In this document: positions 1 to 64,000 of the stretch, piece by piece
Layout of the letters: every line of letters starts with the position of its first letter
Numbering within the stretch: the first letter of the stretch is position 1
From: Candidatus Nanohalarchaeota archaeon
Lineage (GTDB): Archaea; Nanohalarchaeota; Nanosalinia; Nanosalinales; JAFCCC01
Assembly: GCA_017610385.1 (NCBI GenBank)
Contig: JAFCCC010000002.1
Coordinates: 94,570 to 158,569, forward strand
DNA length: 64,000 nt
Reading direction: 5' to 3'
Program-made: the position numbers and the translations under genes
Notes under the pieces: generated by a model
What the model was told of the DNA's origin: nothing
The model's database searches: none
What the model saw: only the letters and a program-made list of their open reading frames with translations

Positions 1-1
1 A

Positions 2-970
2 AATGAAAGGATTTCAAGTTTCAAAATATATGACGAAAGTAAAGGGGAACGAGAAGAGGCGCTTAAAGCAGATTTTATTGATTTGGTGGATATTCAAACA
101 GGAAGACATAGTTTGTTAACTATGCAGAGCGAAAATATTTTTCCAACTATTACTGCTGATTTTTATAGAATGAAAAAACCAGAGGATTTAAAAACTGGTG
201 CTCCGATGGGAAATTTGCCTGAATCTGAAAAAGCCATGTTAAGAAAAAAATGGTATTTGTATGACAAATGGAAAAGTGAATACCAACAGGTGGTTGCTGG
301 TAAAGTTAAGGATCTTGATATGCGATTAAATTCAATTTTAACATCCATTAAACAGAATGAGGAAGGAATTAGACCATATGTCAGAACATTAGTAGAATTA
401 CGTGGTACATCTACGGAAGAGTTAGATCGTATGACAGATCTTCAGATGATGCAAGGATATTCTTCAAGCTGGAGAGGTATGAAATTAGTATGCTACAAGG
501 CCGTGCGTGAAAATCCGGGTGGAGGAGATTCTCATTATGATGTTTTGGTTGTTAATATAGATCATCTTACGCTTGCCAATACTGAACAGCCTGCAGCTCC
601 TGGAGCTGGTGGTGCAGCATTGATTTTAAAATTTAAAGAATATTTGGTTTGTAAACATGTTTTTGATTTAGCTTTTAAGCCACAAATTGATAATAAAAAG
701 GGTGAAGTTGAAAAATTCATGGATTTATATACGGGAAAATCACCATGGATAGATACAATTAAAAAATTAGAGCCACATTTAAAAACAGTTAAAGAATTTA
801 AGAAATCTGCGAAACCCAGTAAATGGGCCTACGCAATGGGAAAAGCAGATGGATTCTATGTTCGTTTAGAAGAATTAGATGATTTAAGAACGAAACTGGT
901 TGGGCCACCACATATATCTCCTCTTTATCTAGATTTGAAATATGCAATAGGAATGTTTGTAACAAGCTAA
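2..970 (+). CDS. hypothetical protein, 5'-partial
   Basis: The frame stays open from nt 2 to TAA 968-970. The TTG at 83 in the ORF track is therefore probably internal and the gene starts left of the window. No motif recognised. Confidence 0.5.
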   Translation, partial: NERISSFKIYDESKGEREEALKADFIDLVDIQTGRHSLLTMQSENIFPTITADFYRMKKPEDLKTGAPMGNLPESEKAMLRKKWYLYDKWKSEYQQVVAGKVKDLDMRLNSILTSIKQNEEGIRPYVRTLVELRGTSTEELDRMTDLQMMQGYSSSWRGMKLVCYKAVRENPGGGDSHYDVLVVNIDHLTLANTEQPAAPGAGGAALILKFKEYLVCKHVFDLAFKPQIDNKKGEVEKFMDLYTGKSPWIDTIKKLEPHLKTVKEFKKSAKPSKWAYAMGKADGFYVRLEELDDLRTKLVGPPHISPLYLDLKYAIGMFVTS

Positions 971-1063
971 ATTGCAAATATAATGGGGGATTTTTTATGA
1001 GTTTGATTGAAATCATTTGATATTTCAGTTGCTTTTATAATTCACGGATGACAAGAATATTTT

Positions 1064-3100
1064 ATGGGCTCGGTTTTGGAACAATTTCGAGAATTTCTTA
1101 GAGGAGAGCATAAATCAAAGAGACTGTATCATTATTTGGGTTGCTCATCTGGAGCTCCAGTTTCTGATAAGATACCTGTTTTATTGGGCAGACGAGCGGG
1201 GTGGGCCACGCGGCAAGGAGCCAATTTTATAGAATTGTTTACAGGACCGCCTTCTGAGTTGATTATGGAAAAAGAAGAATTAATTAATACTGCGGCCAGA
1301 TTAGGCCTTAATTATTCTATTCATCCCTCTGAGCAATTGGGCTTAGATAGTTCTTATGTCATGGCGAGAAATGGATATTTAATTGCTCAAGAATATTTAC
1401 GAAAAATCATAATTTATGCGGGATTATTAAAATTGGGGTTAATCGAGCGATTTAAAAAAGAAAGATTAAATACAGATGAAGTTCTTACTTCAATTAATAT
1501 TCACATTTCAAACAAGCCAATTCCACCTTTTGCTGAAAAATTGGCGGGGGATGTTTCTCTGGATCCATTTGGAAATGATATTAGAAAAGTACGATTGAAA
1601 AATGAAAAAGGAAAAGAGATTCCTCATCCGATTTTCTCAAATAAGTTATTCAGAGAACGACTTTGGAAACACTATATTTTACCGAATGAGGATAAACTGA
1701 TATTAGTAAGATTATTGGCTGAAAAAATAGCTAGAAAGCCCTTTGAAAAAATTTTTGAGAGCTATTTTAATAATCTTTTACAAAATCAACAATTTTCAGA
1801 AGACGAAGAAAAAAATAAAGAGATTATAAAAAAAGAAATGGCATTCCCATTTGATATACGATTTAAACGCCATACAAATTTACAAACGCCCGCAGTTGAA
1901 CATACCATACAAGACAAAAACATGTTTAAGGCGGTGGAGAAATCGTTTATAGAAAAAATTGATGGGATAGAAATTTTATGGGGAGGTCGTGTTGAATGTT
2001 TGAATCCAGATAAAATTCTTCAAGAATCTTTTTTGTTTAGGGAACTTTTGCCGAGATGGATGCCACACGCAAAAGAAAAACCAATTAGAGATATTTGGGA
2101 AGGAATTGTTGGTAAAAAATATAATGGTTCTGAAAAGGATGTCACTCAAGCTGAAAAAAAGCTTATAAAACTTCGTGCAGCTGTCAGAGGAGAACAAAAA
2201 ATTATAGCAGCTTCAGCAGGCGCATATACTTGGGGACATCTTACTCAATACACGGATTGGGCTCCGGGAGTTCCAGAGTATGATGGAAGCAATAAAAAAA
2301 AGCCTAAAAAGGCCACATTAGCTGAGCTTTTGGCACATTTTAAAATTCAAATTACCCTAGAGTGTCATATGTCGGGGGGGTTAGGAGAAACTATACGAAT
2401 TTTTGCTCCAGAGGATGTTCTAGTTATTGCAAAAGCCGTAAATGAAACTAAAAGTCCATTAACAAAAAAAACATATGATATTGCAAGAATAACCATTGAC
2501 ATGGAACAGATTTCAACAATGGGTGTAGATCCTATTTGGATGATGAAAGGAGATAAAGCACAAGGATTCAAAGGATTATCCATTAAAAAACAAGATGGAA
2601 AATTCATTAGAGTGGTGCACGTCACACACCCCTATATTATGATGGGTGGTTCTGGACACCAACACGGACCAATAAGAAGAGGGGATACGCAGGTATTCAA
2701 ATATCTTTACCTGATGAATGAAAGAGGAATGGGAAGTCGCGAAAATGAAAAAACAATTATAATGTATGAAATTGGAACTGAAAAAGCAGAATCTGTTTTT
2801 ATGATAAGATTGATGATTGAAATGATTGAAGCAGGAATAACTCCAAAAGATTTAAAAGTTGAGAACATTCAAGAGTTAATGGATAAAGAACCACGAGATT
2901 TAAAGGAGAAACTGATTCAAGAATTCTTTGGATTGAGTGAAGCTGAAATGAGACAAGAATGGGCACAAATTCAAGAGCATACTACAGACCCGTTAAAGGG
3001 GATGTTAGGATCTACAAAACCAGATCATACTTGGACTGGAAAAGCGGCACTAGATCGAAGAAATGCTCCAGAAGAATATAAAGGAGAACAATATAAGTAA
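1064..3100 (+). CDS. large xylose-isomerase-like TIM-barrel / AP-endonuclease-2 superfamily-like protein with a big internal insertion (tentative)
   Basis: Strand-end motifs occur in the order seen in endonuclease IV / sugar-phosphate isomerase barrels: ANFIELF, YSIHPSE, INIHISN, ITLECHM, ITIDMEQ, VVHVTHP..GHQHGPIRRGD, IMYEIGTE. About 270 aa are inserted between IHIS and LECH. Assignment is by motif order only. Confidence 0.4.
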   Translation: MGSVLEQFREFLRGEHKSKRLYHYLGCSSGAPVSDKIPVLLGRRAGWATRQGANFIELFTGPPSELIMEKEELINTAARLGLNYSIHPSEQLGLDSSYVMARNGYLIAQEYLRKIIIYAGLLKLGLIERFKKERLNTDEVLTSINIHISNKPIPPFAEKLAGDVSLDPFGNDIRKVRLKNEKGKEIPHPIFSNKLFRERLWKHYILPNEDKLILVRLLAEKIARKPFEKIFESYFNNLLQNQQFSEDEEKNKEIIKKEMAFPFDIRFKRHTNLQTPAVEHTIQDKNMFKAVEKSFIEKIDGIEILWGGRVECLNPDKILQESFLFRELLPRWMPHAKEKPIRDIWEGIVGKKYNGSEKDVTQAEKKLIKLRAAVRGEQKIIAASAGAYTWGHLTQYTDWAPGVPEYDGSNKKKPKKATLAELLAHFKIQITLECHMSGGLGETIRIFAPEDVLVIAKAVNETKSPLTKKTYDIARITIDMEQISTMGVDPIWMMKGDKAQGFKGLSIKKQDGKFIRVVHVTHPYIMMGGSGHQHGPIRRGDTQVFKYLYLMNERGMGSRENEKTIIMYEIGTEKAESVFMIRLMIEMIEAGITPKDLKVENIQELMDKEPRDLKEKLIQEFFGLSEAEMRQEWAQIQEHTTDPLKGMLGSTKPDHTWTGKAALDRRNAPEEYKGEQYK

Positions 3101-3163
3101 GATTGTTACTATGAAGTAGAAAACTATATATATCGTAAGAAACAATACACAGGTAGTGGAGAA

Positions 3164-4426
3164 ATGTCATCAAAAAAAACAACTAAAGCTAAAAAACCTG
3201 AAACACTTTCCTCAAAAACTGTTTTAAAAAATGGTAAAATTGATTTTACAAAACTAGATAATTCTAAAGAAGCAAGACTTGCAAGTGTTGATAAATTTGC
3301 AAAAGAATTAGTCAAAAAGTTAGGTGATAAAGTAAAATGTGTTGTTGTATGGGGTTCTGTAATTCGAGGAGAACATACCCCGGAAAGTGATATTGATACG
3401 TTTGTTTTATTAGATGATACAAAATTAGCCGAAGATGTTCCTTTGGATGTCAAAGAAAAAATACGGTGGAAGGTTGCAGATTTAGCAAAAGAAATTGATC
3501 CTAGGATTACTTTACAATATTTTACGTTTTTAACAGAGTTTTGGGATGACATGCGACACGGAGAACCATTGGTTATTGATGTTCTAAGATGGGGTCATAT
3601 TATTTATGATGTTGGAATTTTCGCTCCAGCTAAAAAATTATTAGAAAGAGGAAAGATTTCTTCTAGTAGAGAAGCTATTATGAGAAGATTGAGTATAGCC
3701 TCTTCTGGCTTTAAGCAATGCGATTATAGATTAAAAAAATCTATTCCATTTCAATTAGAACAAATTATGGCAAATGCCGGTCAAGCACCAATAATGATTT
3801 TAGGAAGTATCCCTCCTGGAAAAGAAGCTATTGGCAAAACATTAGATGAACTTTTTGTAAAAAGCAAAATGTTAGAAAAAGAATATGTGGATCTTGCTAA
3901 TGATATTCATGAATTCGCGAACAAGGCAGAAAAAGGAAAAGTCAAAGTTACAGGAATGCTGCTTGAAGAATATATGAACAAAACAGATAAATTTATCAAG
4001 AGAATGTATGCGCTTGTTAGTCAATTAGGGAATAGAAGGAAAGCACAAGATTTAATTGAAACTTACAAATTATTTTTGAAAATTAATGTTGCGGCGTTAA
4101 AATCAAAGGGAATTGATCCGCCAAAAAACAAAGAGGATTTACCTAAAATTATAAGAAACAATCTACAATTTAAGGAGTCTTATTTGAATTTATTTGGTCG
4201 CTGGGATGATTTAATGGAGAAAATAAAAGAGAAGAAACTGAAAGAAATTGATGGTAAAACTATTTATGAATTAAAGGGGGATACAAGAGCATTTATTTCT
4301 GAAATTGGCAAAGATTTACGGAAAGCTGGAGTGGGTGCATTTAAAAAGAGTGATACCAATTCAAATAAATTATCTGGTAAGGCAAAATCAACTAAAAAGA
4401 AGTTAAAGCCAGCGAAATCAAAATGA
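3164..4426 (+). CDS. nucleotidyltransferase-fold (Pol-beta/MNT-like) domain protein with a long helical C-terminal region and Lys-rich tails
   Basis: Classic NTase signature GSVIRGEHTPESDIDTFVLLDD (hG[GS]..D.D). The remainder is helical and Lys-rich. Confidence 0.65.
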   Translation: MSSKKTTKAKKPETLSSKTVLKNGKIDFTKLDNSKEARLASVDKFAKELVKKLGDKVKCVVVWGSVIRGEHTPESDIDTFVLLDDTKLAEDVPLDVKEKIRWKVADLAKEIDPRITLQYFTFLTEFWDDMRHGEPLVIDVLRWGHIIYDVGIFAPAKKLLERGKISSSREAIMRRLSIASSGFKQCDYRLKKSIPFQLEQIMANAGQAPIMILGSIPPGKEAIGKTLDELFVKSKMLEKEYVDLANDIHEFANKAEKGKVKVTGMLLEEYMNKTDKFIKRMYALVSQLGNRRKAQDLIETYKLFLKINVAALKSKGIDPPKNKEDLPKIIRNNLQFKESYLNLFGRWDDLMEKIKEKKLKEIDGKTIYELKGDTRAFISEIGKDLRKAGVGAFKKSDTNSNKLSGKAKSTKKKLKPAKSK

Positions 4427-4461
4427 AATTTGAAATATATTTATTAGATTAAGTCTAATTT

Positions 4462-5049
4462 ATGTCTATGAGGATTATTCGTCATATAACGATTAATTTT
4501 ATGAAGAAATTCAATTTTAAAAATAAATCTCTTCAAATTAGTTCATTTCTTGCAGGACTTGCAGTTATTGCGTTGATTATAGTTTTATTGTACTCATCAA
4601 CACAAACTGAGGATGTATCGAAATTAATTCTTTCTAAAAATATAGAACCTTTTGAATTAGTGGATAATTCTACATTAAATACGGCTCTTTCTTCTAATAT
4701 CATATCACAAGGTATTGAAGAAATTGGAACAGGTGTTTACAATGTTAATAATGCTTTCGCAGCATATTTACAAATAACTAAATTTAATAGTCAAGAAAAT
4801 GCTAAGAAATATTTTTCTGAAAAGGTAACTTTTTGGAAAGAAAAGAGTCAGAAATATGAGCAAATGAGTTTTTCTCAGGTTAAAATGACCAATAAATTAG
4901 TTTTACAAGGAATCACGAAAGGAACAAAAACATCAACCTATGACTACGTTTGGAGAGATAGAATTTTTATTTACGAGGTATCTGGTAAAAAATTAGACGT
5001 AAATTATCCCTTAAAACTAAGTAAATTGCTTTGGGGTGATTTTCAATGA
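4462..5049 (+). CDS. membrane-anchored hypothetical protein
   Basis: N-terminal TM helix (SSFLAGLAVIALIIVLLY). The stop overlaps the next start (ATGA). The true start may be the internal MKKFNF (nt 4501). Confidence 0.55.
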   Translation: MSMRIIRHITINFMKKFNFKNKSLQISSFLAGLAVIALIIVLLYSSTQTEDVSKLILSKNIEPFELVDNSTLNTALSSNIISQGIEEIGTGVYNVNNAFAAYLQITKFNSQENAKKYFSEKVTFWKEKSQKYEQMSFSQVKMTNKLVLQGITKGTKTSTYDYVWRDRIFIYEVSGKKLDVNYPLKLSKLLWGDFQ

Positions 5050-7172
5050 AAGTATCAGCTTTAATGAACTTTTCAGCTTTGCTTTTACTTTGCCTTCTTG
5101 CAATTGTAAGTCTAAATCTTATTGAAAATGTATTTGGTGCAGAGAGCTATATTACTCCCAATGGAAAATGGTTTAGTATGGACAATGTCGAATTTAAAAT
5201 TGATATGGGCGGTTTGGACCCTGAAGATTATGTTAATTATAGTTGTAACTATGAAATCATTGAAAATTCAGATGTTTGTCCTGAAAGTGAAACACAATTT
5301 ATAGAATCATTGGGCAGCTCTGGAAATATAACTTGTGACCCTGGTGCCCTATGCAATAAGGTAGTATGTTATTATTGTAAAGTTAATCGAACTAATAGAA
5401 CCCGAATTCATGATCCAGAAAGCAATAAGCCGTGGAAATTCATCTGGTTTGTTGAAAATTGGACTGAAATCTACGGAATAAACAGAAGTGACCCTTTTAT
5501 AATTAATATACCAAATGGCAGTATTGAGGTAACTGTAAATAAAACATTAGAAGGAGAATTAATTCTTGGTGCGCCAGTTAATATTATTTTAACTGGGACT
5601 GTTAATTTTTTAACTCAAACGATTCCTGTCGATGTTATGCTAATAATGGATAGGTCTGGTAGTATGTCCGGAGATAAAATAACACAATCAAAGACAGCAG
5701 CAATTATTTTTACCAATCAAATATTATCTAAAGATAGAATAGGACTAACTTCTTTTGCAAGTACTGCAACCCTAGAAGCAGGACTGACTACAAATAAAGA
5801 TTTGGTAAAAACTAAAATTAATTCCTTGGTTGCTTCTGGTATGACTGCAATGGGTGATGGAATGTATGTCTCACTCAAGGAACTAGAAAATAATGCTCGT
5901 TCTGACGTACTAAAATTTGCTGTTCTATTAACAGATGGGCATCATAATTCCGGCAGTAAAACACCTTTAGAAGAAGCACAATGGGCCAAAAATCTTAATA
6001 TTTCTATATATACAATTGGATTAGGCGCGGGAGCAGATGAAAACCTATTGATTAAGATTGCTAGCGAAACCAATGGAAAATATTTCTTTTCTCCGACCGA
6101 AGAAGAATTAGGTAATATTTACCAGCAAGTTGCTCAAGATATTTATGCAAGAGCAAGTAACAATAAAATTTATGATTTTCTACCTCTTTCTGCTGAAGTA
6201 ATAGATTCAGATGGCGGCACAGTTAATCAAATTACCTTAAATGAAGAAACATATCGCATAATTGCTTGGAATCATGGTTTAATAACTCCCTTAACTCCTT
6301 TGCTTATTAATTATACTGTGGCTTTCCATGAGTTTGGAGAACAACAAATTTGCTTTGAAAATAAATCTGTTATTTCATACGCCGATGTTGATGGATCAAA
6401 ACAATTCAAATATTTTCCATTGATTAATGGTTCTAAGACTGTACAAATACCATATATTGATCTTGCATTTTTAGACTTGGATGGCATAGTTAAAAAAGAT
6501 TTAAGTTCTAATTTAAACTCTGTTATTTTAAATAATGGAACTATTACGTCTATACCAACCAAAATTGCGTTTTATAATAAAAGTGCTTTGGGAAATAAGT
6601 TTGGAACAGTAGAAGTTTCTTCTTTGGTAGTAAATGCTTCAGATGAATTTACTTTTATCTGGAACATTCCAGACAATAATACCTTAAAATATGAAATTTA
6701 TGGTGTTGTTGATCCTTATAATGAAATAGAAGAACCTAATGAAGATAATAACATACGAGAATTCATATTGTGGAATGATTGGACTCCACCACAAGTATTC
6801 TGTGATCAAGCATATGAACAAGAAGATGTTAATTTGATTTTCTCTCCAAAAATCAAAGATGTGGGTGCTGGTGTTGGGCGTGTACGACTTTGTAAAGATG
6901 CTTATTGTAAAGAAGTGTTTTGCGAATATGATGGAAATGAAACCAGTTCGTGTGTATATGCTGTTGATGAATGTACATTTGAGAATGTTGGATTTTGGAT
7001 ATTTGCATCAGATAAAGCATTAAATACTAATTTAACGTATTGCGGGGATATTGAAGTTAAAAAATCACTTAATTGTGTGTGTTCTTACTCTACTGAATGT
7101 GATTCTGGTCTTTGTGAGGGGGGGCCAACACTTTGTACAGAAAATCCCATACCACAACTATACTTTATATAA
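5046..7172 (+). CDS. secreted vWA-domain / CARDB-domain protein with a Cys-rich C-terminal domain
   Basis: Contains a signal-like N-terminus and the vWA MIDAS motif DVMLIMDRSGSMSGDK. A CARDB-like module ends in DPYNEIEEPNEDNN. The C-terminal 133 aa are Cys-rich and end in PQLYFI. Confidence 0.8.
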   Translation: MKVSALMNFSALLLLCLLAIVSLNLIENVFGAESYITPNGKWFSMDNVEFKIDMGGLDPEDYVNYSCNYEIIENSDVCPESETQFIESLGSSGNITCDPGALCNKVVCYYCKVNRTNRTRIHDPESNKPWKFIWFVENWTEIYGINRSDPFIINIPNGSIEVTVNKTLEGELILGAPVNIILTGTVNFLTQTIPVDVMLIMDRSGSMSGDKITQSKTAAIIFTNQILSKDRIGLTSFASTATLEAGLTTNKDLVKTKINSLVASGMTAMGDGMYVSLKELENNARSDVLKFAVLLTDGHHNSGSKTPLEEAQWAKNLNISIYTIGLGAGADENLLIKIASETNGKYFFSPTEEELGNIYQQVAQDIYARASNNKIYDFLPLSAEVIDSDGGTVNQITLNEETYRIIAWNHGLITPLTPLLINYTVAFHEFGEQQICFENKSVISYADVDGSKQFKYFPLINGSKTVQIPYIDLAFLDLDGIVKKDLSSNLNSVILNNGTITSIPTKIAFYNKSALGNKFGTVEVSSLVVNASDEFTFIWNIPDNNTLKYEIYGVVDPYNEIEEPNEDNNIREFILWNDWTPPQVFCDQAYEQEDVNLIFSPKIKDVGAGVGRVRLCKDAYCKEVFCEYDGNETSSCVYAVDECTFENVGFWIFASDKALNTNLTYCGDIEVKKSLNCVCSYSTECDSGLCEGGPTLCTENPIPQLYFI

Positions 7173-7357
7173 AAAATAGAATATTTAACTCATTTAACTC
7201 ATTTTAGAAGACAATATTTCTTTTAGAATATAATGTGGGCTTGTGGTTACTGTAAACATAATTATTTGATAGTATGTCTATCTTATTTGATAATACATCT
7301 CTCTTTTTTCAAAACAGAGTAGTAAACTATATTTATCAACAAAATCTAAATTAGGTT

Positions 7358-8965
7358 ATGAGAGAACATTTAATACTTTTATTAGTATTTTTTCTAATTG
7401 TTGGTGGAACTGTTTCTGCAGAGGAGAATATATTTTATAACGGAGGAATGAAAATCGAAACACAAAAAATACATTATCTTCCGGGAGAGTCTTTTGAGGG
7501 GAGTGCAATCCTATTTAATGAAGAAAATTTTCCATTAATTAGTGCATATTTGATAGTAGTTCTTCAGGAAGGATGTGAAAAACCCACTTATCCTACACAA
7601 TTCTCAGATTGCGATAATATTTTTTTAGAAGATAAAATTGAAAATATAAATTTGGGTGCAAATTCACAAAAAAGAATTGATTTTTCTTACAAATTGCCAG
7701 AAAATCTCAAACAAGGAGTTTATCGGGCGGATTTCTATTTTAAAACAAATAGAACGCCAATAGTAGGTCTTCCATTTATTTTAAGTGGAAGCAATTATGT
7801 GAGCTTTACAATAGATGGATCCGCGCAATTCCCTTCTGTAAAAATACTAAGAACCAAAACGTATTTTAAAGGAGTAGAACGTGAATTGGGCGTTTGGAAG
7901 AATGATTCGGAATACCCTAAGTGGCCCTGGAGTGCAGGACCAGTTGGAATTCCAGTAGAATCACAAATTATTGGAAATGTTAGTATTCAAAATGAGATTT
8001 CAACCGCAACAGACAACTTAGAGCTTCTTGTTTCTGTTTATGGGTGGGATGACACCTCGTCTGAGTTAATCTCTTCAAAAAAATATAACTTTTCACTTAA
8101 TCCCTCAGAACAAAAAATCATCCCAGTAGAATTAAATGCTCCAGAAAAAGCAGGAGCATATACCATTAGATTAGAAGTTCTGCAAGACAATCAGAAACTT
8201 TCTGTTTATAAAACAAGGGTAATTGTTATTGGAGAAACTGCGAGAATAAGAAAACTTTATGTGAATAAACCTTATTTTAAGGAAAATGATGCGCTTCAAA
8301 TTAATATGCTAGTTGGTACTTCGCCAGATCATTATACAAAACCTACAATGAAGGATTTAACTGCTTCTGTAGAAGTAATAGATTTATCTACTGGTGCTCT
8401 GGTTCTTCGGAGCTCTAAAAAAATCAGTGAACTATCTTCGGAAAACAAATTAATTTTGGTAAATTTCACAAAGAAACTCAAAAAACAATTAAGCAATTTT
8501 AAGGTTACTGGAAAAATCGTTTCTTCAAAAAAGGAAGTTTATGATGTGTATGAAATCGTAGTGAATTCTGAAAATTTCGTTTCAGGTGTGGATAATATAA
8601 CAGTCGCTTTGGAAAATTATGACTCTGAAACCAGAAATTTAACTATAAAAATCTGTACTTTTAACAAAGATCAAATACCGGTAAGTACAGAGATTCAAGC
8701 AATTTTGCGGGATGACTTGAATATCATAAAGAATCAAAAACTAAGCTGTTCTCCTTGTACATATCTAAATTTCATTGCAGAAAAACAGAATTACACATTA
8801 TTTGTAAGTGCAAATAAACAACAATTTAATTTTCCAATTAGTGTACCAGAGAACTCAATTTCAACAAATGATAAAGAATCTTCAAGTTTGATTTGGGGAT
8901 TAATTGGTGGGGCGGCAATTATTGTTTTAATAAGTTTGTTCTTGCTTTGGAGAGGGAAAAAATGA
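7358..8965 (+). CDS. secreted surface protein with a C-terminal transmembrane anchor
   Basis: Contains an N-terminal signal peptide (LILLLVFFLIVGGTVSA) and beta-rich CARDB/S-layer-like repeats. The C-terminal TM segment plus basic tail is LIWGLIGGAAIIVLISLFLLWRGKK. Confidence 0.7.
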   Translation: MREHLILLLVFFLIVGGTVSAEENIFYNGGMKIETQKIHYLPGESFEGSAILFNEENFPLISAYLIVVLQEGCEKPTYPTQFSDCDNIFLEDKIENINLGANSQKRIDFSYKLPENLKQGVYRADFYFKTNRTPIVGLPFILSGSNYVSFTIDGSAQFPSVKILRTKTYFKGVERELGVWKNDSEYPKWPWSAGPVGIPVESQIIGNVSIQNEISTATDNLELLVSVYGWDDTSSELISSKKYNFSLNPSEQKIIPVELNAPEKAGAYTIRLEVLQDNQKLSVYKTRVIVIGETARIRKLYVNKPYFKENDALQINMLVGTSPDHYTKPTMKDLTASVEVIDLSTGALVLRSSKKISELSSENKLILVNFTKKLKKQLSNFKVTGKIVSSKKEVYDVYEIVVNSENFVSGVDNITVALENYDSETRNLTIKICTFNKDQIPVSTEIQAILRDDLNIIKNQKLSCSPCTYLNFIAEKQNYTLFVSANKQQFNFPISVPENSISTNDKESSSLIWGLIGGAAIIVLISLFLLWRGKK

Positions 8966-11010
8966 AAACGTATGTGAACAGTAGGTTGTTGGTTTTTTTA
9001 ATAATACTAGTTGCTATCTTCGTTGTAAAAACTCCTTTTTCAGTTGCTAATGCTTGCGCTCCAGAACATGATTATAAAGCGTGTTCTTCTGGTGATCTCT
9101 ATTGGTATGATGCATGCGGGATCAGAAATGATCTCGCGGAATCTTGTGGTAGTGATTCGTGTGGTTCTTGGGGTTCAAATTATTGTAAATACGGAGATGT
9201 TTATCACAAAAGAACTTGTTATGATCGCGGATGTAGTAGTGGATCCTGCTATAGTAATTCTTACACGGACGAAGATTTGGTAGAAGAATGTTATTCGAGT
9301 GAAGCTTGCATAGATGGAAAGTGTTATGTTGGGTCTGAATTCAGTTTTGTAGTAACTGTTGACGAATCTTACCCGAATTCAGCCATTCCAATTAAAGTGG
9401 CGAGCAATGTTTGGTTGGGTTCCTCTGTTGACTTTGATTTTACATTAAATGATATTGATATTTCGAATAGAGTAGATGATGGCATTTGTACTGTTGAGGG
9501 GGATGAAGGGTGGTATATTTTAAATGTGGGAGATACGTGTGAAACCCGTGTTCCAGACAACATAGTGCCAGGAACCTATGTTTTAAAAGCAGAATGGGAT
9601 TTCTTAGGTCATCATGAAAAAATATTAGATTCTGCTTTTGAGATTAAAGCAGGATATATTTGGTCTACAACAGAAAGCACTCACGGAGGTTATATAGATG
9701 GTAGCGTACTCTACAACAAAGGATTCAGTCAAAATTATGTTTTAGAAGATAATAAATATTTTACTTGCCCAGGAAATTCATTAAATATTCAATTAACAGG
9801 GACCGTCGTGACAGAATGTTCTAATGGTGCTACATCGTCTTCAATTCCTGCATCAATAGCGTGGGTATATGAAGGAGCAACAAAAATAGGGACAAAAAAT
9901 AATAATATGTTTAACGGGTGCTGTAAGATTCATGAGGGAATAACTCGATCTGAAATCTTATTAACTCCAAAAGGATATAGACCAGAAGATTCTGGCTGCT
10001 CTTGTGATCTGGGATGGACTTTTGGTGGTTCAAGTTCTTGGCAAGCCGCCACATTTAACAATAAAGGAAATTATGCGGTTTATTTAGATTATATTGGCGC
10101 GATGTCAGACGCACCAGCAGATTTTATTTGTCCAAAGGGCGGGGCGTATTGTACTACCAACTGGGGACATAAACCTTCAGAATATTATAATTTGGCAAAT
10201 TTGGAAGTTTTAGATGTTTCTGTAATTGATTTAGCAGCAGAGTTAACTGAGAATGTTCTTAACGCCGAATGGAATGGCAGTTTATGGAAATTAAACGCGA
10301 ATTTTGTGGGAGATTCAATTGAGAATACATTTTTAATTGAATATTCTGTTAAAAATGTCGGTATAGGTTCTATAGAACTTACCGGAGGCAATGCACTATG
10401 TTCTGAAGAAATGAATTGTTCTGTGATTACGCCATTACCTTTAGTTGTAAAAGAAGGGGCATCTGCTACAATTTTAGTTAGTACAGATATGCCTATTAAA
10501 ATTGGATTAAAAGAATTAAATTTTACAACGGAATATCAAAACGCGTATGGATTTAGTTGTGAGGTTGGAAAACACATTTCAAAGAACATCCAATTTGAAT
10601 GGAAAGATGATATTCCACCGGTAATTAATTGTGAAACAGAAGATAAAAAGGGGATAACAAGCATTTTATTTAATCCAGACGTATATGATCCAGATCCGTC
10701 TTTTGGGTTTTTAGGCATTGATGTGTGTTTGGATGGAATATGCAAACAGATCGGGTGTTCAAATACCTCTACTATATGTGAAACACCTATTTCTGACTTG
10801 GAACTTGGTTGCATTTATTTGAATAAAGAATACTGGATTAGAGCAACGGACATTATGGGAAATTCAGACATTAAAAAGTGTGGAAATATTGAAATGAAAA
10901 AAGATTTGGATTGTATTTGTTCATACGATTCTGAATGCAATTCAGGATTGTGCGATGGAATTCCGCAAGTGTGTATGGAAAATCCAAAACCAGAAATGTA
11001 CTTTATCTAA
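8962..11010 (+). CDS. secreted Cys-rich giant protein sharing the C-terminal domain of the vWA protein
   Basis: Start placed at the ATG that overlaps the upstream stop (ATGA) and gives a signal peptide (MKTYVNSRLLVFLIILVAIFVV..ANA). Contains an N-terminal CxxGxxYWYDACG Cys-rich module. The C-terminal 136 aa are homologous to 6771-7169. Confidence 0.75.
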   Translation: MKTYVNSRLLVFLIILVAIFVVKTPFSVANACAPEHDYKACSSGDLYWYDACGIRNDLAESCGSDSCGSWGSNYCKYGDVYHKRTCYDRGCSSGSCYSNSYTDEDLVEECYSSEACIDGKCYVGSEFSFVVTVDESYPNSAIPIKVASNVWLGSSVDFDFTLNDIDISNRVDDGICTVEGDEGWYILNVGDTCETRVPDNIVPGTYVLKAEWDFLGHHEKILDSAFEIKAGYIWSTTESTHGGYIDGSVLYNKGFSQNYVLEDNKYFTCPGNSLNIQLTGTVVTECSNGATSSSIPASIAWVYEGATKIGTKNNNMFNGCCKIHEGITRSEILLTPKGYRPEDSGCSCDLGWTFGGSSSWQAATFNNKGNYAVYLDYIGAMSDAPADFICPKGGAYCTTNWGHKPSEYYNLANLEVLDVSVIDLAAELTENVLNAEWNGSLWKLNANFVGDSIENTFLIEYSVKNVGIGSIELTGGNALCSEEMNCSVITPLPLVVKEGASATILVSTDMPIKIGLKELNFTTEYQNAYGFSCEVGKHISKNIQFEWKDDIPPVINCETEDKKGITSILFNPDVYDPDPSFGFLGIDVCLDGICKQIGCSNTSTICETPISDLELGCIYLNKEYWIRATDIMGNSDIKKCGNIEMKKDLDCICSYDSECNSGLCDGIPQVCMENPKPEMYFI

Positions 11011-11129
11011 CGGAGCGTTAAAGTTAGTTTTATAAACTAATAGGGTAATTTAAATTCAGCTCCTTCTAATTAGAGTTTAACTGCTCTTAAATTAAATTTG
11101 ATAAATTAAGTAAATTAAATGTGATAAAA

Positions 11130-12929
11130 ATGAATATTAAAAAAATAGTGCCAGATACAAGCTGCATTATTAATGGAAAATTAAGTCAGTTGATCTGTGA
11201 TGGAAAATTAAAAAGTGTTGAAATTATTATTCCGGAATTTGTTTTTAATGAGCTGGAAAATCAGGCAAATCATGGAAGAGAAACTGGCGATACAGGATTA
11301 GCTGAAATTAAAGAATTAAGGGAATTGGTGGAAAAAAAGAAAAATATTACAATTAGATATAAAGGACGACTTCCAACCATGGAAGAAATTAATTTGGCAA
11401 GATCTGGTAGAATCGACGCCCTAATAAGAAAAATTGCAGAAGAAGAAAAAGCTATTTTATATACTTCTGATAAAGTTCAATTTTTGGTTGCAGAAGCAAA
11501 GGGAATTGAATGTCAATATTTTCAACCAGAACACGAAATTAAGTTTTCTCTAGAAAAATATTTTGATGAAGAAACTATGAGTATTCATTTAAAAACTGAT
11601 TGTATTCCAGTTGCCAAGAAAGGCAAACCAGGCAAAATGAACTTAACGAAGATTAGTAAATCAGAATTAGACAAAGAGTATATAGAGGCATTAATCAAAG
11701 AAACAATTGAAAAGGCAAAAAGTTCTGATCACGGACATATTGAAATGAATAAGAGAGGAGTAACTGTTTTACAAATTGAGGATTTAAGAATTGTTATTAC
11801 CAAACCACCATTTTCAGATGCATCAGAAATAACTGCTGTTCGCCCAGTTAAAAGATTTGATTTAAATTATTATCAGTTATCAGAAAAGCTAATGAGCCGT
11901 TTGGACAAAACAGCAGAGGGAATTTTAATAGCGGGATCGCCAGGACACGGAAAAAGCACATTTGCGCAGGCTTTGGCTGAACATTATCTGAAAAAGAAGA
12001 AAATCGTAAAAACAATGGAGCAGCCCAGAGATTTGCAGGTAAGCAAAGAAATTACACAATATAGTGCCTTGGATAATTATTTTTCTAATACTGCGGACCT
12101 TTTGCTTTTGGTTAGACCAGATTATACTGTTTTTGATGAATTAAGAAAAACAAAGGATTTTGAAGTTTATGCGGATCTGCGTTTATCAGGAGTAGGTATG
12201 ATTGGTGTAGTACATGCTTCGCGGGCATTAGATGCAATTCAAAGGCTAATTGGGCGCTTAGAGTTGGGAGTTATTCCACAAGTGGTTGATACGGTTATTT
12301 TTATTGAGAATGGTGAAATAAAAAAAGTATTCAAAATGTCATTAACAGTCAAGGTTCCAGAAGGAATGACTCAAGCAGATTTGGCTCGTCCAGTTATACT
12401 TGTCAAGGACTTTGAAACTGAGAAAGTAGAGTATGAAATTTATACTTTTGGGGAAGAAACTATGGTTATTCCTGTTTCTGAAACCAAGAAATCAGGAAGA
12501 GATCGATTTGCAATAGACTATTTAGAAGATTACCTATCTAAATACGTGAGAGATCCAGAAGTTGAATTTCTTTCGGAAAATCATGTGAAAGTTTTGGCAG
12601 AAGAAAGTGAAATTCCATATATTATTGGAAAGGGTGGAGCTAAAATTAATAGAATAGAAAAAAAACTTGGTTTACGTATTTCTATTGAACCAAAGTCAAA
12701 TACATTAAAAAAGAAAAAGGCCTACATTTTAGAAGAAGTTGGGAATTCTTTGGTTTTGATTGTTGGCCAAGAACATTCTGGTAAGGTTGCTGATGTGTAC
12801 AATGATAAAGACTTTTTATTTTCAGCTACAATTGGAAAGAATGGCCAGATTAGAATAACAAAGGATTTTGAGCTTTCAAGAAGGGTTTTAGGGGCGTATT
12901 CAGCTCAGAGATTGAATATTTATTTCTAA
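11130..12929 (+). CDS. PIN domain - PilT-like ATPase - KH domain protein (archaeal COG1855-type)
   Basis: Contains an N-terminal PIN-like VPDTSCIINGKL, Walker A GSPGHGKST, and a C-terminal KH motif IIGKGGAKINRIEKKLG. ATG at 11130 preferred over GTG at 11121. Confidence 0.75.
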   Translation: MNIKKIVPDTSCIINGKLSQLICDGKLKSVEIIIPEFVFNELENQANHGRETGDTGLAEIKELRELVEKKKNITIRYKGRLPTMEEINLARSGRIDALIRKIAEEEKAILYTSDKVQFLVAEAKGIECQYFQPEHEIKFSLEKYFDEETMSIHLKTDCIPVAKKGKPGKMNLTKISKSELDKEYIEALIKETIEKAKSSDHGHIEMNKRGVTVLQIEDLRIVITKPPFSDASEITAVRPVKRFDLNYYQLSEKLMSRLDKTAEGILIAGSPGHGKSTFAQALAEHYLKKKKIVKTMEQPRDLQVSKEITQYSALDNYFSNTADLLLLVRPDYTVFDELRKTKDFEVYADLRLSGVGMIGVVHASRALDAIQRLIGRLELGVIPQVVDTVIFIENGEIKKVFKMSLTVKVPEGMTQADLARPVILVKDFETEKVEYEIYTFGEETMVIPVSETKKSGRDRFAIDYLEDYLSKYVRDPEVEFLSENHVKVLAEESEIPYIIGKGGAKINRIEKKLGLRISIEPKSNTLKKKKAYILEEVGNSLVLIVGQEHSGKVADVYNDKDFLFSATIGKNGQIRITKDFELSRRVLGAYSAQRLNIYF

Positions 12930-13537
12930 ATGTTTCGCGCTTGAAATTCACAATATTCATCGCCTTTGGCCGAGCATTTTGTTTCTATTACATTCCAATA
13001 TGTGTTTGTATAATCTTCTAAAATTCCTTGAAAAAAACCACTCATGAAGTAACAAATAGTTCTATTTTGCCTTATGTTTTTTGAAAAAATATTGTCTATA
13101 AGCACAAAATCTATGGAAGACTGATCAAACTTCTTGATTCGTATTTTTCCTGCGTTCCATTTTTCAATCAGATTATTAATCTCTAAAATATACCTTCTAA
13201 AATCTATTTCTTGAACGGTCTTTCCTATTTGTAATCCCAAATTTTTTCCAGCACTATGCAGAACAGTTTTGCCTGCAAATGTATCTAAAACATCTAAATT
13301 TAATTTAGAAAGTGCCTTTGAGTTGACTAACAACTCTTTGTTTTTTTCTAAATCAAAGGTCATTTGATCAATCAAAACAGAGCGCATTTTGTTAAAAACT
13401 TCTTTTTTAATTGGAAATGTGTGATCTGAAAGAGATGTTGTGTTATAAACATATTGAGCAAATTTTTTTGGTGCTATTTCTAAAATAGAATATTCAAAGG
13501 CCTGTCTGAAAAGCAAATTTACGTCAGTCATTTCCAT
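12926..13537 (-). CDS. V4R-domain protein
   Basis: C-terminal CYFMSGFFQGILE...ETKCSAKGDEYCEF matches the V4R (4-vinyl reductase) Cys pattern. Confidence 0.5.
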   Translation of the reverse strand: MEMTDVNLLFRQAFEYSILEIAPKKFAQYVYNTTSLSDHTFPIKKEVFNKMRSVLIDQMTFDLEKNKELLVNSKALSKLNLDVLDTFAGKTVLHSAGKNLGLQIGKTVQEIDFRRYILEINNLIEKWNAGKIRIKKFDQSSIDFVLIDNIFSKNIRQNRTICYFMSGFFQGILEDYTNTYWNVIETKCSAKGDEYCEFQARNI

Positions 13538-13568
13538 TTAAAGTTGAATTTGATAGAATAAAAGGTTG

Positions 13569-14144
13569 TTATTCTGCTTCGGGGATTCTCTGAATGTATT
13601 GGTAAATTTGATACCAAGAGGTTGCTACAGTAATTCCATCTGGAGCTTCCATAGTTTGAAGGGGAAACCTGCATAACCAAATTAATTCATGGGTTGTTAG
13701 AGTTTCAAGTTTTCTTAATTCATCATCAATATAAACATCTAGTTGAGCGCAAGCCTCTTGTTTTGGTCTGCCCTTACCAACGCCAATAATTGGAATATCT
13801 AATCCCTTTTGTTTAAGCCATTCCTCTGCAAGAGGTATGGATTTTTCCCAATGAGAAGTAATGATACTTAAGTCATGGCCATCTTCTTGTAACTTTCTTA
13901 CTACATCTAATGCACCGGCTACAGGATTCATACGATCTGTTCCAAAGGTTTTTGTATTATATACTAAAGCCAAAATCATCTCATACTGTTCTGCACTTAG
14001 TACCGTCTCTCGAAGAACATATTCTCTATGAAAGTAAATGGGATCAACAGTAATCTTAAATCCACTTGAAGCGATTGCAGATTTTAAGCTAACACTATCT
14101 GCAAGTGTATCCCCATAATCTATACCAATACGTAATTTAGGCAT
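13569..14144 (-). CDS. HAD-superfamily phosphatase-like protein (5'(3')-deoxyribonucleotidase-like, tentative)
   Basis: Motifs IGIDYGDTLAD, IITSH, KGRPK and YIDDE are spaced as in HAD/NT5C proteins. The first motif is non-canonical. Confidence 0.4.
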   Translation of the reverse strand: MPKLRIGIDYGDTLADSVSLKSAIASSGFKITVDPIYFHREYVLRETVLSAEQYEMILALVYNTKTFGTDRMNPVAGALDVVRKLQEDGHDLSIITSHWEKSIPLAEEWLKQKGLDIPIIGVGKGRPKQEACAQLDVYIDDELRKLETLTTHELIWLCRFPLQTMEAPDGITVATSWYQIYQYIQRIPEAE

Positions 14145-14244
14145 AAAACAAACTTGTTTAAAAATTATTTAAGAAGCTGTGTTGGGTTTGTAGTGCATCA
14201 TCACGAGAGATAGATTTAAATATTATAACCTGCTATAGACCGCT

Positions 14245-14463
14245 ATGGCAACTACAATTCAGATTAGTGAAGAATTGAAAAAGGAATTGAAGGACAGAAA
14301 AATGTATGATAAGGAGTGTTATGAGGACATAATTTGGGATTTGATAGAAGATACGATGGAATTATCTGAAGAAACTTTAAGAAACATTAAAATTGCAAAA
14401 AAGGAGATTAAAGACGGAAAAATTCATACACAGGAGCAAGTAAAGAAAGAGTTGGGCTTGTAA
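14245..14463 (+). CDS. antitoxin of a RelBE-like type II TA pair
   Basis: Small acidic protein immediately upstream of a RelE-like gene, with stop/start abutting. Confidence 0.6.
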   Translation: MATTIQISEELKKELKDRKMYDKECYEDIIWDLIEDTMELSEETLRNIKIAKKEIKDGKIHTQEQVKKELGL

Positions 14464-14717
14464 TGCATGTTCTTATTTATTCTGATTTAGTTCTGAAACA
14501 GTTAAAAAAACTAGATGGAGAAAACAAGAAAAGAATTATTTCTGTTCTAGAGCGAACACGAATTCGACCGCATTTACATATTAAAAAACTAATAGGAAAT
14601 CCCTATTTTAGTCTGAGGGCCGGCAAGTACCGAATTATTCTTGATGTACAAAAAGATAACCTTGTAATTTACGTTATTGGACTGGGACTTAGAAAGAAAT
14701 TTATAAAAAGTAACTGA
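14463..14717 (+). CDS. relE: RelE/ParE-family toxin
   Basis: 84 aa carrying the RelE/StbE pattern LKKLD..KKRI...L...P...KKL.G...FSLRAGKYRIILDV..DNLVIYVIGLGLRKK. Confidence 0.7.
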   Translation: MHVLIYSDLVLKQLKKLDGENKKRIISVLERTRIRPHLHIKKLIGNPYFSLRAGKYRIILDVQKDNLVIYVIGLGLRKKFIKSN

Positions 14718-14781
14718 GCGGAACAGAACTATGCATAGATTTAAAAACTTTTGAAAGGTTTAATTAATTTAGGTTATTAAA

Positions 14782-15024
14782 ATGGTAACGTTCGAAACTG
14801 TAAAGAGCGAAGAATTAAAGTTTGGGAACAATAACTTCATCGAAGTTGCTTTGAAGAAAGCAGTCACAGAGGAAGGCGAAAATCAATTTATCTCCTTGAC
14901 AAGAGGTTTCTTTACACCTAATGGAAATAAAAGGTTTAAGAGGAATTTTTCCTTGCCAATAGAAAAAGAAGTTCTTGATTTTATTGTCAAACAAATTCCC
15001 AAAATGGTCAAAGCAAAGAAATGA
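14782..15024 (+). CDS. hypothetical small protein (pattern loosely reminiscent of PC4/YdbC-like ssDNA-binding fold)
   Basis: 80 aa. The FGNNNFIEV...FISLTRGFF..NGNKRFKRNFSLP layout resembles PC4-like proteins. This is a weak call. Confidence 0.3.
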   Translation: MVTFETVKSEELKFGNNNFIEVALKKAVTEEGENQFISLTRGFFTPNGNKRFKRNFSLPIEKEVLDFIVKQIPKMVKAKK

Positions 15025-15136
15025 GCTAAGGACTAATTGAAATTTTTTTAATTTCCTTTTTTCTCTTATTTTTTCGGAAAGTACAGTTTCTAGTGGTTAT
15101 ATCTTTATATACTGCTACTACCTAATAGGAATTACT

Positions 15137-15829
15137 ATGTTAAATTATAGGCGGAAACTTTCAATATCTGAAAAAACATTCTTAAAAAGCAGGGTAGACA
15201 AAATATTAGAGTTTTTACCGAAGGAATTGGGAGCTACAAGTTCTGCGTGGGATCGTTGGAGTAAGGTTTATGGAGAATCTGTTCGTAGTAGTTTAGAAGG
15301 ATTACAGCCTATTACAGCACTTAATGGAGAGGATATTAAATTACTTGGTCCTGCATACGTTTTTGGCCAGACTGCGCCATACTATGGAACCACATTCCAA
15401 AGAGGCGGTGTTTTAGATGGTACAACTTTTAATATATCAGAAAAAGATGAGATATTAAAGAGTATAACTCCTTCTACTACGTATTCTGCTATGCTAACAC
15501 TAGTCAATCATTTATTAGGTGATTCGCAATATTTGAAAGACGTCTTAGGATCAACAGAGTTTAATCCGAAGAGAGATTTACTTTTTGATCCAGAAACAGG
15601 TTTCGTACAAATTGACGGACAATTACCAATACCAGACATATCCCTAGAAAACCTTACACAAGCATATGCAAAAGAAATAGTAGAATCAACTTATGATGCA
15701 CTATTAACTGGTGCTGCACATATTGGAAGTAGAAGTGGTGCATTAGATGCTACATTTAATACAGGACTACCTGGGAAACTCATTGATAAAAAGGTAAAGG
15801 CTATGGAATCAAGGATTTTTAAATTTTAA
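15137..15829 (+). CDS. hypothetical protein
   Basis: 230-aa ORF with protein-like composition; no motif recognised. Confidence 0.5.
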   Translation: MLNYRRKLSISEKTFLKSRVDKILEFLPKELGATSSAWDRWSKVYGESVRSSLEGLQPITALNGEDIKLLGPAYVFGQTAPYYGTTFQRGGVLDGTTFNISEKDEILKSITPSTTYSAMLTLVNHLLGDSQYLKDVLGSTEFNPKRDLLFDPETGFVQIDGQLPIPDISLENLTQAYAKEIVESTYDALLTGAAHIGSRSGALDATFNTGLPGKLIDKKVKAMESRIFKF

Positions 15830-16140
15830 TCTTCTATTTTACTTTTTTCTTTTCGAACAATTGCCTCTAATTTGTTAAGTCCTTCATCTATGGCGTCTAA
15901 TAAATCCCATTTTTCTACTTTTATTGTGTTCATACCGTATTCGCTCTCTAATTTAAATTCTAATTCGTATAAATGACGAATACCTTCTTTTTCATGTTTT
16001 TTATAGCGAACTTGTAATCTTTGGGGATTCTTTAAAATTCGTAGAGGGCCTCTTAAAGCCGTTGTAACTTTATCCCGAATCGATTCTTTTTCTTCGGGAG
16101 TTTTTACTCCAATTATATCAACTTGAAAAATATCTGTCAT
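15826..16140 (-). CDS. ribosome hibernation factor-like (HPF/YfiA, S30AE family-like) protein
   Basis: 104 aa. The layout V.I.G......IR..V...L......L.V....HEKEG..H..E..L....G......VEKWDLLDAIDEGLNKLEAIVRKEKSK parallels E. coli HPF (..DMYAAIDGLIDKLARQLTKHKDK). Confidence 0.5.
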   Translation of the reverse strand: MTDIFQVDIIGVKTPEEKESIRDKVTTALRGPLRILKNPQRLQVRYKKHEKEGIRHLYELEFKLESEYGMNTIKVEKWDLLDAIDEGLNKLEAIVRKEKSKIED

Positions 16141-16250
16141 TTTTGTTTATTGAATTTTTCGAATTATATACCTAAGTTATTGCAAAGATTTTTTGGTGGT
16201 ATGAAGTAACTTAACCAAATGAATTTAAAATTTAGTGAGAAGTTAAAATT

Positions 16251-16745
16251 ATGACCTTATATCCAGTTGCAGAAAAACCATCTTTAATAGATCGTTGTAG
16301 AGGATTAGTGGGTTTACATATATTTCAAGAGCGTATGCCAATTACAGACGCAGAAAAAGGGGAGTTTGTGCAGTATCAATCTTCGTTTATGCCTTATGTT
16401 AGTAAAATCTGGACTCCTGCAGGAGGACTCTTAGTGTGGGATTTGGGTGCAATTGACCCAGAACTGTCTTCTGAAACAGATCCTCGGGTTTATGGATTGA
16501 TTTTAAATGGAATCTCTCATATCGTCGCAGAGTTACCTAGAAATTATTTTACTACATATACCGGGGCTGCTAATGCAAGAACTTTGTCTTTTGATGAGAG
16601 ATTATTTGCTTTTGGAAATGAGAGAGCAGAAGATGTTTTAGAAAAGTTAGCTAAAAACCTTAAAATTCCCGAAATAGAATACTATCAAGAATTAATAAGA
16701 CCCCACGTAAAAGGAGCAATATTAAAAGAACTATTACACCTCTAA
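16251..16745 (+). CDS. hypothetical protein
   Basis: 164-aa ORF; no motif recognised. Confidence 0.5.
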   Translation: MTLYPVAEKPSLIDRCRGLVGLHIFQERMPITDAEKGEFVQYQSSFMPYVSKIWTPAGGLLVWDLGAIDPELSSETDPRVYGLILNGISHIVAELPRNYFTTYTGAANARTLSFDERLFAFGNERAEDVLEKLAKNLKIPEIEYYQELIRPHVKGAILKELLHL

Positions 16746-16750
16746 GAGAG

Positions 16751-16894
16751 TTACTGATCTTCTTGTAAATCCATTACTAGTCTTCGTGTTGCGTCTCTAA
16801 TTATTTCACTTCGATTAGAATAGTAACCAGTATTAATCAATGTATCTAGTCTTTCTAAGATGGATTTTGTTAATCTTACTTGAACCGGAATCAT
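16751..16894 (-). CDS. ribbon-helix-helix (CopG/NikR-N-like) small DNA-binding protein
   Basis: 47-aa ORF below the track cutoff: MIPVQVRLTKSILERLDTLINTGYYSNRSEIIRDATRRLVMDLQEDQ. It has the typical RHH beta-strand and two-helix pattern. It is divergent from iorA. Confidence 0.55.
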   Translation of the reverse strand: MIPVQVRLTKSILERLDTLINTGYYSNRSEIIRDATRRLVMDLQEDQ

Positions 16895-17043
16895 AAGTTA
16901 TTACTACACGGTAACTTTTTTAAAGTTATCATTAAGAAGTAGTTGATAAATACTACAACTGATTGCCAACGGCGATATATTGGTAGTGTTTATGAAATTT
17001 TCCGAAGATTATATATACTGAACAAAGTTAATTAATTTCTGAA

Positions 17044-18927
17044 ATGGAAAGTGAAGTTCTAGAAAAATCAGGGAAGACGGTTGTTTTGTTGGGTAATGAA
17101 GCAATTGCACGAGGAGCAATGGAAGCTGGAGTTGGTGTCGTTGCTGCATATCCTGGAACACCAAGTTCTGAAGTTCCTGTAACTATGGCAGGAATAGCCA
17201 AGAAAATAGGTTTTTATTTTGAATATTCTTCAAATGAAAAAGTTGCTTTTGAAACTGCTGCGGGAGCTGCGTGGTCTGGTGTAAGAGCATTGACTACAGT
17301 TAAACATTTTGGATTAAATGTGGCTGCTGATTCTGTTTCGCCTGTCGCTTATGTAGGTGTTAAAGGTGGTTTTGTTATCATGGTAGCTGATGATCCAAAT
17401 GGATGGAGTTCAGCACAATCAGAGCAAGATACACGTTATTATGCGCGTATGTTTAAAATACCAATGTTTGAGCCAAGCAATCCCCAAGAATGTTTGGACT
17501 TTACTAAAAAATGTTTTGATATTTCTGAAGAATTTGAGATGCCGGTTTTTTTAAGAACGACAACAAAAGTAAGTCATTCGATTGGTTCTGTAAAATTAGG
17601 AAAAATTAAGAGTCCGAACAGAAGAGGTCATTTTGAGAAATCTGATCGTTATTATAATTTAAGGCCAAAACTTCAAGAAATGCATCAAGCAATTGATAAA
17701 AAATTAGATGGAATTTGCAAAAAATATTCTAAGGTTTTTAACACAATAGAAGCTGGTAAGGGAAATATTGGAATAATTGCTAGTGGTGTAAGTTATGGGT
17801 ACGCTAAAGAATTAATGCATGTTTTAAATCTAAAGGTTCCTCTTGCAAAGGTTGGGTTGAGTTTCCCTCTTTCAACAGAGTTTATTTCTAAGTTTATTAA
17901 AGGAAAGAAAGAAGTTTTAATTTTGGAAGAATTAGAATCTGTTTTGGAATCAGAAATTAATGCAATTGCCAAAAATGTTAATCCAAAAATAATTGTGCAT
18001 GGAAAGGATATTTTGCCAAATTATGGAGAATATACTCTAGAGCTTCTTGCTCCTGCTTTTGAAAAGATTTTCAAAAAGAAATTAGGAATTAACTTTAAGA
18101 AACAGCAAAAAATGGTTAAAAAAGTAGATGAGAATTTGCCACCGAGAAAACCAGTTTTTTGTCCGGGTTGTCCTCATAGATCTACCTTTTATGCAGTTAA
18201 ACAAGTTTATGGAGATAATGCGATTTATGCGGGAGATGTGGGTTGTTATGTTTTAGGAATATTTGAACCATATAAAACAATTGATTTTATGATTAGTATG
18301 GGTGCCAGTTTAGGTTTGGCGCATGGAATTTCTAGAGTAAGTGCGCAAGATATTGTTGCATTTATTGGTGATTCTACATTTTTCCACGCAGGATTACCTG
18401 CTTTAGCAAATTTGAAATTCAATGACGGAACTTCTCCATTGATTGTTGTTTTAGATAATAGCGTAACTGCAATGACCGGTCATCAACCACATCCAGGAAC
18501 AGGAAGAACTGGAATGGGGGACATAACAGAAAAGATCAAAATTGAAGACGTTGCAAAAGCTATGGGTGCTGAAGTTAGAGTTGCTAATGCATTCAATCAA
18601 AAACAACTAATTGAAACAATAAAAGAAATGAGAAAAATGAAGGGATTAAGGGTGTTGGTTAGTAGAGGAGAGTGCAGATTAGTTACAAAACGTAAATTTG
18701 AGAAACAAGGAATACCTTTACCAGTATTTGAAATAGATCCGGAAAAATGCGTCGACTGTGAAAAATATGCTAATACTTTTGCTTGCCCAGCAATAACTAA
18801 AGTTAAAGATACAAAAGGTGGTGAACCAAAATATGAAATCGATCCTGATCTTTGTTTAGGTTGTGGTGTATGTATGCAAGTATATCCAAAAGGAGCAATA
18901 CGTGTTAAAAAGGTGAATAAAAAATGA
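17044..18927 (+). CDS. iorA: indolepyruvate:ferredoxin oxidoreductase alpha subunit
   Basis: Contains GNEAIARGAMEAGVGVVAAYPGTPSSEV, a TPP-binding region GDSTFFHAG, and C-terminal ferredoxin-type Cys motifs (CVDCEK..CP, CLGCGVCMQVYP). It is followed by iorB with an ATGA overlap. Confidence 0.9.
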   Translation: MESEVLEKSGKTVVLLGNEAIARGAMEAGVGVVAAYPGTPSSEVPVTMAGIAKKIGFYFEYSSNEKVAFETAAGAAWSGVRALTTVKHFGLNVAADSVSPVAYVGVKGGFVIMVADDPNGWSSAQSEQDTRYYARMFKIPMFEPSNPQECLDFTKKCFDISEEFEMPVFLRTTTKVSHSIGSVKLGKIKSPNRRGHFEKSDRYYNLRPKLQEMHQAIDKKLDGICKKYSKVFNTIEAGKGNIGIIASGVSYGYAKELMHVLNLKVPLAKVGLSFPLSTEFISKFIKGKKEVLILEELESVLESEINAIAKNVNPKIIVHGKDILPNYGEYTLELLAPAFEKIFKKKLGINFKKQQKMVKKVDENLPPRKPVFCPGCPHRSTFYAVKQVYGDNAIYAGDVGCYVLGIFEPYKTIDFMISMGASLGLAHGISRVSAQDIVAFIGDSTFFHAGLPALANLKFNDGTSPLIVVLDNSVTAMTGHQPHPGTGRTGMGDITEKIKIEDVAKAMGAEVRVANAFNQKQLIETIKEMRKMKGLRVLVSRGECRLVTKRKFEKQGIPLPVFEIDPEKCVDCEKYANTFACPAITKVKDTKGGEPKYEIDPDLCLGCGVCMQVYPKGAIRVKKVNKK

Positions 18928-19541
18928 GTTTTAGTGTAATGTTAACTGGAGTTGGTGGAGAAGGAGTTCTAACTACGGGTGTTTTGCTTGCTAGAGCTGC
19001 CAACTTGGATAATTATTATGTTAGAGGTGTACAACTTCATGGATTAGCACAAAGAGGAGGAACAATTCCGACGTTCGTAAGATTCGGAAAAGAAAACGAA
19101 GTATATTCTCCTGCTATCATGCAGACAGATGCCGACCTAATATTAGCATTTGAACCATTGGAAGCAATTCGAGCTACATATTATGCTAGTAAGAAAAAAA
19201 CTACTTTTGTAATAAATGATTCACCATATATGCCTATTTACGGAAATTTAATGAAGTTATCATATCCGACTAAAAAAGAAGTTTTAAAAAGAATAAGCCC
19301 ATTTTCCAGAGATGTGTTTATGTTTAAGGCGTCGGAAATGGGAGAAAAACAATTTGGAAAGACACTTTTTGGAAATATTATTATACTTGGTTTTGCAGTA
19401 GGTCATGGTTTATTGCCTCTTTCTAAAGAAGCAATTAGAAAAGCAATCAAAGCCACAGTACCCAGATCTGTTGATCTTAATCTCAAGGCGTTTGAATCGG
19501 GCATAAAATATGGAAAAGGGATTGAAAAAATAATAGATTGA
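18924..19541 (+). CDS. iorB: indolepyruvate:ferredoxin oxidoreductase beta subunit
   Basis: Contains LTGVGGEGVLT. Size and position directly after iorA fit. Confidence 0.85.
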   Translation: MSFSVMLTGVGGEGVLTTGVLLARAANLDNYYVRGVQLHGLAQRGGTIPTFVRFGKENEVYSPAIMQTDADLILAFEPLEAIRATYYASKKKTTFVINDSPYMPIYGNLMKLSYPTKKEVLKRISPFSRDVFMFKASEMGEKQFGKTLFGNIIILGFAVGHGLLPLSKEAIRKAIKATVPRSVDLNLKAFESGIKYGKGIEKIID

Positions 19542-19591
19542 AAGTAAAAACAAAGGGTTTTTTAAATACGCAGTACCATTCTTAAAGTCTT

Positions 19592-20200
19592 ATGTCCATT
19601 AAATACATTATATTTGATTTTGCAGAAGTTTTTGCTAAAGGGCTTATTGGCATAGAAAAATCTATATTTGAAATTACCGGGATTCCTGAAAAATTAATTG
19701 AGAAACATTTGAGACACGAAGAACTTTATTTATTTTTTAGAGGTAAATTAACAGAAGAGCAATACTGGAAAAAAGTTATTAATCGGGGTTTAAGTGGAAT
19801 TTCAGTGGATGAACTTAAGAAAATTATAAGATATAATTTTGACGAGATTCCGGGAACTAAGAGTCTTTTGGAAACTTTAAAAAAGGCAGGATATACAATA
19901 GGATTATTATCTGATATGCCAAAAGAATGGGCAGAACAACTTGTAGTTAAGTATAACACTTTATTTTCCCTTTTCGATATAATACAGTGGTCTTATGAAA
20001 TTGGTGCGAGCAAAGAAGATGAAGACGCATTTGAAAAATTTTTGAGAAAAAGTGGTTTTATTCCTGAAGAAACATTATTTTTAGATGATCGGGAAATTAA
20101 CTTAAAAATGGCGAAAAAGCAAGGAATAAAATATACTATACAATTTAAAGACGCAAAAAGCGCTAAAAAAGAAATGTTGCTTTTGGGCATTAAACTATAG
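19592..20200 (+). CDS. HAD-like hydrolase
   Basis: Motifs YIIFDFAEVF, GLLSDMPKE and LFLDDREINLKMAKKQG follow the HAD motif order. Motif I is degenerate. Confidence 0.55.
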   Translation: MSIKYIIFDFAEVFAKGLIGIEKSIFEITGIPEKLIEKHLRHEELYLFFRGKLTEEQYWKKVINRGLSGISVDELKKIIRYNFDEIPGTKSLLETLKKAGYTIGLLSDMPKEWAEQLVVKYNTLFSLFDIIQWSYEIGASKEDEDAFEKFLRKSGFIPEETLFLDDREINLKMAKKQGIKYTIQFKDAKSAKKEMLLLGIKL

Positions 20201-20318
20201 TAGTTTACAAAAAGGAGTTTATTTTTATGCTTTAATAGTATGATTTTATATAAAATAGGCGTAAAATTTAAAAATGTTAATCTAATTACATGTATTACAA
20301 AAAAATTATATTACTAAA

Positions 20319-20852
20319 ATGGTGAAAAAAATCAGTCAAAAAGCATCTGAAAAACAATTGCAAGAAAAAATTAAAAAACTTCGAAAAGAGTTAGAAGAAA
20401 AAACAGATCTTGCCGAAGAGAGATTTACTCAATTAAAATATTTGCAAGCAGATTTTGAGAATTACCGTAAAAAATTTGAAAAAGAAAGAGAAAATATAAT
20501 AGAATTATCTAATGAGAAGCTAATAAAAGAACTTTTGGTAATACTTGATGATTTTGAAAGAGCTTTACAATCAATAAAAGATGAAAAAAACAAAGAAGGT
20601 TTAAGATTACTTTACCAAAAGTTTTTTAAAATATTAGAACAACAGGGATTAAAGAAAATTAAAACAGTGGATAAAAAATTTGATTCATATTATCATGATG
20701 TAATATCAAAAGAAAAATCAAAAAAAGATGATGGCACTATTTTAAATGAAATTCAATCAGGATATATGCTAAAATCAAAAATCATAAGACATTCAAAAGT
20801 AAAAGTTGCAGATAATAAAACTAAAATTGATGTAGGTAATAAAAATGAATGA
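20319..20852 (+). CDS. grpE: nucleotide exchange factor GrpE
   Basis: Contains a coiled-coil N-terminus and [15 protein letters not shown]. It lies upstream of dnaK with overlap. Confidence 0.85.
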
Positions 20853-22749
20853 TAAACCAAAAAAAGAAAGAATAATTGGAATTGATTTGGGAACTTCAAA
20901 TAGTCAAGCTGCAGTTCTGATGGGTGGGAAACCTACTATTATACCGTCTGCAGAAGGCGTTACTCTTTACGGAAAATCATTTCCATCTGTTGTTGCATTT
21001 ACAGAAAATGAGGAATTATTAGTCGGGGAACCAGCAAGAAGGCAAGCCGTCTCAAATCCAGAGGGGACCATAACAGGAGCAAAAAGAAAAATGGGAACTT
21101 CCTTTAAATATAAAATTAGAGGTAAGGAATACACACCTCAACAAATATCTGCTTTTATTTTACAAAAAATAAAAAGAGACGCAGAAGCTTTTCTTGGAGA
21201 AAAAATTGAAAAAGCAGTAATAACTGTTCCAGCATATTTCAATGATAATCAAAGAACAGCTACAAAGGATGCAGGAAAAATTGCAGGTATAAATGTTGTT
21301 AGATTGGTTAATGAACCTACTGCCGCGTCTATGGCATATGGAATAGATAAAGATGGCGAGCATAAAATTTTGGTTTTTGATTTCGGCGGTGGAACTTTAG
21401 ATGTTACAGTAATGGAATTAGGAGACGGAATTTTTAGTGTTTTGTCAACCTCTGGGGATACTCATCTTGGTGGACGAGATATGGACGAAAGTCTAACAAA
21501 GTTCATAGTCGATGATTTCAAAAGCAGAGAAGGAGTAGATCTTACTAAGGATGATTCAGCGATGCAGAGAATAAACGAAGCTGCGGAAAAAGCGAAAATT
21601 GAATTATCAAACGTAGTAGAAACAGAAATTAATTTGCCATATATAACTGCAACAGATAAAGGTCCGAAACATTTGGTAATGAAAATAACTAGAGCCAATT
21701 TAGAAAAATTAGTTAAACCAATAATTGAAAAATGTGAACATCCACTACAACAAGCAATAAAAGATGCTAAATTATCAAAAGATAAAATAGATAAAATTAT
21801 TTTAGTTGGTGGACCTACTCGAATGCCTATTGTTCAAAAATTTATTGAAGAAAAAATAGGGAAAAAAGCAGGAAGGGGTATTGATCCAATGGAGTGTGTC
21901 GCGCAGGGCGCAGCAATACAAGGAGCGGTTCTTTCCGGTGAAATAAAAGATTTGGTTCTTTTAGATGTTATACCCTTAACATTAGGAATAGAAACTTTAG
22001 GCGGTGTAAGGACGTCATTAATAGATAGAAATACTACCATTCCAACCAAAAAGAGTCAAATATTCTCAACAGCGGCTGATAATCAAACTGCAGTCACAAT
22101 TCATGTTTTACAAGGAGAAAGATCAATGGCGACAGATAACACTAGTTTAGGACAATTTAATTTAGTCGGAATTCCTCCTGCACCACGTGGAATTCCTCAA
22201 ATAGAAGTTACATTTGACATTGATGCGAATGGAATTCTAAATGTTTCTGCAAAAGATTTGGGAACTGGCAAAGAGCAAAAAATAACTATTGCTGCATCAA
22301 CAAAATTATCTGACGAAGAAGTTGAGAAAATGGTTAAAAATGCAGAAAAATATGAAGACGAAGATAAAAAAAAGAAAGAAGAAATCGAAGTTAGAAATAA
22401 TGCAGATTCTCTAATATACACAACTGAAAAAACACTTTCAGATTTGGGAGATAAATTAAGTAAAAAACAGAAGGATGAAATCTCAGCTGCTTTGAAAACG
22501 GCAAAAGAGGCATTAGAAGGAAAAGATATAGATAAAATAAAGAAAGAAACAGAGAATTTACAAAAAATTATACAAGAAGCAGGAGCTTCAATATATCAGG
22601 AAGCCGCAAAAAAAGCTGCAGAAGAACAATCAAACCAAAAAACAGAAGCAGAAAGTGAAAATTCGGAAAATAAAACCTCAAAGGAAAAAAATAAAGATGA
22701 AAAAGTAGTAGATGCTGATTTTAAGGTTGAAAAAGACGAGAAAAAATAA
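20845..22749 (+). CDS. dnaK: Hsp70 chaperone DnaK
   Basis: Contains [31 protein letters not shown] and an acidic EEK-rich tail. Confidence 0.97.
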
Positions 22750-22831
22750 TTGTTCTCAAAAATGTAAATAAACCCGCATATACCATTATTGAAGATTAAA
22801 ATTTATGAGTCTAAATATGAGTTGACGCTCT

Positions 22832-23944
22832 ATGACAAAAAAAGACTATTATAAAATTCTAGGCATAAGTAAAACAGCGTCACAAGAGGAAATTAAAAAA
22901 GCATTTAGGCATCTAGCTAGAAAATATCATCCAGATATTGCGGGAAAAGATTCTGAAGAAAAATTTAAAGAAATAAATGAAGCGTTTCAGGTTTTAAATG
23001 ATCCACAAAAAAGGGCACAATATGATCAATTTGGTCATGCTGCATTTAAACCAGGAGATTTTAGTGGATTTAGATGGTCTAATTTTGAAGATTTATTTAG
23101 GGATTCTGGTTTTGGAGATATATTTGATATTTTTTCAGGGGCCAGAGGTAGAACAAGAAATAATCCAGAACAGGGAGAGGATTTAAAGTATGAGTTAGAA
23201 ATAACATTGGAGGATGCTTTTTCTGGTTTAGATAAAAAAATAAAGGTTCCTAAAGTTGTTCTTTGTGAAGAGTGCGGTGGTAGTGGTGCAAAACCAGGTT
23301 CTCTTAAAACCTGTCCAAAGTGTCAGGGCAGTGGTAGACTTAGAAGAGTCCAGAGATCCGCGTTTGCACAGCTTGTGAATGTTGTCACGTGTGATGAATG
23401 TGGTGGTTCTGGAAAAATAACAGAAACGCCCTGTAAACACTGCAATGGGACTGGAAGAATCAAAAAAACAAGCATAATAACTGTTAAAATACCCCGAGGA
23501 GTAGATAATGAGTCTTATTTGCGAGTTACAGGTCAAGGAAATGCAGGGTATAATGGTGGTCCTTCAGGCGATTTATATGTGGCTATTAATATAAAATCAC
23601 ATTCAATTTTTGATAGATATGAAAATGATTTATTTTGCAAAACGACAATTTCTTTGGGACAGGCGATTTTCGGCACAGAAATAGAGATTCCAACCATAGA
23701 TGGTAAAGCGAAATTAAAAATTCCTGTTGGAACACAAAGTCACACCATTTTTAAACTAAAAAATCAAGGCATGCCTGACGTACACACTAAAAAAAGAGGT
23801 AATCAACTAGTAAAAGTTGTTGTAAAAATTCCTGACAAATTAAACAAAAACCAAAGAATCATTTTACAAAAATTTGTTGATCTGAACGAAGAAAAAATTA
23901 AAACAACAAAAGGATTTTTTGATAAGATAAAAAAACACATTTGA
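22832..23944 (+). CDS. dnaJ: Hsp40 co-chaperone DnaJ
   Basis: Contains a J domain (DYYKILGI...KYHPD), a G/F region and four CxxCxGxG zinc motifs. Confidence 0.95.
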   Translation: MTKKDYYKILGISKTASQEEIKKAFRHLARKYHPDIAGKDSEEKFKEINEAFQVLNDPQKRAQYDQFGHAAFKPGDFSGFRWSNFEDLFRDSGFGDIFDIFSGARGRTRNNPEQGEDLKYELEITLEDAFSGLDKKIKVPKVVLCEECGGSGAKPGSLKTCPKCQGSGRLRRVQRSAFAQLVNVVTCDECGGSGKITETPCKHCNGTGRIKKTSIITVKIPRGVDNESYLRVTGQGNAGYNGGPSGDLYVAINIKSHSIFDRYENDLFCKTTISLGQAIFGTEIEIPTIDGKAKLKIPVGTQSHTIFKLKNQGMPDVHTKKRGNQLVKVVVKIPDKLNKNQRIILQKFVDLNEEKIKTTKGFFDKIKKHI

Positions 23945-23980
23945 ATTAATTTTTCAGGCGTAATTCCTTAGCTCTGTGTA

Positions 23981-24721
23981 TCACATATATTGTGCGAATA
24001 ACTCATTCTGTTTAATAACCTTTATTAAATCTCGGGAGAATCCTGTTTCTATAAGTTCACTTGTGTTTCCTATTGCTTCTTCAAAGTCTTCATCAAAATG
24101 TATTGAACCTAAAAAAGCCACATCAAACATTTTCAGTTGATTTTTCACTAATGAAAGATTTGTAGTTTTCATATTTTCCAGAATGCCTAAAATAGGAATC
24201 TTTAGCTCTTTCAGCAGTTTTAACATTTTTTTGACAATTTCTAATGTCACTTTTGATTGTGTAGTTACTATCAGGAACTCGATTTTTTTTATCAGACGAA
24301 TTACGTCCATGGTTGTATCCCCAATGCCAGGGGGCATATCTATGATTAAAAAATCTAATTTATCCCAAATAGTAATTGCTAATAATTCTATTAACGCATT
24401 TGAAATATCAATACCTCTTACAGGCAATGGTTTGTCGCTAGCATAATATATAATTGACATAAACTTAATGCCATGAATTTCCGGGGGAATAACTCCATTT
24501 TTTTCTTCTGGGAAAACATTACCAATATTTAATATAGTATGATCTGATGGACCACAAAAATCTAAATCCATCAAACCAACCTTATGACCGGTTTTAGATA
24601 AATTTAGAGCCAAAACAGAAGCAACTGAACTTTTACCAATTCCTCCTTTGCCACCAGAGACTGCAATTATTCTTTTTATGTTTTTTAATCTTTCATCAAT
24701 GATGTTTATCCTTGCGTCCAT
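23981..24721 (-). CDS. Mrp/MinD-family P-loop ATPase (ATPase-type HypB candidate)
   Basis: Contains the deviant Walker A VSGGKGGIGKSS. It lies immediately downstream of hypA on the same strand with a 2-nt gap. Confidence 0.75.
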   Translation of the reverse strand: MDARINIIDERLKNIKRIIAVSGGKGGIGKSSVASVLALNLSKTGHKVGLMDLDFCGPSDHTILNIGNVFPEEKNGVIPPEIHGIKFMSIIYYASDKPLPVRGIDISNALIELLAITIWDKLDFLIIDMPPGIGDTTMDVIRLIKKIEFLIVTTQSKVTLEIVKKMLKLLKELKIPILGILENMKTTNLSLVKNQLKMFDVAFLGSIHFDEDFEEAIGNTSELIETGFSRDLIKVIKQNELFAQYM

Positions 24722-24723
24722 AA

Positions 24724-25128
24724 TTAATTCACTCCTTTAATAGAATCTACCCAGACTCCGCGTCCTTTTATTATTTCGAAATCTGGGCTTTTACACTTAG
24801 GACATTTGATATAAATATGAGAAACTTCAGGAACAAAATGAATAAGCTCTGCTTCATCGTCATTTAGACTTGCTAGAGCATCACGGAAATTCCAGACATG
24901 GTTACAAACTCTACATTTTAAAATGGCGTCTTCTATTTTGATTTTTATTTTTGCGTCTATTTTCTTGAATTGGGCGATTTCATGAAGAGCAAATTCAAAA
25001 ATCTTCTGATCAATTTGCTGTAATTTACCAAGTTTAACACTAATTTCAGTTATTTTTTTGAGTTTATTTTCATTCTGATATTTAATTGCAGTATAAATTA
25101 CTGCCTGTGCCAAGGACCATTCGTGCAT
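24724..25128 (-). CDS. hypA: hydrogenase nickel-insertion protein HypA
   Basis: Contains the N-terminal MHEWSLAQ and the zinc motifs CRVCNHVW and CPKCKSPDFEIIKGRG. Confidence 0.85.
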   Translation of the reverse strand: MHEWSLAQAVIYTAIKYQNENKLKKITEISVKLGKLQQIDQKIFEFALHEIAQFKKIDAKIKIKIEDAILKCRVCNHVWNFRDALASLNDDEAELIHFVPEVSHIYIKCPKCKSPDFEIIKGRGVWVDSIKGVN

Positions 25129-25184
25129 AGTATATTACTCCAATCTGATTTGTATTTTCATTAATGTAAAGGCATTTGACAAAA

Positions 25185-25463
25185 TTATTTTGGCCGCCAA
25201 GTGTATACGGCATCATGATGATCAAAATAGTAAACTTCTATAACCTTGCGATTATGATCTATGTGAAATATCAGAACAAAGTGCTTATCAATATGAACTC
25301 TATTGAACTTATTAAGTGGTTTTCTTAAGACTTTGTAACCTGACGAATTTTTTCGAATTTCTTGTATTTTTTTATCAATAATTAGTAATTGTTTCGGATT
25401 CTTCTTTGCTAACTTTGAAAATATCTTATCAGCTTCGGGTTTGATTTCTAAATCATACATCAA
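25185..25463 (-). CDS. RelE/ParE-superfamily toxin
   Basis: 92 aa. Contains ..FSKLAKKNPKQ...I.KKI.EI..N.....VLRKPL..F.RVHIDKHFVLIF.ID...K.IEV..FDHHD. It is paired with an upstream small antitoxin gene. Confidence 0.6.
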   Translation of the reverse strand: MMYDLEIKPEADKIFSKLAKKNPKQLLIIDKKIQEIRKNSSGYKVLRKPLNKFNRVHIDKHFVLIFHIDHNRKVIEVYYFDHHDAVYTWRPK

Positions 25464-25480
25464 TTACCAGCTCTTTTTTA

Positions 25481-25717
25481 TCAACTTCTTAGTCCATATC
25501 GCTTTGCAAAATTAGTGACTTTTATACTTTTCTGCTTTTTAATTTCTTTTATTTTTAGAATAAATTCAGGTTTCAATTCCGGCTCGTTTTCAAAGTCAAT
25601 ATATTCAGAAACCACAAATTCAATAGCGGCTCCCTTATCGTTAAGTCCAAATTTTGCCTTAACAATATTTAATACACGATTTGTATTATCATTAATTTCA
25701 ACAAGTGCTTGTACCAT
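25481..25717 (-). CDS. antitoxin (archaeal RelB-like)
   Basis: 78 aa containing NTNRVLNIVKAKFGLNDKGAAIEFVVSEY. It lies directly upstream of the toxin gene on the same strand. Confidence 0.55.
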   Translation of the reverse strand: MVQALVEINDNTNRVLNIVKAKFGLNDKGAAIEFVVSEYIDFENEPELKPEFILKIKEIKKQKSIKVTNFAKRYGLRS

Positions 25718-25999
25718 CTTAGTTCACCTAAGTTCGTATAATCTTCGCTTAGTTATAAGCTTTTCTGTTAGGCCCTTTGTTTTATTTTGGTGGAAAGAAT
25801 GTGGATATAACACATCATGCGTAAACGAGGTTATGGATGTATAGAGCAATTTTGGAGAGTGAAGTGCAACGAGCGAACCGGTTAATTGTTGTTATGGTCT
25901 CTGAACTAAGTGAAGGTCGAGAATTTTTCTAAAAGAAAATTCGGAGGAGCCTCAAGGCGGTGAGAAGTATTTAAAAGACTTCCATTTTATCTATGTAAT

Positions 26000-26686
26000 A
26001 TGTCAAAGCTCTATGATTTATTAAACAATTATTATGGCTCAAAAGGAGCGTGGGTAGAAGTAGAGGCAGTTTTCAAAGAAGAAGGAATACAAATTAATAT
26101 GAATGATATGTATAATCCATTCAAAAACCTTATTATAGGTATTCTCTCACAAAATACAAGTGATAGAAATAGCACGCGAGCTTATATTGGTTTATCAAAC
26201 CAATTCAAAATAACACCCACTGAACTATCTAACGCATCAATTAATAAAATACGCGATTCAATTAAAGCAGGCGGATTATATAATATGAAAGCTAAACGAA
26301 TCAAAGAGCTCGCACAAACTGTTTTGAAAAGATTTCATGGTGACCTATCTACAATAACCAAATTGCCAAAAAATAAAGCGAGAGAAGCCCTGCTAAATCT
26401 AAAAGGAATTGGTGTGAAAACTGCTGATGTGTTTCTAGCTTATTGTATGAACCAAGATACATTACCAATAGATACAAATATTGAGCGCGTTGCTAAACGA
26501 ATTGGGATCACTAAATGTGGGGTAAAATATGGGGAAATACAAAAAGCACTCGCTAAAGTTATTCCGCCCATGCGACGTGCCAGAGGACATGAACTTTTAA
26601 TCAGATTGGGAAGAGATTTTTGTAAAGCACAAAAACCCCTGTGTAACAAATGTCCTGTAATTTCTATATGCAAGAAACAGCTTTGA
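26000..26686 (+). CDS. nth: endonuclease III-family HhH-GPD DNA glycosylase
   Basis: Contains the HhH motif LLNLKGIGVKTADVFL, a catalytic D in the PIDTNI region, and the 4Fe-4S loop CKAQKPLCNKCPVISIC (C-x6-C-x2-C-x5-C). Confidence 0.85.
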   Translation: MSKLYDLLNNYYGSKGAWVEVEAVFKEEGIQINMNDMYNPFKNLIIGILSQNTSDRNSTRAYIGLSNQFKITPTELSNASINKIRDSIKAGGLYNMKAKRIKELAQTVLKRFHGDLSTITKLPKNKAREALLNLKGIGVKTADVFLAYCMNQDTLPIDTNIERVAKRIGITKCGVKYGEIQKALAKVIPPMRRARGHELLIRLGRDFCKAQKPLCNKCPVISICKKQL

Positions 26687-26727
26687 CAGGGCTGCCGAGC
26701 AATTGCATTTAACATCGGGATTATACG

Positions 26728-26832
26728 AAGTTCAAATCCCCTCGTAAGAAAAATCTCCCTCGACTTGTCAGAGTTGGAGATTTTTTGATACAGAGTTGGG
26801 ATTTGAATTTGGGTCGAGAGCCTGCAAGGCTC
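26728..26832. other. nested inverted repeat / candidate structured RNA in the nth-deaminase spacer
   Basis: A 13-bp outer stem pairs 26728-26740 with 26798-26810. A 10-bp inner stem pairs 26749-26758 with 26776-26785. A further hairpin lies at 26818-26832. The outer arms look like tRNA T-arm sequence (GTTCAAATCCC). Confidence 0.4.
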
Positions 26833-26871
26833 GAGCCGTATAAGCCATGTTAAATCCGCCTTAGTAGTGTT

Positions 26872-27288
26872 ATGACAGATGAAAAGTATATGAAAATAGC
26901 TATCGAAGAAGCAAAGAAAGGCGATTTTTCATTTGGAGTGGTGATTGTTAAAGATAATGAAATTCTTGCCAAAACTCACAATACTGCATCATTAGATCCA
27001 ACCGCCCATGCTGAAATAAATGCAATAAGAGAAGCATGTAAAAAATTAGGAAATATAGATTTGAGCGGTTGCACTTTGTATTCTACTTGTGAGCCTTGCC
27101 CGATGTGTTTTACAGCTTGCTGGTGGGCAAGAATTTCTAAAATAGTTTATGGGGCAGAAGGAGAGGATGTCCCAGAAGATGAATGGAAAATCGACGTTAA
27201 GTGTAGCTATTTGAATGAAAAATCTGGAAATAAAATAGAAATTAAGGGCGGATTTCTAAGAGATGAATGCCTTAAATTGTTTAACTAA
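26872..27288 (+). CDS. CMP/dCMP-type zinc deaminase (TadA/guanine deaminase-like)
   Basis: Contains the HAEINAIREA and CEPCPMC zinc-binding motifs. Confidence 0.8.
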   Translation: MTDEKYMKIAIEEAKKGDFSFGVVIVKDNEILAKTHNTASLDPTAHAEINAIREACKKLGNIDLSGCTLYSTCEPCPMCFTACWWARISKIVYGAEGEDVPEDEWKIDVKCSYLNEKSGNKIEIKGGFLRDECLKLFN

Positions 27289-27441
27289 TTTTCGGAAACT
27301 CAAATTGGATATAACAATTTATATACGTAATTTTATATCTAATTTAAGTGTATAAAACTATATGGGCGAACTTGAAACGTTGAATTTGGAATTCTTTTAT
27401 CTATCTGATCTTTAGAATGCTGGGAGACGAGATTCAAACGC

Positions 27442-27545
27442 AACTGCGGTCAGTTGCATCAACACGTAAAACTCTTACGAGTTTTCCTAACTTGTGAACA
27501 AAATTCACAAGCACAGCGGATTACTGCGTAACTTACTTCACTTTT
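27442..27545 (-). repeat. W element copy 1 (three-hairpin, about 104 nt), inverted relative to copy 2
   Basis: The 59-nt core 27458-27516 is the reverse complement of 35309-35367 with one mismatch. The flanks are homologous but diverged. Confidence 0.85.
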
Positions 27546-27572
27546 CGCTTAAGCCTTTTGTTAAAAAGGCTT
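27541..27572 (-). repeat. Z hairpin unit (aagcctttt..aaaaggctt + aagcgaaaag), downstream of tRNA-Leu
   Basis: The reverse complement matches 46626-46657 at 30 of 32 positions. Both differences fall in the loop. Confidence 0.85.
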
Positions 27573-27576
27573 ATTT

Positions 27577-27659
27577 TGCGAGGGACGAGATTTGAACTCG
27601 CGGACTCCTACGAGACTAGGCCCTCAACCTAGCGCCTTTGACCACTTGGCTACCCCCGC
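27577..27659 (-). tRNA. tRNA-Leu (anticodon GAG), class II, no intron
   Basis: Hand-folded. Acceptor is GCGGGGG/CCCTCGC and the D arm is GCC-AAGTGGTCAAA-GGC. The anticodon stem CTAGG/CCTAG carries loop TTGAGGG. There is a long variable arm, the T arm is GCGAG-TTCAAAT-CTCGT, and the discriminator is A. Confidence 0.9.
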
Positions 27660-27724
27660 AACTGAAACGCCAGCTGGTACCAACAGCGAATTATTAATAT
27701 AACTCATTTTCATTTTCAGTTTAA

Positions 27725-27755
27725 TTTTCGCTTAAACCTTTTACTGAAAAGGTTT
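27725..27755 (-). repeat. Z hairpin unit, upstream of tRNA-Leu
   Basis: The reverse complement aaaccttttcagtaaaaggtttaagcgaaaa matches 46565-46595 at 28 of 31 positions. One difference is a compensatory G-C to A-T stem change. Confidence 0.8.
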
Positions 27756-27842
27756 AGAATAAGAAGGAATATTAATCTTTCTTTATTGCTTTTTTCGTGT
27801 TTTATACAAATTTATAATAACTCTATTAGCCAATTTTTGAGT

Positions 27843-29204
27843 ATGCCGTTTGAAGAAACTAAAAAGTTGGAAGGTCATGAAGAACAGGTTTTCATAAAAA
27901 GAATTTTAGTTTCATTATCTCTTGCAGTTGTTTCTTGGGTTTTAACTCCGGGTCTGATTTATGAACAAAGAATTGTTCTTTGTATAACTGTCTTAAGCGT
28001 ATTATTGTGGGCGACTGCGGCTATTCCGTTATATATCACATCTTTGCTTTTGCCGATCTGGTTAACGTTATTTGGACTTTATTTGCCAATTAAAATTTTG
28101 CCTTTGTTTTTTGATCCAGTAATTGTTCTTTTATTGGGTGGATTATTAATTGCAAGAGCGATGCATAATCTAAAATTAGATGAGAAAATTGCTATAACAT
28201 TGGTTTCTTTGGCTACGAATACAAAAAATATTGTGATATTTTTGATGATTACAACAGCTTTTCTTTCAATGTGGATGTCCAATACAGCTACAACCGCATT
28301 AATGCTTCCTATAGGAATAGTTCTTTTGAAGAAATTAAAATTGGAAACCAAAATTTATGCGAAAGTTGTGGTGTTGGGTATTGCGTTTGCAGCGAATATT
28401 GGAGGAATTGCTACCTTAGTTGGCTCTCCGCCGAACGCATTAACTGCTGGCTTTTTAAAAGAATTAACTGGGAATGTAATTACTTTTGGAGGGTGGATGA
28501 TGTATGCCTTGCCTCTAACTATATTATTATTACCTATTTGTTGGAATTTATTGTGGTATTGGTTTAAACCAGAATTTAAAGAAGTACAAATTAAAAAAGA
28601 AAAATTTAAAATAGGAGGGAAAGAAAGAATTTTTAGTTTAATTTTCTTCTTGACAATTGTGGCTTGGTTAACTACTCCACTTCATGGAGTTTCTAGTTCA
28701 ATTATTGCTTTAGGATCTGCTATTATACTTTTACTTCTTAGATTCATTAAAAAAGAAGATTTAAGTAAGATTAGCTGGTCCACCTTGTTTTTGGTGGGTG
28801 GAGGGCTAATTCTTGGCCACGCCATTGTTGAATCCGGATTATCAAAAAGTTTTATTCAGTTATTAGGTAATAGTTTACTTACTCAACCATTATGGATTAT
28901 AGCTTATGGCTTAATTGCAGTTGCAATGTTCTGGGGGGTTTTTATTTCTAATACTGCTGCGGCTGCGTTAATTGTTCCTTTAATTATCCCACTATCTGCA
29001 CTTTTGGGAGTTAATCCTATAATTTACGCTGTATCAGTAGGGATCGCTGTCTCATTAACTTTTATTTTTCCAATAGATACGCCTCCATTGGCCCTGGCTT
29101 ATGCTACGGGGTATATAAAAATTAAAGATATGCTGAAAGTTGGATTAGTTATGACTTTGATTTCTTTAATTTTGGTTGGGTTGTTTGCTTTATTTATTTG
29201 GTGA
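27843..29204 (+). CDS. DASS/SLC13-family (ArsB/NhaD superfamily) anion:sodium symporter
   Basis: Polytopic membrane protein with duplicated hairpin motifs SNTATTALMLPIG and SNTAAAALIVPL. ATG 27843 preferred over the TTG at 27786. Confidence 0.8.
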   Translation: MPFEETKKLEGHEEQVFIKRILVSLSLAVVSWVLTPGLIYEQRIVLCITVLSVLLWATAAIPLYITSLLLPIWLTLFGLYLPIKILPLFFDPVIVLLLGGLLIARAMHNLKLDEKIAITLVSLATNTKNIVIFLMITTAFLSMWMSNTATTALMLPIGIVLLKKLKLETKIYAKVVVLGIAFAANIGGIATLVGSPPNALTAGFLKELTGNVITFGGWMMYALPLTILLLPICWNLLWYWFKPEFKEVQIKKEKFKIGGKERIFSLIFFLTIVAWLTTPLHGVSSSIIALGSAIILLLLRFIKKEDLSKISWSTLFLVGGGLILGHAIVESGLSKSFIQLLGNSLLTQPLWIIAYGLIAVAMFWGVFISNTAAAALIVPLIIPLSALLGVNPIIYAVSVGIAVSLTFIFPIDTPPLALAYATGYIKIKDMLKVGLVMTLISLILVGLFALFIW

Positions 29205-29281
29205 GGTCCGAGTACTCGGATATCTTGATTTTATTGGCTTTTAGAAATATTTATAAGAATACTACCACTTATAAATAATAA

Positions 29282-30007
29282 ATGCCAGAAAATACGGTAG
29301 ATGATGTATGGAATGCCTTTAAGGTTGATGACGTATGGAATGCCTTTAAGGTTGATCTTTCTAGAAGAGATTGTCCAGTAGGTTTAACTCCGAAGAAATT
29401 CGAAGGTGGAGAATTAATCTATGGTCCAGAAGATGCAGATCAAATTCTATATCTTATTTCAGGGTATGCAAAAGGAATAAAATATGGTGGGAGGGTTCTT
29501 ATCGTGGATATTTTTGGTCCTGCCACAATTATCGGCGAATTAAGAATACCAGAAGCTCATGAAGAAATAGAATATCAGACATTAATCAGAGGAACATATG
29601 AATCTGCATCTTTAACAGATTTTAAAATATTTTTAGCAAATAATCCAGAATATGTTTTTCCATTATTGGTAAACAATTTAAGAAATTCTAATAACTTTAT
29701 TAATAAAATATCTCATTTCGACATGGAGCAAACTTCAAAAAGGATTTCTTACATTTTAGGTGAATTAATGGATTGTTTTGGAGAACAAACAGATAGAGGT
29801 ACAATACTTCCGTTTCCAGTAACACATGAAGAAATAGGTCAATTAATAGGGCGTGCTAGAGAAAATGTTACTCTAGAATTAAATAGATTAACCGAATATG
29901 GAATTGTAGACATAAAGAGGAGAGATATTGCAGTTATAGACCTTGAAAAATTGAAAAGTTGGCCAAATTTGTCTAAATCAAAATTTAAAGAAACCTATCA
30001 ATCCTAA
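29282..30007 (+). CDS. Crp/Fnr-family transcriptional regulator
   Basis: Contains a cNMP-binding-like beta-roll (YLISGYAKG...GELR) and the C-terminal HTH THEEIGQLIGRARENVTLELNRLTEYGIV. Confidence 0.8.
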   Translation: MPENTVDDVWNAFKVDDVWNAFKVDLSRRDCPVGLTPKKFEGGELIYGPEDADQILYLISGYAKGIKYGGRVLIVDIFGPATIIGELRIPEAHEEIEYQTLIRGTYESASLTDFKIFLANNPEYVFPLLVNNLRNSNNFINKISHFDMEQTSKRISYILGELMDCFGEQTDRGTILPFPVTHEEIGQLIGRARENVTLELNRLTEYGIVDIKRRDIAVIDLEKLKSWPNLSKSKFKETYQS

Positions 30008-30148
30008 AATTAATGTAAGTAACCCTATTGCCAACAATAGATGACCAAGCCAATCATCTTTAACGTGTTTGTTTGTTAGAAGTGTATGTGCGTATTTTAC
30101 TATTCCTAAAAAAATAGGTATTGCAGTCAACAGAATTCTTGCATCCAT
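29978..30148 (-). CDS. possible small two-TM membrane protein (56 aa)
   Basis: ORF below the track cutoff: MDARILLTAIPIFLGIVKYAHTLLTNKHVKDDWLGHLLLAIGLLTLILGLIGFFKF. Its 3' end overlaps the Crp gene end on the opposite strand. Confidence 0.3.
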   Translation of the reverse strand: MDARILLTAIPIFLGIVKYAHTLLTNKHVKDDWLGHLLLAIGLLTLILGLIGFFKF

Positions 30149-30234
30149 GGTAAAAAGTTAACTTCTGTTGTTTAAATAATTTAATAAAATAAAAAAAGGA
30201 AAAGAGATGATTTGATTATTTTGTTCCTCTAATC

Positions 30235-30432
30235 TTAATCTTTTGTTTCTATGATCTTAATTGCACCAACAGGACATGCTGCTTCAGCATCTTTGTTGCA
30301 TCCAACAACATCTAGATTTATCTCTATTGGATTTGACTTTCCTTCTGAGGTCATTTCCCAATTATTTGGACAAATTGCAGCACAAGAACCACAACCAATA
30401 CATGCTACTTTGTCGTGTTTTATTACAAACAT
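30235..30432 (-). CDS. small 4Fe-4S ferredoxin
   Basis: 65 aa carrying CIGCGSCAAICP plus a distal CPVGAI. Confidence 0.8.
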   Translation of the reverse strand: MFVIKHDKVACIGCGSCAAICPNNWEMTSEGKSNPIEINLDVVGCNKDAEAACPVGAIKIIETKD

Positions 30433-30467
30433 AATTTCACCTTCTTCTAGTATGGAGTTGCGCGCTA

Positions 30468-30767
30468 TTAATAGTTTGTGGGTCTGGGCAAATAATCAGA
30501 GTCTAATTTCATCATAAGTTCGTCGTATATTCCTTGTACGGGATTTCTGAACTTGGAACCGTGTTGCTCAAGAAATTGCGTGGCCAATACTCCACAAAGA
30601 TATGGTTGCGCAAAACCAATAACACCTAAGGCTGCAGCAGAAAACAACATTGATTCAGAAGAAAGTACATGGGTTGTTATCTCAAACGAAGTATCTGAAA
30701 CTGCACCCAGTACATTCTTAATAATATCTAAAACAACCATTTGAATCACTAAATTCCCCAGAACCAA
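30468..30767 (-). CDS. hypothetical protein upstream of the ferredoxin
   Basis: 99-aa ORF co-directional with the ferredoxin gene; no motif recognised. The plus-strand ORFs here look like antisense artefacts. Confidence 0.4.
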   Translation of the reverse strand: MVLGNLVIQMVVLDIIKNVLGAVSDTSFEITTHVLSSESMLFSAAALGVIGFAQPYLCGVLATQFLEQHGSKFRNPVQGIYDELMMKLDSDYLPRPTNY

Positions 30768-30830
30768 CCCATTAGAATATAGTATTAGATAGAATATAAA
30801 GATTCTATAAAGAAATCCTAAGGTATAAAA

Positions 30831-30842
30831 ATTCTATAGAAT
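30831..30842. promoter_or_regulatory. perfect 12-nt palindrome attctatagaat upstream of the hydrogenase genes
   Basis: Perfect dyad 63 nt upstream of ATG 30905. A related attctata motif lies at 30802-30809. It could equally be TATA-like promoter sequence. Confidence 0.2.
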
Positions 30843-30904
30843 AGTGCTGAAGCAACAGATTGACAGTAATAAAAGTAATATACTCAGAGATTTAATTTAG
30901 CTTT

Positions 30905-31642
30905 ATGCAAAAAAAACCGTCATTAGGCTTTTTCTCATTCACCGGTTGCTCTGGATGTGAATTTACTGTTTTGTTTATTGATGGCATATTAGATATTCTA
31001 GATAAATTTAATATAGAATATTTTCATTTGCTGAAAGAGAAAAATAGAGAAGCGCAATATGATTTGGCATTTGTTGAGGGTGCAATAACAACTAAAAGAG
31101 AGATTGAAAAACTAAAACGAATTAGAAAACAAAGCAAATTTTTAGTTGCAATGGGTGCCTGCGCTACTCACGGAGGAATTCCGATTCAACGAAATTTTAT
31201 TGAAAAAAAAGAATTACAAAAATATGTTTACAATCAAAAAATGTTGAAAGATTCTATTGATGTTGCGCCGATAGACAAATTCATCAAAGTGGATCATTAT
31301 TTATATGGATGTCCAATCATTAAATCAGAATTTATTGAGTTTATTGAGGCATATTTGAAAGGTAAGAAAAAAGAACAGTTTAAAGGGCCAGTTTGCATGG
31401 AATGTCCTAGAAGAGGTAAAGACTGTTTCTTGAACCAAGGGATAGAATGTCTTGGATCTATCACGCAAGGAGGTTGTAAGGCGCTTTGTACATCTCAAAA
31501 TGTTCCTTGTACTATGTGTAGAGGACCTTTAGAATCTGCAAATTTCCCTGTTGAAATTAAGCTTTTAGAATCTTTTGGGCTGAGTAAAAAAGAAATATTA
31601 AATAAATTAAGATATTTTACAGATAAGGTGAAAAGCAAATGA
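30905..31642 (+). CDS. [NiFe]-hydrogenase small subunit (cytosolic group-3-like)
   Basis: Contains FTGCSGCE and GACATHGG proximal-cluster motifs. A C-terminal Cys-rich region (CMECP..C, C..GGC..C, C..C) could bind further clusters. It overlaps the large-subunit start. Confidence 0.85.
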   Translation: MQKKPSLGFFSFTGCSGCEFTVLFIDGILDILDKFNIEYFHLLKEKNREAQYDLAFVEGAITTKREIEKLKRIRKQSKFLVAMGACATHGGIPIQRNFIEKKELQKYVYNQKMLKDSIDVAPIDKFIKVDHYLYGCPIIKSEFIEFIEAYLKGKKKEQFKGPVCMECPRRGKDCFLNQGIECLGSITQGGCKALCTSQNVPCTMCRGPLESANFPVEIKLLESFGLSKKEILNKLRYFTDKVKSK

Positions 31643-32913
31643 AAAACATTAAATTAGATCACGTAACGAAAATAGAAGGACACGCGAAATTACATGTTAT
31701 CATTGATAAAGGAAAAGTAAAAAAAGCGGATTTACAAGTATTTGAAGGTTCTCGTTTTTTTGAGGGCATTTTAAAAGGAAAGAGATATGATGATTTAAGT
31801 CCTATTTCTTCTAGAATTTGCGGGGTTTGTTCTGTTGTTCATGCAATAACTGCATTAGAGTCTGTTGAAAAAGCAATGGGGGTTAAAGTATCTAAACAGA
31901 CTAGAAAATTAAGACAAGTAATGAATATTGCAGGGACACTTCAAAGTCATACGCTTCATTTATATTTCATGGTTTTGCCAGATTATTTTGGTTTTTCAAA
32001 TGCGTTAAAACTAGCTGCAGAGAATAAAGAGTTAATTGTAAGAGCACTAGATTTGAAGCGGTTTGGAAATAGAATTGTAAGAGCAATAGGGGCTAGAGAT
32101 GTTCATCCGTTCACGTTCGTGGTTGGAGGGATTTCTAGATCTCCAGAGCAAGAAGAATTGGATTCTATTTTACAGGAATGCAAAAAATTAATTCCTGCAG
32201 GTAAAAAAACAATGGAACTTTTTGCTAAAATTAAAGTTCCAGATTTTGAATTAAAAAGAAATTATTATGCACTAACAGGCGGCAATTATTTTTGTGGCGG
32301 AGATAAAATAACTTGTTATTCTAATGAAGAGATTTCAACTCAGAAATATGAAAATCATGTTTCAGAATATTTTCAAGAAGGAAGTACCTCGGAATTTGTA
32401 ATGGATAAAAAAGGAAACAGTTACATGGTCGGAGCGATGGCTAGAATACTAATTAAAGGAAATCTGCTTTCTGAAGAATCAAGAAAATATCAGAAGATTA
32501 TTGAAAAAAATAAATTTAATCCTTTTTATAATAATTTAGCTCAGGCTATTGAAATTTTTGAATGTTTGAAACAGATTGAGAAAATTTTGACAAATTTTAA
32601 AGTTAAAAAGGAGTTACCTATTAAATTTAAAGAGAAAGCGGGGAATGGTATTGGCGCATTCGAAGCGCCCAGAGGTATTTTATTCCATAGATACACCATT
32701 GATAAAAACGGATTTTGCACTAGTGCAAATATAACTACTCCAACTTCCCAAAGCTTACAAAATTTACAAGAAAATATCAGAAATTTCTTACCTAAAATTG
32801 TAAATCAAAGTGAAGAAAAAATAAAATTGATGGTAGAAGAACTAATAAGAGCGTATGATCCATGCATATCTTGTTCTACACATTTTTTAGAATTAAAATT
32901 AGAAAGAAAGTGA
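31639..32913 (+). CDS. [NiFe]-hydrogenase large subunit
   Basis: Contains the N-terminal RICGVCSVVH (RxCGxCxxxH) and C-terminal DPCISCSTH (DPCxxCxxH). Nine residues (FLELKLERK) follow the His. Confidence 0.92.
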   Translation: MKNIKLDHVTKIEGHAKLHVIIDKGKVKKADLQVFEGSRFFEGILKGKRYDDLSPISSRICGVCSVVHAITALESVEKAMGVKVSKQTRKLRQVMNIAGTLQSHTLHLYFMVLPDYFGFSNALKLAAENKELIVRALDLKRFGNRIVRAIGARDVHPFTFVVGGISRSPEQEELDSILQECKKLIPAGKKTMELFAKIKVPDFELKRNYYALTGGNYFCGGDKITCYSNEEISTQKYENHVSEYFQEGSTSEFVMDKKGNSYMVGAMARILIKGNLLSEESRKYQKIIEKNKFNPFYNNLAQAIEIFECLKQIEKILTNFKVKKELPIKFKEKAGNGIGAFEAPRGILFHRYTIDKNGFCTSANITTPTSQSLQNLQENIRNFLPKIVNQSEEKIKLMVEELIRAYDPCISCSTHFLELKLERK

Positions 32914-32918
32914 GAGCG

Positions 32919-33299
32919 TCATTCTACCGAACAGTCTTGTAATAGTTCTAGTACGTCTGATTTAATCTTAGAAATATTGCCTTTTTGAGGAACCCCAATA
33001 ATTCTTATTTTGTCAATGTTGCCCATATCTTTTAACAGGTTTAGGAAAAAGGCCACATCTAAGTCATGCGTCGTAATAGAACTTACTTGCTCAAATTCTT
33101 CTAGACTGTTAAATAATTTTACTTTATGTAAATTTTTGACAACATCTACAATAACAAACTCTTCTCGAAATTCGATTTGTTCGAGTGTGTTAACTTGATT
33201 AAATTCAAAGGAACCTTTCAGAGATTTCATTACTCTTAAAGCTAAATTATCTTCTTTGAGAAATCCATTTCCTAAAACATATATTTTCATTATATTCAC
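32919..33299 (-). CDS. hydrogenase maturation endopeptidase-like protein
   Basis: 126 aa with VLGNGFLKEDNLALRV, VIVDVV and THDLD in the HycI/HyaD-like order. It sits next to the large-subunit gene. Confidence 0.6.
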   Translation of the reverse strand: MNIMKIYVLGNGFLKEDNLALRVMKSLKGSFEFNQVNTLEQIEFREEFVIVDVVKNLHKVKLFNSLEEFEQVSSITTHDLDVAFFLNLLKDMGNIDKIRIIGVPQKGNISKIKSDVLELLQDCSVE

Positions 33300-33319
33300 T
33301 TAGTCACTTTTCACCGTAC

Positions 33320-34222
33320 TCACTCAGTTACAAATGTGCTTTTTATTCTTCCAATTTTATAAGCACCAATTAAGATTAAAAAGGATCCCAAAAGAGGTAC
33401 TATTCCAAGAGGTTCTTTGAAAATCAAAATTCCCAGAATTAAAGAAATTACTGGCGCAAGCAATAAAAAACTGGTTGCTTTTGAAATATCAATTAATTTT
33501 ATGCTCCAATACCAGCAGAAAACATATGCAAATAAGAGTGCTGTGGATATTATTATTTTGATTATTTGGGCTGAGTTTAATTGCAATAATAAATTAAATT
33601 TCCCAAAAATACCTATGACTCCGAAAAGCACTATTGCCCCGATAAACATTCTTGAAAAAGAAATTATCCAATTGCTCTCCCCTTTGTTCATTGCTTTTTT
33701 AGATATTGTAATTTCAATTGCCCACAAAAATGTGGCGCCCAATATCAGCAAATCACCTAATTGTGGATTTGAAAAAAATTCTGTTGGATTAATTTTTGTA
33801 AACACAATAAAAATAATTCCGATAAACATTGCAAGTAAATATGGCAAATATTTTTTCACTTTTTCTTTTAAGAAGAAATAAGCTAGTCCAAATGTAAAAA
33901 AGGGTAAAGTTTTATGCAAAAATGCCGCTCGCCCACCAGTTGTTAATTTTAGACCGCTGAAGAATAATAGAAAGGCTAAACCACCACCAATTATTCCTAT
34001 AGCCAATAAATACTTCCATGAAACGCTGTTAAATCCTTTAAAACTAAATTTGTTACTGTAAAAACATATAATAAAAAAAACAAGACCGATAAACAGCGCT
34101 CGAATTGCTGTGAATAAAAATGGATCTATTGTTGCTACAAAGAACTTATTTGCAATAATCGAAACACCGCTTATTATTGCAGTTAAAATTGCAAGCAGAC
34201 TTCCAAGAGTTTCGTTATTCAT
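33320..34222 (-). CDS. EamA/DMT-family transporter
   Basis: Roughly 10 TM segments in two EamA-like halves. Its start overlaps the upstream gene's stop. Confidence 0.75.
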   Translation of the reverse strand: MNNETLGSLLAILTAIISGVSIIANKFFVATIDPFLFTAIRALFIGLVFFIICFYSNKFSFKGFNSVSWKYLLAIGIIGGGLAFLLFFSGLKLTTGGRAAFLHKTLPFFTFGLAYFFLKEKVKKYLPYLLAMFIGIIFIVFTKINPTEFFSNPQLGDLLILGATFLWAIEITISKKAMNKGESNWIISFSRMFIGAIVLFGVIGIFGKFNLLLQLNSAQIIKIIISTALLFAYVFCWYWSIKLIDISKATSFLLLAPVISLILGILIFKEPLGIVPLLGSFLILIGAYKIGRIKSTFVTE

Positions 34223-34764
34223 AACGGTATATTATCATAGGTCATTAAAATATGTTTTAATTTGGAATAATTTTTCTCAGAAATTTTTTCTATTGCATTA
34301 TCATAGTGAATCGTAATCAAATCATTGACTTTAAATTCATCTAAAAATTCTGATTTCACCTTCCTTTCACCAAAAAGTGTTTTAACAGTTAATTCAGTAG
34401 AGTTGGTGGCTATAATTTTTGCAGGCAAAACTAAACAGCGTTTTACATTAAGATCTCCAAAATCTGCGTTTCTATCTAAAACCACTGCTGCGTGCATATC
34501 CCAAAAATAGGTGTGTAGGATTTCTTTGTCGATTTTTTCTTTTCCTTGTTTTTTTGCTAGAACAAGAAGATTTCCTGTTGCAAATGGCCAGATTTCCTGT
34601 AAATCTTTTTCAATTTTCTCTTTTTTAGTTACTTTGTCTTCTAATTCATCGAGAAAGTTTTGGGTTATGTTCCCTCGCTGAACCAAAACACACCCACAAG
34701 GAACCGCATATCTAAGAAATAATTGCTCGGTTTCAGAATCTGTAAATTTAATCATCTGAATCAC
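34219..34764 (-). CDS. HypC-like domain protein with a 109-aa N-terminal extension
   Basis: The C-terminal CLVLPAKII...NDLITIHYDNAIEKISEKNY parallels HypC (MCxxxPGxI...VLVHVGFA...I.E.EA). The N-terminal region is unrecognised. It is translationally coupled to hypC and to the DMT gene. Confidence 0.55.
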   Translation of the reverse strand: MIQMIKFTDSETEQLFLRYAVPCGCVLVQRGNITQNFLDELEDKVTKKEKIEKDLQEIWPFATGNLLVLAKKQGKEKIDKEILHTYFWDMHAAVVLDRNADFGDLNVKRCLVLPAKIIATNSTELTVKTLFGERKVKSEFLDEFKVNDLITIHYDNAIEKISEKNYSKLKHILMTYDNIPL

Positions 34765-34970
34765 TCATTTGCACTAGCATATAATTCGATAATTTTTTCA
34801 GCTTCCTCTCTTTTTAAGATTTGAACAATTTCCTTTTGAGAAACTAAGACATAATCATTCAATTTTGGTTTTAAAATTAGGACTCCTGCCTCTCTTTTTA
34901 ATCCAGAATAGTCTACAATAACTGAATCATCTTTTAGTTCAATCACTTTTCCAGGAATTGCCATACACAT
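34761..34970 (-). CDS. hypC: hydrogenase assembly chaperone HypC
   Basis: Carries MCMAIPGKVIEL. The start is set at the Met directly preceding the essential Cys. The ORF track starts 3 codons earlier. Confidence 0.8.
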   Translation of the reverse strand: MCMAIPGKVIELKDDSVIVDYSGLKREAGVLILKPKLNDYVLVSQKEIVQILKREEAEKIIELYASANE

Positions 34971-35068
34971 TTTAATCAATTAATTATATTTTCTTTCTAA
35001 TTACTCTCTTTGAAGCATAGTATAAACTATATTATTTTTTAAGAATTTTTACTATTAATAAGATGATG

Positions 35069-35160
35069 TCCGAACGCTCGGATGCCTGCAAAATCAGGCA
35101 ACACTTTGGGCTACACTCATTTCGTGAGGCAACCTTCACAAAAGTAACCGGCAAATCAGA
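35069..35160. repeat. cluster of short hairpins in the hypC / tRNA-Tyr divergent spacer
   Basis: The hairpins are tccga-acgc-tcgga, tgcctg-caaaat-caggca and ctca-tttcg-tgag. The first 14-mer recurs reverse-complemented at 46506-46519. Confidence 0.5.
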
Positions 35161-35280
35161 GAACACTTAAAGATGGTTTTGGTTTCATCTCAAGCACATA
35201 TTTAAAAACTTATTTGAAAAAGGAAGTATAGTAAGTTGCTCGCAATTACGCTTTTTAGATAGAAAGTATAATTTAAACTA

Positions 35281-35383
35281 AAAAGTGAAGTCTGTTGTGT
35301 ATAACCGACTGTGCTTGTGAATTTTGTTCACAAGGTAGGAAAACTCGTAAGAGTTTTACGTGTTGATACAACTAACTGTAGTT
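35281..35383 (+). repeat. W element copy 2, ending exactly at tRNA-Tyr nucleotide 1
   Basis: See copy 1. The hairpins lie at 35314-35334, 35338-35359 (GTAA loop) and 35370-35383. Confidence 0.85.
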
Positions 35384-35562
35384 TCCCGACTTAACTCAAT
35401 GGTAGAGTGTCCGGCTGTAGACTTTGGACGCCGCAAACCTTCAAAGGTTTGTACCGGGATGTTCCCGGTTCGAATTAGCCCTTTGTACAGGCAAGCGTAC
35501 AAAAGCGTTAGCAGAAAGTACGCTTCCGCAAATGAATGGTTACGAAAATCCGGGAGTCGGGA
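35384..35562 (+). tRNA. tRNA-Tyr (anticodon GUA) with two introns (anticodon loop 37/38 and T-loop)
   Basis: Hand-folded. Acceptor is CCCGACT/AGTCGGG and the D arm is ACTC-AATGGTA-GAGT. The anticodon stem is TCCGG/CCGGG with loop CTGTAG|A. The T stem is CCCGG/CCGGG with TTCGAAT. Intron 1 is about 35420-35451 and intron 2 about 35475-35549. Confidence 0.85.
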
Positions 35563-35577
35563 TTTCTTTTTATTTTT
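35563..35577 (+). terminator. oligo-T tract after tRNA-Tyr
   Basis: The sequence tttctttttattttt lies directly 3' of the discriminator base. This matches the archaeal oligo-T termination signal type. Confidence 0.4.
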
Positions 35578-35638
35578 GTAAAGGTTCTGTAGTGTACTCA
35601 GAACATAGAGATATATTATTTTATGAGAATGGTATTTT

Positions 35639-36010
35639 ATGAAAAGAGAGAATACGAGTTATCAACAACAACTAGGGGCTCTATTACGTAAAGATTTTGA
35701 AATATATGTTGAAAAGTATATTAGAGAAGATGTTGCAATACGAAACATATACACTGAACTTGATAAATCAAGTGTAGCACCACCAGAAAGGCTAGTAAGA
35801 TCGTACATAAACTCTTTATTTACTGAGGGCATATACGGACGTTGTGGCATACTGAATGAAAAGAAAGAGAGAGAAAGACTAACACGGTTGGCAATTTTCG
35901 GGAGACTTGTGAATCTTAGTTCTGAAACACGCCAACGCCTTGAAGAAGAAGTTACTAAAAAAGGTGCATGGGCTCTAGAAGAATTTAGGCGTTTATTTGA
36001 CGCTGACTAA
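35639..36010 (+). CDS. hypothetical protein
   Basis: 123-aa ORF; no motif recognised. It lies in a visibly less AT-rich stretch. Confidence 0.45.
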   Translation: MKRENTSYQQQLGALLRKDFEIYVEKYIREDVAIRNIYTELDKSSVAPPERLVRSYINSLFTEGIYGRCGILNEKKERERLTRLAIFGRLVNLSSETRQRLEEEVTKKGAWALEEFRRLFDAD

Positions 36011-36133
36011 CTCCTTAGAAAAACATTTCTGGAAACTATGGGCTAAGTTTTATTTAATAAAAAAACCGCAAGAAAATATCGTGTTGTTTATCCACCACGC
36101 CTTTTTTTAATTGTTCTTTTTTATGTTCTTTTT

Positions 36134-37252
36134 ATGGGTTATGCAATGGATTTCTTAATTCCGGCAGCAATTATGTATGCAAATCCGGGACTTACTAGAG
36201 AAGAATATGCTGAAGTTTTAAGACAGATAAGATTTCCTGCAAGTAGATTGATGATAGAAGATTTTGAATATGTGGGTGGGGAGTATGCTAGTTCAGATTA
36301 CAAGGCAGGATTATTCTCTGTTGCAAGAATTCTTGGATTAGAACCGACTCAAGAATACAAAGAATTCTCTAAACCTGTCAAAGATGAAAAGGGATTGAAT
36401 GTTTATGCGCCATCCATTAGACCCATAGTGAGACCTATTGTTGGAGCATTTTTAGAACCAATGTATAAGGTTACACTACATTTGCAAAACAAAGTTACTG
36501 TTCCAAAGAAAAAGGTGGAAGTTTGGAGACATGTATCTAATAAAAACGAAAAATTTAAACCACAAGAGATAATCGACATGGAGTTTTATCAATCAATGGA
36601 CTCTTCTGCAAACTGGCAAATCTTAGAAGTTCTTGATCAAGATTTTTGTCCAACGGAACTAGATGAAACTGGTTTTCCTATAGATTTCGATGATTACGGG
36701 ATGCCAGGAGATATGTTTCATGCACATTTACGAGTCTTAGAATTTATAAGAGAATTTGATGAAGTAACTTTTCCTGATTTGGATTCTTTGACTGCGGCGT
36801 ATCCTATGCTTCATCCAGATCAGATCTGGGATTGGTCTCAAGAAAAAGGGGATATTTCTTTGTCTAATGTTTTTCTATCTGACCGCCGTAAAGACGGGGG
36901 GGTTCACTGGATTATGAAAAACAGAAGATATTACATTGATTTCTCTTCGAGGGTCTCTGAAAAAATTTATACAAGTCTTAGAGTTACAATGGCGGCTATA
37001 AAACAAGGGGCTATGGGTGCTTTTGGACACCAACCATCAGATGGGCATTACTGGCCAAAACTAAAGACAAATTTTCCAGAAATACGCCAGGAAAATAATG
37101 ATGCCGTAGTAGATTATTGGACTTCGCGACGCGCGATTCAAACTGGCTCATCTATTTCTGAATGGCTTAGGAAAAATATCATGCTAATCAGCCGCTCAGG
37201 TGAAAAATCTCTTAGGGATACTCAAATAATGAAAAGAGGTAGATATCACTAA
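36134..37252 (+). CDS. hypothetical protein
   Basis: 372-aa ORF; no motif recognised. Confidence 0.5.
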   Translation: MGYAMDFLIPAAIMYANPGLTREEYAEVLRQIRFPASRLMIEDFEYVGGEYASSDYKAGLFSVARILGLEPTQEYKEFSKPVKDEKGLNVYAPSIRPIVRPIVGAFLEPMYKVTLHLQNKVTVPKKKVEVWRHVSNKNEKFKPQEIIDMEFYQSMDSSANWQILEVLDQDFCPTELDETGFPIDFDDYGMPGDMFHAHLRVLEFIREFDEVTFPDLDSLTAAYPMLHPDQIWDWSQEKGDISLSNVFLSDRRKDGGVHWIMKNRRYYIDFSSRVSEKIYTSLRVTMAAIKQGAMGAFGHQPSDGHYWPKLKTNFPEIRQENNDAVVDYWTSRRAIQTGSSISEWLRKNIMLISRSGEKSLRDTQIMKRGRYH

Positions 37253-37259
37253 GTTATTT

Positions 37260-37535
37260 TTAAAGAATTTTTTTAATGTCGTTCCTTAATTCATCAATCT
37301 TGGAATGAATATGCTCCGGAACGATTTTATTATGAAGTTCATTTAGAACAGTTAATCTTTGAGCTGCGACGCCAATCAAATGAGTGGCTTCATCAATGAG
37401 CGCCTGTGGTTCAGAAATTGGTTCTCCTGTTCTATTTTTTGTGTTGACTGTTGATTTGCAAGATGGGCAGGTTGGTCTCAATAACTTTCCTTTGTATTCC
37501 CAGTCATATCCGCACTTATTACACGTCAATCTCAT
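37260..37535 (-). CDS. zinc-ribbon protein
   Basis: Contains CNKCGYDW...CPSCKS (CxxC-x16-CxxC) followed by a helical tail. Confidence 0.55.
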   Translation of the reverse strand: MRLTCNKCGYDWEYKGKLLRPTCPSCKSTVNTKNRTGEPISEPQALIDEATHLIGVAAQRLTVLNELHNKIVPEHIHSKIDELRNDIKKIL

Positions 37536-37668
37536 AAATATAAAAGTAGTAGTATAGGTTTATATAGGTTTTGGTGTGGAAGGCTTTGCACATAACTCAA
37601 GTAAAGTGTATGAAATGGTTTATACGACACTACACAGATTTTTAAAGATTTAATATAAACTTAGTTCT

Positions 37669-38136
37669 ATGACAATAACGAATGTAGGGGACATATCAGA
37701 ATTTTTAGGGGTCCAATTACCTGAAAAAGAAGTATTGGGAGGTTATGTTGTAGAGAATTGGCATGGAATAGATGTAAGAGTTATAGTATATACAAAAGGA
37801 ACTGGCTGGAGTTCTTCTCTACCTTCAGCTGCGTATATGGAATACTGTGAAAACAATGGAATTGGGGGGGAGATAGTTTGGTCTCCATACAGGTTTGCAC
37901 CACGAGAGGTTCTGGTCAATGAGAAATATGGAGGAACGACACACGTATCTCTTTCTCTAAGAAATGAACTTCCAGAACAAGTTTCTAATATCATTTTAAA
38001 AAGAGATGATTTTAAAAAAGAGGCGAGGCGGTTATTCAAATCCAAAAGAAGTAATGGGGGGTTTGTGGTTATAACAGATACTGCACTCAGAAATTCTAGA
38101 GCGGCGGGTTGGAAAGAATTGAGAAAACTATTTTAA
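37669..38136 (+). CDS. hypothetical protein
   Basis: 155-aa ORF; no motif recognised. Confidence 0.45.
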   Translation: MTITNVGDISEFLGVQLPEKEVLGGYVVENWHGIDVRVIVYTKGTGWSSSLPSAAYMEYCENNGIGGEIVWSPYRFAPREVLVNEKYGGTTHVSLSLRNELPEQVSNIILKRDDFKKEARRLFKSKRSNGGFVVITDTALRNSRAAGWKELRKLF

Positions 38137-38231
38137 ATGGAATGCTAGTAGCGTTATTATTTAAAAATTCAATTATTAGAATCTAATAAGCTTTCTGGAC
38201 AATTAAATCAAGTACAATCTAGTTTTTTCCT

Positions 38232-38426
38232 TTATTCTCTTTTTGACGTATCGTTTAATATTTCAATGGTAAGCTTGGCTTTTTTTATCATGCCAACCTG
38301 AGGCACCAAAAACGCCATTAAATCACCGAAAGATTGATTATCGCCTTCAAAACCAATATGATTGTATTTTTTATTACCTAATTCTTCTATTCTATTAAAT
38401 AAATGCCCTTCTATTGTTTTTTTCAT
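38232..38426 (-). CDS. hypothetical small protein
   Basis: 64-aa ORF; no motif recognised. Confidence 0.3.
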   Translation of the reverse strand: MKKTIEGHLFNRIEELGNKKYNHIGFEGDNQSFGDLMAFLVPQVGMIKKAKLTIEILNDTSKRE

Positions 38427-38570
38427 AATATTTTATTCTCTTGTTTGATTTAATAGTTACCCATAAGGACAACAATACATGGATTAAAAGAAATTCTGCC
38501 AAGCAAAGACTATTTTAAGAATAATTACATAATCGTTATTTATAAAAATCTGAAAGTTTATTTTAATTAT

Positions 38571-39452
38571 TTGTTATTAATGACGGCTAAATCAAAAGTC
38601 TTATCCTTCACGAACTCAAACGGGAAAATAGTTTATAATCCGTCTATTCCATTTGAACACAAAGGGAAAATATACATGTGTGTTAGGATAGAATCTTTTG
38701 AAAGTGAGTTAGATTCTCAAACTTTTTTTGCATATGAAATAGACAAGAATGCTAATTTATGGAGTATTGATTATTCTTTAGAATCATTACCCTTGCAAGA
38801 TCCATCATATATCAAAATTAATGGAGAAACATTAATTTTAGGTGTGAGAGTTTGGCAAAAGGATGGTAAAATAAAATGGAAACAAGATATTTACAGAGGA
38901 AATTCAATTAATAATTTGGAGTATTTCACTTCTGGCCCTATCGGGATGAAAGATATTCGTTTAGTTGATTTAGAAGATAGAATAGGTGTATTTACAAGGA
39001 TGCGAGGAAGAGTTTGGAGTAGAGGAAAAATTGGATATTTTGAGGTAAAAAATGTTGATGAATTAGGTGCCCTTACAAAAAAGAAATGGTGTAGCGCAAA
39101 AATTATTAACGATCTATTTGGTAATACGGAGTGGGGTGGCGTAAATCAAGCAATAAAACTTCCAGGAGGCGAGATCGGTGTAATTGGTCACATTGCACAT
39201 CAAACCATTAATAATAAAAGTGAATTAGAAAAGCATTATCGCGGAATGTGTTTTAGATTTAATCCAAAAACAAATACCCATTCTGAACTTAGGATTATTG
39301 CCACCAGAGCGGATTTTCCACGCACCAGCTCTAAAAGAAGTCCTGAATTGAATGATGTTATATTTTCTGGTGGAATTGATATAGAAAATAATTTCTATTG
39401 TGGATTATCTGATTTTTGTGTTGCGAAAAAGAAAATTGAAAACTTATTCTGA
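38571..39452 (+). CDS. hypothetical protein (possibly beta-propeller, DUF1861/GH130-like; weak)
   Basis: 293 aa and beta-rich. Size and composition resemble small five-bladed propeller glycosidase-like proteins. I cannot point to a diagnostic motif. Confidence 0.4.
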   Translation: MLLMTAKSKVLSFTNSNGKIVYNPSIPFEHKGKIYMCVRIESFESELDSQTFFAYEIDKNANLWSIDYSLESLPLQDPSYIKINGETLILGVRVWQKDGKIKWKQDIYRGNSINNLEYFTSGPIGMKDIRLVDLEDRIGVFTRMRGRVWSRGKIGYFEVKNVDELGALTKKKWCSAKIINDLFGNTEWGGVNQAIKLPGGEIGVIGHIAHQTINNKSELEKHYRGMCFRFNPKTNTHSELRIIATRADFPRTSSKRSPELNDVIFSGGIDIENNFYCGLSDFCVAKKKIENLF

Positions 39453-39503
39453 GCGAGTGTTGGTTTTTTGGAGTAATGTAAAAAAACTAATTGTGCGAAG
39501 CAA

Positions 39504-39779
39504 TTATTTTGAGCGTAATTGTTTTTTGTATTTGCCAGTTTTCTTGTCTATTATGGCCTGTGCTTTAATTTTTTGCAGGGTAGATAAAATTTCAATGGTG
39601 TCTTTTTGTAATTTTTTTGGTTTATCTCCTGTTTTGGTCTTCTTCAATTCTACTTGGATTTTATTTTTCTTTTTTTTAAGCAGAGAGAATATAAAGGACT
39701 TTCCAAAGCGTATTACGAACAGAGTTAAAATAATAAGTGCGCCCCACTCCAAAATCGCAAAGAGTACTTGTTCTGCCAT
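39504..39779 (-). CDS. small membrane-anchored basic protein
   Basis: Contains an N-terminal TM segment (FAILEWGALIILTLFVI) and a Lys-rich tail. It is preferred over the overlapping plus-strand ORF 39400-39819, whose F/C-rich translation looks non-coding. Confidence 0.4.
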   Translation of the reverse strand: MAEQVLFAILEWGALIILTLFVIRFGKSFIFSLLKKKKNKIQVELKKTKTGDKPKKLQKDTIEILSTLQKIKAQAIIDKKTGKYKKQLRSK

Positions 39780-39827
39780 ATTAAAAAATAGGAAAGTATT
39801 ATTTTTAAGCTTGACCTAACTTAGACT

Positions 39828-40178
39828 ATGAAAATAGAATCATATGATTTTGGTACAATTACAATCAATAATCGCGTTTACTTCAAAGATGTGATTGTAT
39901 TTCCAGATCATGTTTTGAATTATTGGGTTCGGGAAGAGCATCTTGTTCTGAAACCAGCAGATTTAGTTGAAGTAATTAAGACTGCACCAGATCTTTTGCT
40001 GATTGGTACAGGCTATTCTGGAGTTTTGGAAATTCCAAAGGAGACTAGAAAATATTTGAAAGGAGAAAGGATTAAATTTAAGATTATGAATTCACGAGGT
40101 GCTATTAAAGAATATCAAAAAATTATGGAGAAAAAACCTAAAAACAAGGTTGTTTTGGCTATTCATCTTACAAGTTAA
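39828..40178 (+). CDS. MTH938-like (DUF498/NDUFAF3-like) domain protein
   Basis: The pattern ESYDFGTITINNRVYFKDVIVFPD...DLLLIGTGYSG...IPKETRKYL...IKF.IMNS..A...Y is characteristic of the MTH938 family. Confidence 0.6.
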   Translation: MKIESYDFGTITINNRVYFKDVIVFPDHVLNYWVREEHLVLKPADLVEVIKTAPDLLLIGTGYSGVLEIPKETRKYLKGERIKFKIMNSRGAIKEYQKIMEKKPKNKVVLAIHLTS

Positions 40179-40313
40179 TAGGAAATATCATTTTCTTTGC
40201 AAAGTTTCGTGTACTTATTGGTTTTACGTGTTCCTTAGATAAGATATTTAAACTAAAAAACATAACTTTTACTAGTTACTGAAAGTTCAGTGAATTATAA
40301 AAGGTCATTGCTT

Positions 40314-40799
40314 ATGAGTGCTCGCGACGAATTTATAAAATTATTAACTCAAAGTATGAGAAATAATGGTTTAGATGAACTTCCATCTAAATTAGTTGCA
40401 ATTTTGTACATTTCTCCAGAACCAGTTTCTTTAGAGAGCTTGGCAGAGGAAACAAAATACAGTTTATCTGCAGTCAGTACCGCTATGAAATTCATGACTC
40501 AGTTAGGGATGGTGAAAACAACCAAAAAACCAAAATCCAGAAAAATATATTATTATTTTGAAAAAGATTTGATTACGTTTACTTTAGAGTTGGCTAAGAA
40601 AAAACGAGATTTAAATATTAGACCTACATTAGAAAAACTTCCGAAAATTCTTAAAAAATACAAAAAATCTAAAATGCCTCGAGCAAAAAAAGAATTGGAA
40701 ATTGCACAGACATATTATACTCAAACAAAACACTTAGAAACTGTTTTGACCAAAACGATTCAAAATCTTGAAAAAATACATCAGGGCGATTATAAATGA
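40314..40799 (+). CDS. GbsR/MarR-like winged-helix regulator (COG1510-type)
   Basis: The pattern FIKLL...M...GL..LPSKLVAILYISPEPVSLESLAEETKYSLSAVSTAMKFMTQLGMV...K.K.RK.YY is typical. It overlaps the ABC ATPase start. ATG 40314 preferred. Confidence 0.6.
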   Translation: MSARDEFIKLLTQSMRNNGLDELPSKLVAILYISPEPVSLESLAEETKYSLSAVSTAMKFMTQLGMVKTTKKPKSRKIYYYFEKDLITFTLELAKKKRDLNIRPTLEKLPKILKKYKKSKMPRAKKELEIAQTYYTQTKHLETVLTKTIQNLEKIHQGDYK

Positions 40800-41482
40800 A
40801 AAAGAAAGATGCGACGATTATTGAACTAAAAGACGTGTACAAAATATATGAATTAGGTGGGAAAGAAGTCCGTGCTCTAAATGGTTCTAGTTTACATATA
40901 CGAAGAGGCGAATTTGTCTTAATTATGGGTCCAAGTGGGAGTGGAAAATCAACTTTAATGAATATGGTAGGTTGTTTGGATCTTCCAACTTCCGGCACCA
41001 TTCATTTAGAAAATTATAATATTGCTCATTTACCTGAATCTGATTTGGCTCAAATCAGGGGAAAAACAGTTGGATTTGTTTTTCAAACATTTAATCTAAT
41101 TGCAACACTAACCGCATTAGAAAATGTTATGTTACCTATGACTTTTCAAGGGGTTCCAAAAATCAAGCGAATTCAACGCGCCCGAGAATTATTAATAGAG
41201 GTTGGTTTGCTTGATCGAATTAATCATAAACCAAGTGAAATATCTGGTGGAGAAAGACAAAGGGTGGCTATTGCGCGCGCTTTAGCAAATGATCCGGATG
41301 TGATTTTAGCTGATGAACCAACAGGTAATTTAGATACTAAAACAGGTGTAAAGATAATGGAAATGTTAAGTTCCTTGAATAAAAACAAAGGAAAAACAAT
41401 TGTGGTAGTAACTCATGATTCTCGATTAACAACTTATGCTGATCGTGTAATAAAAATTATGGATGGTGTAACAAATGAATAA
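40796..41482 (+). CDS. ABC transporter ATP-binding protein (MacB/LolD/FtsE-like)
   Basis: Contains Walker [10 protein letters not shown], signature ISGGERQR and Walker B ILADEPT. Confidence 0.92.
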
Positions 41483-42698
41483 AAAGTTTTTGGGTGGTTG
41501 TTTGCCAGTATTATTTGGTTTATTTTTAGTTTTTTCTACATTTACTGCAGCAACACCTACCGGTACAAATCTACAACTGGTTTTAATAAAAAGTGAACCA
41601 GTTTCTCTACAGGCAGGCACATATGCAGATATTTGGTTAAAAATACTAAATAATGGAACAGTGACTGCGAGAAATGTTGAATTGCATTTTAATGATAATT
41701 TTCCATTTTATGTTGTTTCTGGAGAAAAAAGAGTCTGGGATTTTGGGAAGATTATTGCAGGAGATGAGGTTCAAGTAAAAACAAGAATTGCAGTTAATGA
41801 CACCGCTCTAGAGGGAGATAATGAACTGCGCTTTTTGCTGAAAATCAATGGTTTTAGCATTGTAAAGAAAATTTCAGTGGATATTGGGGAAGACAGTCCT
41901 GCATTGCTAATCACTAGAGTATCTACTGAACCTAATTACATTGCTCCGGGAAGTGAAGCTAAAATTATCATAGAATTGAAAAATGGGGGGTACAAATATC
42001 TTCGAGATATTGACGTAAATCTAAGTTTTTCAAGCAATATACCCTTACTTCCAATTGGATCTTCATCTGTAAAGAGAATAAATGAAATTGCGCCACAAGA
42101 AACAACAAAAATAGGATTTGATGTGAAAGCGACAGAATCTGCGACATCACAGACCTATGGGGTTCCTATAAATCTAAAATTCTTTGACAGTGCCGGAACT
42201 CAACATGAAAAAACAGAAATTACTGGAATTAAAATTGGAGGAACACCAAAATTAGTCTTTCATATAGAAAATACAGTAGTACTAAAATCAAAGCAAACCA
42301 ACACAATACAATTGAGTGTTGTTAATAAAGACATGATTGACGCCAAGTTCGTTAATTTAGAATTTGTAACAACAGACGGTTACAAAATTGTGTCTCCCAC
42401 ATCAGTTTATCTTGGAAACATAGATTCTGACGACTATCAGACCACAGACGTAGAGATTTACTGTGAAAAGTCTGGAATAACAAAGCTTACAGTCAATTTA
42501 GAATACAGCTCACCAGACGGTATTGGGTTTGTAGAAACAAAAACTGTGCCATTAAAAGTCTACACAAAAAAAGAAATTTCAACCCTTGGTTTAGAACAAA
42601 GGAACAATAACTGGATAGGTGGATTAGTTGTTATTTTGGCAATTGGAAGCTATTTTGGTTATAGAAAATACAAGAAAAAGAAACAGAACAAAAAATAA
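41475..42698 (+). CDS. secreted S-layer-like/CARDB-repeat protein with a C-terminal TM anchor (COG1361-type)
   Basis: Contains a signal peptide and repeated beta-sandwich-like modules (..NNGTVTARNVEL.., ..ELKNGGYKYLRDIDV..). The C-terminal TM segment plus KKKKQNKK tail anchors it. It is embedded in the ABC cluster. Confidence 0.65.
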   Translation: MNKKFLGGCLPVLFGLFLVFSTFTAATPTGTNLQLVLIKSEPVSLQAGTYADIWLKILNNGTVTARNVELHFNDNFPFYVVSGEKRVWDFGKIIAGDEVQVKTRIAVNDTALEGDNELRFLLKINGFSIVKKISVDIGEDSPALLITRVSTEPNYIAPGSEAKIIIELKNGGYKYLRDIDVNLSFSSNIPLLPIGSSSVKRINEIAPQETTKIGFDVKATESATSQTYGVPINLKFFDSAGTQHEKTEITGIKIGGTPKLVFHIENTVVLKSKQTNTIQLSVVNKDMIDAKFVNLEFVTTDGYKIVSPTSVYLGNIDSDDYQTTDVEIYCEKSGITKLTVNLEYSSPDGIGFVETKTVPLKVYTKKEISTLGLEQRNNNWIGGLVVILAIGSYFGYRKYKKKKQNKK

Positions 42699-42707
42699 GG
42701 GATCGCG

Positions 42708-43931
42708 ATGTTAGAAGATTTCGCAAAGATGGCATTTAGAAATATAACTAGAAGAAAAATGCGATCCTGGCTTACCATGTTAGGAATTTTTATTGGGATC
42801 GCCGCAGTGGTAACTTTAATTTCTTTGGGTCAAGGATTTCAAGGTACAATTAATGAGCAATTTGAAAAGTTGGGACCAAATAGATTGATAATAACTCCGG
42901 GAAATTCTGAAATGGGATTTCAGGGTGGTTCATTAACAACAGAGTATCTAACTGATCGAGAAACCGAAATTGTTAGAAAAACAAGGGGAATTAGATTTGC
43001 GACAGGACTTTTGATAGAAAACGCGCGGATTGATTTTAATGATGAAGTAGCTCATTTGAACGTAATTGGAGTAAAAACAGATTCAGGAACTACTGAGGAA
43101 TTAGAACGTATTGGTTTTTTTGAAATAGAAACAGGAAGACAATTTAGCAATACAGATGGTTATGCTGCGATTCTAGGGCAAAACATAGCTAAAAAAACAT
43201 TTGATAGAGAACTTAGAGTTGGCAATAAAATTCTAATAAATGACGTGCAATTTAAGGTGATTGGTATCCAAAAAACAGCTGGTACTGGCGTTCATGATGC
43301 CGTAATTAGAATTCCATTAGATACTGCAAGAGAAATTTTTGATGAACCGGTAAAAATCTCAGAGGTTATGGCTGCTACTCAAACAGTAGAGGATTTAGAC
43401 GCTGTTGTAGATTCGGTAGAACGGGCTTTAAGAAAGTATAGAGATGTAAAAGAGGGAGAAGAAGACTTTAGTGTTCAAACGTCTAAACAAATCATAAACC
43501 AACTAAATCAAATATTAACTTTGGTAAATGTTGTGTTTATTGGTATTGCGGCTATTTCTTTAATTGTGGGAGGTATTGGAATTACCAATACAATGTACAC
43601 CTCGGTTTTAGAAAGAACAAAAGAAATAGGAATTATGAAATCGGTGGGTGCGCGAAATTCAGATATTAGAAATATTTTTTTAATGGAATCTGGATTTCTT
43701 GGACTGGTTGGTGGAATTATTGGGGCGATTCTAGGACTTATGATTGCTAAAGTGGGAGAACTTATTGTTTTAAAGGCTGCAAATATTGTTTTAAAGCCAT
43801 ACATAAGCATTGAACTGATTGCGGGAGTTTTATTATTTTCATTTTTAATTGGGGCTCTCTCAGGAACATTTCCTGCGATGCAAGCAGCTAAAATGAACCC
43901 AGTTGAATGTTTGAGAGGCCGTATGAAATGA
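42708..43931 (+). CDS. ABC transporter permease, FtsX/MacB type
   Basis: Contains an N-terminal TM segment, a large periplasmic-type domain and a C-terminal FtsX 3-TM bundle (..GGIGITNTMYTSVLERTKEIGIMK..). Confidence 0.88.
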   Translation: MLEDFAKMAFRNITRRKMRSWLTMLGIFIGIAAVVTLISLGQGFQGTINEQFEKLGPNRLIITPGNSEMGFQGGSLTTEYLTDRETEIVRKTRGIRFATGLLIENARIDFNDEVAHLNVIGVKTDSGTTEELERIGFFEIETGRQFSNTDGYAAILGQNIAKKTFDRELRVGNKILINDVQFKVIGIQKTAGTGVHDAVIRIPLDTAREIFDEPVKISEVMAATQTVEDLDAVVDSVERALRKYRDVKEGEEDFSVQTSKQIINQLNQILTLVNVVFIGIAAISLIVGGIGITNTMYTSVLERTKEIGIMKSVGARNSDIRNIFLMESGFLGLVGGIIGAILGLMIAKVGELIVLKAANIVLKPYISIELIAGVLLFSFLIGALSGTFPAMQAAKMNPVECLRGRMK

Positions 43932-45139
43932 TAAAGGATTATTTTAAAATTGCGACAGGAGGATTTATTCATAGGAAAAAAAGGACGTGGTTAACTCTTT
44001 TAGGAATAATTATAGGAATTGCATCTGTTGTTTCTTTGCTTTCATTAGGTTTTGGTATGTATGAGTCTTTAAATGAACAATTTGAAATGATGGGGGCAGA
44101 TAAAATAATTATTACCCCTGGCGGATCTCTTTTTGGGTTGGGCGCTGGCGGGGCCAAAATACTAACAGAAGACGATCTAAGTAGTATTGAATCTGTTTCT
44201 GGAATATATAGTGCAACTCCTTGGCTTTACAAATCCGCAAGACTGAAGTTCAATAGAGAGATTAAGTATGGAATGATTTTGGCTACAACTACGAATCCTG
44301 ACGAAAGTATGCTTAAATCATTTAGTAATTTAGAAATCATCGCTGGTAGAGACTTTAAATTACGAGATCATAACAAAATGATTATAGGTTATCGTATTTC
44401 TACTGGAAAATTCTTTAATCACGGAGTTAAAGTCGGAGATAAAATTGAAGTTCAAGACAGAAAATTTGAAGTTATAGGGATTACGAGTGAAGTTGGAAAT
44501 CCTCAAGACGATAGTCAAATCTATATTCCAATAAATGACGCGAGAGAGATTTTTAATGAAAATGAAAAAATAGATATGATCTTTGCTCAAGTAAGAGATG
44601 AAAACAAAGTAGTATCTGTCTCTGAAAACGTAGAACGGGCTTTAAGAAGATCTAGAAATGTAAAAGAAGGACAAGAAGATTTTAGTGTTATTACTTATGA
44701 TCAAATTAGGGGCACATTCAATATAATTTTTTCAGCATTAATTGCAGTAATTATTGGTATTGCGGCTATTTCTTTAATTGTGGGAGGTATTGGAATTACC
44801 AATACAATGTACACCTCGGTTTTAGAAAGAACAAAAGAAATAGGAATTATGAAAGCTCTTGGCGCGAGAAATAGGGCTATTTTAACAATTTTTGTAATTG
44901 AGGCGGGTTTATTGGGGTTGGTTGGTGGAGTAATTGGAATAATTTTGGGGGTGTTCTTGGGCTTGTTAGTTAAAACCGTTGCTAGTGCTGGGGGTATTAG
45001 TCTAATCAGAGCATCATTTCCAGCTTGGTTAATTATTGGTTCTTTACTTTTTTCTATTTTGATAGGTATTATTTCGGGGGTTTTTCCAGCTAAAAAAGCA
45101 GCTAAATTGAATCCTGCAGATGCTCTTCGGTATGAATAA
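43928..45139 (+). CDS. ABC transporter permease, FtsX/MacB type (paralog)
   Basis: Same architecture as the upstream permease. Start placed at the ATG overlapping the upstream stop (ATGA). Confidence 0.88.
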   Translation: MIKDYFKIATGGFIHRKKRTWLTLLGIIIGIASVVSLLSLGFGMYESLNEQFEMMGADKIIITPGGSLFGLGAGGAKILTEDDLSSIESVSGIYSATPWLYKSARLKFNREIKYGMILATTTNPDESMLKSFSNLEIIAGRDFKLRDHNKMIIGYRISTGKFFNHGVKVGDKIEVQDRKFEVIGITSEVGNPQDDSQIYIPINDAREIFNENEKIDMIFAQVRDENKVVSVSENVERALRRSRNVKEGQEDFSVITYDQIRGTFNIIFSALIAVIIGIAAISLIVGGIGITNTMYTSVLERTKEIGIMKALGARNRAILTIFVIEAGLLGLVGGVIGIILGVFLGLLVKTVASAGGISLIRASFPAWLIIGSLLFSILIGIISGVFPAKKAAKLNPADALRYE

Positions 45140-45184
45140 TTCTTTTTGGTAAATTCAATATTCGGCAATATAGAAAGTTTCGAT

Positions 45185-45523
45185 TTAATTTAAATTTTCA
45201 TTAAGCCATTGTTTTATGGCCTCTTCAGATTGTATCCCAATAAACCCACCGATAACTTCACCATCCTTGAAAAGTTTAACAGAAGGTATACTTACTACAT
45301 TATATTCTCTAGCCTTATTTGGATTTTCATCGGCATCTGCTTCTGCTAAAATAAACTTTCCATTAAAATCCTTGGTCAGCTTTTCTAGGATGGGCTTTAG
45401 TATCTGACATGGCATACACCAACTAGCCCAGAAATCAACAAGTACTGGCACTGTTTTAGATTTTTCTATGACGTTCTCATCAAAATTTGTATCTTGGATG
45501 TCTATTTTGTGTTCTATATTCAT
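45185..45523 (-). CDS. trx: thioredoxin
   Basis: Contains the WASWCMPCQ active site; 112 aa. Confidence 0.9.
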   Translation of the reverse strand: MNIEHKIDIQDTNFDENVIEKSKTVPVLVDFWASWCMPCQILKPILEKLTKDFNGKFILAEADADENPNKAREYNVVSIPSVKLFKDGEVIGGFIGIQSEEAIKQWLNENLN

Positions 45524-45608
45524 TTTTCTGCCCTTAGAGTCAATTGATAAGACACTATTATCTATAATGAGCTCATACTGCTTTTTATATTATTAGATTT
45601 TATAAAAC

Positions 45609-46205
45609 ATGCTCAATTTTATATGGGTCGAAGTTCAATATTTTTTTATGGGGCAAAAAAAGAAAAATGAGACGCAGAAGATGTTGGGTGAATCTGATCA
45701 GGAAAATCAGAAAACACTATCTGAACAAACTGAACAAACCAAAATCGAAGATACACAAATTGAAGAAAAAGTTCCAGAACAAACTCTAGAAGAACTATCT
45801 GCAGAAGAATCAGTTCCAATAGAAAAAACTGTGCCAGAACCTTCTAAGGTTACTATCGGAGAGACGCCTAAGAATAAGGAAACAGAAAAAAAGAAAGAAG
45901 AATCTGAGGAAAATGTAATTCCTATTGAGATGGCTCCAGATTGTGAAAGCTGCGGAATGCCTATGCAAAGAGCTACAGATCATGGTAACGAAGATTTGAA
46001 TAATCCGTACTGCGTGAGTTGTACTGATGACGAAGGTAAACTAAAAAGTTTTGATGTTGTTAAAACGCAGATGATTGAGTTTTATACTCAAATTAAAAAT
46101 TGTTCGTGGTTAGAGGCTGAGAATGTAGTTGCTGAAATGATGAAACATTTGCCAGCATGGAATAAAAATGAAAAACCAAAAGAAGAAAGTGTGTCTACCC
46201 AATAA
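45609..46205 (+). CDS. acidic protein with a C-terminal putative zinc-ribbon domain
   Basis: Contains CESCGMPM...NPYCVSCTDDEGKL (CxxC...CxxC). The real start may be the internal MGQKKK (nt 45648). Confidence 0.5.
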   Translation: MLNFIWVEVQYFFMGQKKKNETQKMLGESDQENQKTLSEQTEQTKIEDTQIEEKVPEQTLEELSAEESVPIEKTVPEPSKVTIGETPKNKETEKKKEESEENVIPIEMAPDCESCGMPMQRATDHGNEDLNNPYCVSCTDDEGKLKSFDVVKTQMIEFYTQIKNCSWLEAENVVAEMMKHLPAWNKNEKPKEESVSTQ

Positions 46206-46464
46206 ACTCTTGAAGTTCCGTTTCAGCTTCTGGGGTATCTAATACTCCCGCAACTTCCTCAATTTCTGCATATTCTCTTAATTCGTCTAACTTTTTGTCT
46301 AATTTTTCAATAGATTCATCTTCACAAACGCAAACAATCACAAAAGGGTCTAATGCAAAATGATGAAGTTCTTTTAATTCTAAGGCAAATCCTTTATTTT
46401 TTACTTTGCTTATGAACTCCTTGAACTTCGCTTCAATTACTCTAAACTCCAAAAAGAATTTCAT
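46195..46464 (-). CDS. hypothetical small protein
   Basis: 89-aa ORF; no motif recognised. Confidence 0.4.
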   Translation of the reverse strand: MKFFLEFRVIEAKFKEFISKVKNKGFALELKELHHFALDPFVIVCVCEDESIEKLDKKLDELREYAEIEEVAGVLDTPEAETELQEFIG

Positions 46465-46505
46465 TTCCTTTAGTTTTTAATACAAAACATTTAAATACGT
46501 TAAAT

Positions 46506-46830
46506 TCCGAGCGTTCGGATAAGCTTTTTGCACAAAAGTAAAGGCGCAAAAATCTTAAGCAAATAAGCCTTTTTAGTAAAAGGCTTAAGCGAAAATTAAA
46601 CAGCGAGTTACGAGTATAACTCACTAAGCCTTTTTAGTAAAAGGCTTAAGCGAAAAGAAAATGAGCTTTTCAGATAAAAGCTCACGGAAACTTGTTAAGT
46701 TTCCTAAATCGGAAATTAATGCATTTCCAATTCAAGCAAAATAAGCGTTTTGCACAAAAGTAAACGTGCAAAAATCTTAAGCAAAAATACGTTACCACCA
46801 AGCGTTTTTAAAGAACGGTTTAATCCAAAT
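46506..46830. repeat. array C of back-to-back hairpin modules
   Basis: At least nine consecutive stem-loops. They include the 31-nt Z unit twice (46565-46595, 46626-46656), block Y (46663-46746) and block X (46743-46798). Confidence 0.85.
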
Positions 46831-46981
46831 TAATCTTAATCACATGAAGGCAATTACCAACTTAAGTGACATTCCTTTGCAAATCCATTTTACAAGACCA
46901 CGCACAAGAAAATAAATAAAAATAAAACAAAACGAAATACACTTAAAGTTGTAAAGTAATTACTTACTCAGGGTAAAAACA

Positions 46982-47434
46982 ATGGATTACAAACTTACGC
47001 AAGCAGAAAAAGAAGATTTAATCCAACTCGGTCTTGAAACAGAATTCAACTTTGATTGTGATGATTTAGACGAAGGTCAACGTGGATCTTACATTCCAAA
47101 AATCTTCGAAAGATCAGAAACACCAGGTTATTCTGTCGTGATTCAAAATGGTCGCCTTTTAGTGGTGGCGGATGACTCTGGTCAAGAATATGTTGCAGTT
47201 GCAGCATCATCCCAGTTAACTACCGATGATTTTGCTACAGAAAAATCTCAAAATGCTGAAAAAATGTTTGATGAACTATTTTTGGCGGACGAACAAGGAG
47301 ATCTTTTACCAAAATCAAGAGAAGAAGAAATTTCGGCATTTTTGAATGGCGTCAAAAAAGAACTTGGAAGAATGTATGATAAATCACAAAAAGACTACGA
47401 ACAGTGGAAAAAAGAACAGGAAACAGAAGTATAA
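46982..47434 (+). CDS. hypothetical acidic protein
   Basis: 150-aa ORF; no motif recognised. Confidence 0.45.
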   Translation: MDYKLTQAEKEDLIQLGLETEFNFDCDDLDEGQRGSYIPKIFERSETPGYSVVIQNGRLLVVADDSGQEYVAVAASSQLTTDDFATEKSQNAEKMFDELFLADEQGDLLPKSREEEISAFLNGVKKELGRMYDKSQKDYEQWKKEQETEV

Positions 47435-47539
47435 TAAATTAAATTAAAAACAAAACATATTCTGTTCAAATTAGAAATTTCTATTGAGTTTTGAAAATCA
47501 AGAAATACCTTTAAAAGCTTTGCGATAGTATATTGAATT

Positions 47540-47653
47540 GTTGGCGGTCACAGCGAAGGGGCCACACCCGTACCCATTTCGAACACGGAAGTTAAGCCCT
47601 TCAGCGATTCGAACAGTACTTTCTTCGGAAGGGAAAATCGAGACGCTGCCAGC
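47540..47653 (+). rRNA. rrf: 5S ribosomal RNA
   Basis: The sequence GGCGGTCACAGCGAAGGGGCCACACCCGTACCCATTTCGAACACGGAAGTTAAGCCCTTCAGCG...GTACT... matches the conserved 5S core. The termini pair as helix I. The ends are accurate to within a few nt. Confidence 0.9.
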
Positions 47654-47667
47654 TTATTTTTACTTTT
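47654..47667 (+). terminator. T-rich tract after 5S rRNA
   Basis: The sequence ttatttttactttt lies immediately 3' of helix I. Confidence 0.35.
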
Positions 47668-47670
47668 ACT

Positions 47671-48129
47671 CTACTGTGTGAGGTTCATTGGCAAGTGAGA
47701 GAGTAGATCTTTTAATTCTGAGAGATTTTTTGTGTTGTTTAAGGGCAATCCACTAAAAATTTCTTTAAGGTTTCCTATACGCGGAATAAAGAACTCTTTA
47801 ATGGCAAAAAATGCAAAAATCAATAAAATAGTCATAACAATGGATAAAATTAATCCAATTATGCTTGTAATTAAACCAGCAGTTCCAACACCTGTGGGAG
47901 TTCTCTTTTGTTGAACAGCGCTAAATACTATTCCGAAGATTCCAAGAATAATTCCAATAGGCGGCAGAAGCGTTATACACACCAAACTTAAAATTCCAAG
48001 AACTAATCCTGTAATACCAAAACCATTTCCATATTCTTTTTTGGTAGGTTTTTTAGATTCAACTTTTATCACTTTCTTAACTGGTTTTTTAAGAGTTTTT
48101 TTAGTTTGTGTTGTTTTCTTTATAGGCAT
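47671..48129 (-). CDS. small membrane protein (DUF4190-like Gly/Ile-rich TM hairpins) with a Lys-rich N-terminus
   Basis: Contains GITGLVLGILSLV..., GIILGIFGIVFS and GLITSIIGLILSIV segments. Confidence 0.55.
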   Translation of the reverse strand: MPIKKTTQTKKTLKKPVKKVIKVESKKPTKKEYGNGFGITGLVLGILSLVCITLLPPIGIILGIFGIVFSAVQQKRTPTGVGTAGLITSIIGLILSIVMTILLIFAFFAIKEFFIPRIGNLKEIFSGLPLNNTKNLSELKDLLSHLPMNLTQ

Positions 48130-48221
48130 AAATATATTTAAGGTGAGTGATCATTTATTAATTATCCATACTTGCCCTAAACGAAACCTTTAAAAATTCA
48201 AGCACAGAATGGTTACAAAGT

Positions 48222-48432
48222 AAGCCTTTTTAGCGAATAAGCTTTTTGCACAAAAGTAAACGTGCAAAAATCTTAACCAAAAATACGTTACCACTGAGCT
48301 TTTCAGATAAAAGCTCACGGAAACTTGTTAAGTTTCCTAAATCGGAAATTAATGCATTTCCAATTCAAGCAAAATAAGCCGTTTAATAAAGGCTTAAGCG
48401 AATAAGCTTTTCAAATAAAGGCTTAAGCAAAA
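48222..48432. repeat. array D of hairpin modules upstream of tRNA-Asp
   Basis: Contains a truncated Z unit (48222-48233), block X (48239-48294), block Y (48296-48379) and two degenerate Z-like hairpins (about 48375-48432). Confidence 0.85.
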
Positions 48433-48473
48433 TAAAAACAAAAATCCTAAACCCAAAATTAAAAATAGATGAT

Positions 48474-48608
48474 GCCTCGGTAGTGTAGTGAAGTTTATGT
48501 CTTTTTGACAAACTCTATAGGCCCATCATACACGCCTGTCAATCCGCAAAAGAAGGAGCTTTGTGGAACAGATCGCGTGTGACACGGGTTCGACTCCCGT
48601 TCGAGGCG
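48474..48608 (+). tRNA. tRNA-Asp (anticodon GUC) with two introns (D-loop and anticodon loop 37/38)
   Basis: Hand-folded. Acceptor is GCCTCGG/TCGAGGC. The D region GTGT-AGTG[30-nt intron]GCCCATCAT matches the archaeal tRNA-Asp D-loop. The anticodon stem is CACGC/GCGTG with CTGTCA[32-nt intron]C. The T arm is ACGGG-TTCGACT-CCCGT. Confidence 0.85.
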
Positions 48609-48641
48609 CTCTTTAATTATTCTAAAGTTTCATTACTAAAT

Positions 48642-48760
48642 ATGAATATTTTTCTAACATTTGTGTGGATTTATGCGGCCATGTTTGCGATGTCGTTTTA
48701 GGAGGCGTATGTAGAAGGAAGAATGCGCGGATAAAGGGAAAATTGAGTTAGAAATACAAT
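48642..48760 (+). pseudogene. decayed duplicate of the 5' end of the membrane-protein gene at 49224
   Basis: Aligns without gaps to 49224-49340 at roughly three quarters identity. It carries in-frame stops, for example TGG to TAG at codon 20. Confidence 0.75.
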
Positions 48761-48835
48761 ATAACAAAAAAGTTATGGGGGTGTTTGGTTTAACTCAAAA
48801 AAACAAAGTTAAAAAAAGAAAAAACAGAAGAGAAC

Positions 48836-48958
48836 TTAGTCCTCTTCATCAGATTCATCGAAGTCAGGGTCGTCGCCTTCTTCAGGTTTTTTTGTACCTT
48901 CTTCTGGTTCCTTTTCTTCTTCGTCATCTTCTTCTAAAAAGTCGAAATTGAATCTCAT
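48836..48958 (-). CDS. possible 40-aa highly acidic small protein
   Basis: ORF below the track cutoff: MRFNFDFLEEDDEEEKEPEEGTKKPEEGDDPDFDESDEED. Confidence 0.3.
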   Translation of the reverse strand: MRFNFDFLEEDDEEEKEPEEGTKKPEEGDDPDFDESDEED

Positions 48959-49223
48959 TTTTATCAACTCTTCCTCAGTTTGAGGAGCATAATCTTCTAC
49001 AATTAAATACTAAACGGAATTGTCTTCGTAGAAGTTTTTTGATATTCGATAATTAATCGATTTTTGTTATAACTAACTTTAATAGATTAAATCAGTTTCG
49101 ATTTTTCTGACTTTGCACATAAGCTCTGAGTTTATTATAGAAAATGATTAATTTGTATAAAAAACAGGTTTTTCTTAAGTGTTTTTAGAATTACATTTAA
49201 ACTGAAAAATGTAATTTTTATAG

Positions 49224-49667
49224 ATGAATATCTGGTTAATTTTTGTTTGGATATATGCCGCTATGTTTGCAATGTCTTTTTGGGAATCATATGTTGAAGG
49301 TAGAAAAGCGTGGACAAAAGGAAAACTTGGTTGGAAATGGAAAATAACTAGAAGGCTTTGTTTTGACGGATATCATTTTTATTTGGATATAATCATGTTG
49401 CCTTTGTTAATTATGCTTCCTTTAGTTGTTTTTGGATGGGATCAAAGGATTTTTGGAGTCTTACTCAGCGCATATTTTTCCGGAACAATAGTCGAAGATT
49501 TTGGATGGTATATAGTTAATCCAAAAGTTAAATTAAGAGAATTTTGGAGTTCTTTTTCAGATTATTATCCTTGGATTAAAATTGGAAAAAAGAAAATACT
49601 TCCTTGGGGGTATGTTATAGCAATTGTAATTTCAATTCTTTCTTGGTACTTTTTGTGGAGGTTGTGA
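49224..49667 (+). CDS. small integral membrane protein
   Basis: 147 aa with about four TM segments. Its stop overlaps the next start (TGATG). Confidence 0.6.
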   Translation: MNIWLIFVWIYAAMFAMSFWESYVEGRKAWTKGKLGWKWKITRRLCFDGYHFYLDIIMLPLLIMLPLVVFGWDQRIFGVLLSAYFSGTIVEDFGWYIVNPKVKLREFWSSFSDYYPWIKIGKKKILPWGYVIAIVISILSWYFLWRL

Positions 49668-50845
49668 TGCACAAAAAGGGGGTTATTATGATTGTAGTTG
49701 TAGTGCTCCTTTTTTTAATTGTTTTTGGGTTTAAATACAAACAAGAATCAACAGAAGTTTTCGGGGTTTCAAGAAGCGGCGTAATTCAGGGAAACGAAGT
49801 GTGGTCTAAAACAATTTATATTACAGGGGATACAATTGTTCCAAAAGGAATAACGGTTATTATAAAGCCGGGAACCAAAATTTTAATAAAGGCGAATTAT
49901 GACGACCAAAATGAGGGGGGAAATCACATAATTGATGAAGTAACATATAATGATCCTACTTCAAGCACAGAATACACTTCAATGCATGCACATTTTTTTA
50001 TACATGGGAAATTAATCGCTGTTGGTACTCCAGAAGAAAAAATAATTTTTACCTCTGATTCAGAAGATCCGAAACACACGGACTGGGATGGCATAACCTT
50101 TGAGTCCACTAGTTCTGGAGAGATGAAATATTGCATCATAGAGTGGGCACATACTGGACCAGCAATACATAGAACAAACAAAGTAAATATTTCTTATTGT
50201 GAAATTAAACACATTTTTTGGGGTGGTTTACATGCTTTTGAAAGTTCGCCAACTTTTGAATATAATCTTTTAGATGATATTGGTCACGAAGCTTTTGACA
50301 CGCACAAAGCAAGCCCAATGATTCGATTTAATAATATAAGCCACGCAAGAACAGGCGCTGTATTTAATTATTATGATCTTTCCACACAAAAGCCATTGAT
50401 ATTTGAAAACAACATTATTGAAAACAGTGGTAATTTAGCAGCATTGCAAGAGAATGCAAAGGTCATTATCAGAAACAATAAATTTATTGGTTCTAAAGAT
50501 ACTGGCGGACCGTGGCAGTACAAGGGATTTACATTATTTTCTGAGGAATATTCAAATGGGTTTTTATTGACAGATAACGTTGGCGTTGAAATAACTAACA
50601 ATATTTTTGTGGGAATTGAAAATGCAATAAGCTATAAACGAATCGGGCCGAATGCGGGCGTAGGTCATACAACGAATATTCCAGAACCTTTTGAAATTGG
50701 AGAAAATCCAATTAGAATTCTAATAAAAAATAATTATTTTGATGACCTGCGAACTGAGAAACAATTGGAAGAAATAGAAGAAAAGTGGGAAAATGTTGAA
50801 CTCATTAATAATTCTTTTGGAGATTCTGAACAAAGCTTTCCTTAA
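49667..50845 (+). CDS. membrane-anchored right-handed parallel beta-helix (PbH1/pectin-lyase-fold) repeat protein
   Basis: Contains an N-terminal TM segment (VIMIVVVVLLFLIVF). Repeated motifs include ..ENNIIENSGN.., ..IIRNNKFIGS.. and ..EITNNIFVGIENAI... Start moved to ATG 49667. Confidence 0.65.
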   Translation: MHKKGVIMIVVVVLLFLIVFGFKYKQESTEVFGVSRSGVIQGNEVWSKTIYITGDTIVPKGITVIIKPGTKILIKANYDDQNEGGNHIIDEVTYNDPTSSTEYTSMHAHFFIHGKLIAVGTPEEKIIFTSDSEDPKHTDWDGITFESTSSGEMKYCIIEWAHTGPAIHRTNKVNISYCEIKHIFWGGLHAFESSPTFEYNLLDDIGHEAFDTHKASPMIRFNNISHARTGAVFNYYDLSTQKPLIFENNIIENSGNLAALQENAKVIIRNNKFIGSKDTGGPWQYKGFTLFSEEYSNGFLLTDNVGVEITNNIFVGIENAISYKRIGPNAGVGHTTNIPEPFEIGENPIRILIKNNYFDDLRTEKQLEEIEEKWENVELINNSFGDSEQSFP

Positions 50846-50888
50846 AAAGCTAAGCTTTATATGGTAGTCCCTTTAAAGTATTGTTATT

Positions 50889-51044
50889 ATGAGAAAAATA
50901 GCAGCCAGAAGAAGACAAGTTGCAAGTATTGATCGGGCAAGAGAACTTCGAATGGACGCGGCAGTAAGAAGGACTAGAATGAGAAGAGCTGCAGCATATC
51001 GATCCAGTTCTATACGAAGATCAAGAAGCGCCGTTAGGAAATAA
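50889..51044 (+). CDS. possible 51-aa Arg-rich small protein
   Basis: ORF below the track cutoff: MRKIAARRRQVASIDRARELRMDAAVRRTRMRRAAAYRSSSIRRSRSAVRK. Confidence 0.3.
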   Translation: MRKIAARRRQVASIDRARELRMDAAVRRTRMRRAAAYRSSSIRRSRSAVRK

Positions 51045-51170
51045 GACTAAAAGTTTTAAGAAGCTTTTTAGTTGTATTTTAATTTTTATAGGTTTTGAAC
51101 TCTTTAAAGAAGTATGACTTTAAAGAAATTTCAGATGGTTTTATAAAGAGGTTTGGTCAAGTTTAATTTT

Positions 51171-51722
51171 ATGTGGTTTATTTGGACATTAATTGCCCTT
51201 GCAATTCTATTCGTAACTGCGTTTACTAGTTATTTTAATAAAATTGTTCGCTTTGAAAATAGGATAGATAATTCTTGGCAACAGATTGATGTTCAATTGA
51301 AAAAAAGGGCCGATTTGGTTCCTAATTTAGTAGAAACAGTTAAAGGATATGCTAAACACGAGAAGAAGATTATGGAAGAGGTTTCTACAGCTCGTGAAAG
51401 AATGGTGAATGCAGGAACTTTTGATGAAAAGGTTAAGGCAGGAAATGTTTTGGGAAATGCCTTAAGATCTGTTTTTGCTATCGCAGAAAATTATCCAACG
51501 TTAAAGGCTAATGAAAATTTTAAACAATTACAAGAAGAACTTTCTGCAATAGAAAATAAAATTGCATATGCACGACAACATTATAATGATTCTGTTTTAG
51601 TTTTTAATAATACAATTGAAACCTTTCCAGGAAACATTTTTGCAGGATTCATGAATAAAAAAGAAAGAAAAGGATTGGAAATAACAACTGCTGAAAGAGA
51701 ACTTCCGAAGGTTTCATTCTAA
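51171..51722 (+). CDS. lemA: LemA-family protein
   Basis: Contains an N-terminal TM segment, then W.QIDVQLKRRADL-type motif (SWQQIDVQLKKRADLVPNLVETVKGYAKHE), ENYPTLKANENF and AYARQHYNDSV. Confidence 0.85.
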   Translation: MWFIWTLIALAILFVTAFTSYFNKIVRFENRIDNSWQQIDVQLKKRADLVPNLVETVKGYAKHEKKIMEEVSTARERMVNAGTFDEKVKAGNVLGNALRSVFAIAENYPTLKANENFKQLQEELSAIENKIAYARQHYNDSVLVFNNTIETFPGNIFAGFMNKKERKGLEITTAERELPKVSF

Positions 51723-51731
51723 TTGGTTAAA

Positions 51732-52619
51732 ATGCTATTAGAAGAGCAAATTTCTTCAAATAAACGAAAATCTGTGTTCTTATTAATTTTCATTCCCGCG
51801 ATTTTGTTTGGTTTGGTTTATCTAATTGGGAGGTTCTTCTTTGCTGGAAATGTTATTCTATCGTGGTTCATTGGTTTTATTATTGTATTAGTATATTCCT
51901 TAAGTTCGTATTATGCCAGTGATCAAATGGTATTAAAAGCAGTTAAAGCAAAAAACGCGGATAAAATTCGGCATAAACGACTTTATGATTTAATGGAAGG
52001 TCTTTGTTTGGGTTCTGGAATGCCTATGCCTAAATTGTATGTTCAGAAAAGTGATATGATTAATGCTTTTGCGACTGGTAGAGACCCACAACACGGAAAA
52101 GTCTGTGTAACAACTGGAGCTATAGAGAAATTAAATAAAACAGAATTAGAGGGTGTTTTAGCTCATGAACTATCTCACATAAGAAATTATGATATTCGTT
52201 TTATGACCTTGATTGTTGCGATGGTTGGCGCAATAAGTTTGTTGGCAGCAATATTTTGGAGAGGAACCTTATATGGGGTTGGCAATAACAATAGAAAATC
52301 TCAGGGAAATGCCGCAATAATTATGTTAATTATTGGTGTAGCTTTTGCGATTTTGGCTCCGTTATTTGCGAAATTAATTCAACTAGCAGTTTCAAGAAAA
52401 AGAGAATATTTGGCAGATGCAAGCGGAGCTCATTTAACGAGATATCCCGAAGGATTGGCCTCTGCACTAGAAAAAATTAAAGGTGAAAATAAAAAAATGA
52501 AAGTTGAACAATCTGTTTCTCCCTTGTATTTTTCAGACCCGTTTAAGAAAAAAGTTAATAGTTTATTTGCAACGCATCCTTCAATAGATAAAAGAATATC
52601 TGCATTACGAAAAATGTAA
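51732..52619 (+). CDS. htpX: HtpX-like M48 zinc metalloprotease
   Basis: Contains HELSHIRNYD (HExxH), a downstream EYLAD, four TM segments and a C-terminal THPSIDKRI. Confidence 0.88.
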   Translation: MLLEEQISSNKRKSVFLLIFIPAILFGLVYLIGRFFFAGNVILSWFIGFIIVLVYSLSSYYASDQMVLKAVKAKNADKIRHKRLYDLMEGLCLGSGMPMPKLYVQKSDMINAFATGRDPQHGKVCVTTGAIEKLNKTELEGVLAHELSHIRNYDIRFMTLIVAMVGAISLLAAIFWRGTLYGVGNNNRKSQGNAAIIMLIIGVAFAILAPLFAKLIQLAVSRKREYLADASGAHLTRYPEGLASALEKIKGENKKMKVEQSVSPLYFSDPFKKKVNSLFATHPSIDKRISALRKM

Positions 52620-52712
52620 TTCTAAAACATCTAAATTCAAAAATAGAGTATAGCATCTAAATTTTTTTTCAAATAAATGAATTTAAAAGTCAAAATAAAA
52701 TTATAAGTTATT

Positions 52713-53048
52713 ATGACTTGGTTTTCTTTTTTATCGTTGAGTACCGAACCTCTGAAAAATATTCTTTGGTTTTTAGAGAATCCTTCTCACGGAGAAAGAC
52801 TAGTGAATGCACTTTATAATTTACCCGTAGAAGTATGCGGAAATAATGGAATTGCACCGCATCTAATAATCAAAGAAACAACTTATGGCGGCGTAAAAAA
52901 AATCGAAATAATGCCTCAGCAAGGTTACAGTCCAATTTCGATTCGATCTGGTGAGAATCTCATTGAACAGGAAGCATATGAACAAAAAAGTGATGGTTAT
53001 TTGTTTAGAATAATGTCTTCAAGATTGAACGGTAGCGGGCAATTGTAG
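52713..53048 (+). CDS. hypothetical protein
   Basis: 111-aa ORF; no motif recognised. Confidence 0.4.
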   Translation: MTWFSFLSLSTEPLKNILWFLENPSHGERLVNALYNLPVEVCGNNGIAPHLIIKETTYGGVKKIEIMPQQGYSPISIRSGENLIEQEAYEQKSDGYLFRIMSSRLNGSGQL

Positions 53049-53146
53049 TTACAGTTATAATAAAATATTTCTCAAAGATGGGAAAGATTTAAAAGATTTA
53101 ATTCTAAAGTGTATTTTATAAAAATTTTTACAAGGCGCATATTAAG

Positions 53147-53530
53147 ATGAGATTCAAACTAAAAAACGGTCAGCCCTTTGAAGCAGAAGGAATTAAAGGT
53201 CTTCGGTATAATACGAAAGAAGAATATTCTGTCGGATCTGCACAATATATTGAAGTGAATGGTCGCAGAGAAAAAGTAAGAAGTTTAAATAGCGACAGAA
53301 TTTATTATGTTATTGAAGGTGAGGGAAATTTTATGGTTGATGGGCAAATTTACCCTGTTAAAACTTCTGATGTAGTTATAGTCCCAAAAATGAGCCCTTA
53401 TAATTATTGGGGAACTATGAACTTGTTTTCTATTTATACTCATACAGGAGAACCAATCGAGGAAGAAAAACTGGAATCTGTTCAAGATGGAATCAGAAAA
53501 GTTAGAGTAAGAGTAATTAAGCCAGAATAG
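53147..53530 (+). CDS. cupin-domain protein
   Basis: The YYVIEGEGNFMVDGQIYPVKTSDVVIVP layout is typical of the cupin beta-barrel. Confidence 0.6.
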   Translation: MRFKLKNGQPFEAEGIKGLRYNTKEEYSVGSAQYIEVNGRREKVRSLNSDRIYYVIEGEGNFMVDGQIYPVKTSDVVIVPKMSPYNYWGTMNLFSIYTHTGEPIEEEKLESVQDGIRKVRVRVIKPE

Positions 53531-53586
53531 AGAGATTTATATCTTATTTTTTTAGATGCATGTAATATTTCTTTAAATAATTGAAG

Positions 53587-53952
53587 TTAGAAAAGGGCTC
53601 GAAGTAGTGGTGGTATCAAAATAAAACAAGCGATTATGAGTGATAAAATAATCATTGAAAGTACTGCTCCGGCCACAGCATCTTTAATTAAAGCAGTTTC
53701 TTCGTCTTTAAATGGAACTAAACGATCTAATAATTTTTCTACAGCCGTATTGACGAACTCCAAAGTTGGAATTATAAAAGAAATTATTATGATAATAATT
53801 AATTCAATTCTATTAATTCTTAGCAGAACCCCAGAAAATATTGCTAAAGCAGCAGCAATAAGTTCCATTTTTAAATGTCTGTCGTTGTGGACGCAGTGAA
53901 TGATTCCTTGAATTGCGTGTTCAATACTGTCTCTGTCAGAGCGTTTTTTCAT
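53587..53952 (-). CDS. dgkA: diacylglycerol/undecaprenol kinase (DgkA) family membrane protein
   Basis: 121 aa with three TM segments. Contains HLKMELIAA, E(F)VNTAVE and IKDAVAGAVL motifs. Confidence 0.7.
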   Translation of the reverse strand: MKKRSDRDSIEHAIQGIIHCVHNDRHLKMELIAAALAIFSGVLLRINRIELIIIIIISFIIPTLEFVNTAVEKLLDRLVPFKDEETALIKDAVAGAVLSMIILSLIIACFILIPPLLRALF

Positions 53953-54054
53953 ATTATATCTACATAGAACAGAAACACATAATAATATAAATCCAATTAG
54001 TTACACATTGGATAAGGGCAATCTCATGCGAGATTTCCAGGTTTCAAAAATTTT

Positions 54055-54218
54055 GGGCTCGTAGCTCAGTTGGTAGAGCACCAGGCTTTTAACATGTTTT
54101 AAAAGCTCTGAGGTCAATTAGACCTGTGATTGGGAGTTACCTGGGTGTCGCGGGAAGTTTAAAAGTCAGATAACTATCGTTGGCTTTAAACTCGCGAATT
54201 CGAGCCCCGTCGGGCCCA
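54055..54218 (+). tRNA. tRNA-Lys (anticodon UUU) with two introns (anticodon loop 37/38 and T-arm 53/54)
   Basis: Hand-folded. Acceptor is GGGCTCG/CGGGCCC and the D arm is GCTC-AGTTGGTA-GAGC. The anticodon stem is CCAGG/CCTGG with loop CTTTTA|A. The T stem is GCGGG/CCCGT with TTCGAGC. Intron 1 is about 54092-54138 and intron 2 about 54155-54198. Confidence 0.85.
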
Positions 54219-54223
54219 AATCA

Positions 54224-54240
54224 TTTTTTTCTTCTATTTT
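54224..54240 (+). terminator. oligo-T tract after tRNA-Lys
   Basis: The sequence tttttttcttctatttt begins 6 nt after the discriminator. Confidence 0.4.
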
Positions 54241-54273
54241 TTATTATATTAAAATTAATGTTGTTTCATCAAA

Positions 54274-54834
54274 TTAATTAAGAAGATGCTTCATGAGATT
54301 ATCTAAATTTTTATATAAGACTTCCACATTATTTTCATTAATAATTCTAAAGTCTGCTAATTTGGCTGCTTCATAATACTGCAAAGATTCTTCTCGTTTT
54401 TCCTGAATCATAAAATCCTGATAATTATCTGTATCCTTTGGCCCAGCTCTTAATTTTAGTCTTTCAAATCGGGTTTGAGTTGAGGCGACAATTTCTATAA
54501 TTTTAAAGTTTTTCTTAAACTCTTTGATTGCGGGAAGAACATCTTCTCTTACTCTTGGCTCTTTGAAAATAAGTCTCTGACTGTTCATTGTTTGCGCTTT
54601 TCTAACTAACTCTTGGGCCCAATAATCCATTCCATATTTTGTTCTAAACTCGAAGGCAATATCTTGTTGAATTTTTCTATGATTTTTCGCTTTTAAGGAC
54701 TGACCGCGTTCTAGAATCTTTTCATCAATTAGATCTGCAAAAGAAAGTGCTTTAAAACCATATTTAGAACACAAATAATCACTAGTTGTATCTTTTCCAG
54801 AGCCAATTTTACCGGTTATTGCAAGAACGATCAT
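54274..54834 (-). CDS. P-loop nucleotide kinase (dephospho-CoA kinase-like / dNMP kinase-like)
   Basis: Contains the N-terminal Walker A ITGKIGSGKDT; 186 aa. Confidence 0.55.
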   Translation of the reverse strand: MIVLAITGKIGSGKDTTSDYLCSKYGFKALSFADLIDEKILERGQSLKAKNHRKIQQDIAFEFRTKYGMDYWAQELVRKAQTMNSQRLIFKEPRVREDVLPAIKEFKKNFKIIEIVASTQTRFERLKLRAGPKDTDNYQDFMIQEKREESLQYYEAAKLADFRIINENNVEVLYKNLDNLMKHLLN

Positions 54835-55053
54835 TAGAATTTTTATGATATTGGAACTATTTAAGAATTCGGTTTTGTAAAATAATATTCAATTTTAGAA
54901 CGATTGTAAGCTGTAAAATAGAAAGTTTATACTAAATCTAAACAAGAAACTATATGTACTGGATGAAGAATCTAAAAAATATAAAGAAAATTTGAGGGAG
55001 GTTTATTTTATATGCAGAATAAACAAAGCTAAAAGAGGTATAAAGGCAATATT

Positions 55054-56220
55054 ATGATAAATATTTTCTTGTTTCTTGCGATTGTATTTTTCTTTACATT
55101 TGTGATTGGAAAATTATTAGAAAAGATAAGAATTCCATGGATTTTTGCTGCATTGCTTTTGGGTGTTTTACTATCAATATATTCCCCATTTAGTTCTATT
55201 ACTTCTTCGCCTACATTTACATTTCTTGCACAACTTGGTATGTATTTCTTACTTTTTATAATCGGTTTTGAGATAAATCTGAAAAAAATGAAAAAGAAAC
55301 GTAATTTTCTTATAAAAGCGACATTTTTTATTATTTTTCTAGAAGCCATTTTTGGAAGTATTGTTATTTATTTTGTCTTTCAAACTACTTGGTTCATAGC
55401 ATTTTTAGTGGCATTATCTTTTGCAACCGTTGGCGAAGCAATTCTGATTCCTATTCTAGACGAATTTAAAATAATAAATACTCGTCTCGGACAGGCGATA
55501 ATAGGAATAGGAACCTTAGATGACGTTATTGAAATAATGACTTTAATTTCAGTTGTTATTTTGATTGGTTCTCGTATTCAGACTCCTTTTAACCTCGGTT
55601 TAATAATAGGTTCACTATTTGTTTTGTTTGCTCTAACAGTAGGTCTTACTAAACTTAAAAAACAAGGTATAAAATTCAAATTTAAAAATATAGAAACTCT
55701 TTTTTTATTTGTTGTTTTTGTATTTTTCTTATTTTTGGGAATTGGAATTTATGGTGAAATTGCGCCCTTAGCAGCATTACTTGCGGGAATTGGGCTTAGA
55801 ACATTTATTCCAGAAAAAAGATTGAAACTAATAGAAAATGAAGTTAAGACAATTTGCTATGGTTTTTTTGCGCCACTATTTTTCTTGTGGGTTGGTGCCT
55901 CAATGAATATGACGTATCTTGTTACATATCCATTAATTATTATATTAATTGCGAGCGTATCAATTGCAGCGAAACTTTTAGGTAGTTATGTCGTTGGAAA
56001 AAGAGAATTTGGTAAGAAGAAATCGATTTTGCTTGGTATTGGGCTTTCAGTAAGGTTTAGTACCAGCATTATTGTGATAAAAATTCTGTTTGATAGCGGT
56101 TTAATTAGTGTGGGATTGTATTCTGTTATTATTGCTTCAAGTCTGGTATTTACATTTATTATTCCAATTTTATTTTCTAACCTGCTTGTAAGATGGAAAA
56201 TATCTAAAATCAAAGAATAA
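55054..56220 (+). CDS. cation:proton antiporter (CPA2 / Na+/H+ exchanger family)
   Basis: Has 11-12 TM segments and the ..ATVGEAILIPILDE.., ..GTLDDVIE.. pattern of Na_H_exchanger proteins. Confidence 0.75.
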   Translation: MINIFLFLAIVFFFTFVIGKLLEKIRIPWIFAALLLGVLLSIYSPFSSITSSPTFTFLAQLGMYFLLFIIGFEINLKKMKKKRNFLIKATFFIIFLEAIFGSIVIYFVFQTTWFIAFLVALSFATVGEAILIPILDEFKIINTRLGQAIIGIGTLDDVIEIMTLISVVILIGSRIQTPFNLGLIIGSLFVLFALTVGLTKLKKQGIKFKFKNIETLFLFVVFVFFLFLGIGIYGEIAPLAALLAGIGLRTFIPEKRLKLIENEVKTICYGFFAPLFFLWVGASMNMTYLVTYPLIIILIASVSIAAKLLGSYVVGKREFGKKKSILLGIGLSVRFSTSIIVIKILFDSGLISVGLYSVIIASSLVFTFIIPILFSNLLVRWKISKIKE

Positions 56221-56233
56221 GAGGAAATTAAAA

Positions 56234-58777
56234 ATGTCGCAAGAATTGGGATTAACAACAGAAGAAGCAAGAAAAAGATTGGAAAAATATGGTCAAAATG
56301 AAATAAAAAGAATTCATAAAATACATCCTACGAAAATATTTATTTCTCAATTTACATCTCCATTAATTTTAATCTTGATTGCGGTAGCAGTAATCTCGTG
56401 GGGAATTGGTTTTCTTCCAAGGCAAGATTCAAATATAGCAGATACTATTTTGATTTTACTGATAGTTCTTGTTTCTGGTGTCTCTGGATTCTTTCAAGAG
56501 TATAAATCTGAGAAAACAATAGAGGCTCTTCAAAAAATGGCTGTTCCTACCGCAAGAGTTATTAGAGATGGAAAAGAAAAGGAAATAAAAGTGACTCAAA
56601 TTGTTCCGGGGGATTTGGTTTTGCTTGAATCTGGTGATGTAGTACATGCAGATGCCAAAATAATAGATTCATTTGGTCTCAAAATTGATGAATCAGTTTT
56701 AACAGGGGAATCTAGAGCAGTAAGTAAAAAGCCTTCAGATGTTCTCTTCAGGAATACGTTTGTTACTTCTGGCAATGCAAAAGTAATAGTTACAGCAACA
56801 GGAATGCAAACAAAAGTAGGAAGCATTGCAGTTAAACTTCAAAATATGAAAGAAGAAAAAACTTCATTTCAAATAGAACTAAGTAAATTTAGCAAGAAAA
56901 TTTCCTTTGCAATTCTAGGCATAATTGTAATTATGATGTCTCTTAGTCTTTTTAAATACAGCTTATACGCGTCATTACTTATTTCCATCTCATTAGCTGT
57001 TGCTGCAATTCCAGAAGGTTTACCTGCGGTTGTGGTTCTTACTCTTGCTGTTGCAGCGAGAGTGATGTCAAAAAAGAATGCGCTGATAAGAAAATTGTCA
57101 GTAACAGAATCTGTAGGTGCTGTGAATATTATTTGTACTGATAAAACTGGAACATTAACAAAAAATGAAATGATTGTAACTAAGTTATTTTTTAATAATG
57201 CTGTTCTTGATGTTTCTAAAATTCAGAAAATGAAAATTGAAGAAATAAAACCGCTTCTTGTTTGTGGCGCATTATGCAATAATTCTCGAATAGGTTCTGA
57301 TGAAAATGAAAATAAGAAATATTTGGGTGACCAGACAGAAGTTGCTTTAAGACAGATTTCAGATAAATTTGGATTCGTAAAAGAAAAACTGGAAAAAGAC
57401 TATGAAATACTGGATGAACTCTCGTTTACATCTAAAAGAAAGATGATGAGCGTTATTTGTAGTTCTTCGGATCCGGACACATATTTTATTTATTCAAAGG
57501 GCGCTCCAGAAGTGCTTATAGAACGGTGTGATAGGATTTATAAGAATAAAAAAATCTTAAAAATGAATAAGGGGATGAAGGAACAAATTTTGGAACAAAA
57601 TAAAAAATTTGCTTCTCAAGCGCTACGAGTTTTGGGTTTTGCTTTCAAAGAGACAAAAAATCCAAAAAAAGACACAGAAAAAAATCTGATTTGGATAGGT
57701 CTGGAGGCAATGATAGATCCGCCTAGAAAAGAAGTTAGAGAAGCTCTAATAGAGTGTAGAAACGCGGGGATACGAGTTATTATTTTAACTGGAGATAATC
57801 CTCTAACTGCAAGAGCCATAGCAAATGAAATTGGGCTGAAAAGTAAAGATGTTTTAATTGGAAAAGAATTAGATAAACTTAGCGATAAAGAACTTGAAGC
57901 AAAATTAAAGTCTGGCACAAACATTTTTGCAAGAATTTCATCATTTCACAAATTGCGTATTTTGGAGATTTTAAAAAAAGAAAACAAAGTGGCAATGACT
58001 GGTGATGGGGTTAATGATGCTTTAGCTTTAAAAAAGGCAGATGTTGGAATTGCCATGGAAATCCGAGGAACAGAAGTAGCTAAAGAAGCTAGCGATATGA
58101 TTTTACTTGATGACAATTTTGCAACAATAACGTTAGCCATAAAAGAAGGGAGAAGAATTTTTGATAATATAAGAAAATTTGTTAATTATCTATTTGTGTG
58201 TAATTTTGCAGAAGTAGGAATATTGCTTTTAGCTACTTTATTTTTAACGCTTAAGGAACCGATTCTTTTACCCATACAGATTTTATGGATTAATTTATTA
58301 ACATATGGGTTACCTGCGCTTGCTTTGGGGGTTGATCCAGCCAGACCAGATATTATGCACAAACTACCAAGAAAAAAAGGGGAACCAATAATAAATAAAC
58401 GTTTAGGTTGGTTGATAGGAACAATTGGAATTAAAAAGATGCTCATTTTATTTGCCACCTTTTTCGTGATTTTGCCTTTTGGAGTAGAGTTAGCTAGAAG
58501 CACATTATTTACAGGATTTATTCTTTATGAATTTGTAAGAATTGCTACAATAAGATATCAAGAAAAATTGAACTGGTTTTCAAATAAATGGCTTCTTATC
58601 GCCCTGTTTGGTTCTGTCGCATTACAATTATTAATTATATATACCCCTCTAAATCGATTTTTTCACATAGTGCCGTTGGGGTGGTATGAATGGGCAATTC
58701 TTCTTGCAGGAATACTGTTAGGGTATATTTTAGCTATATTAATAACTAAACTGATACTGAAATTTGTTAAAGAATAA
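56234..58777 (+). CDS. P-type ATPase, type II (Ca2+/cation-transporting)
   Basis: Contains TGES, phosphorylation site CTDKTGTLT, the KGAPE nucleotide site, MTGDGVNDALALKKADVGIAM and ten TM segments. Confidence 0.93.
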   Translation: MSQELGLTTEEARKRLEKYGQNEIKRIHKIHPTKIFISQFTSPLILILIAVAVISWGIGFLPRQDSNIADTILILLIVLVSGVSGFFQEYKSEKTIEALQKMAVPTARVIRDGKEKEIKVTQIVPGDLVLLESGDVVHADAKIIDSFGLKIDESVLTGESRAVSKKPSDVLFRNTFVTSGNAKVIVTATGMQTKVGSIAVKLQNMKEEKTSFQIELSKFSKKISFAILGIIVIMMSLSLFKYSLYASLLISISLAVAAIPEGLPAVVVLTLAVAARVMSKKNALIRKLSVTESVGAVNIICTDKTGTLTKNEMIVTKLFFNNAVLDVSKIQKMKIEEIKPLLVCGALCNNSRIGSDENENKKYLGDQTEVALRQISDKFGFVKEKLEKDYEILDELSFTSKRKMMSVICSSSDPDTYFIYSKGAPEVLIERCDRIYKNKKILKMNKGMKEQILEQNKKFASQALRVLGFAFKETKNPKKDTEKNLIWIGLEAMIDPPRKEVREALIECRNAGIRVIILTGDNPLTARAIANEIGLKSKDVLIGKELDKLSDKELEAKLKSGTNIFARISSFHKLRILEILKKENKVAMTGDGVNDALALKKADVGIAMEIRGTEVAKEASDMILLDDNFATITLAIKEGRRIFDNIRKFVNYLFVCNFAEVGILLLATLFLTLKEPILLPIQILWINLLTYGLPALALGVDPARPDIMHKLPRKKGEPIINKRLGWLIGTIGIKKMLILFATFFVILPFGVELARSTLFTGFILYEFVRIATIRYQEKLNWFSNKWLLIALFGSVALQLLIIYTPLNRFFHIVPLGWYEWAILLAGILLGYILAILITKLILKFVKE

Positions 58778-58973
58778 ATTACCTATGCTGAACCTATAAA
58801 ATTAAAAAGGGAGATAGAAAATTTATGGAAAAATTAAGACGTCAAAATAGGTCAAAAATCGCATGAATTTTATTAGTCCGGCAGTAATGCGTTAACTTTA
58901 AAAAGGTTAGTATAATGTAATATGATAAGCTGCTGTAGTCTTTCTGATAAAATTCCACTCAGCCCAACTCATC

Positions 58974-59213
58974 GTGATTGATATGACAAAGAACAAACTG
59001 ACGCAGGAGTTAGTCCCGAATCATAAGAAATTAAGTGAGGGGGAAGCTAAAAAAATTCTAGAAAGCTACAAAATTAATAAAAAACAATTACCAAAGATTA
59101 GTTTAACAGATCCCGCCTTAAAAGGAATGGATTCGGAAAAGGGGGATGTTATAGAAATAACACGGAAAAGTCAAACTGCGGGTACTGCAATGTATTATAG
59201 AATCGCGTATTAG
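58974..59213 (+). CDS. rpoH: DNA-directed RNA polymerase subunit H (Rpo5)
   Basis: Contains LVPNHKKLSEGEAKKILESYKINKKQLPKI..DPA......GDVIEITR.S.TAG....YR. The start may be ATG 58983. Confidence 0.88.
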   Translation: MIDMTKNKLTQELVPNHKKLSEGEAKKILESYKINKKQLPKISLTDPALKGMDSEKGDVIEITRKSQTAGTAMYYRIAY

Positions 59214-59229
59214 TTGGGTTTAGATAAAG

Positions 59230-60690
59230 ATGAAGTTAGATTTCCTGAAATACTTAAATGAGAAAACATTGGTTAAGCATCAAATAGATTCTTATAATGA
59301 TTTTGTGGTTAATAGGTTACAACGAATTATAAATGATATTGAAGAAATTAAACCAGAATTATTGGGTGGTGAAGATTTGGTTATTAAACTAGGTCGTATT
59401 TCTGTTGAAGAACCAATTGTTAAAGAAGCTGACGGATCTATTAGAAAAATTTTGCCAAGTGAAGCACGAACCCGAAATTTAACTTATGCTTCACGATTAA
59501 GAGTAACAATGACTCCTGTTTTTGAAGGAGTTAAACAAGATTCTGAAAAAGTTATTATTGGAGAAATTCCTGTTATGGTAAAGTCAATTATTTGTCCAAC
59601 AGCTAAAATGAATAAAGAAGAATTAGAAAAAAGTGGTGAAGATCCAGATGATCCTGGTGGCTATTTTATAATTAATGGTTCAGAAAAGGTTATTGTAACT
59701 TCAGAAGAATTAGCAAATAACCAACCAATGTATCTTAGGGACTTAGGCGAAGAAATTGCTCGTTTGAACTCTGAAAGACGAGGTTATGTGCAAAGACATG
59801 TATTCAGACGAAAACATGGAATTATTTACTTAAATTTTGCGAATGTAAAAAGTGTTCCTGCTGTTGTGGTTATGCGCGCGTTGGGAATGGAAACTGATAA
59901 AGAAATTATAGAAGCAATCTCTGAAAAATACGCGGGAGAGGTTTATTTGAATATTTATGAAAGCGAGGTTTCAACAAAAGAAGAGGCTGTTGATGTTATT
60001 GGTAAAAAAGCAAGCGTTACAAAAGACAGGGAATCTCGAGTTTATACAATACTTGATAAGTATTTATTACCTCACTTGGGTCAAGACCCTGAAATTAGAA
60101 AGTTAAAAGCAGAATATTTAGGAAAAATTATCAAAAATTTAGTTGCATTGGCCAAAGGAGATTTACAAGAGGATGACATAGATCACTATGCAAATAAAAG
60201 ATTAAAATTAGCAGGAGACTTATTGGAAATGCAATTCCGGTCTGTTTTCTTAGGCAAATGGGGTTTCGTTGCAAGAATAAAATATAATTTTCAGAAAAGT
60301 GTTAAAAGAGGAAGAATGCCCTCTTTGCAATCTACGGTTGTTGCAGATACTTTAACAAAACAAATTATGAGTGCTATGGCAACTGGTAGTTGGGTTGGTG
60401 GAAGAACGGGTGTCGCTCAAAGACTAGAAAGAAGTAATTTCTTGAAAGCATTAGATCATTTAAGAAATGTTGTATCTCCGTTAAGTTCTCAAAGACAACA
60501 CTTTGAAGCGAGAGAATTACATGCAACTCAATGGGGTAGATTATGCCCAATTAAAACGCCAGAAGGTATGAATATTGGTTTAAGAAAATATTTGGCGTCT
60601 TTTGCACTGATTACTAATGGAATCCCAGAAAAAGAAAGAACTCCGTTAAAAGAAGTACTTCTAAAAAATTTAAAAGAAGGTGAAAAATGA
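59230..60690 (+). CDS. rpoB2: DNA-directed RNA polymerase subunit B'' (Rpo2N)
   Basis: N-terminal half of the second-largest subunit (..HQIDSYNDFV.., ..GGYFIINGSEKV.., ..RLCPIKTPEGMNIGL..). It overlaps the B' start (ATGA). Confidence 0.95.
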   Translation: MKLDFLKYLNEKTLVKHQIDSYNDFVVNRLQRIINDIEEIKPELLGGEDLVIKLGRISVEEPIVKEADGSIRKILPSEARTRNLTYASRLRVTMTPVFEGVKQDSEKVIIGEIPVMVKSIICPTAKMNKEELEKSGEDPDDPGGYFIINGSEKVIVTSEELANNQPMYLRDLGEEIARLNSERRGYVQRHVFRRKHGIIYLNFANVKSVPAVVVMRALGMETDKEIIEAISEKYAGEVYLNIYESEVSTKEEAVDVIGKKASVTKDRESRVYTILDKYLLPHLGQDPEIRKLKAEYLGKIIKNLVALAKGDLQEDDIDHYANKRLKLAGDLLEMQFRSVFLGKWGFVARIKYNFQKSVKRGRMPSLQSTVVADTLTKQIMSAMATGSWVGGRTGVAQRLERSNFLKALDHLRNVVSPLSSQRQHFEARELHATQWGRLCPIKTPEGMNIGLRKYLASFALITNGIPEKERTPLKEVLLKNLKEGEK

Positions 60691-62489
60691 CTGATGTATA
60701 TTTAGATGGAGAATTAATTAGTACAACAAATAATGCAGAAAAACTAAGAAAATATGTCATTACATCTCGAAGAAAAGGAGAATTAAACGAAGAAATTAAT
60801 GTTTATTTAGATACGACAAAAGATGAATTAAGAATTTTAACTGATTCTGGAAGAGTTCGAAGACCTTTAATTATTGTAGATGAAGGGAAACCAAGGATTA
60901 CAGAGGATCACCTTAGAAAATTGGAAACAGGTGAATTAAAATTTTCAGAATTAGCAAAAGAAGGAATAATTGAATATTTGGATGCTAGTGAAGAAGAGAA
61001 TTCTTATGTTGCATTAAATTTAGAGGATGTAACCAGAGAGCATACTCATTTAGAAATGGATCCTGCAATTATTCATGGTTTATCTGCATCAGTTGTAGTT
61101 TATCCGCAATACAATAGAGGAGATCGTGTAAATTATGGATCTAAAATGTGTACACAAGGGCTTGGAATGTATGCTAAAAACTTCCATTCTAGATTTGATA
61201 CAAATTCTAATATACTCCTTTATGCACAAAAACCGCTTGTTTCAACTCAAAGCTCTGATAAATTAATTGGGACCCATCCAATAGGACAAAACATGATTAT
61301 TGCTATTGCTTCTTTTGAAGGATATAATATGGAAGATGCAGTTATCATGAATAAAGCATCTGTCGAAAGAGGGTTAGGAAGATCATTTTATTTTAGAACA
61401 TATACCACAGAAGCAAGAAGATATTGGGGCGGTCAAAAAGATAGGGTAGGAATTCCAGACAAAGACGTTAGAGGATATAGATCAGAAGAAGCTTATCAAC
61501 ATTTGCCAGATGATGGTATAATTAATCCAGAAACGTTTGCTAATGAAAATTCAGTTTTAGTCGGAAAAATGTCTCCGCCAAAGTTCTTAGGATCTTCAGA
61601 AGAAGTTAAATTGGGTCTAGCTGCAAGCAGAGAAACCTCGACAACGGTTAGAAGTGGGGAATCAGGAATGGTGGATAAGGTTTTAGTTTCTGAAACAGCG
61701 GGAGGCAACAAATTGATTAAAGTAAAATTAAGAGAAGAAAGAATTCCAGAATTAGGTGATAAATTCGCATCAAGGCACGGCCAGAAAGGAGTTATTGGTT
61801 TAATTATTCGAGAGGAAGATATGCCATTTACGAGAAATGGTATTGTTCCGGATTTAATTTTTAGTACTCATGCCATACCATCTAGAATGACAATATCTCA
61901 TTTAATGGAATTAATTGGAAGTAAAGTTGCAGCTCTACGGGGCTCTTTTGTAGATGGAACCGGATTCCATGGGCAATCTGAAGAGGACTTGAGAAAAGAA
62001 CTACAAGAATTGGGATTTAGATATGACGGCAAAGAAAGAATGTACAATGGAATAACTGGGGAATTAATTTCTGCTATGATCTTTATTGGCCCGATGTTTT
62101 ACTTAAAATTAGAACACATGGTAGCAAATAAAATTCATGCAAGAAGCAGAGGTCCTGTAACATTATTAACAAAACAACCAACAGCAGGAAGAGCGAGAGA
62201 AGGTGGTTTAAGGCTTGGTGAAATGGAAAAAGATTGTTTTGTAAGTCACGGCTCTGCATTACTTCTAAAAGAAAGGTTCGGATCAGATTTTACAAGCACG
62301 TTTATTTGTCAGAAGTGTGGCGAATTAGCAGTGCAGGATAAAAGAAAGAAAATAGTTTATTGCCCAATTTGCAAAGACCGAGCAGAGTTAGTCGAAGTAA
62401 AAATACCACAAGCATTTATTTTACTATTAGATGAATTAAAAACACTACTAATTTCATTAAAGATAAAAACAGAGGAAAGTGAACTATGA
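60687..62489 (+). CDS. rpoB1: DNA-directed RNA polymerase subunit B' (Rpo2C)
   Basis: Contains ..GYNMEDA.., ..GDKFASRHGQKGV.., ..GGLRLGEMEKD.. and the C-terminal zinc motif CQKCG...CPIC. Confidence 0.96.
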   Translation: MTDVYLDGELISTTNNAEKLRKYVITSRRKGELNEEINVYLDTTKDELRILTDSGRVRRPLIIVDEGKPRITEDHLRKLETGELKFSELAKEGIIEYLDASEEENSYVALNLEDVTREHTHLEMDPAIIHGLSASVVVYPQYNRGDRVNYGSKMCTQGLGMYAKNFHSRFDTNSNILLYAQKPLVSTQSSDKLIGTHPIGQNMIIAIASFEGYNMEDAVIMNKASVERGLGRSFYFRTYTTEARRYWGGQKDRVGIPDKDVRGYRSEEAYQHLPDDGIINPETFANENSVLVGKMSPPKFLGSSEEVKLGLAASRETSTTVRSGESGMVDKVLVSETAGGNKLIKVKLREERIPELGDKFASRHGQKGVIGLIIREEDMPFTRNGIVPDLIFSTHAIPSRMTISHLMELIGSKVAALRGSFVDGTGFHGQSEEDLRKELQELGFRYDGKERMYNGITGELISAMIFIGPMFYLKLEHMVANKIHARSRGPVTLLTKQPTAGRAREGGLRLGEMEKDCFVSHGSALLLKERFGSDFTSTFICQKCGELAVQDKRKKIVYCPICKDRAELVEVKIPQAFILLLDELKTLLISLKIKTEESEL

Positions 62490-64000
62490 GAAAAATTACA
62501 CAACTAGAATTTGGGCTGGTCAGTCCTGAACGAATAAAACAGCTGGCTGTTAAAGAAATTACTAAAACAGAAGTGTATGATGCAGATGGTTATCCTGTAG
62601 AAGATGGGGTAATGGATCATCACTTGGGAGTCATTGATCCGGGAATGATTTGTGCTACCTGTGGAGGTAGAATGAAGGATTGTAATGGTCATTTTGGATA
62701 TATTGACTTGGCAAAACCAGTAGTTCATGTGTTGTATGTTAAAAAAATTAGAACATTATTGAGATTTACGTGCACTAAATGTCAGGCATTATTAATGAAA
62801 GATGAAAAAGAGGGTTTTAAAAAAGGCAATTTATTAACAAAGTGTCCAAAATGTGGTGCAGAACAAAAACCAATCAAAATGGAAAAACCATATTTTTATT
62901 ATGAAGGGGATACGCTTGTGAGTCCTGAAGAAATGAGACGAAGATTTGAAAATATTCCTGATGAAACTGCTAGAAAACTAGGAATTAGAGGTGGGCGACC
63001 AGAATGGTTAATTTTAACTAGAGTTTTAGTTCCTCCAGTAACAATTAGGCCATCAATCACATTAGAAACAGGCGAAAGAAGTGAAGATGATTTAACACAC
63101 AAATTAGTTGATGTTATTCGAATTAATCAACGTCTAAAAAATAATGTAGAAATAGGCGCTCCAGAATTTATCATAGAAGATTTATGGGAGCTTTTACAAT
63201 ATCACGTTTCCACTTTTATTAAGAATGATTTAACTGGTGTTCCTCCTGCAAGACACAGATCAGGTAGAGCTCTAAAAAGTCTAATCGAACGATTAGAAGG
63301 AAAAGAAGGACGATTTAGGCAAAATTTGATTGGAAAAAGAGCAAATTTTTCAGCAAGAACAGTTATCTCTCCAGATCCCAATATTGATTTTGATGAGGTT
63401 GGTGTTCCACAAATTATTGCACAAGAAATTACAATTCCCGTTGTCGTAAGAAAAGAAAACATAGAAGAAGCAAAACAATGGATTATAAACGGGGAAAAGT
63501 ATCCGGGATCAAATTATATTATTAAAAAGGATGGTGGAAGAAAAAAGGTTACTGAATTAAACAAAGATATGCTTTTGGAAGAATTAATGCCGGGTTATAA
63601 AGTTGAGCGACATTTAATGGACGGTGACATTGTTTTATTTAACAGGCAACCATCTTTACATAGAATGAGCATAATGGCCCATAGAGTACGTGTTATGCCT
63701 TATAGAACGTTTAGATTAAATTTACTTGCTTGTGCACCATATAATGCGGATTTTGATGGAGATGAAATGAACTTACATGCGCCACAGACGCAAGAAGCGA
63801 TGGTAGAAGCAAGAGAACTTTTGAAGATTACACATCATATAAAAAGTCCTAAATTCGGGGGTCCGATTATTGGCTTCATTCAAGATCATGTTTCAGGACT
63901 TTATTTACTTTCTAAAGATACATTACCAAAGGAAGCTGCATTTAATTTACTAATTCAATCAGGAGCCTATGACATGGAGCTTCCAAAAGGAAATGAAATC
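62486..64000 (+). CDS. rpoA1: DNA-directed RNA polymerase subunit A' (Rpo1N), 3'-partial
   Basis: Not in the ORF track because it runs off the window. Starts MRKITQLEFGLVSPERI. Contains the zinc motif CATCGGRMKDCNGHFGY and the catalytic NADFDGDEMNLH at about 63741-63776. Its ATG overlaps the rpoB' stop. Confidence 0.95.
   Translation, partial: MRKITQLEFGLVSPERIKQLAVKEITKTEVYDADGYPVEDGVMDHHLGVIDPGMICATCGGRMKDCNGHFGYIDLAKPVVHVLYVKKIRTLLRFTCTKCQALLMKDEKEGFKKGNLLTKCPKCGAEQKPIKMEKPYFYYEGDTLVSPEEMRRRFENIPDETARKLGIRGGRPEWLILTRVLVPPVTIRPSITLETGERSEDDLTHKLVDVIRINQRLKNNVEIGAPEFIIEDLWELLQYHVSTFIKNDLTGVPPARHRSGRALKSLIERLEGKEGRFRQNLIGKRANFSARTVISPDPNIDFDEVGVPQIIAQEITIPVVVRKENIEEAKQWIINGEKYPGSNYIIKKDGGRKKVTELNKDMLLEELMPGYKVERHLMDGDIVLFNRQPSLHRMSIMAHRVRVMPYRTFRLNLLACAPYNADFDGDEMNLHAPQTQEAMVEARELLKITHHIKSPKFGGPIIGFIQDHVSGLYLLSKDTLPKEAAFNLLIQSGAYDMELPKGNEI

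Follow-up and report, generated by a model that had tools for sequence, protein, structure and literature searches.

The hairpin unit Z with its tail AGCGAAAA is well supported as a sequence-conserved, sense-oriented RNA module that heads a repeated, modular tRNA leader cassette in the 64-kb window (the whole stretch of DNA that was analysed, from a DPANN archaeon). As for its role, we infer with a probability of about 0.5 that Z is an RNA stem-loop module of those parts of stable-RNA precursors that are discarded, and that it spreads by recombination at the level of whole units. The canonical pattern is TAAGCCTTTT-N4-AAAAGGCTTA plus AGCGAAAA, with a 10-bp stem, a 4-nt loop and a tail. The hairpin described in the initial annotation proved real; the natural unit, consisting of the stem TAAGCCTTTT/AAAAGGCTTA and a tail of 8-9 nt, is about 33 nt long and so slightly longer than the 31 nt given there.

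Z is supported as a real, structure-conserving hairpin. A pattern search of the window found four canonical copies against 0.23 expected by chance, and none of 100 shuffles reached four matches. The pattern with a 4-nt loop is the correct one; a pattern with a 5-nt loop gave only a single match at chance level. A covariance model (R1) built on 39 distinct copies returned the four window copies with E values of 1e-17 to 3e-14, and only one further clear relative was found in the 64 kb, at 48372-48405 (E = 1e-8). Alignment of all copies had been suggested as a check for covariation, and over the 39 copies 99.2% of the stem cells are paired. The double change from G-C to A-U was seen twice, at 27734 in the window and in locus L008; four copies (L004, L038, L041 and L075) have sense-strand G.U intermediates. 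In a set of low-GC contigs, stem variants such as AACCC/GGGTT, AAACC/GGTTT and AAGCT/AGCTT retain pairing. Counts of G.U and A.C in the stem, about 5 versus 3-4, are small numbers and do not clearly separate selection at the RNA level from selection at the DNA level. In genomes whose GC content ranges from 28 to 54% the sequence of the stem is the same, and a role in structure alone does not account for this; stem and tail, both near-invariant, suggest a sequence-specific partner. At gathering thresholds the Rfam matches in the window were tRNA and 5S rRNA only, a permissive Rfam search matched Z to nothing but a spurious miRNA model (E = 5), and neither a published description of the hairpin nor an Rfam family for it was found.

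At the tRNA-Leu locus the following features were recognized:

27719-27759, minus strand: Z1, head of cassette 1 (pattern match; R1 48.3 bits, E = 3e-14)
27683-27706, minus strand: unit Y1, TGAGTTATATTAATAATTCGCTGT, a weak hairpin GAGTTA/TAATTC with one G.U pair
27660-27682, minus strand: unit W1, tggtaccagctggcgtttCAGTT, its 3' strand abutting the 5' end of tRNA-Leu
27576-27660 (ARAGORN) or 27577-27659 (Rfam RF00005, 54.8 bits), minus strand: tRNA-Leu(GAG)
27541-27576, minus strand: Z2, head of cassette 2 (pattern match; R1 58.3 bits, E = 1e-17)
27442-27541, minus strand: body of cassette 2, with Y2, hp1, hp2 and W2 (hairpin list, fold, three-way alignment and 81% column identity to 35270-35400)
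27541 to 27513, minus strand: unit Y2 of cassette 2
27511 to 27491, minus strand: unit hp1 of cassette 2, CTTGTGAATTTTGTTCACAAG
27487 to 27466, minus strand: unit hp2 of cassette 2, GGAAAACTCGTAAGAGTTTTAC
27463 to 27442, minus strand: unit W2 of cassette 2, GTTGATGCAACTGACCGCAGTT
27418-27441, minus strand: tRNA remnant, GCG plus TTTGAATCTCGTCTCCCAGCA (sequence reading and three-way alignment)

Two same-strand copies of Z do flank tRNA-Leu, as had been annotated; the tRNA gene has neither an intron nor an encoded CCA. In Z1 the hairpin TAAACCTTTTCAGTAAAAGGTTTA (27756 to 27733), with the stem-loop TAAACCTTTT-cagt-AAAAGGTTTA, is followed by the tail AGCGAAAATTAAAC (27732 to 27719). It carries the G-C to A-T double change, and the earlier reading of aaacc/ggttt for aagcc/ggctt as a pairing-preserving change held, with G.U intermediates in other copies; the 15-nt tail aagcgaaaattaaac said to be common to this copy and 46587-46601 was found as well. 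Between Z1 and the 5' end of tRNA-Leu lie 73 nt with Y1 and W1. Z2 reads AAA + TAAGCCTTTT-taac-AAAAGGCTTA + AGCGAAAAG, with the hairpin TAAGCCTTTTTAACAAAAGGCTTA at 27573 to 27550 and the tail AGCGAAAA at 27549 to 27542. Its start 4 nt past the discriminator (unit 27572, discriminator 27577) and its difference from the copy at 46625 at two loop positions only (taac versus tagt) were both reproduced. Homologues of Y1 are Y2, the Y unit at 35287 and, inverted, 46601-46625. A TATA-like TTATATTA within Y1 (27702-27695) could be a proximal promoter of tRNA-Leu, judged by its sequence; a start from it would place the 5' end of the transcript about 13 nt upstream of the tRNA and exclude Z1.

Downstream of tRNA-Leu, 135 nt made up of hairpin units alone, with no recombinase or element body, lead to the tRNA remnant. 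Of a tRNA-Leu-like gene this remnant preserves the initial 3 nt, the T-loop and the 3' strands of both T-stem and acceptor stem, positions ~4-53 being deleted, and the junction CAGTT|GCG is present at the tRNA of both cassette 1 and cassette 2. It matches the 3' end of tRNA-Leu at about 16 of 21 positions and is not a copy of it. We favour an internally deleted tRNA-Leu-like pseudogene at 27441-27418. The 5' acceptor strand GCTGGGAG that could partner the remnant is absent from the window except in the remnant itself, and the idea that tRNA-Leu is nested in, or lies ahead of, another tRNA with a giant Z-type intron was rejected for want of a matching 5' acceptor strand in the window; the sequence before Z1, which is not tRNA-like, disfavours it too. 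A C/D-box or H/ACA guide RNA was also rejected, no conserved boxes being seen by eye between the two copies of the module described below.

A third leader of this type was found upstream of an intron-bearing tRNA:

35236-35381, plus strand: leader of cassette 3, with a decayed Z TACGCTTTTTAGATAGAAAGTAT, tail aatttaaac, Y, hp1, hp2 and W, ending directly at tRNA-Tyr
35383-35553, plus strand: tRNA-Tyr(GTA) with two intervening segments, in the anticodon loop and the T-loop, parsed by hand

Removal of 35459-35540 in silico made ARAGORN call Tyr-GTA. A module of about 100 nt is common to 27541-27442 and 35285-35381, with 81% column identity. Three-way alignment, based on three copies and short units, showed the cassettes to be colinear, with the order Z - tail - Y - (hp1 - hp2) - W - tRNA. 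The tRNA that closes the first is tRNA-Leu; the second begins 4 nt past tRNA-Leu and ends in the remnant; the third precedes tRNA-Tyr, and since its Z is decayed, Z is not indispensable there. Although it lies downstream of tRNA-Leu, Z2 is not a 3' element of that gene and heads the second colinear leader cassette, and Z appears to bracket tRNA-Leu because two cassettes stand in tandem at the locus.

Further copies form two arrays:

46520-46810, plus strand: array C, a mosaic of hairpin units with two canonical copies of Z and tail
48221-48440, plus strand: array D, a mosaic of hairpin units

The pair of Z units reported earlier in array C is present (46561-46596 and 46622-46657, 61 nt apart), and between them, where a 30-nt hairpin had been described, stands a 29-nt insert with an inverted Y unit. 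Array D contains a truncated Z, the diverged Z at 48372-48405 and one more Z-like unit; it begins about 26 nt after a promoter-like site CGAAAC-CTTTAAAAA and ends 33 nt ahead of the tRNA at 48474. By sequence reading, a TATA-like box lies 22-24 nt ahead of Z1 and of the unit that opens each of arrays C and D, a spacing equal to that of the 5S rRNA gene. About 82 kb of the genome hold five clear copies of Z and several diverged units, all extragenic, confined to three intergenic arrays, two of which abut tRNAs. The arrays recur in a sister strain (L002), where entire units have been gained, lost and duplicated; by eye, the coding DNA around them seems nearly unchanged. The layout of Z, cargo and Z had been interpreted either as processing signals or as a footprint of recombination; recombination at unit junctions is visible between the two strains, and the symmetric element or paired processing signal was not upheld. 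The only other contig shown for the tRNA-Leu locus has both Z copies identical in position and R1 score. When orthologous tRNA-Leu loci were sought in relatives, the flanking transporter had no homologue above 47% identity, and the closest relative found (RpoB'' 80% identical) yielded neither Z nor a tRNA in the 21.8 kb examined.

Other genomes gave a different picture of the same unit, one that the initial annotation had missed: tRNA introns of related genomes have Z as their 5' module. A scan of public genomes returned nine matches in archaeal MAGs, four of them titled Aenigmatarchaeota, and eight of the nine lie inside tRNA genes, exactly at the 5' end of an intron. A metagenome scan anchored on the 3' arm and tail only, leaving the 5' arm unforced, gave 35 distinct copies outside the window with the 5' arm intact; about 20 of these are in D-, anticodon- or T-loops of tRNAs, all in sense orientation. 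The proposed tie of Z to tRNA genes is strongly borne out by these copies and by the tRNAs abutting two of three loci in the ~82 kb. In DPANN archaea, bulge-helix-bulge (BHB) introns of at least nine different tRNAs open with Z, which starts at the 5' splice site; in the genomes titled Aenigmatarchaeota it is directly followed by a second helix AAGCGAAA/TTTCGCTT. Because the default filters of Rfam miss most multi-intron tRNAs (20 Z-bearing loci), removal of the Z-headed segment in silico followed by ARAGORN was used, and tRNAs were restored at 13 loci, including Gly-TCC, Gly-CCC, Ser-GGA, Tyr-GTA, Pro-CGG, Asp-GTC, Glu-CTC and Gln-CTG. Rfam tRNA matches span Z in L003, L008 and L009. The position within the tRNA that marks a BHB intron is thus found for copies of other genomes and not for Z1 and Z2, which lie outside the tRNA-Leu body; folding revealed no evident BHB-type motif at the tRNA-Leu flanks. 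Four Z-type pre-tRNAs were predicted to fold as exon stem (T-stem or anticodon stem), 3-nt 3' bulge, central helix of 3-4 bp, unpaired 3-5 nt (5 nt for the anticodon fold of L008, 3 nt when the intron is in the T-loop), Z and helix 2, and the predicted motif would be a relaxed BHB with a three-way junction. What the introns have in common is only the 5' module (Z and helix 2); their 3' parts are exon-specific. The orthologous tRNA-Tyr introns of L007, L011 and L109 have identical stems and differing loops, which points to purifying selection on the stems in place.

A longer Z-like hairpin occurs inside 23S rRNA genes. Z-like hairpins also stand between ORFs of the low-GC contig set, which is mobile-element-like, so the link to stable RNAs is not exclusive; the position of TATA upstream of Z is mixed in these contigs. 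Units Y, hp1, hp2, W and the others of the window did not turn up in the loci retrieved elsewhere. A viral origin was rejected, the Z pattern having no match in IMG/VR. A protein of the low-GC contigs had no match in phage or plasmid collections, and PHROGs searches of these contigs gave a Holliday-junction resolvase and a DNA methyltransferase only.

According to the reading that we prefer, Z would be transcribed within leaders, spacers and introns, precursor portions that are probably discarded later, and would fold alone into a very stable hairpin beside an RNA 5' end or a cleavage site. In introns it may form the intron-side helix next to the 3-nt bulge that bears the 5' splice site; in leaders it may keep the tRNA body free of pairing with spacer RNA. 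The copies would multiply and be reshuffled by recombination of whole units at junctions of the type ...CTTAAGC(G)AAA(A)|TAAGC....

Possibly, though we think it rather unlikely, Z is instead a selfish repetitive hairpin with no host function, REP- or MITE-like or the core of a mobile intron, which spread into tolerant transcribed DNA (tRNA flanks, spacers and the bodies of tRNAs and rRNAs), the copies in tRNA and rRNA bodies being removable by a splicing endonuclease of relaxed specificity. Many near-identical copies at unrelated sites in several genomes, the gain and loss of whole units between strains, the occurrence in the low-GC contigs and the decayed Z of the tRNA-Tyr cassette all speak for this, and unexplained transposition of tRNA introns in the Thermoproteales (Fujishima 2010, as summarised in PMC4090602) provides a precedent. 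However, ORF scans and JGI Pfam calls found no transposase, integrase or RAYT-like gene in the window. The tailoring of the 3' part of each intron to its exon means that the intron does not move as a unit, and both the selection on the tRNA-Tyr intron stems and the uniform sense orientation of all ~20 intron copies examined are difficult to reconcile with a hairpin that serves no host. Z resembles bacterial REP/BIME sequences as a short, sequence-conserved palindrome that stands singly or in mosaic clusters, varies between strains and is located in transcribed intergenic DNA; unlike these, it has an archaeal host and a strand-specific tail and serves as an intron head inside tRNA genes, and no RAYT (IS200/IS605-like Y1) transposase was found in the window or 18 kb of its flanks. 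Unlike a MITE, it is a 24-nt hairpin with a loop of 3-7 nt and no internal body, and the window copies have no target-site duplication.

Unlikely, to our mind, is a further reading in which Z is the recognition and mobility core of a mobile hairpin element, as yet undescribed, that DPANN archaea share with their mobile elements and that inserts in sense orientation into transcribed DNA or RNA. A copy landing in a tRNA or rRNA body would give rise to a BHB intron there. Extragenic hairpin repeats and tRNA introns would then represent the same element in two states, and TAAGCC...GGCTTAAGCGAAAA would be bound by a sequence-specific protein dedicated to it. To our knowledge, the gain of archaeal tRNA introns at many positions is an open question, the 'intron transposition' of the Thermoproteales being a deduction whose mechanism is not known. 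Here one clade presents one 33-nt module in several states (intron head in three tRNA loops, leader head, arrays, between ORFs), which makes a link between repetitive extragenic hairpins and the birth of introns testable; a mobile core of this kind, if true, would give a concrete mechanism for intron gain.

The families of conserved ('transposed') BHB tRNA introns in the Thermoproteales (Fujishima et al. 2010, summarised in PMC4090602) are among the closest known systems. Like those introns, the Z introns would be cut out by the splicing endonuclease, acting on relaxed BHB motifs, and no mechanism of spread is known. Unlike them, Z belongs to a DPANN lineage of the Aenigmatarchaeota type, its introns share only the 5' module with an exon-specific 3' part, it occurs also outside tRNA bodies (leader cassettes, intergenic arrays, between ORFs), and a longer Z-like hairpin is present in 23S rRNA genes. 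Split tRNAs of Nanoarchaeum equitans and Caldivirga maquilingensis have leaders or trailers homologous to introns (Randau 2005, Fujishima 2009, both as cited in PMC4090602). Relative to that account, cassette 2 is similar in placing intron-type sequence upstream of a tRNA segment, a 3' end piece; it differs in that no complementary 5' half or trailer is found in the window and in that the remnant keeps its first 3 nt and resumes at ~53, not a known split site, and cassettes 1 and 3 precede complete tRNAs. The model for Caldiarchaeum subterraneum, disruption of tRNA genes by integration of mobile elements (PMC3293823), shares with our locus a stray tRNA fragment beside a tRNA gene and variation between strains of a natural population, but not the recombinase or element body beside tRNA-Leu, nor is the remnant a copy of the tRNA-Leu 3' end.

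It appears improbable that Z is a transcription terminator or insulator whose 5'-arm T-run stops RNA polymerase, so that Z2 ends the tRNA-Leu transcript and copies after ORFs end mRNAs. The T5 of the Z2 5' arm (cctttttaac), starting 10 nt past the tRNA 3' end, is the first such run after tRNA-Leu; tRNA-Tyr, tRNA-Lys and the 5S rRNA gene are directly followed by runs of T5-T7, the tRNA at 48474 by T3 only. It is common for Z to overlap or follow a stop codon in L004 and the low-GC contigs, and as a palindrome it yields a T-run on both strands. The archaeal oligo-T feature (at least five T directly downstream) is present at Z2 but absent from Z1, which has only T4 and no upstream gene on the same strand. 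Against a terminator stands that archaeal intrinsic termination relies on oligo-T and is not known to require a hairpin. In addition, Z stands in ~20 tRNA introns, several with T5-T6 (L012, L028, L075, L095 and L119); a terminator inside an intron would abort the tRNA, so these copies argue against termination as the role of the family, and the many successive units of arrays C and D are unexpected for terminators.

A palindromic site acting at the DNA level, serving either a dimeric regulator as operator or a DNA enzyme as recombination or hairpin site, is very unlikely. The palindrome is a near-perfect 10+10 of conserved sequence with a free loop, the junction GCTTAAGC is palindromic too, recombination between strains is by units, and Z1, 87 nt upstream of the transporter start at 27843, is part of a divergent promoter region. 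These features are outweighed by the strand-specific tail together with the uniform sense orientation in tRNA introns, by the location of Z within tRNA and rRNA genes, by the sense-strand G.U intermediates of four copies and by the lack of a candidate enzyme encoded nearby.

We give very little weight to Z1 and Z2 as a matched processing-signal pair, working through long-range pairing or as a pair of cleavage sites for excision of the tRNA-Leu precursor. The two copies share the strand of the tRNA, the position of Z2 4 nt past the discriminator has the context AAA|TAAGCC seen at T-loop 5' splice sites, and array C has a second arrangement of Z, 29 nt and Z. Yet the layout is accounted for by cassette colinearity without any pair, Z1 is 73 nt from the tRNA with Y1 and W1 intervening, and none of the 35 other distinct copies inspected flanks a tRNA on both sides, contrary to the bracket initially suggested. 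Long-range Z1-Z2 pairing or a BHB around tRNA-Leu was rejected, since folding gave independent local hairpins; pairing between the units is further opposed by the double change, which keeps pairing within the unit and creates an A.C mismatch in a Z1-Z2 duplex.

Hardly credible, finally, is a CRISPR-repeat-like unit with a hairpin and an 8-nt ...GAAA handle, processed by a Cas6-type enzyme, with array C as a two-repeat mini-array: the unit has ~32 nt, the two copies are 61 nt apart with a 29-nt insert, and the tails ATCGAAAG and ATTGAAAAG of the low-GC contigs resemble what we take to be archaeal 5' handles, but no cas genes or domains were found in the window ORFs scanned, at most two identical repeats stand among different hairpins where a CRISPR array has at least three regular direct repeats, and elsewhere most copies are single and inside tRNA introns. 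For annotators, the tRNA genes of these DPANN archaea carry long structured leaders and multiple introns that are missed by standard finders.

The tRNA-Leu(GAG) gene was found to be flanked by two copies of the Z hairpin unit, both on its own strand, as the initial annotation had described. Its statements on these copies were likewise borne out: the downstream copy (Z2) starts 4 nt past the tRNA discriminator and differs from the copy at 46625 at two positions, both in the loop, the upstream copy (Z1) carries the double change aaacc/ggttt, and the 15-nt tail of Z1 is also present at 46587-46601.

27577-27659, minus strand: tRNA-Leu(GAG), found by ARAGORN and Rfam
27573 to 27542, minus strand: Z2, TAAGCCTTTT-taac-AAAAGGCTTA + AGCGAAAA, downstream of tRNA-Leu
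27756 to 27719, minus strand: Z1, TAAACCTTTT-cagt-AAAAGGTTTA + AGCGAAAATTAAAC, upstream of tRNA-Leu
46564-46595, plus strand: Z copy in array C
46625-46656, plus strand: Z copy in array C

The Z pattern was found four times in the window by pattern search (0.23 expected; four reached in 0 of 100 shuffles). A covariance model built on 39 distinct Z copies recovered these four with E = 1e-17 to 3e-14 and, over the whole window, added one clear relative at 48372-48405 (E = 1e-8) together with some weak units; all its matches were confined to the same intergenic hairpin arrays.

Two scans were made for Z in other DNA. The exact pattern, searched in one genome per species, gave 9 loci, spread over seven archaeal MAGs (four with the title Candidatus Aenigmatarchaeota), and in 8 of the 9 Z was inside a tRNA gene, at the start of an intron. 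The metagenome scan, anchored on the 3' arm and tail only with the 5' arm free to vary, gave at least 120 loci; among the matches listed, the hairpin was complete in about one third, its 5' arm intact, and the others were chance matches in coding DNA. The proposed tie of Z to tRNA genes was upheld, as about 20 of the 35 distinct non-window copies among the matches listed head tRNA introns; read along the tRNA sense strand, the tail follows the hairpin on its 3' side in every one of them. The loci fall by intron position as follows:

D-loop introns: L028, L055, L075, L082
Anticodon-loop introns: L003, L005, L006, L008, L009, L056, L063, L095, L119, L125
T-loop introns: L007, L011, L109, L010, L012, L041

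When the Z-headed segment was excised in silico, ARAGORN recovered tRNAs in 13 loci, including Gly-TCC, Gly-CCC, Ser-GGA, Tyr-GTA, Pro-CGG, Asp-GTC, Glu-CTC and Gln-CTG, and in three loci the Rfam tRNA model match ran across Z. In these introns the Z tail forms one side, the 5' strand, of a further helix (AAGCGAAA/TTTCGCTT; helix 2), and the 3' end of the intron can pair with the local exon. The predicted fold has the order exon stem, 3-nt bulge, 3-4 bp helix, 3-5 unpaired nt, Z and helix 2, placing Z where the intron-side helix of a relaxed bulge-helix-bulge (BHB) motif is expected. In several Z-bearing genomes (L011, L041, L109) a 5S rRNA gene adjoins the Z-intron tRNAs, and the 5S rRNA match in L005 (2829-3010, minus strand) spans 182 nt against a model of 120 positions, so this gene probably carries an insertion.

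The covariation check suggested earlier was carried out over the 39 aligned copies, and 99.2% of the stem cells were paired. The stem sequence is near-invariant, and the loop is variable both in its bases and in its length (3-7 nt). The double change of Z1, G-C to A-U, recurs in L008 with a G.U intermediate in L004; L038, L041 and L075 carry other single G.U or U.G pairs, and L025 and L072/L084 carry mismatches. Many pairing-preserving variants (AACCC/GGGTT, AAACC/GGTTT, AAGCT/AGCTT; outer pairs T-A, A-T, G-C) were found in a set of low-GC contigs. In the orthologous tRNA-Tyr T-loop introns of three related genomes (L007, L011, L109), the stems and 75 nt of flank are identical and the 4-nt Z loops (GTGA, GTTG, GTAA) differ, which suggests a much higher rate of change in the loop than around it. 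Taken together, the pairing, the variants that preserve it and the identical stems with differing loops indicate that the Z hairpin is under selection. That the stem stays the same in genomes ranging from 28 to 54% G+C suggests either a sequence-specific partner or a recent spread.

Within the window, perfect short hairpins are concentrated in four intergenic places:

27440-27760: array A, around tRNA-Leu
35236-35381: array B, ending directly at the intron-bearing tRNA-Tyr(GTA)
46520-46810: array C
48221-48440: array D, ending 33 nt upstream of the tRNA at 48474

As RNA the arrays are predicted to fold like beads on a string (z-scores -3.9 and -5.6). They are mosaics drawn from a small unit set, many units having the frame TAAGC...GCTTAAGC(G)AAA(A) in common. 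Comparison of window 46206-48560 with a 2.3-kb contig of a sister strain (L002 1-2308, JGI 3300033153) revealed coding DNA that looks almost identical by eye. The sister strain lacks 77 nt, two whole units, in array C, and its array D contains additional Z-like units (L002 2003-2171) and is missing two other units; where the window has one of its U.G pairs, the sister strain has U-A. The whole-unit differences indicate that the arrays evolve by gain, loss and duplication of units.

A module of about 100 nt, made of the hairpin units Y, hp1, hp2 and W, is present 3' of tRNA-Leu (27541-27442) and immediately 5' of tRNA-Tyr (35285-35381). Three-way alignment resolved three colinear cassettes, the second ending in a tRNA remnant:

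Cassette 1: Z1 - tail - Y1 - W1 - tRNA-Leu
Cassette 2: Z2 - tail - Y2 - hp1 - hp2 - W2 - GCG + TTTGAATCTCGTCTCCCAGCA
Cassette 3: decayed Z (TACGCTTTTTAGATAGAAAGTAT) - tail - Y - hp1 - hp2 - W - tRNA-Tyr
27418-27441, minus strand: GCG + TTTGAATCTCGTCTCCCAGCA, the 5' tip and 3' end of a tRNA-Leu-like gene, after the W2 hairpin

In cassettes 1 and 2, CAGTT closes the W unit and GCG comes next; in cassette 2 this is followed directly by a T-loop, a T-stem 3' strand and an acceptor-stem 3' strand, matching tRNA-Leu at about 16 of 21 positions. The segment 27441-27418 is read, from its sequence, as an internally deleted tRNA-Leu-like pseudogene, which would make Z2 the head of the next cassette instead of a 3' signal belonging to tRNA-Leu. 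In principle the segment could also be the 3' half of a split tRNA; no matching 5' acceptor strand and no partner were found within the window. Two tandem cassettes would thus be the ordinary structural explanation of the apparent bracket. The junction CGCAAAA|TAAGCC resembles the usual unit junction AAGCAAAA|TAAGCC (e.g. 48368-48380), which suggests joining by microhomology. In all three cassettes (C/T)AGTT is the 3' strand of a hairpin or helix (27442-27446, 27660-27664, 35377-35381) that stops at or beside the 5' end of the tRNA (no more than one base away in the case of tRNA-Tyr), and a compensatory G-C to A-T change separates two W copies; this abutting helix may have a role in 5' end processing.

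Promoter-like boxes precede several of these elements. The 5S rRNA gene starts 22 nt past the end of a TTTAAAAG box (GAAATA-CCTTTAAAAG, box 47510-47517), array D 24 nt past a box of the same type (CGAAAC-CTTTAAAAA, 48183-48196), array C 23 nt past ATTTAAAT, and Z1 23 nt past a weaker box (CGAAAAA-AGC-AATAAAGA). The spacing fits transcripts that would start at the first hairpin unit, although TATA-like strings are common in this AT-rich DNA. Alternatively, TTATATTA inside Y1 could direct a tRNA-Leu start about 13 nt upstream of the gene.

We consider Z to be a stem-loop module that belongs, as RNA, to those portions of stable-RNA precursors that are discarded, heading leader cassettes here and BHB introns in relatives, with the bracket formed by two tandem cassettes; we give this reading a probability of about one half. 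Z would act as a self-contained helix beside a 5' end or a site of cleavage, and a specific factor may bind it.

The alternative that Z is a purely selfish repeat is weaker and has perhaps half the standing. Z-like hairpins also occur outside tRNA genes. Ten contigs of 28-30% G+C (L021, L044, L048, L071, L085, L094, L102, L110, L112, L114) are dense in small ORFs (Holliday-junction resolvase, DNA methyltransferase, P-loop protein, many ORFans) and have Z-like hairpins with NNCGAAA tails between the ORFs, frequently overlapping the upstream stop codon and 9-12 nt ahead of the next start. No tRNAs were found in them, and there was no match in phage/plasmid collections (searched with one protein) or IMG/VR (searched with the Z pattern). 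A longer Z-like hairpin lies within archaeal 23S rRNA genes (L080 8263-8310; L115 about 2060-2100), with the same tail AAGCGAAAA and AGTGCGTAACAGCTCACC right after it; the L080 gene is 4.4 kb long where the model has 2,987 positions, and therefore has several insertions. An intergenic Z-like cluster, CAAGCCTTTT...AAAAGGCTT + GAGCGAAAA or AAGCGAAAA, was also seen in an archaeal contig of 44% G+C (L086 960-1180; also L072, L084), where a 10-nt direct repeat, GGCGTGATCA, on either side of one unit may represent either a duplicated target or a splice junction.

A terminator or insulator is unlikely. The first T-run downstream of tRNA-Leu is a T5 within the Z2 5' arm; plain T5-T7 runs follow tRNA-Tyr, tRNA-Lys and the 5S rRNA gene, and T5-T6 copies of Z inside introns speak against this function. 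A DNA-level palindromic site is more doubtful still, given the uniform sense orientation and the positions of Z inside genes. The earlier proposal that Z1 and Z2 are paired processing signals around tRNA-Leu was not sustained and is now very improbable, since the compensation lies within one unit, the cassettes are colinear and no second case was found among the 35 other distinct Z copies inspected. A CRISPR-like unit is the least probable of all. No transposase, integrase or cas domains were found among the window ORFs scanned.

Among known systems, Z comes closest to the conserved families of introns in Thermoproteales tRNAs, which have been taken as evidence of intron transposition (PMC4090602); the homology of split-tRNA leaders to introns is a related idea. 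Z differs from the Thermoproteales families in that only the 5' module is common to Z-headed introns, and in that it also occurs outside tRNA bodies in strain-variable arrays, in mobile-element-like contigs and, as a longer Z-like hairpin, in 23S rRNA genes. A mobile-element model of tRNA disruption has been proposed (PMC3293823), and many disrupted tRNA genes are known in DPANN lineages (PMC5829648). Searches of the literature and Rfam found no published description or family for the Z module, which connects extragenic hairpin repeats with tRNA intron heads and bears on the origin of archaeal tRNA introns.

The window (33% G+C; source assemblies JGI metagenomes 3300033144 and 3300033145) has an ordinary chromosomal context, with DnaK/GrpE/DnaJ, pyruvate:ferredoxin oxidoreductase, hydrogenase, transporters and RNA polymerase, including a split archaeal B subunit with Rpb5, A' and NusA-KH genes near it. 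The best named relatives of RpoB'' are Nanohaloarchaea (60-65% identity), with one further relative at 80%, which assigns the window to a DPANN archaeon. Beside a lone 5S rRNA gene, the window has three tRNAs with long or multiple introns:

35383-35553, plus strand: tRNA-Tyr(GTA), two intervening segments (anticodon loop, T-loop)
48474-48609, plus strand: tRNA, Gln-TTG (ARAGORN, relaxed threshold only), 135 nt
54054-54219, plus strand: tRNA, Lys-TTT (ARAGORN), 165 nt
47540-47654, plus strand: lone 5S rRNA gene

The tRNA-Tyr gene was parsed by hand and then checked computationally; default ARAGORN and Rfam at gathering score both missed it. A short Z-like hairpin, CAAACCTT-ca-AAGGTTTG, lies at the end of its first intron, and its T-loop intron starts with TAGCC and a hairpin, CTTTGTAC/GTACAAAG. 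The Gln-TTG and Lys-TTT genes, with their long or multiple introns, reach an Rfam score of just 37 bits. About 9.5 kb beyond the right end of the window, the EF-2/EF-G gene of this genome (L134 21264-21803) was called with a 1,264-residue product carrying intein and LAGLIDADG domains. Two adjacent MacB/FtsX permease paralogues contain a 300-nt direct repeat of 79% identity (43416-43715 and 44630-44929), an ordinary case of gene duplication in tandem.

Follow-up and report, generated by a model that had tools for sequence, protein, structure and literature searches.

A duplicated, inverted hairpin element beside two tRNA genes of a DPANN archaeon as a possible RNA module of tRNA precursors

Two inverted copies of a short element, here called W, lie beside two tRNA genes of Candidatus Nanohalarchaeota archaeon, an uncultivated DPANN archaeon with a GC content of 33% and tRNAs rich in introns, and they raise the question of whether the element works as DNA, by letting the 7.7 kb between the copies invert, or as RNA. 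All positions refer to the window, the whole 64,000-nt stretch of contig JAFCCC010000002.1 that was analyzed. An initial annotation had described the duplication from the sequence alone, and BLAST reproduced it at the same boundaries, aligning 104 nt at 86.5% identity with 13 mismatches and one gap (E = 7e-28), while a repeat search of the window returned inverted-repeat arms of 82 nt (27442-27523 and 35302-35383) that are 90% complementary. The alignment also bore out a 59-nt core with one mismatch between the copies (27458-27516 versus 35309-35367), which BLAST stretched to 65 nt at 96.9% identity, and an 11-nt head, AAAAGTGAAGT, that is the same in both. The copies are laid out as follows.

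27442 to 27545, minus strand: W(-), with head 27545-27535, hp0 27532-27520, hp1 27511-27491, hp2 27485-27468, and hp3 27455-27442.
35281 to 35383, plus strand: W(+), with head 35281-35291, hp0 35294-35305, core 35309-35367, and hp3 35370-35383.
Within the W(+) core, plus strand: hp1 at 35314-35334 (outer pairs 35309-11 with 35336-38) and hp2 at 35340-35357, with a GUAA loop.

No coding potential was found in W. The homologs that the initial annotation had suggested looking for did not appear: there was no third copy in the window plus about 9 kb of flank on either side (82 kb of genome), none in 387 kb of related contigs or in Rfam, and no copy in GTDB genomes or metagenomes, where a single 18-mer and a single 21-mer, respectively, were found. 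Since W is absent from the relatives searched, a conserved function cannot be claimed for it.

The fold of W points to RNA. Both hairpins that had been proposed for the core form stem-loops, hp1 as CUUGUGAA-UUUUG-UUCACAAG and hp2 as AAAACUC-GUAA-GAGUUUU with a GNRA loop, and the core is more stable than all of 200 shuffled versions (z = -3.9). The compensatory change reported for the third hairpin, hp3, is real, a G-C pair in one copy being replaced by A-U in the other, and pairing into 27441-27438 lengthens the hp3 stem of W(-) to about 10 bp. These three hairpins fold as described, but W has four, a further one (hp0; 35294-35305 and 27532-27520) lying within its diverged 5' part. Each copy forms all 28 pairs, with one double compensatory and two one-sided compatible changes, and the 13 substitutions leave every pair intact (P = 0.0006 over all columns and about 0.006 for the flanks alone, by simulation), in a comparison of two copies from one species whose hairpins were delimited with both copies already known; two copies from one species do not amount to a real covariation test. 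Substitutions are also underrepresented in the core (hypergeometric P = 1.4e-4). Because substitutions spare the pairs and avoid the core, W is under constraint, probably as RNA; the fold is better on the sense strand, read toward the tRNA, because of three G.U pairs. The near-identical core could instead be a recent gene-conversion tract, but the 11-nt head, identical separately from the core, speaks against one tract.

The DNA-level reading holds that the inverted copies act as an inversion switch of the 7.7-kb block or as Crp operators (TGTGA-N7-TCACA), and it draws on the facts that the copies surround a block encoding a Crp-type HTH protein and that TGTGA..TCACA lies inside hp1. An invertible unit had been proposed for this block and was not upheld: no recombinase, transposase, or integrase was found among the ORFs of at least 120 aa that were scanned or Pfam tagged (ORFs 49224-49667 and 51153-52619 lie outside the scan), and the arrangement of the window is matched by three independent metagenome assemblies, namely, L053, a 91-kb contig of sample 3300033144, which was compared via gene spacing only, and L054, which covers only the W(+) side. 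The block between the copies also has no synteny in the nearest relatives. As operators, the sites have a spacer of 7 nt rather than 6 and lie 285 to 355 bp from the nearest start codons, with a tRNA gene intervening on one side, and copies of the motif occur at chance level (16 found versus 10.9 expected). We consider this the least probable of the readings weighed here.

What, then, would W do as RNA? The plus-strand copy had been described as abutting nucleotide 1 of a tRNA-Tyr gene, where it would be a 5' leader. The tRNA-Tyr is genuine and has two introns, but a single U separates it from W(+), since W(+) ends at 35383 and the gene begins at 35385. The features on this side are as follows.

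35201 to 35208, plus strand: predicted TATA box (TTTAAAAA) for pre-tRNA-Tyr, from sequence.
35231 to 35249, plus strand: start-proximal hairpin (GUAAGUUGCUCGCAAUUAC) within 35231-35267, upstream of W(+).
35246 to 35267, plus strand: degenerate unit of a hairpin module, Z, after the start hairpin and upstream of W(+).
35385 to 35562, plus strand: tRNA-Tyr(GUA), with exons 35385-35420, 35453-35475, and 35550-35562.

Intron 1 (32 nt) lies at position 37/38 and intron 2 (74 nt) in the T-loop, and with both removed in silico the product is a canonical tRNA-Tyr(GTA) with a C1-G72 pair; ARAGORN and Rfam missed the unspliced gene, which is directly followed by a T-run terminator. That the host is an archaeon with multi-intron tRNAs is a point that the initial annotation lacked. 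Transcription is predicted to start near 35231 (G-UAAGUUGC), which would make W(+) part of a 5' leader about 154 nt long. A TATA box followed after 21 to 23 nt by UAAG has the same spacing at the 5S rRNA (47510-17 to 47540) and likewise at three further starts of RNAs or leaders, 46490-97 to 46520, 48189-96 to 48221, and 53985-92 to 54013. The same TATA-to-UAAG spacing predicts that tRNA-Lys and tRNA-Asp in the window have long leaders built of hairpin modules, of about 40 and about 250 nt, respectively, and the leader of tRNA-Leu holds a hairpin. The degenerate Z aligns only weakly with the Z upstream of W(-), 60 of 2,000 shuffles scoring equally well.

As W(+) lies directly 5' of a genuine tRNA-Tyr, this copy is best read as a 5' leader, in agreement with the earlier proposal. 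It resembles the structured leaders and spacers of archaeal pre-tRNAs, which RNase P and tRNase Z remove, in lying between a predicted promoter and tRNA +1 and in being noncoding, built of hairpins, and ended at a predicted processing site. It differs from them in its unusual length of about 154 nt, in consisting of repeat modules common to other loci, and in having one module duplicated at a second tRNA, and its processing is a prediction. Against a leader, hp3 ends 1 nt before the tRNA, which offers no obviously good context for an RNase P substrate. Nanoarchaeum equitans, which is related to this lineage, has leaderless tRNAs and is not known to possess RNase P.

W might alternatively be a stand-alone small RNA that acts in trans after being freed from tRNA precursors by tRNA-processing enzymes, as its conserved core, stable hairpins, and the GNRA loop of hp2 would allow, and small RNAs are cotranscribed with tRNAs in Nanoarchaeum. 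We regard this as very unlikely: C/D or H/ACA boxes are not conserved between the copies, complementarity to neighboring RNAs and pre-tRNAs is not significant, there is no Rfam match and no homolog in the relatives searched, and W(-) lacks a downstream tRNA that would set its 3' end. Of the RNA functions first suggested, the constrained structure and the leader stand, whereas the small RNA and the processing platform find no family, homolog, or pre-tRNA complementarity to lean on.

The minus-strand copy lies in a different setting.

27576 to 27660, minus strand: tRNA-Leu(GAG), intron-free, directly upstream of Z and W(-).
27541 to 27573, minus strand: Z hairpin unit (UAAGCCUUUUUAACAAAAGGCUUAAGCGAAAA), beginning 3 nt past the discriminator base of tRNA-Leu.
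27418 to 27441, minus strand: decayed copy of the 3' end of tRNA-Leu, directly 3' of W(-).

The tail of Z is fused to the head of W(-), as had been noticed. W(-) lacks its own TATA box, the right distance being occupied by the T-arm of tRNA-Leu, so it would be transcribed solely by read-through from tRNA-Leu. The tRNA 3'-end-like sequence of 21 nt that had been noted after W(-) is the fragment 27441-27418, GCGTTTGAATCTCGTCTCCCAGCA, which runs through a T-loop, the 3' strand of a T-stem, and the 3' strand of an acceptor stem and ends in ..GCA. Aligned with the 3' end of tRNA-Leu, it agrees in 17 of 21 positions with one gap, a match equaled by chance in 6 of 2,000 shuffles against a 42-nt target and in 228 of 3,000 against a 112-nt target, so that its significance depends on the search space. 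That the fragment copies the adjoining tRNA-Leu is an observation the earlier description did not contain.

An intact tRNA and a tRNA fragment around an inserted element have been explained by integration or recombination (Sugahara et al. 2012, PMC3293823), and W could be the residual attP-arm-like end of an integrative element at tRNA genes, its palindromes being recombinase sites on DNA and the attL/attR direct repeats being represented by the fragment and the 3' end of tRNA-Leu. Here too, an intact tRNA-Leu and a decayed direct copy of its 3' end, a classic archaeal integration signature, flank the Z-W insert, a second copy of the insert lies elsewhere, like their repeated region 'a', hp1 and hp2 are perfect palindromes, and the 3' end of W adjoins tRNA sequence at both loci. 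However, the insert is just 136 nt long and carries no recombinase gene, nor was an integrase or recombinase present among the scanned or tagged ORFs; the repeat is inexact (17/21 identical), and the second copy adjoins another tRNA at its 5' end, so that the loci differ both in the tRNA and in its end. An RNA fold accounts for the G.U pairs and the compensatory change better than protein-binding sites on DNA would, and a decaying relic should not retain a near-identical 59-nt core. An integrative origin is distinctly unlikely.

In Nanoarchaeum, Caldivirga, and Staphylothermus, tRNA genes are known that are split or permuted and have leader sequences (Chan et al. 2011, PMC3218864), and W(-) with its fragment could be read as the 3' part of a tRNA that is split and joined by trans-splicing, W being its leader. 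Such genes likewise have a non-tRNA leader before a tRNA 3' piece; the lineage is related to Nanoarchaeota, a group with split tRNAs, and is rich in noncanonical introns, T-loop introns are present in the genome, and the fragment has the T-loop, T-stem, and acceptor 3' layout. In contrast to them, no promoter of its own at the proper distance, complementary trailer, or BHB motif was found here, and no 5' tRNA part matching the fragment turned up in the window or its flanks (82 kb). Compared with tRNA geometry, the fragment also has 1 nt inserted, and it resembles the adjoining intact tRNA-Leu, which requires no partner, and W likewise precedes a complete tRNA-Tyr. This makes a split tRNA highly improbable.

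Z reaches far beyond this locus: its hairpin is strongly conserved across metagenomes, where BHB introns located in the D-loop, the anticodon loop, and the T-loop open with it precisely at their 5' splice site, and it is also inserted in 23S rRNA and present at mRNA 5' ends. An unlikely reading is that Z-W was once a BHB intron, or that it is a mobile hairpin module of the intron type. In such a history, tRNA-Leu once had a T-loop intron with Z at its start and W inside, the distal fragment represents the former 3' exon, a later contiguous copy of the 3' exon left the gene intronless, and W(+) is a second copy of the module. T-loop introns with Z on metagenome contigs end in a string that resembles a T-loop and precedes the 3' T-stem, as happens here (..GCGUUUGAAU/CUCGU), and when the whole region is folded, the distal fragment can pair with the 5' acceptor strand of tRNA-Leu. 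Fujishima et al. (2010) reportedly suggested that BHB introns of Thermoproteales transpose from one tRNA gene to another, to which near-identical Z units in introns at differing positions of different tRNAs, and the fusion of W to Z, bear a likeness; the lineage here is DPANN instead, the occurrences of Z extend to 23S rRNA and mRNA 5' ends, and W itself was never found within an intron. Against an intron origin, tRNA-Leu is complete and canonical without splicing (54.8 bits), 16 nt (the proximal 3' exon plus AAA) part the T-loop from Z, unlike in real Z introns, W lacks the 3' copy of the Z strand that closes those introns (AAAAGGCUUG), no BHB motif was found, and W(+) lies outside any tRNA.

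We tentatively favor, at a probability of roughly 0.45, the reading that W is a noncoding structured RNA module of transcribed tRNA-gene flanks in this archaeon; most likely it is a piece of tRNA precursors, a leader or spacer, placed twice by local rearrangement, rather than a DNA inversion switch. On the tRNA-Tyr side, transcription would begin about 23 nt past the TATA box, cross the hairpin that starts with UAAG, the degenerate Z unit, and the four hairpins of W, and then enter the two-intron tRNA-Tyr, and RNase P or another 5'-end-maturing activity of the lineage would cut at the W/tRNA junction and free W with the leader. W(-) would belong to a paralog of the Z-W unit, caught between the tRNA-Leu 3' end and its decayed duplicate, an arrangement that would be the mark of a local duplication or insertion; a second W-tRNA unit may have lost most of its tRNA, or an inserted sequence may have brought about the duplication of the tRNA 3' end. 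The hairpins, chiefly the 59-nt core, would be maintained by selection on the RNA fold, and the likeliest role of W would be that of a compact, inert or protein-binding leader whose fold keeps a long 5' extension from disturbing the folding and splicing of an intron-rich pre-tRNA. The initial annotation had missed Z as anything wider than this locus. As a module conserved widely in archaeal introns and at the 5' ends of transcripts, Z is a by-product of this analysis that is of more interest than W itself.

The two copies of W, a 104-nt hairpin element, are a real repeat, as the initial annotation had claimed (104 nt, 86.5% identity, E = 7e-28), and each lies beside a tRNA gene.

Features at the two W loci
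35281-35383, plus strand: W(+), the copy at tRNA-Tyr
27576-27660, minus strand: tRNA-Leu(GAG)
27541-27573, minus strand: Z, a hairpin unit with its tail fused to the head of W(-)
27442-27545, minus strand: W(-), the copy near tRNA-Leu
27418-27441, minus strand: fragment resembling the tRNA-Leu 3' end

Also as annotated, the copies differ at one position of the 59-nt core and share an identical head of 11 nt. The three hairpins described there do fold, but the count is four, since another (hp0) was added in the diverged 5' part. The compensatory change claimed for the third of the original hairpins (hp3) is present in the alignment as a G-C to A-U double change, and hp0 shows two one-sided compatible changes. 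All 28 of 28 pairs form in both copies; with substitutions placed at random, every pair stayed intact in 0.06% of trials (all columns) or 0.6% (flanks only), a simulation on hairpins that were drawn after both copies had been seen. Substitutions avoid the core (P = 1.4e-4), and a single gene-conversion tract is an insufficient explanation because the head is a second, separate identical block. No SNPs occur within W among assemblies from three samples. Three G.U pairs make the fold specific to the strand reading towards the tRNA, which favours a constraint at the RNA level, although two sequences cannot prove it; with n = 2, the structural conservation is suggestive. A small ORF of 24 to 27 codons through W was rejected, as the differences between copies are non-synonymous and it overlaps the tRNA.

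W(+) had been placed directly against nucleotide 1 of tRNA-Tyr. The tRNA is genuine: with two introns removed in silico it is a canonical tRNA-Tyr(GUA), and its C1-G72 pair is archaeal. The exact abutment did not hold, as one nucleotide separates the end of W(+), 35383, from the tRNA start at 35385. ARAGORN reported only tRNA-Leu(GAG) in the window, its default mode missing all three two-intron tRNAs; Rfam additionally found a 5S rRNA and two tRNAs with two long insertions each, and missed tRNA-Tyr entirely. Three of the four tRNA genes carry two introns each, at 37/38 plus non-canonical sites in the D-loop and T-stem/T-loop.

Two-intron tRNA genes
35385-35562: tRNA-Tyr(GUA); intron 1 of 32 nt at position 37/38, intron 2 of 74 nt in the T-loop
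48474-48608: tRNA-Asp(GUC); Rfam match with two insertions, identity read by eye
54055-54218: tRNA-Lys(UUU); Rfam match with two insertions, identity called by ARAGORN

A short Z-like hairpin, CAAACCUU-CA-AAGGUUUG (35434-35451), was also seen in tRNA-Tyr intron 1. Separately, in the intergenic region 26687-26871 a string like a tRNA T-arm (GTTCAAATCCCCTCG) lies at 26730-26744 and a G+C-rich hairpin, whose loop may be CUGCAAG, at 26807-26854, together with a terminator-like hairpin. The region matches no tRNA model and may be decayed or heavily disrupted tRNA material.

The window has a G+C content of 33%, and its region encodes a split RpoB and archaeal ribosomal proteins, with an intein-bearing EF-2 just past the right end. 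The best named relatives of the [NiFe]-hydrogenase large subunit (47-54% identity) are in Woesearchaeota and "Nanoarchaeota" MAGs. From the gene content, these relatives and the tRNA insertions, we conclude that the host is a DPANN archaeon with multi-intron tRNAs. By Pfam tags on a contig extending right of the window (L057), RpoA appears to be encoded by one gene of 1186 aa (11800-15360), unlike the split RpoB, and the EF-2 intein has a LAGLIDADG domain (21264 onward). Near-identical contigs are present in three JGI metagenomes (3300033144, 3300033145, 3300033388); a strain in sample 3300033388 (L001) lacks 111 bp corresponding to 33307-33417, a deletion that truncates the EamA/DMT transporter gene at its 3' end and takes out the spacer ahead of the hydrogenase protease gene. 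An adjoining 372-aa ORF is an orphan with 2 matches only. In the closest other organism the hydrogenase is at most 58% identical and the locus lacks synteny with the window, making comparison of intergenic DNA impossible.

Protein genes here have a TTTAWATA-type box ~25-35 nt before the ATG, and at five sites stable-RNA genes have a TTTAAAWA box with UAAG 21-23 nt downstream of it.

Predicted stable-RNA promoters
35201-08: TATA box upstream of W(+), predicted start 35231/2
46490-97: TATA box of hairpin array 1, predicted start 46520
47510-17: TATA box of 5S rRNA, predicted start 47540, which is the mature 5' end
48189-96: TATA box of hairpin array 2, predicted start 48221
53985-92: TATA box of tRNA-Lys, predicted start 54013

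The box upstream of W(+) has the same spacing to its UAAG start as the four other RNA promoters in the window, which suggests a conserved initiator context in this host. This site places W(+), by prediction, inside a 154-nt 5' leader of pre-tRNA-Tyr, and the RNA would begin with the hairpin GUAAGUUGC..GCAAUUAC. The 5' leader proposed for the plus-strand copy is therefore consistent with the position of W(+), and of W(+) only, given a start site predicted from promoter motifs. W showed no significant similarity to the leaders of other tRNAs or of 5S rRNA. One hairpin of the predicted tRNA-Lys leader (AAUCUC-AUGC-GAGAUU, 54019-54036) is like hp2 of W (AAAACUC-GUAA-GAGUUUU). The two differ by a compensatory A-U to U-A change and lie about equally far upstream of their tRNAs; judged by motif counts alone, this resemblance is within chance.

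W(-) is fused to Z, as first described, and a degenerate Z also precedes W(+). No TATA-like box was found 21-23 nt upstream of the Z start, a position occupied by the tRNA-Leu T-arm (GAGTTCAAATCTCG); without a box of its own, W(-) could be produced only by read-through from tRNA-Leu, past a T5 run in Z. The tRNA 3'-end-like sequence reported after W(-) proved to be 24 nt resembling the 3' end of the adjacent tRNA-Leu (17/21 plus one gap; GTTCAAATCTCGTC-CCTCGCA versus GTTTGAATCTCGTCTCCCAGCA), both ending in ..GCA, and it does not resemble tRNA-Tyr. The match was equalled by 6 of 2000 shuffles, weakening to 228 of 3000 with a longer target; similarity between the sequence downstream of the fragment and that upstream of W(+) was not significant (692 of 3000 shuffles). 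The arrangement resembles the "intact tRNA plus tRNA fragment flanking an insert" of Caldiarchaeum (PMC3293823). The best-supported reading, tentative at a probability of roughly 45%, is that tRNA transcription units include Z-W as a structured, modular component that does not code for protein. W(+) would then lie in the tRNA-Tyr leader, and W(-) would be a stranded paralogue, with tRNA-Leu on one side and a decayed duplicate of the tRNA-Leu 3' end on the other.

The same locus could be explained in other ways. Were W an intron-derived or mobile module, the fragment would fit a former T-loop intron: in the whole-region fold it pairs with the 5' acceptor strand of tRNA-Leu, and real T-loop introns that begin with Z end in a similar T-loop-like string. 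However, tRNA-Leu is already canonical and contiguous, and joining it to the fragment bulges the acceptor stem, which is not what a BHB intron predicts; we consider this origin unlikely. The repeat of the tRNA-Leu 3' end, at the shuffle frequencies of 6/2000 and 228/3000, is also the duplication that an att site would leave, but only 136 nt (Z-W) lie between the repeats, too little for cargo, and no integrase was found in the window among scanned or tagged ORFs, so that a relic of an integrated element is quite improbable. A split tRNA of the Nanoarchaeum type, with W(-) and the fragment forming a 3' half, would need its own promoter where the tRNA-Leu T-arm sits, and a search of the window and ~18 kb of flanks for a matching 5' half gave none; we regard this as very improbable.

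W was not found elsewhere. Rfam release 15 returned no W family over the whole window, at the gathering threshold or at E up to 5, and with lax filters at E up to 10 both W loci gave chance-level matches only (best Spy1786666, 16 versus a 64-bit threshold). Across 82 kb of the host genome W has no third copy, and a covariance model built from the two copies (R1) found nothing else in the window and 49 loci, 387 kb in total. A scan of GTDB genomes with the hp2 18-mer gave 49 loci, all chance matches, none of which was extended by BLAST; in viral contigs hp2 gave two chance matches and hp1 none. A metagenome scan with a 21-mer over hp1 and hp2 gave 0 matches, which is weak evidence, as that collection evidently lacks the same-species contigs of the three JGI samples. 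As it stands, W would be a species-specific duplicated leader/spacer element, its structural conservation suggestive at n = 2. A trans-acting sRNA would be a distinctly improbable reading: the boxes of C/D and H/ACA guides are not conserved between the copies (CUGA in W(-) only, AACUGACC; ACA in W(+) only, GAUACAAC), no snoRNA-type Rfam match falls within W, and W shows no complementarity to neighbouring pre-tRNAs.

W could instead act on DNA, as a switch or operator, which we consider highly improbable. Inversion of the 7.7-kb block between the copies, as originally proposed, found no support: assemblies from three samples share the arrangement of the window (L053; a 91-kb contig of 3300033144, by gene spacing only; and L054, on the W(+) side only), although consensus assemblies cannot exclude a minor orientation of the block. 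No transposase, integrase, invertase, recombinase or cas genes were found among scanned or tagged ORFs. The block does encode a Crp-type HTH protein, and hp1 contains TGTGA-N7-TCACA, but the spacer is 7 nt rather than the N6 of Crp/FNR operators, and the site falls within a predicted leader or has its nearest start codons 285-355 bp away; with 16 motif matches versus 10.9 expected by chance, an operator regulon was rejected. A transposon or MITE with terminal inverted repeats was likewise not supported, as the outer flanks (..caaacgc / tcccgac..) have no shared duplication, the best conservation is internal, and no transposase domain occurs in scanned or tagged ORFs.

Z itself proved to be widespread. 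A metagenome scan with the Z tail gave, besides many chance matches, ~35 loci in which the whole hairpin, UAAGCCUUUU-(3-5 nt loop)-AAAAGGCUUAAGCGAAAA, is present at 88-97% identity. The stem is conserved in sequence without covariation, the loop is free, and Z matches no Rfam family.

Z units in the window
27541-27573, minus strand: Z unit fused to W(-)
27725-27757, minus strand: Z unit
46564-46595: Z unit
46625-46656: Z unit
48369-48433: Z unit

Z loci and Z-introns in metagenomes
Z loci: L062, L074, L078, L091, L093, L105, L106, L113, L120, L125, L130, L132, L145, L159, L165, L175 and others
tRNA-Asp, Z-intron in T-loop: L091, L120
tRNA-Glu, Z-intron in D-loop: L105
tRNA-Gln, Z-intron in D-loop: L125
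tRNA of tentative isotype, Z-intron in anticodon loop: L074, L093, L106, L175, L113, L145

Three contexts were seen for Z. In different tRNAs it starts BHB-type introns, from their first nucleotide onward, in the D-loop, anticodon loop or T-loop, positions that come from splicing in silico and an ARAGORN run on the product. In archaeal 23S rRNA it is inserted with its loop enlarged (L130, L165). On contigs that look like plasmids or viruses it lies ~15-24 nt after a TATA-like box and 10-12 nt ahead of the start codon of genes for a P-loop NTPase, an HGYHIYIY-motif protein and a zinc-ribbon protein. Within the anticodon-loop set, reading by eye gave Gly(CCC/GCC) for L074, L093, L106 and L175, while the commonest ARAGORN calls were Trp for L175 and Pro for L113 and L145. 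Across six such tRNAs the exons differ and Z plus its tail is near-invariant; Z is therefore a widespread constrained module marking the 5' ends of introns and transcripts. Hammerhead and pistol ribozymes were rejected, with core motifs absent and no Rfam match.

Two identical Z units enclose a 29-nt "spacer" (46596-46624) that shares homology with the 5' region of W(-). A CRISPR mini-array (Z-spacer-Z) at 46564-46656 was rejected on account of that homology, because Z also lies inside tRNA introns, and because scanned or tagged ORFs include no cas genes. The window also holds two arrays of hairpin modules, 46516-46830 and 48216-48440, each starting ~23 nt after a TATA box. Besides Z units, the modules are an 'A' unit (UAAGCUUUUUGCAC..GUGCAAAAAUCUUAAGC) and a 'B' unit of 90 nt, whose copies in the two arrays share 99% identity; one array precedes a 150-aa ORF and the other is a predicted ~250-nt leader for the tRNA at 48474.

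It is conceivable, though doubtful, that Z-W belongs to an undescribed class of sequence-conserved DPANN hairpin modules that colonise stable-RNA genes and transcript 5' ends and are tolerated since processing removes them, by BHB splicing inside tRNA and rRNA and by end-maturation in leaders. Their spread would be one way in which tRNAs gain introns, W would be a body specific to the lineage and joined to a Z head that is universal, and an insertion of this kind would have left the tRNA-Leu duplicate as its footprint.

W carries modest weight. It indicates that the leaders of tRNA genes in the host DPANN lineage are long, structured and modular, whereas Nanoarchaeum makes leaderless tRNAs and has no RNase P. 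The W(-) locus keeps the footprint of a tRNA-locus rearrangement, in which an intact tRNA stands beside its own 3' end in a second, decayed copy. The Z hairpin family, which surfaced while W was being traced, outweighs it and deserves its own follow-up: a sequence of ~32 nt is near-invariant across many uncultivated archaea, and whatever factor recognises it would bear on how archaeal tRNA introns spread and persist.

Follow-up and report, generated by a model that had tools for sequence, protein, structure and literature searches.

A DPANN tRNA-Tyr(GUA) gene interrupted by an anticodon-loop intron and a T-loop intron

The window analysed here, a single stretch of 64,000 nucleotides, contains at 35385-35562 (plus strand) an archaeal-type tRNA-Tyr(GUA) gene interrupted by two introns, as found by reading the sequence and by running ARAGORN on spliced versions of it. 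One intron occupies the canonical position 37/38 and the other lies inside the T-loop, an arrangement that the first-pass annotation of this DNA had proposed and that ARAGORN confirmed on the spliced sequences. The gene, its exon-intron boundaries and the geometry of the motifs around the introns are direct observations. Judged from the sequence, it is very likely a functional DPANN tRNA-Tyr(GUA) gene, the two introns of which would be removed by protein-mediated splicing at bulge-helix-bulge motifs.

The gene and its mature product

In its native form, the segment 35384-35562 yielded no gene with ARAGORN and none with the Rfam tRNA model. Deletion of both 35421-35452 and 35475-35548 produced a 72-nt canonical cloverleaf that ARAGORN called as tRNA-Tyr(gta). 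When the T-loop insert alone was deleted, ARAGORN with the -i option reported a tRNA-Tyr with a 32-nt intron at 37-38, located at 35421-35452 and with the sequence actttggacgccgcaaaccttcaaaggtttgt; because the program prints exactly these positions, the boundaries of the first intron are fixed independently. Deletion of the first intron alone gave no ARAGORN call. The sequence of 35384-35562 was as first described and both introns were rightly recognized, and their limits needed small corrections. The tRNA starts at C35385 rather than at 35384, T35384 being position -1; the 37/38 intron, previously put at 35420-35451, is the one delimited by ARAGORN; and the T-loop intron, previously given as 75 nt at 35475-35549, is 74 nt long and is placed by its motif at 35475-35548.

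Three exons make up the gene. Exon 1 (35385-35420, plus strand), delimited by ARAGORN and the sequence, comprises the 5' acceptor strand CCCGACU, U8 and A9, the D-arm, the 5' strand of the anticodon stem, and C32, U33, G34, U35, A36 and G37. Exon 2 (35453-35474, plus strand), supported by ARAGORN and by a register check, begins with A38 and continues through the 3' strand of the anticodon stem, the variable loop AUGUU and the 5' T-stem strand CCCGG to U54, U55, C56, G57, A58 and A59. Exon 3 (35549-35562, plus strand), again from ARAGORN and the sequence, supplies U60, the 3' T-stem strand CCGGG, the 3' acceptor strand AGUCGGG and A73. Joined together, they read CCCGACU UA ACUC AAUGGUA GAGU G UCCGG CUGUAGA CCGGG AUGUU CCCGG UUCGAAU CCGGG AGUCGGG A. 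The spliced product retains U8, A14, G18G19, A21, U33, G37, G46, the A15-U48 and G53-C61 pairs and the T-loop UUCGAAU. Its ends are C1-G72 (C35385 with G35561) and the discriminator A73 (A35562), its variable loop has five nucleotides (AUGUU), and CCA is not encoded in the gene. The C1-G72 pair, A73 and a short variable loop are typical of archaeal and eukaryotic tRNA-Tyr, while the bacterial type has a long variable arm. Compared with the DPANN tRNA-Tyr genes of three metagenome contigs (L004, L016 and L017), the spliced sequence was identical at 54-57 of the 72 positions, and the gene of L017 has no intron.

The locus is base-for-base the same in two further independent assemblies, JGI contig L001 and contig L104, and an assembly artefact is thereby excluded. 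Since L104 is a strain-level contig identical across the whole tRNA-Tyr locus, it gave no covariation support for the structure. More distant relatives were sought in three ways. The exact pattern of the D-arm and anticodon loop had no match in a scan of one genome per species, and with a relaxed version of it the metagenome contigs yielded DPANN tRNA-Tyr genes that are all distant and lack the introns of this gene. A homolog search for syntenic relatives with the neighbouring 372-aa protein found, besides the query, a single protein of 49% identity, which is encoded on a 1.3-kb contig. The alignment with L001 also showed a difference nearby: 68 nt at 34340-34407, inside a HypC-like ORF (34219-34764, minus strand), are missing from this otherwise 99.97%-identical contig, in which the HypC-like gene is called as two ORFs. 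Either the population varies at this point or the two assemblies differ.

In the public gene call, a 72-aa hypothetical ORF with a TTG start extends over the tRNA-Tyr at 35424-35642 (plus strand; 1649-1867 of L001). It had no homologs or domains and merely reads through the tRNA, and the call is almost certainly spurious. Because this ORF was called over the locus, the tRNA-Tyr was not recognized in that annotation. The gene is thus a hidden essential gene that standard tRNA finders miss. Disrupted tRNA genes make small archaeal genomes seem deficient in tRNAs, as has been noted for DPANN (PMC5829648).

Splicing motifs of the two introns

The T-loop intron (35475-35548, plus strand; 74 nt) is located at position 59/60 and has a strict hBHBh' motif, as determined by constrained and free folds, a register check and a motif scan. 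The outer helix h is the T-stem itself (CCCGG/CCGGG). The central helix H has four base pairs, formed by UUCG (35469-35472, U54-G57) and by CGAA at the 3' end of the intron (35543-35546). Two bulges of three nucleotides, both AAU (35473-35475 and 35547-35549), flank it, and the inner helix h' pairs UAGCC (35476-35480) with GGUUA (35538-35542). Folded without constraints, the T-arm plus the intron adopts the strict bulge-helix-bulge as its minimum-energy structure (-31.5 kcal/mol, z = -4.5 against shuffles), and the nine pairs of H and h' are in the exact register that restores a 7-nt T-loop. A cut between the second and third bases of the bulges gives position 59/60. The first-pass annotation had called this junction ambiguous because of a repeated aat, and the ambiguity is real but harmless: as both bulges are AAU, the positions from 57/58 to 60/61 are equivalent at the sequence level and every symmetric cut yields UUCGAAU. 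Before removal of the intron, the T-loop would be unable to form because U54-G57 pair with the CGAA of the intron. The rest of the intron folds into a long rod, at the tip of which is an 8-bp hairpin (35493-35525, plus strand; AAGCGUAC, 17 nt, GUACGCUU). The stem and the loop length of this hairpin had been reported correctly, with its position given as 35492-35524; in the fold the arms lie at 35493-35500 and 35518-35525.

The presence of a motif is in itself uninformative in such AT-rich DNA. The plus strand of the window contains 326 bulge-helix-bulge shapes, compared with about 230 per strand in shuffled sequences. Because chance motifs are common, our assignment depends mainly on the register and on the surrounding tRNA and not on the motif alone. 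When motifs were removed automatically from all intergenic regions of the window and the products were submitted to ARAGORN, no further hidden tRNAs were found, a procedure to which relaxed motifs are invisible. A reading of the inserts as group I or group II introns was rejected because they are far too short.

The anticodon-loop intron (35421-35452, plus strand; 32 nt), at the canonical position 37/38, was examined by ARAGORN -i, a register check, folding energies and pair probabilities. Its flanking helices are in register: h is UCCGG/CCGGG (5 bp), and h' pairs CUUUGGA (35422-35428) with UUCAAAG (35440-35446) over 7 bp. The 5' bulge consists of A36, G37 and A, as expected for 37/38. The central helix, in which C32-U35 would face GUUU, has two pairs only, G34-U and U35-G. 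The in-register conformer with these two G-U pairs reached -3.4 kcal/mol and the best fold -13.3 kcal/mol, a deficit of about 10 kcal/mol, and by the pair probabilities h' has a competitor of roughly equal probability, a hairpin formed by G24-U43 of the anticodon arm segment. Alternative registers at 36/37 and 38/39 were rejected for worse pairing and non-canonical loops. Thus, of the two junctions that had been singled out for a bulge-helix-bulge check, the one in the T-loop has the motif in its strict form; at 37/38 the flanking helices agree with it, the central helix is reduced to two G-U pairs, and on these folding models the motif appears to be relaxed at best. Other DPANN tRNA-Tyr genes with 37/38 introns likewise have an imperfect central helix, with three of the four pairs and a mismatch at U33.

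The near-absence of the central helix in the first intron is the sole mildly unusual point of this gene. One reading, which we regard as rather unlikely, is that both cut sites of this intron lie in a symmetric 7x7 internal loop and that the endonuclease, if splicing is accurate, recognizes a substrate that fits neither the strict nor the relaxed forms accepted so far. By analogy with eukaryotic enzymes, such recognition might measure from the mature tRNA body. If true, this would be a new recognition mode for the archaeal splicing endonuclease.

Neighbouring introns and intergenic hairpins

Two other tRNA genes of the window have two introns each. One is the tRNA-Asp(GUC) gene (48474-48608, plus strand). 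Its D-loop intron (48491-48520, plus strand; 30 nt) has a relaxed HBh' motif (GUAG/CUAU and AGUUU/AAACU), and its 37/38 intron (48542-48573, plus strand; 32 nt) has a motif that is strict when drawn by hand (CUGU/ACAG and UCCGC/GUGGA). The tRNA-Lys(UUU) gene (54055-54218, plus strand) has a 47-nt intron at 37/38 (54092-54138, plus strand) and a 44-nt intron in the T-arm at 53/54 (54155-54198, plus strand), the latter with an HBh' motif (CGCG/CGCG and AGUUUAAA/UUUAAACU). Because these two genes carry relaxed HBh' introns in the D-loop and at 53/54, the organism must splice non-canonical introns.

This bears on whether the tRNA-Tyr locus could be a disabled pseudogene, broken by two insertions, with the cell relying on another tRNA-Tyr copy. 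The first intron does lack a proper central helix, the public gene call sets its 72-aa ORF over the locus, and our view is limited to 64 kb of the genome, so that a second, intronless tRNA-Tyr could lie elsewhere. However, all conserved tRNA positions are intact once the inserts are removed, and the perfect splicing motif of the T-loop insert, in its exact register, is not expected of random insertions. The nearby tRNA-Asp and tRNA-Lys genes have the same build, and the ORF is without supporting homologs or domains. In addition, tRNA genes are generally single-copy in small DPANN genomes, which counts against a spare copy. We therefore consider a pseudogene very unlikely and retain the reading of an intact tRNA-Tyr gene, the transcript of which would be spliced.

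The six introns of the window were compared with each other in 15 pairwise comparisons. The best result was a 12-nt match, TCCGCAAA[T/A]GAA, between the T-loop intron of tRNA-Tyr and the 37/38 intron of tRNA-Asp; its uncorrected p of 0.01 is not significant over 15 comparisons. There were no near-identical intron families among the six, and they neither show nor exclude a spread of introns between sites. The heptamer CCGCAAA, which we noticed post hoc, occurs in three of the six introns, namely both tRNA-Tyr introns (35431-35437 and 35526-35532) and the 37/38 intron of tRNA-Asp (48544-48550), all on the plus strand, yet only six times in the window when both strands are counted. This is suggestive of a motif common to the introns or of the remnant of a common origin.

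A further proposal is that the 74-nt T-loop intron remains in the cell after excision, perhaps in circular form, and has a function of its own as a small RNA, for instance as a guide or by binding protein. It is long for an archaeal tRNA intron and forms a stable rod with an 8-bp, GC-containing tip; CCGCAAA, which is present in half of the introns but only six times in the 128 kb of both strands, would also fit. Some archaeal tRNA introns contain C/D guide RNAs, and others form stable circles (PMC4090602), and this precedent counts in favour of the proposal. The sequence of the intron speaks against it. Neither tRNA-Tyr intron contains CUGA, and the best C-box-like heptamer, AUGAAUG in the T-loop intron, has three mismatches. 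The hallmarks of C/D guide RNAs are a C box (RUGAUGA) and a D box (CUGA) at the intron ends. Since the boxes are absent, the C/D-box and H/ACA readings of the T-loop intron were rejected. Rfam gave no match to it, the best hit being SNORA36 with 19 bits and an E of 0.5, which is noise. Comparable 59/60 introns of other DPANN loci (62-105 nt) are wholly different in sequence, and there are no conserved relatives in which constraint could be tested. A functional role of the excised intron is accordingly improbable.

The region directly upstream of the gene is also structured. A module of about 100 nt with three hairpins (35281-35383, plus strand), identified by alignment and with a fold z of -3.8, abuts the 5' end of tRNA-Tyr. 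An alignment showed a copy, about 90% identical, at 27443-27544 on the minus strand, downstream of tRNA-Leu. The wider duplication covers about 140 nt (35240-35383, plus strand, and 27443-27582, minus strand), of which the core 100 nt are about 90% identical. The duplicated segment has the hairpins CTTGTGAA/TTCACAAG and AAAACTC/GAGTTTT and the run ACGTGTTGAT, and its third hairpin displays one compensatory change, from A-T to G-C. The copy on the tRNA-Tyr side retains CTCGCAA, the last bases of tRNA-Leu. No Rfam family matched the segment, and a scan of viral contigs for the module found no matches. It is probably a 5' leader or an inter-tRNA spacer.

Directly after the copy on the tRNA-Leu side is the sequence GCGTTTGAATCTCGTCTCCCAGCA (27419-27442, minus strand). 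It resembles a T-loop, the 3' strands of a T-stem and of an acceptor stem, and a discriminator, with 18 of its 24 positions identical to the 3' end of tRNA-Leu. No 5' partner for this fragment was found in the window and its junction has no clean motif, and for these reasons a split or permuted tRNA was rejected. It is probably a decayed tRNA 3' end, left over either from a downstream tRNA that has been lost or from an integration site.

Several intergenic regions of the window hold arrays of perfect-hairpin modules, located at 46500-46810, at 48236-48440 and, on both sides of tRNA-Leu, at 27537-27573 and 27720-27757. The arrays adjoin genes of stable RNAs, namely tRNA-Leu, the 5S rRNA (47540-47654) and tRNA-Asp. 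Their commonest unit, the X module, is TAAGCCTTTT-N4-AAAAGGCTTA followed by AGCGAAAA; other modules are TGAGCTTTT..AAAAGCTCA, GGAAACTT..AAGTTTCC, GGAAAT..ATTTCC and TTTTGCAC..GTGCAAAA. A 90-nt array block at 46662-46751 is 98% identical to 48295-48384. None of the modules belongs to an Rfam family.

The first-pass annotation placed the hairpin of the T-loop intron in the same family as these modules and suggested that the arrays may be substrates or relics of the machinery that splices or mobilizes tRNA introns. At the base of the stem, the intron hairpin does have AAGC...GCTT in common with the X modules, and such a start is infrequent, at roughly 0.5-1% per hairpin: among about 200 perfect hairpins of at least 7 bp in the window, one outside the arrays and the intron starts with AAGC. 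The position of the arrays next to tRNA-Leu, 5S and tRNA-Asp points the same way. However, these four outer bases are all that the intron hairpin and the X module have in common. The rest of the stem differs (GUAC in the intron and CUUUU in the module), the loop is 17 nt in the intron and 4 nt in the module, and the intron is without the trailing AGCGAAAA. Because several module classes and several intron hairpins are available for matching, a 4-base coincidence is to be expected.

Wider sequence comparisons gave nothing above chance, and with alignment of the introns and modules of the window the similarity vanished. Smith-Waterman alignment of each intron to both strands of the remaining window gave scores within the shuffle distribution, with p = 0.78 for the T-loop intron (31 of 40 shuffles scored at least as well). 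The introns and arrays had no more 5-, 6- and 7-mers in common than random genome windows. An nhmmer profile of the X modules, built from five module copies and run with --max so that the filters were off, recovered every module copy with E values from 1e-11 to 1e-4 and nothing within 35421-35548, which includes both tRNA-Tyr introns, at E <= 100. A scan of viral contigs for the hairpin arms returned six unrelated chance palindromes. In addition, the modules form perfect, bulge-free hairpins that close on 4-nt loops, and hence they are not bulge-helix-bulge substrates of the endonuclease. The evidence does not support a tie of the arrays to the tRNA introns or to their splicing machinery, and we consider a common family most improbable.

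Proposed processing and related genes in DPANN

The precursor of this tRNA-Tyr would be transcribed from a start probably set by an AT-rich box near 35263-35278, would include a structured leader of about 80 nt, and would end in the T-rich tract TTTCTTTTTATTTTT (35563-35577, plus strand), which lies directly 3' of the gene and is a likely archaeal transcription stop. Archaeal transcription terminates at oligo-T. The ends would then be trimmed by RNase P and a 3' nuclease, with CCA added. EndA, the tRNA splicing endonuclease, would cut both 3-nt bulges of each motif, after which a ligase of the RtcB type would join the three exons and the introns may be circularized. The first intron would require a broad-specificity endonuclease. 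Enzymes of this kind have been described for several DPANN and TACK lineages. The limits of transcription, the enzymes, the splicing itself and the circular products are inferred from the sequence and from known archaeal pathways. Neither a splicing endonuclease nor an RtcB ligase was found among the 50 ORFs of the window scanned with Pfam and NCBIfam.

The host has a window G+C content of 33%. Among the proteins encoded in the window are archaeal RNA polymerase subunits, RpoB being split, as well as DnaK/DnaJ/GrpE, an oxoacid:ferredoxin oxidoreductase and a NiFe hydrogenase. No species-representative genome exceeds 58% identity to its RpoB', the best matches of which are in Aenigmatarchaeota, Nanoarchaeota and Woesearchaeota, so that the host belongs to a poorly sampled DPANN lineage.

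A targeted scan of 786 kb found ten further tRNA genes with strict 59/60 introns in seven other DPANN loci, which come from Woesearchaeota, Nanohaloarchaea, Nanoarchaeia and one unassigned metagenome contig. In these loci (L044, L049, L051, L066, L077, L079 and L009), tRNA-Asp and tRNA-Lys genes with strict 59/60 introns of 29-105 nt are situated in the 3-kb flank upstream of rpoB'; in the present window, the two tRNA genes are also upstream of rpoB' (60687), at a distance of about 6-12 kb. Like the T-loop intron of tRNA-Tyr, the introns of these tRNA-Asp and tRNA-Lys genes combine the T-stem, a UUCR/YGAA central helix, two 3-nt bulges and an h' of 3-10 bp, and the exon resumes at U60. In contrast, the sequences of these 29-105-nt introns are unrelated to each other and to the tRNA-Tyr intron, and the tRNAs differ, none being tRNA-Tyr. 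The gene of L077 also has an insert in the anticodon arm, presumably a second intron. Only one further DPANN tRNA-Tyr, that of L013, has an intron in the T-arm, and when read by eye this intron appears to be at 53/54.

The closest described case is ARMAN-2 (Candidatus Micrarchaeum acidiphilum), in which pre-tRNA-Cys(GCA) has a 59/60 intron and pre-tRNA-Pro(GGG) has introns at 53/54 and 59/60 (Fujishima et al. 2011, PMC3239211), and the 59/60 intron was cleaved in vitro (PMC3239211). Both systems have a DPANN host, a 59/60 T-loop intron whose bulge-helix-bulge motif is formed with the T-stem and T-loop, genes with multiple introns, and genes that are missed by standard tRNA finders. They differ in that the isoacceptor here is Tyr, the 59/60 intron is 74 nt long compared with 13 nt in the tRNA-Cys of ARMAN-2, the second intron is at 37/38 and not at 53/54, and the 59/60 motif is strict, whereas that of the ARMAN-2 tRNA-Cys is a relaxed hBH. 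Endonucleases of DPANN with an L3 loop have been linked to disrupted tRNA genes (PMC5829648).

Multi-intron tRNA genes and intron transposition are also known in Thermoproteales (Sugahara et al. 2007, 2008; Fujishima et al. 2010; reviewed in PMC4033280 and PMC4090602). As in this window, their genes have several protein-spliced introns (two here, two or three in Thermoproteales) at canonical and non-canonical sites, with strict motifs beside relaxed ones and a dependence on a broad-specificity endonuclease. Unlike the host here, the hosts are crenarchaeal and GC-rich, and near-identical introns in unrelated tRNAs are the evidence for transposition, whereas no such families exist among the six introns of the window.

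The two-intron tRNA-Tyr gene therefore belongs to a known kind that is common in DPANN. It opens no new question; a bridge between arrays and introns would have been interesting but is unsupported. What the finding adds is the tRNA-Tyr of a deep, poorly sampled DPANN lineage to the genes with 59/60 T-loop introns and, together with the two-intron tRNA-Asp and tRNA-Lys genes nearby, it points to the dependence of this organism on a broad-specificity splicing endonuclease.
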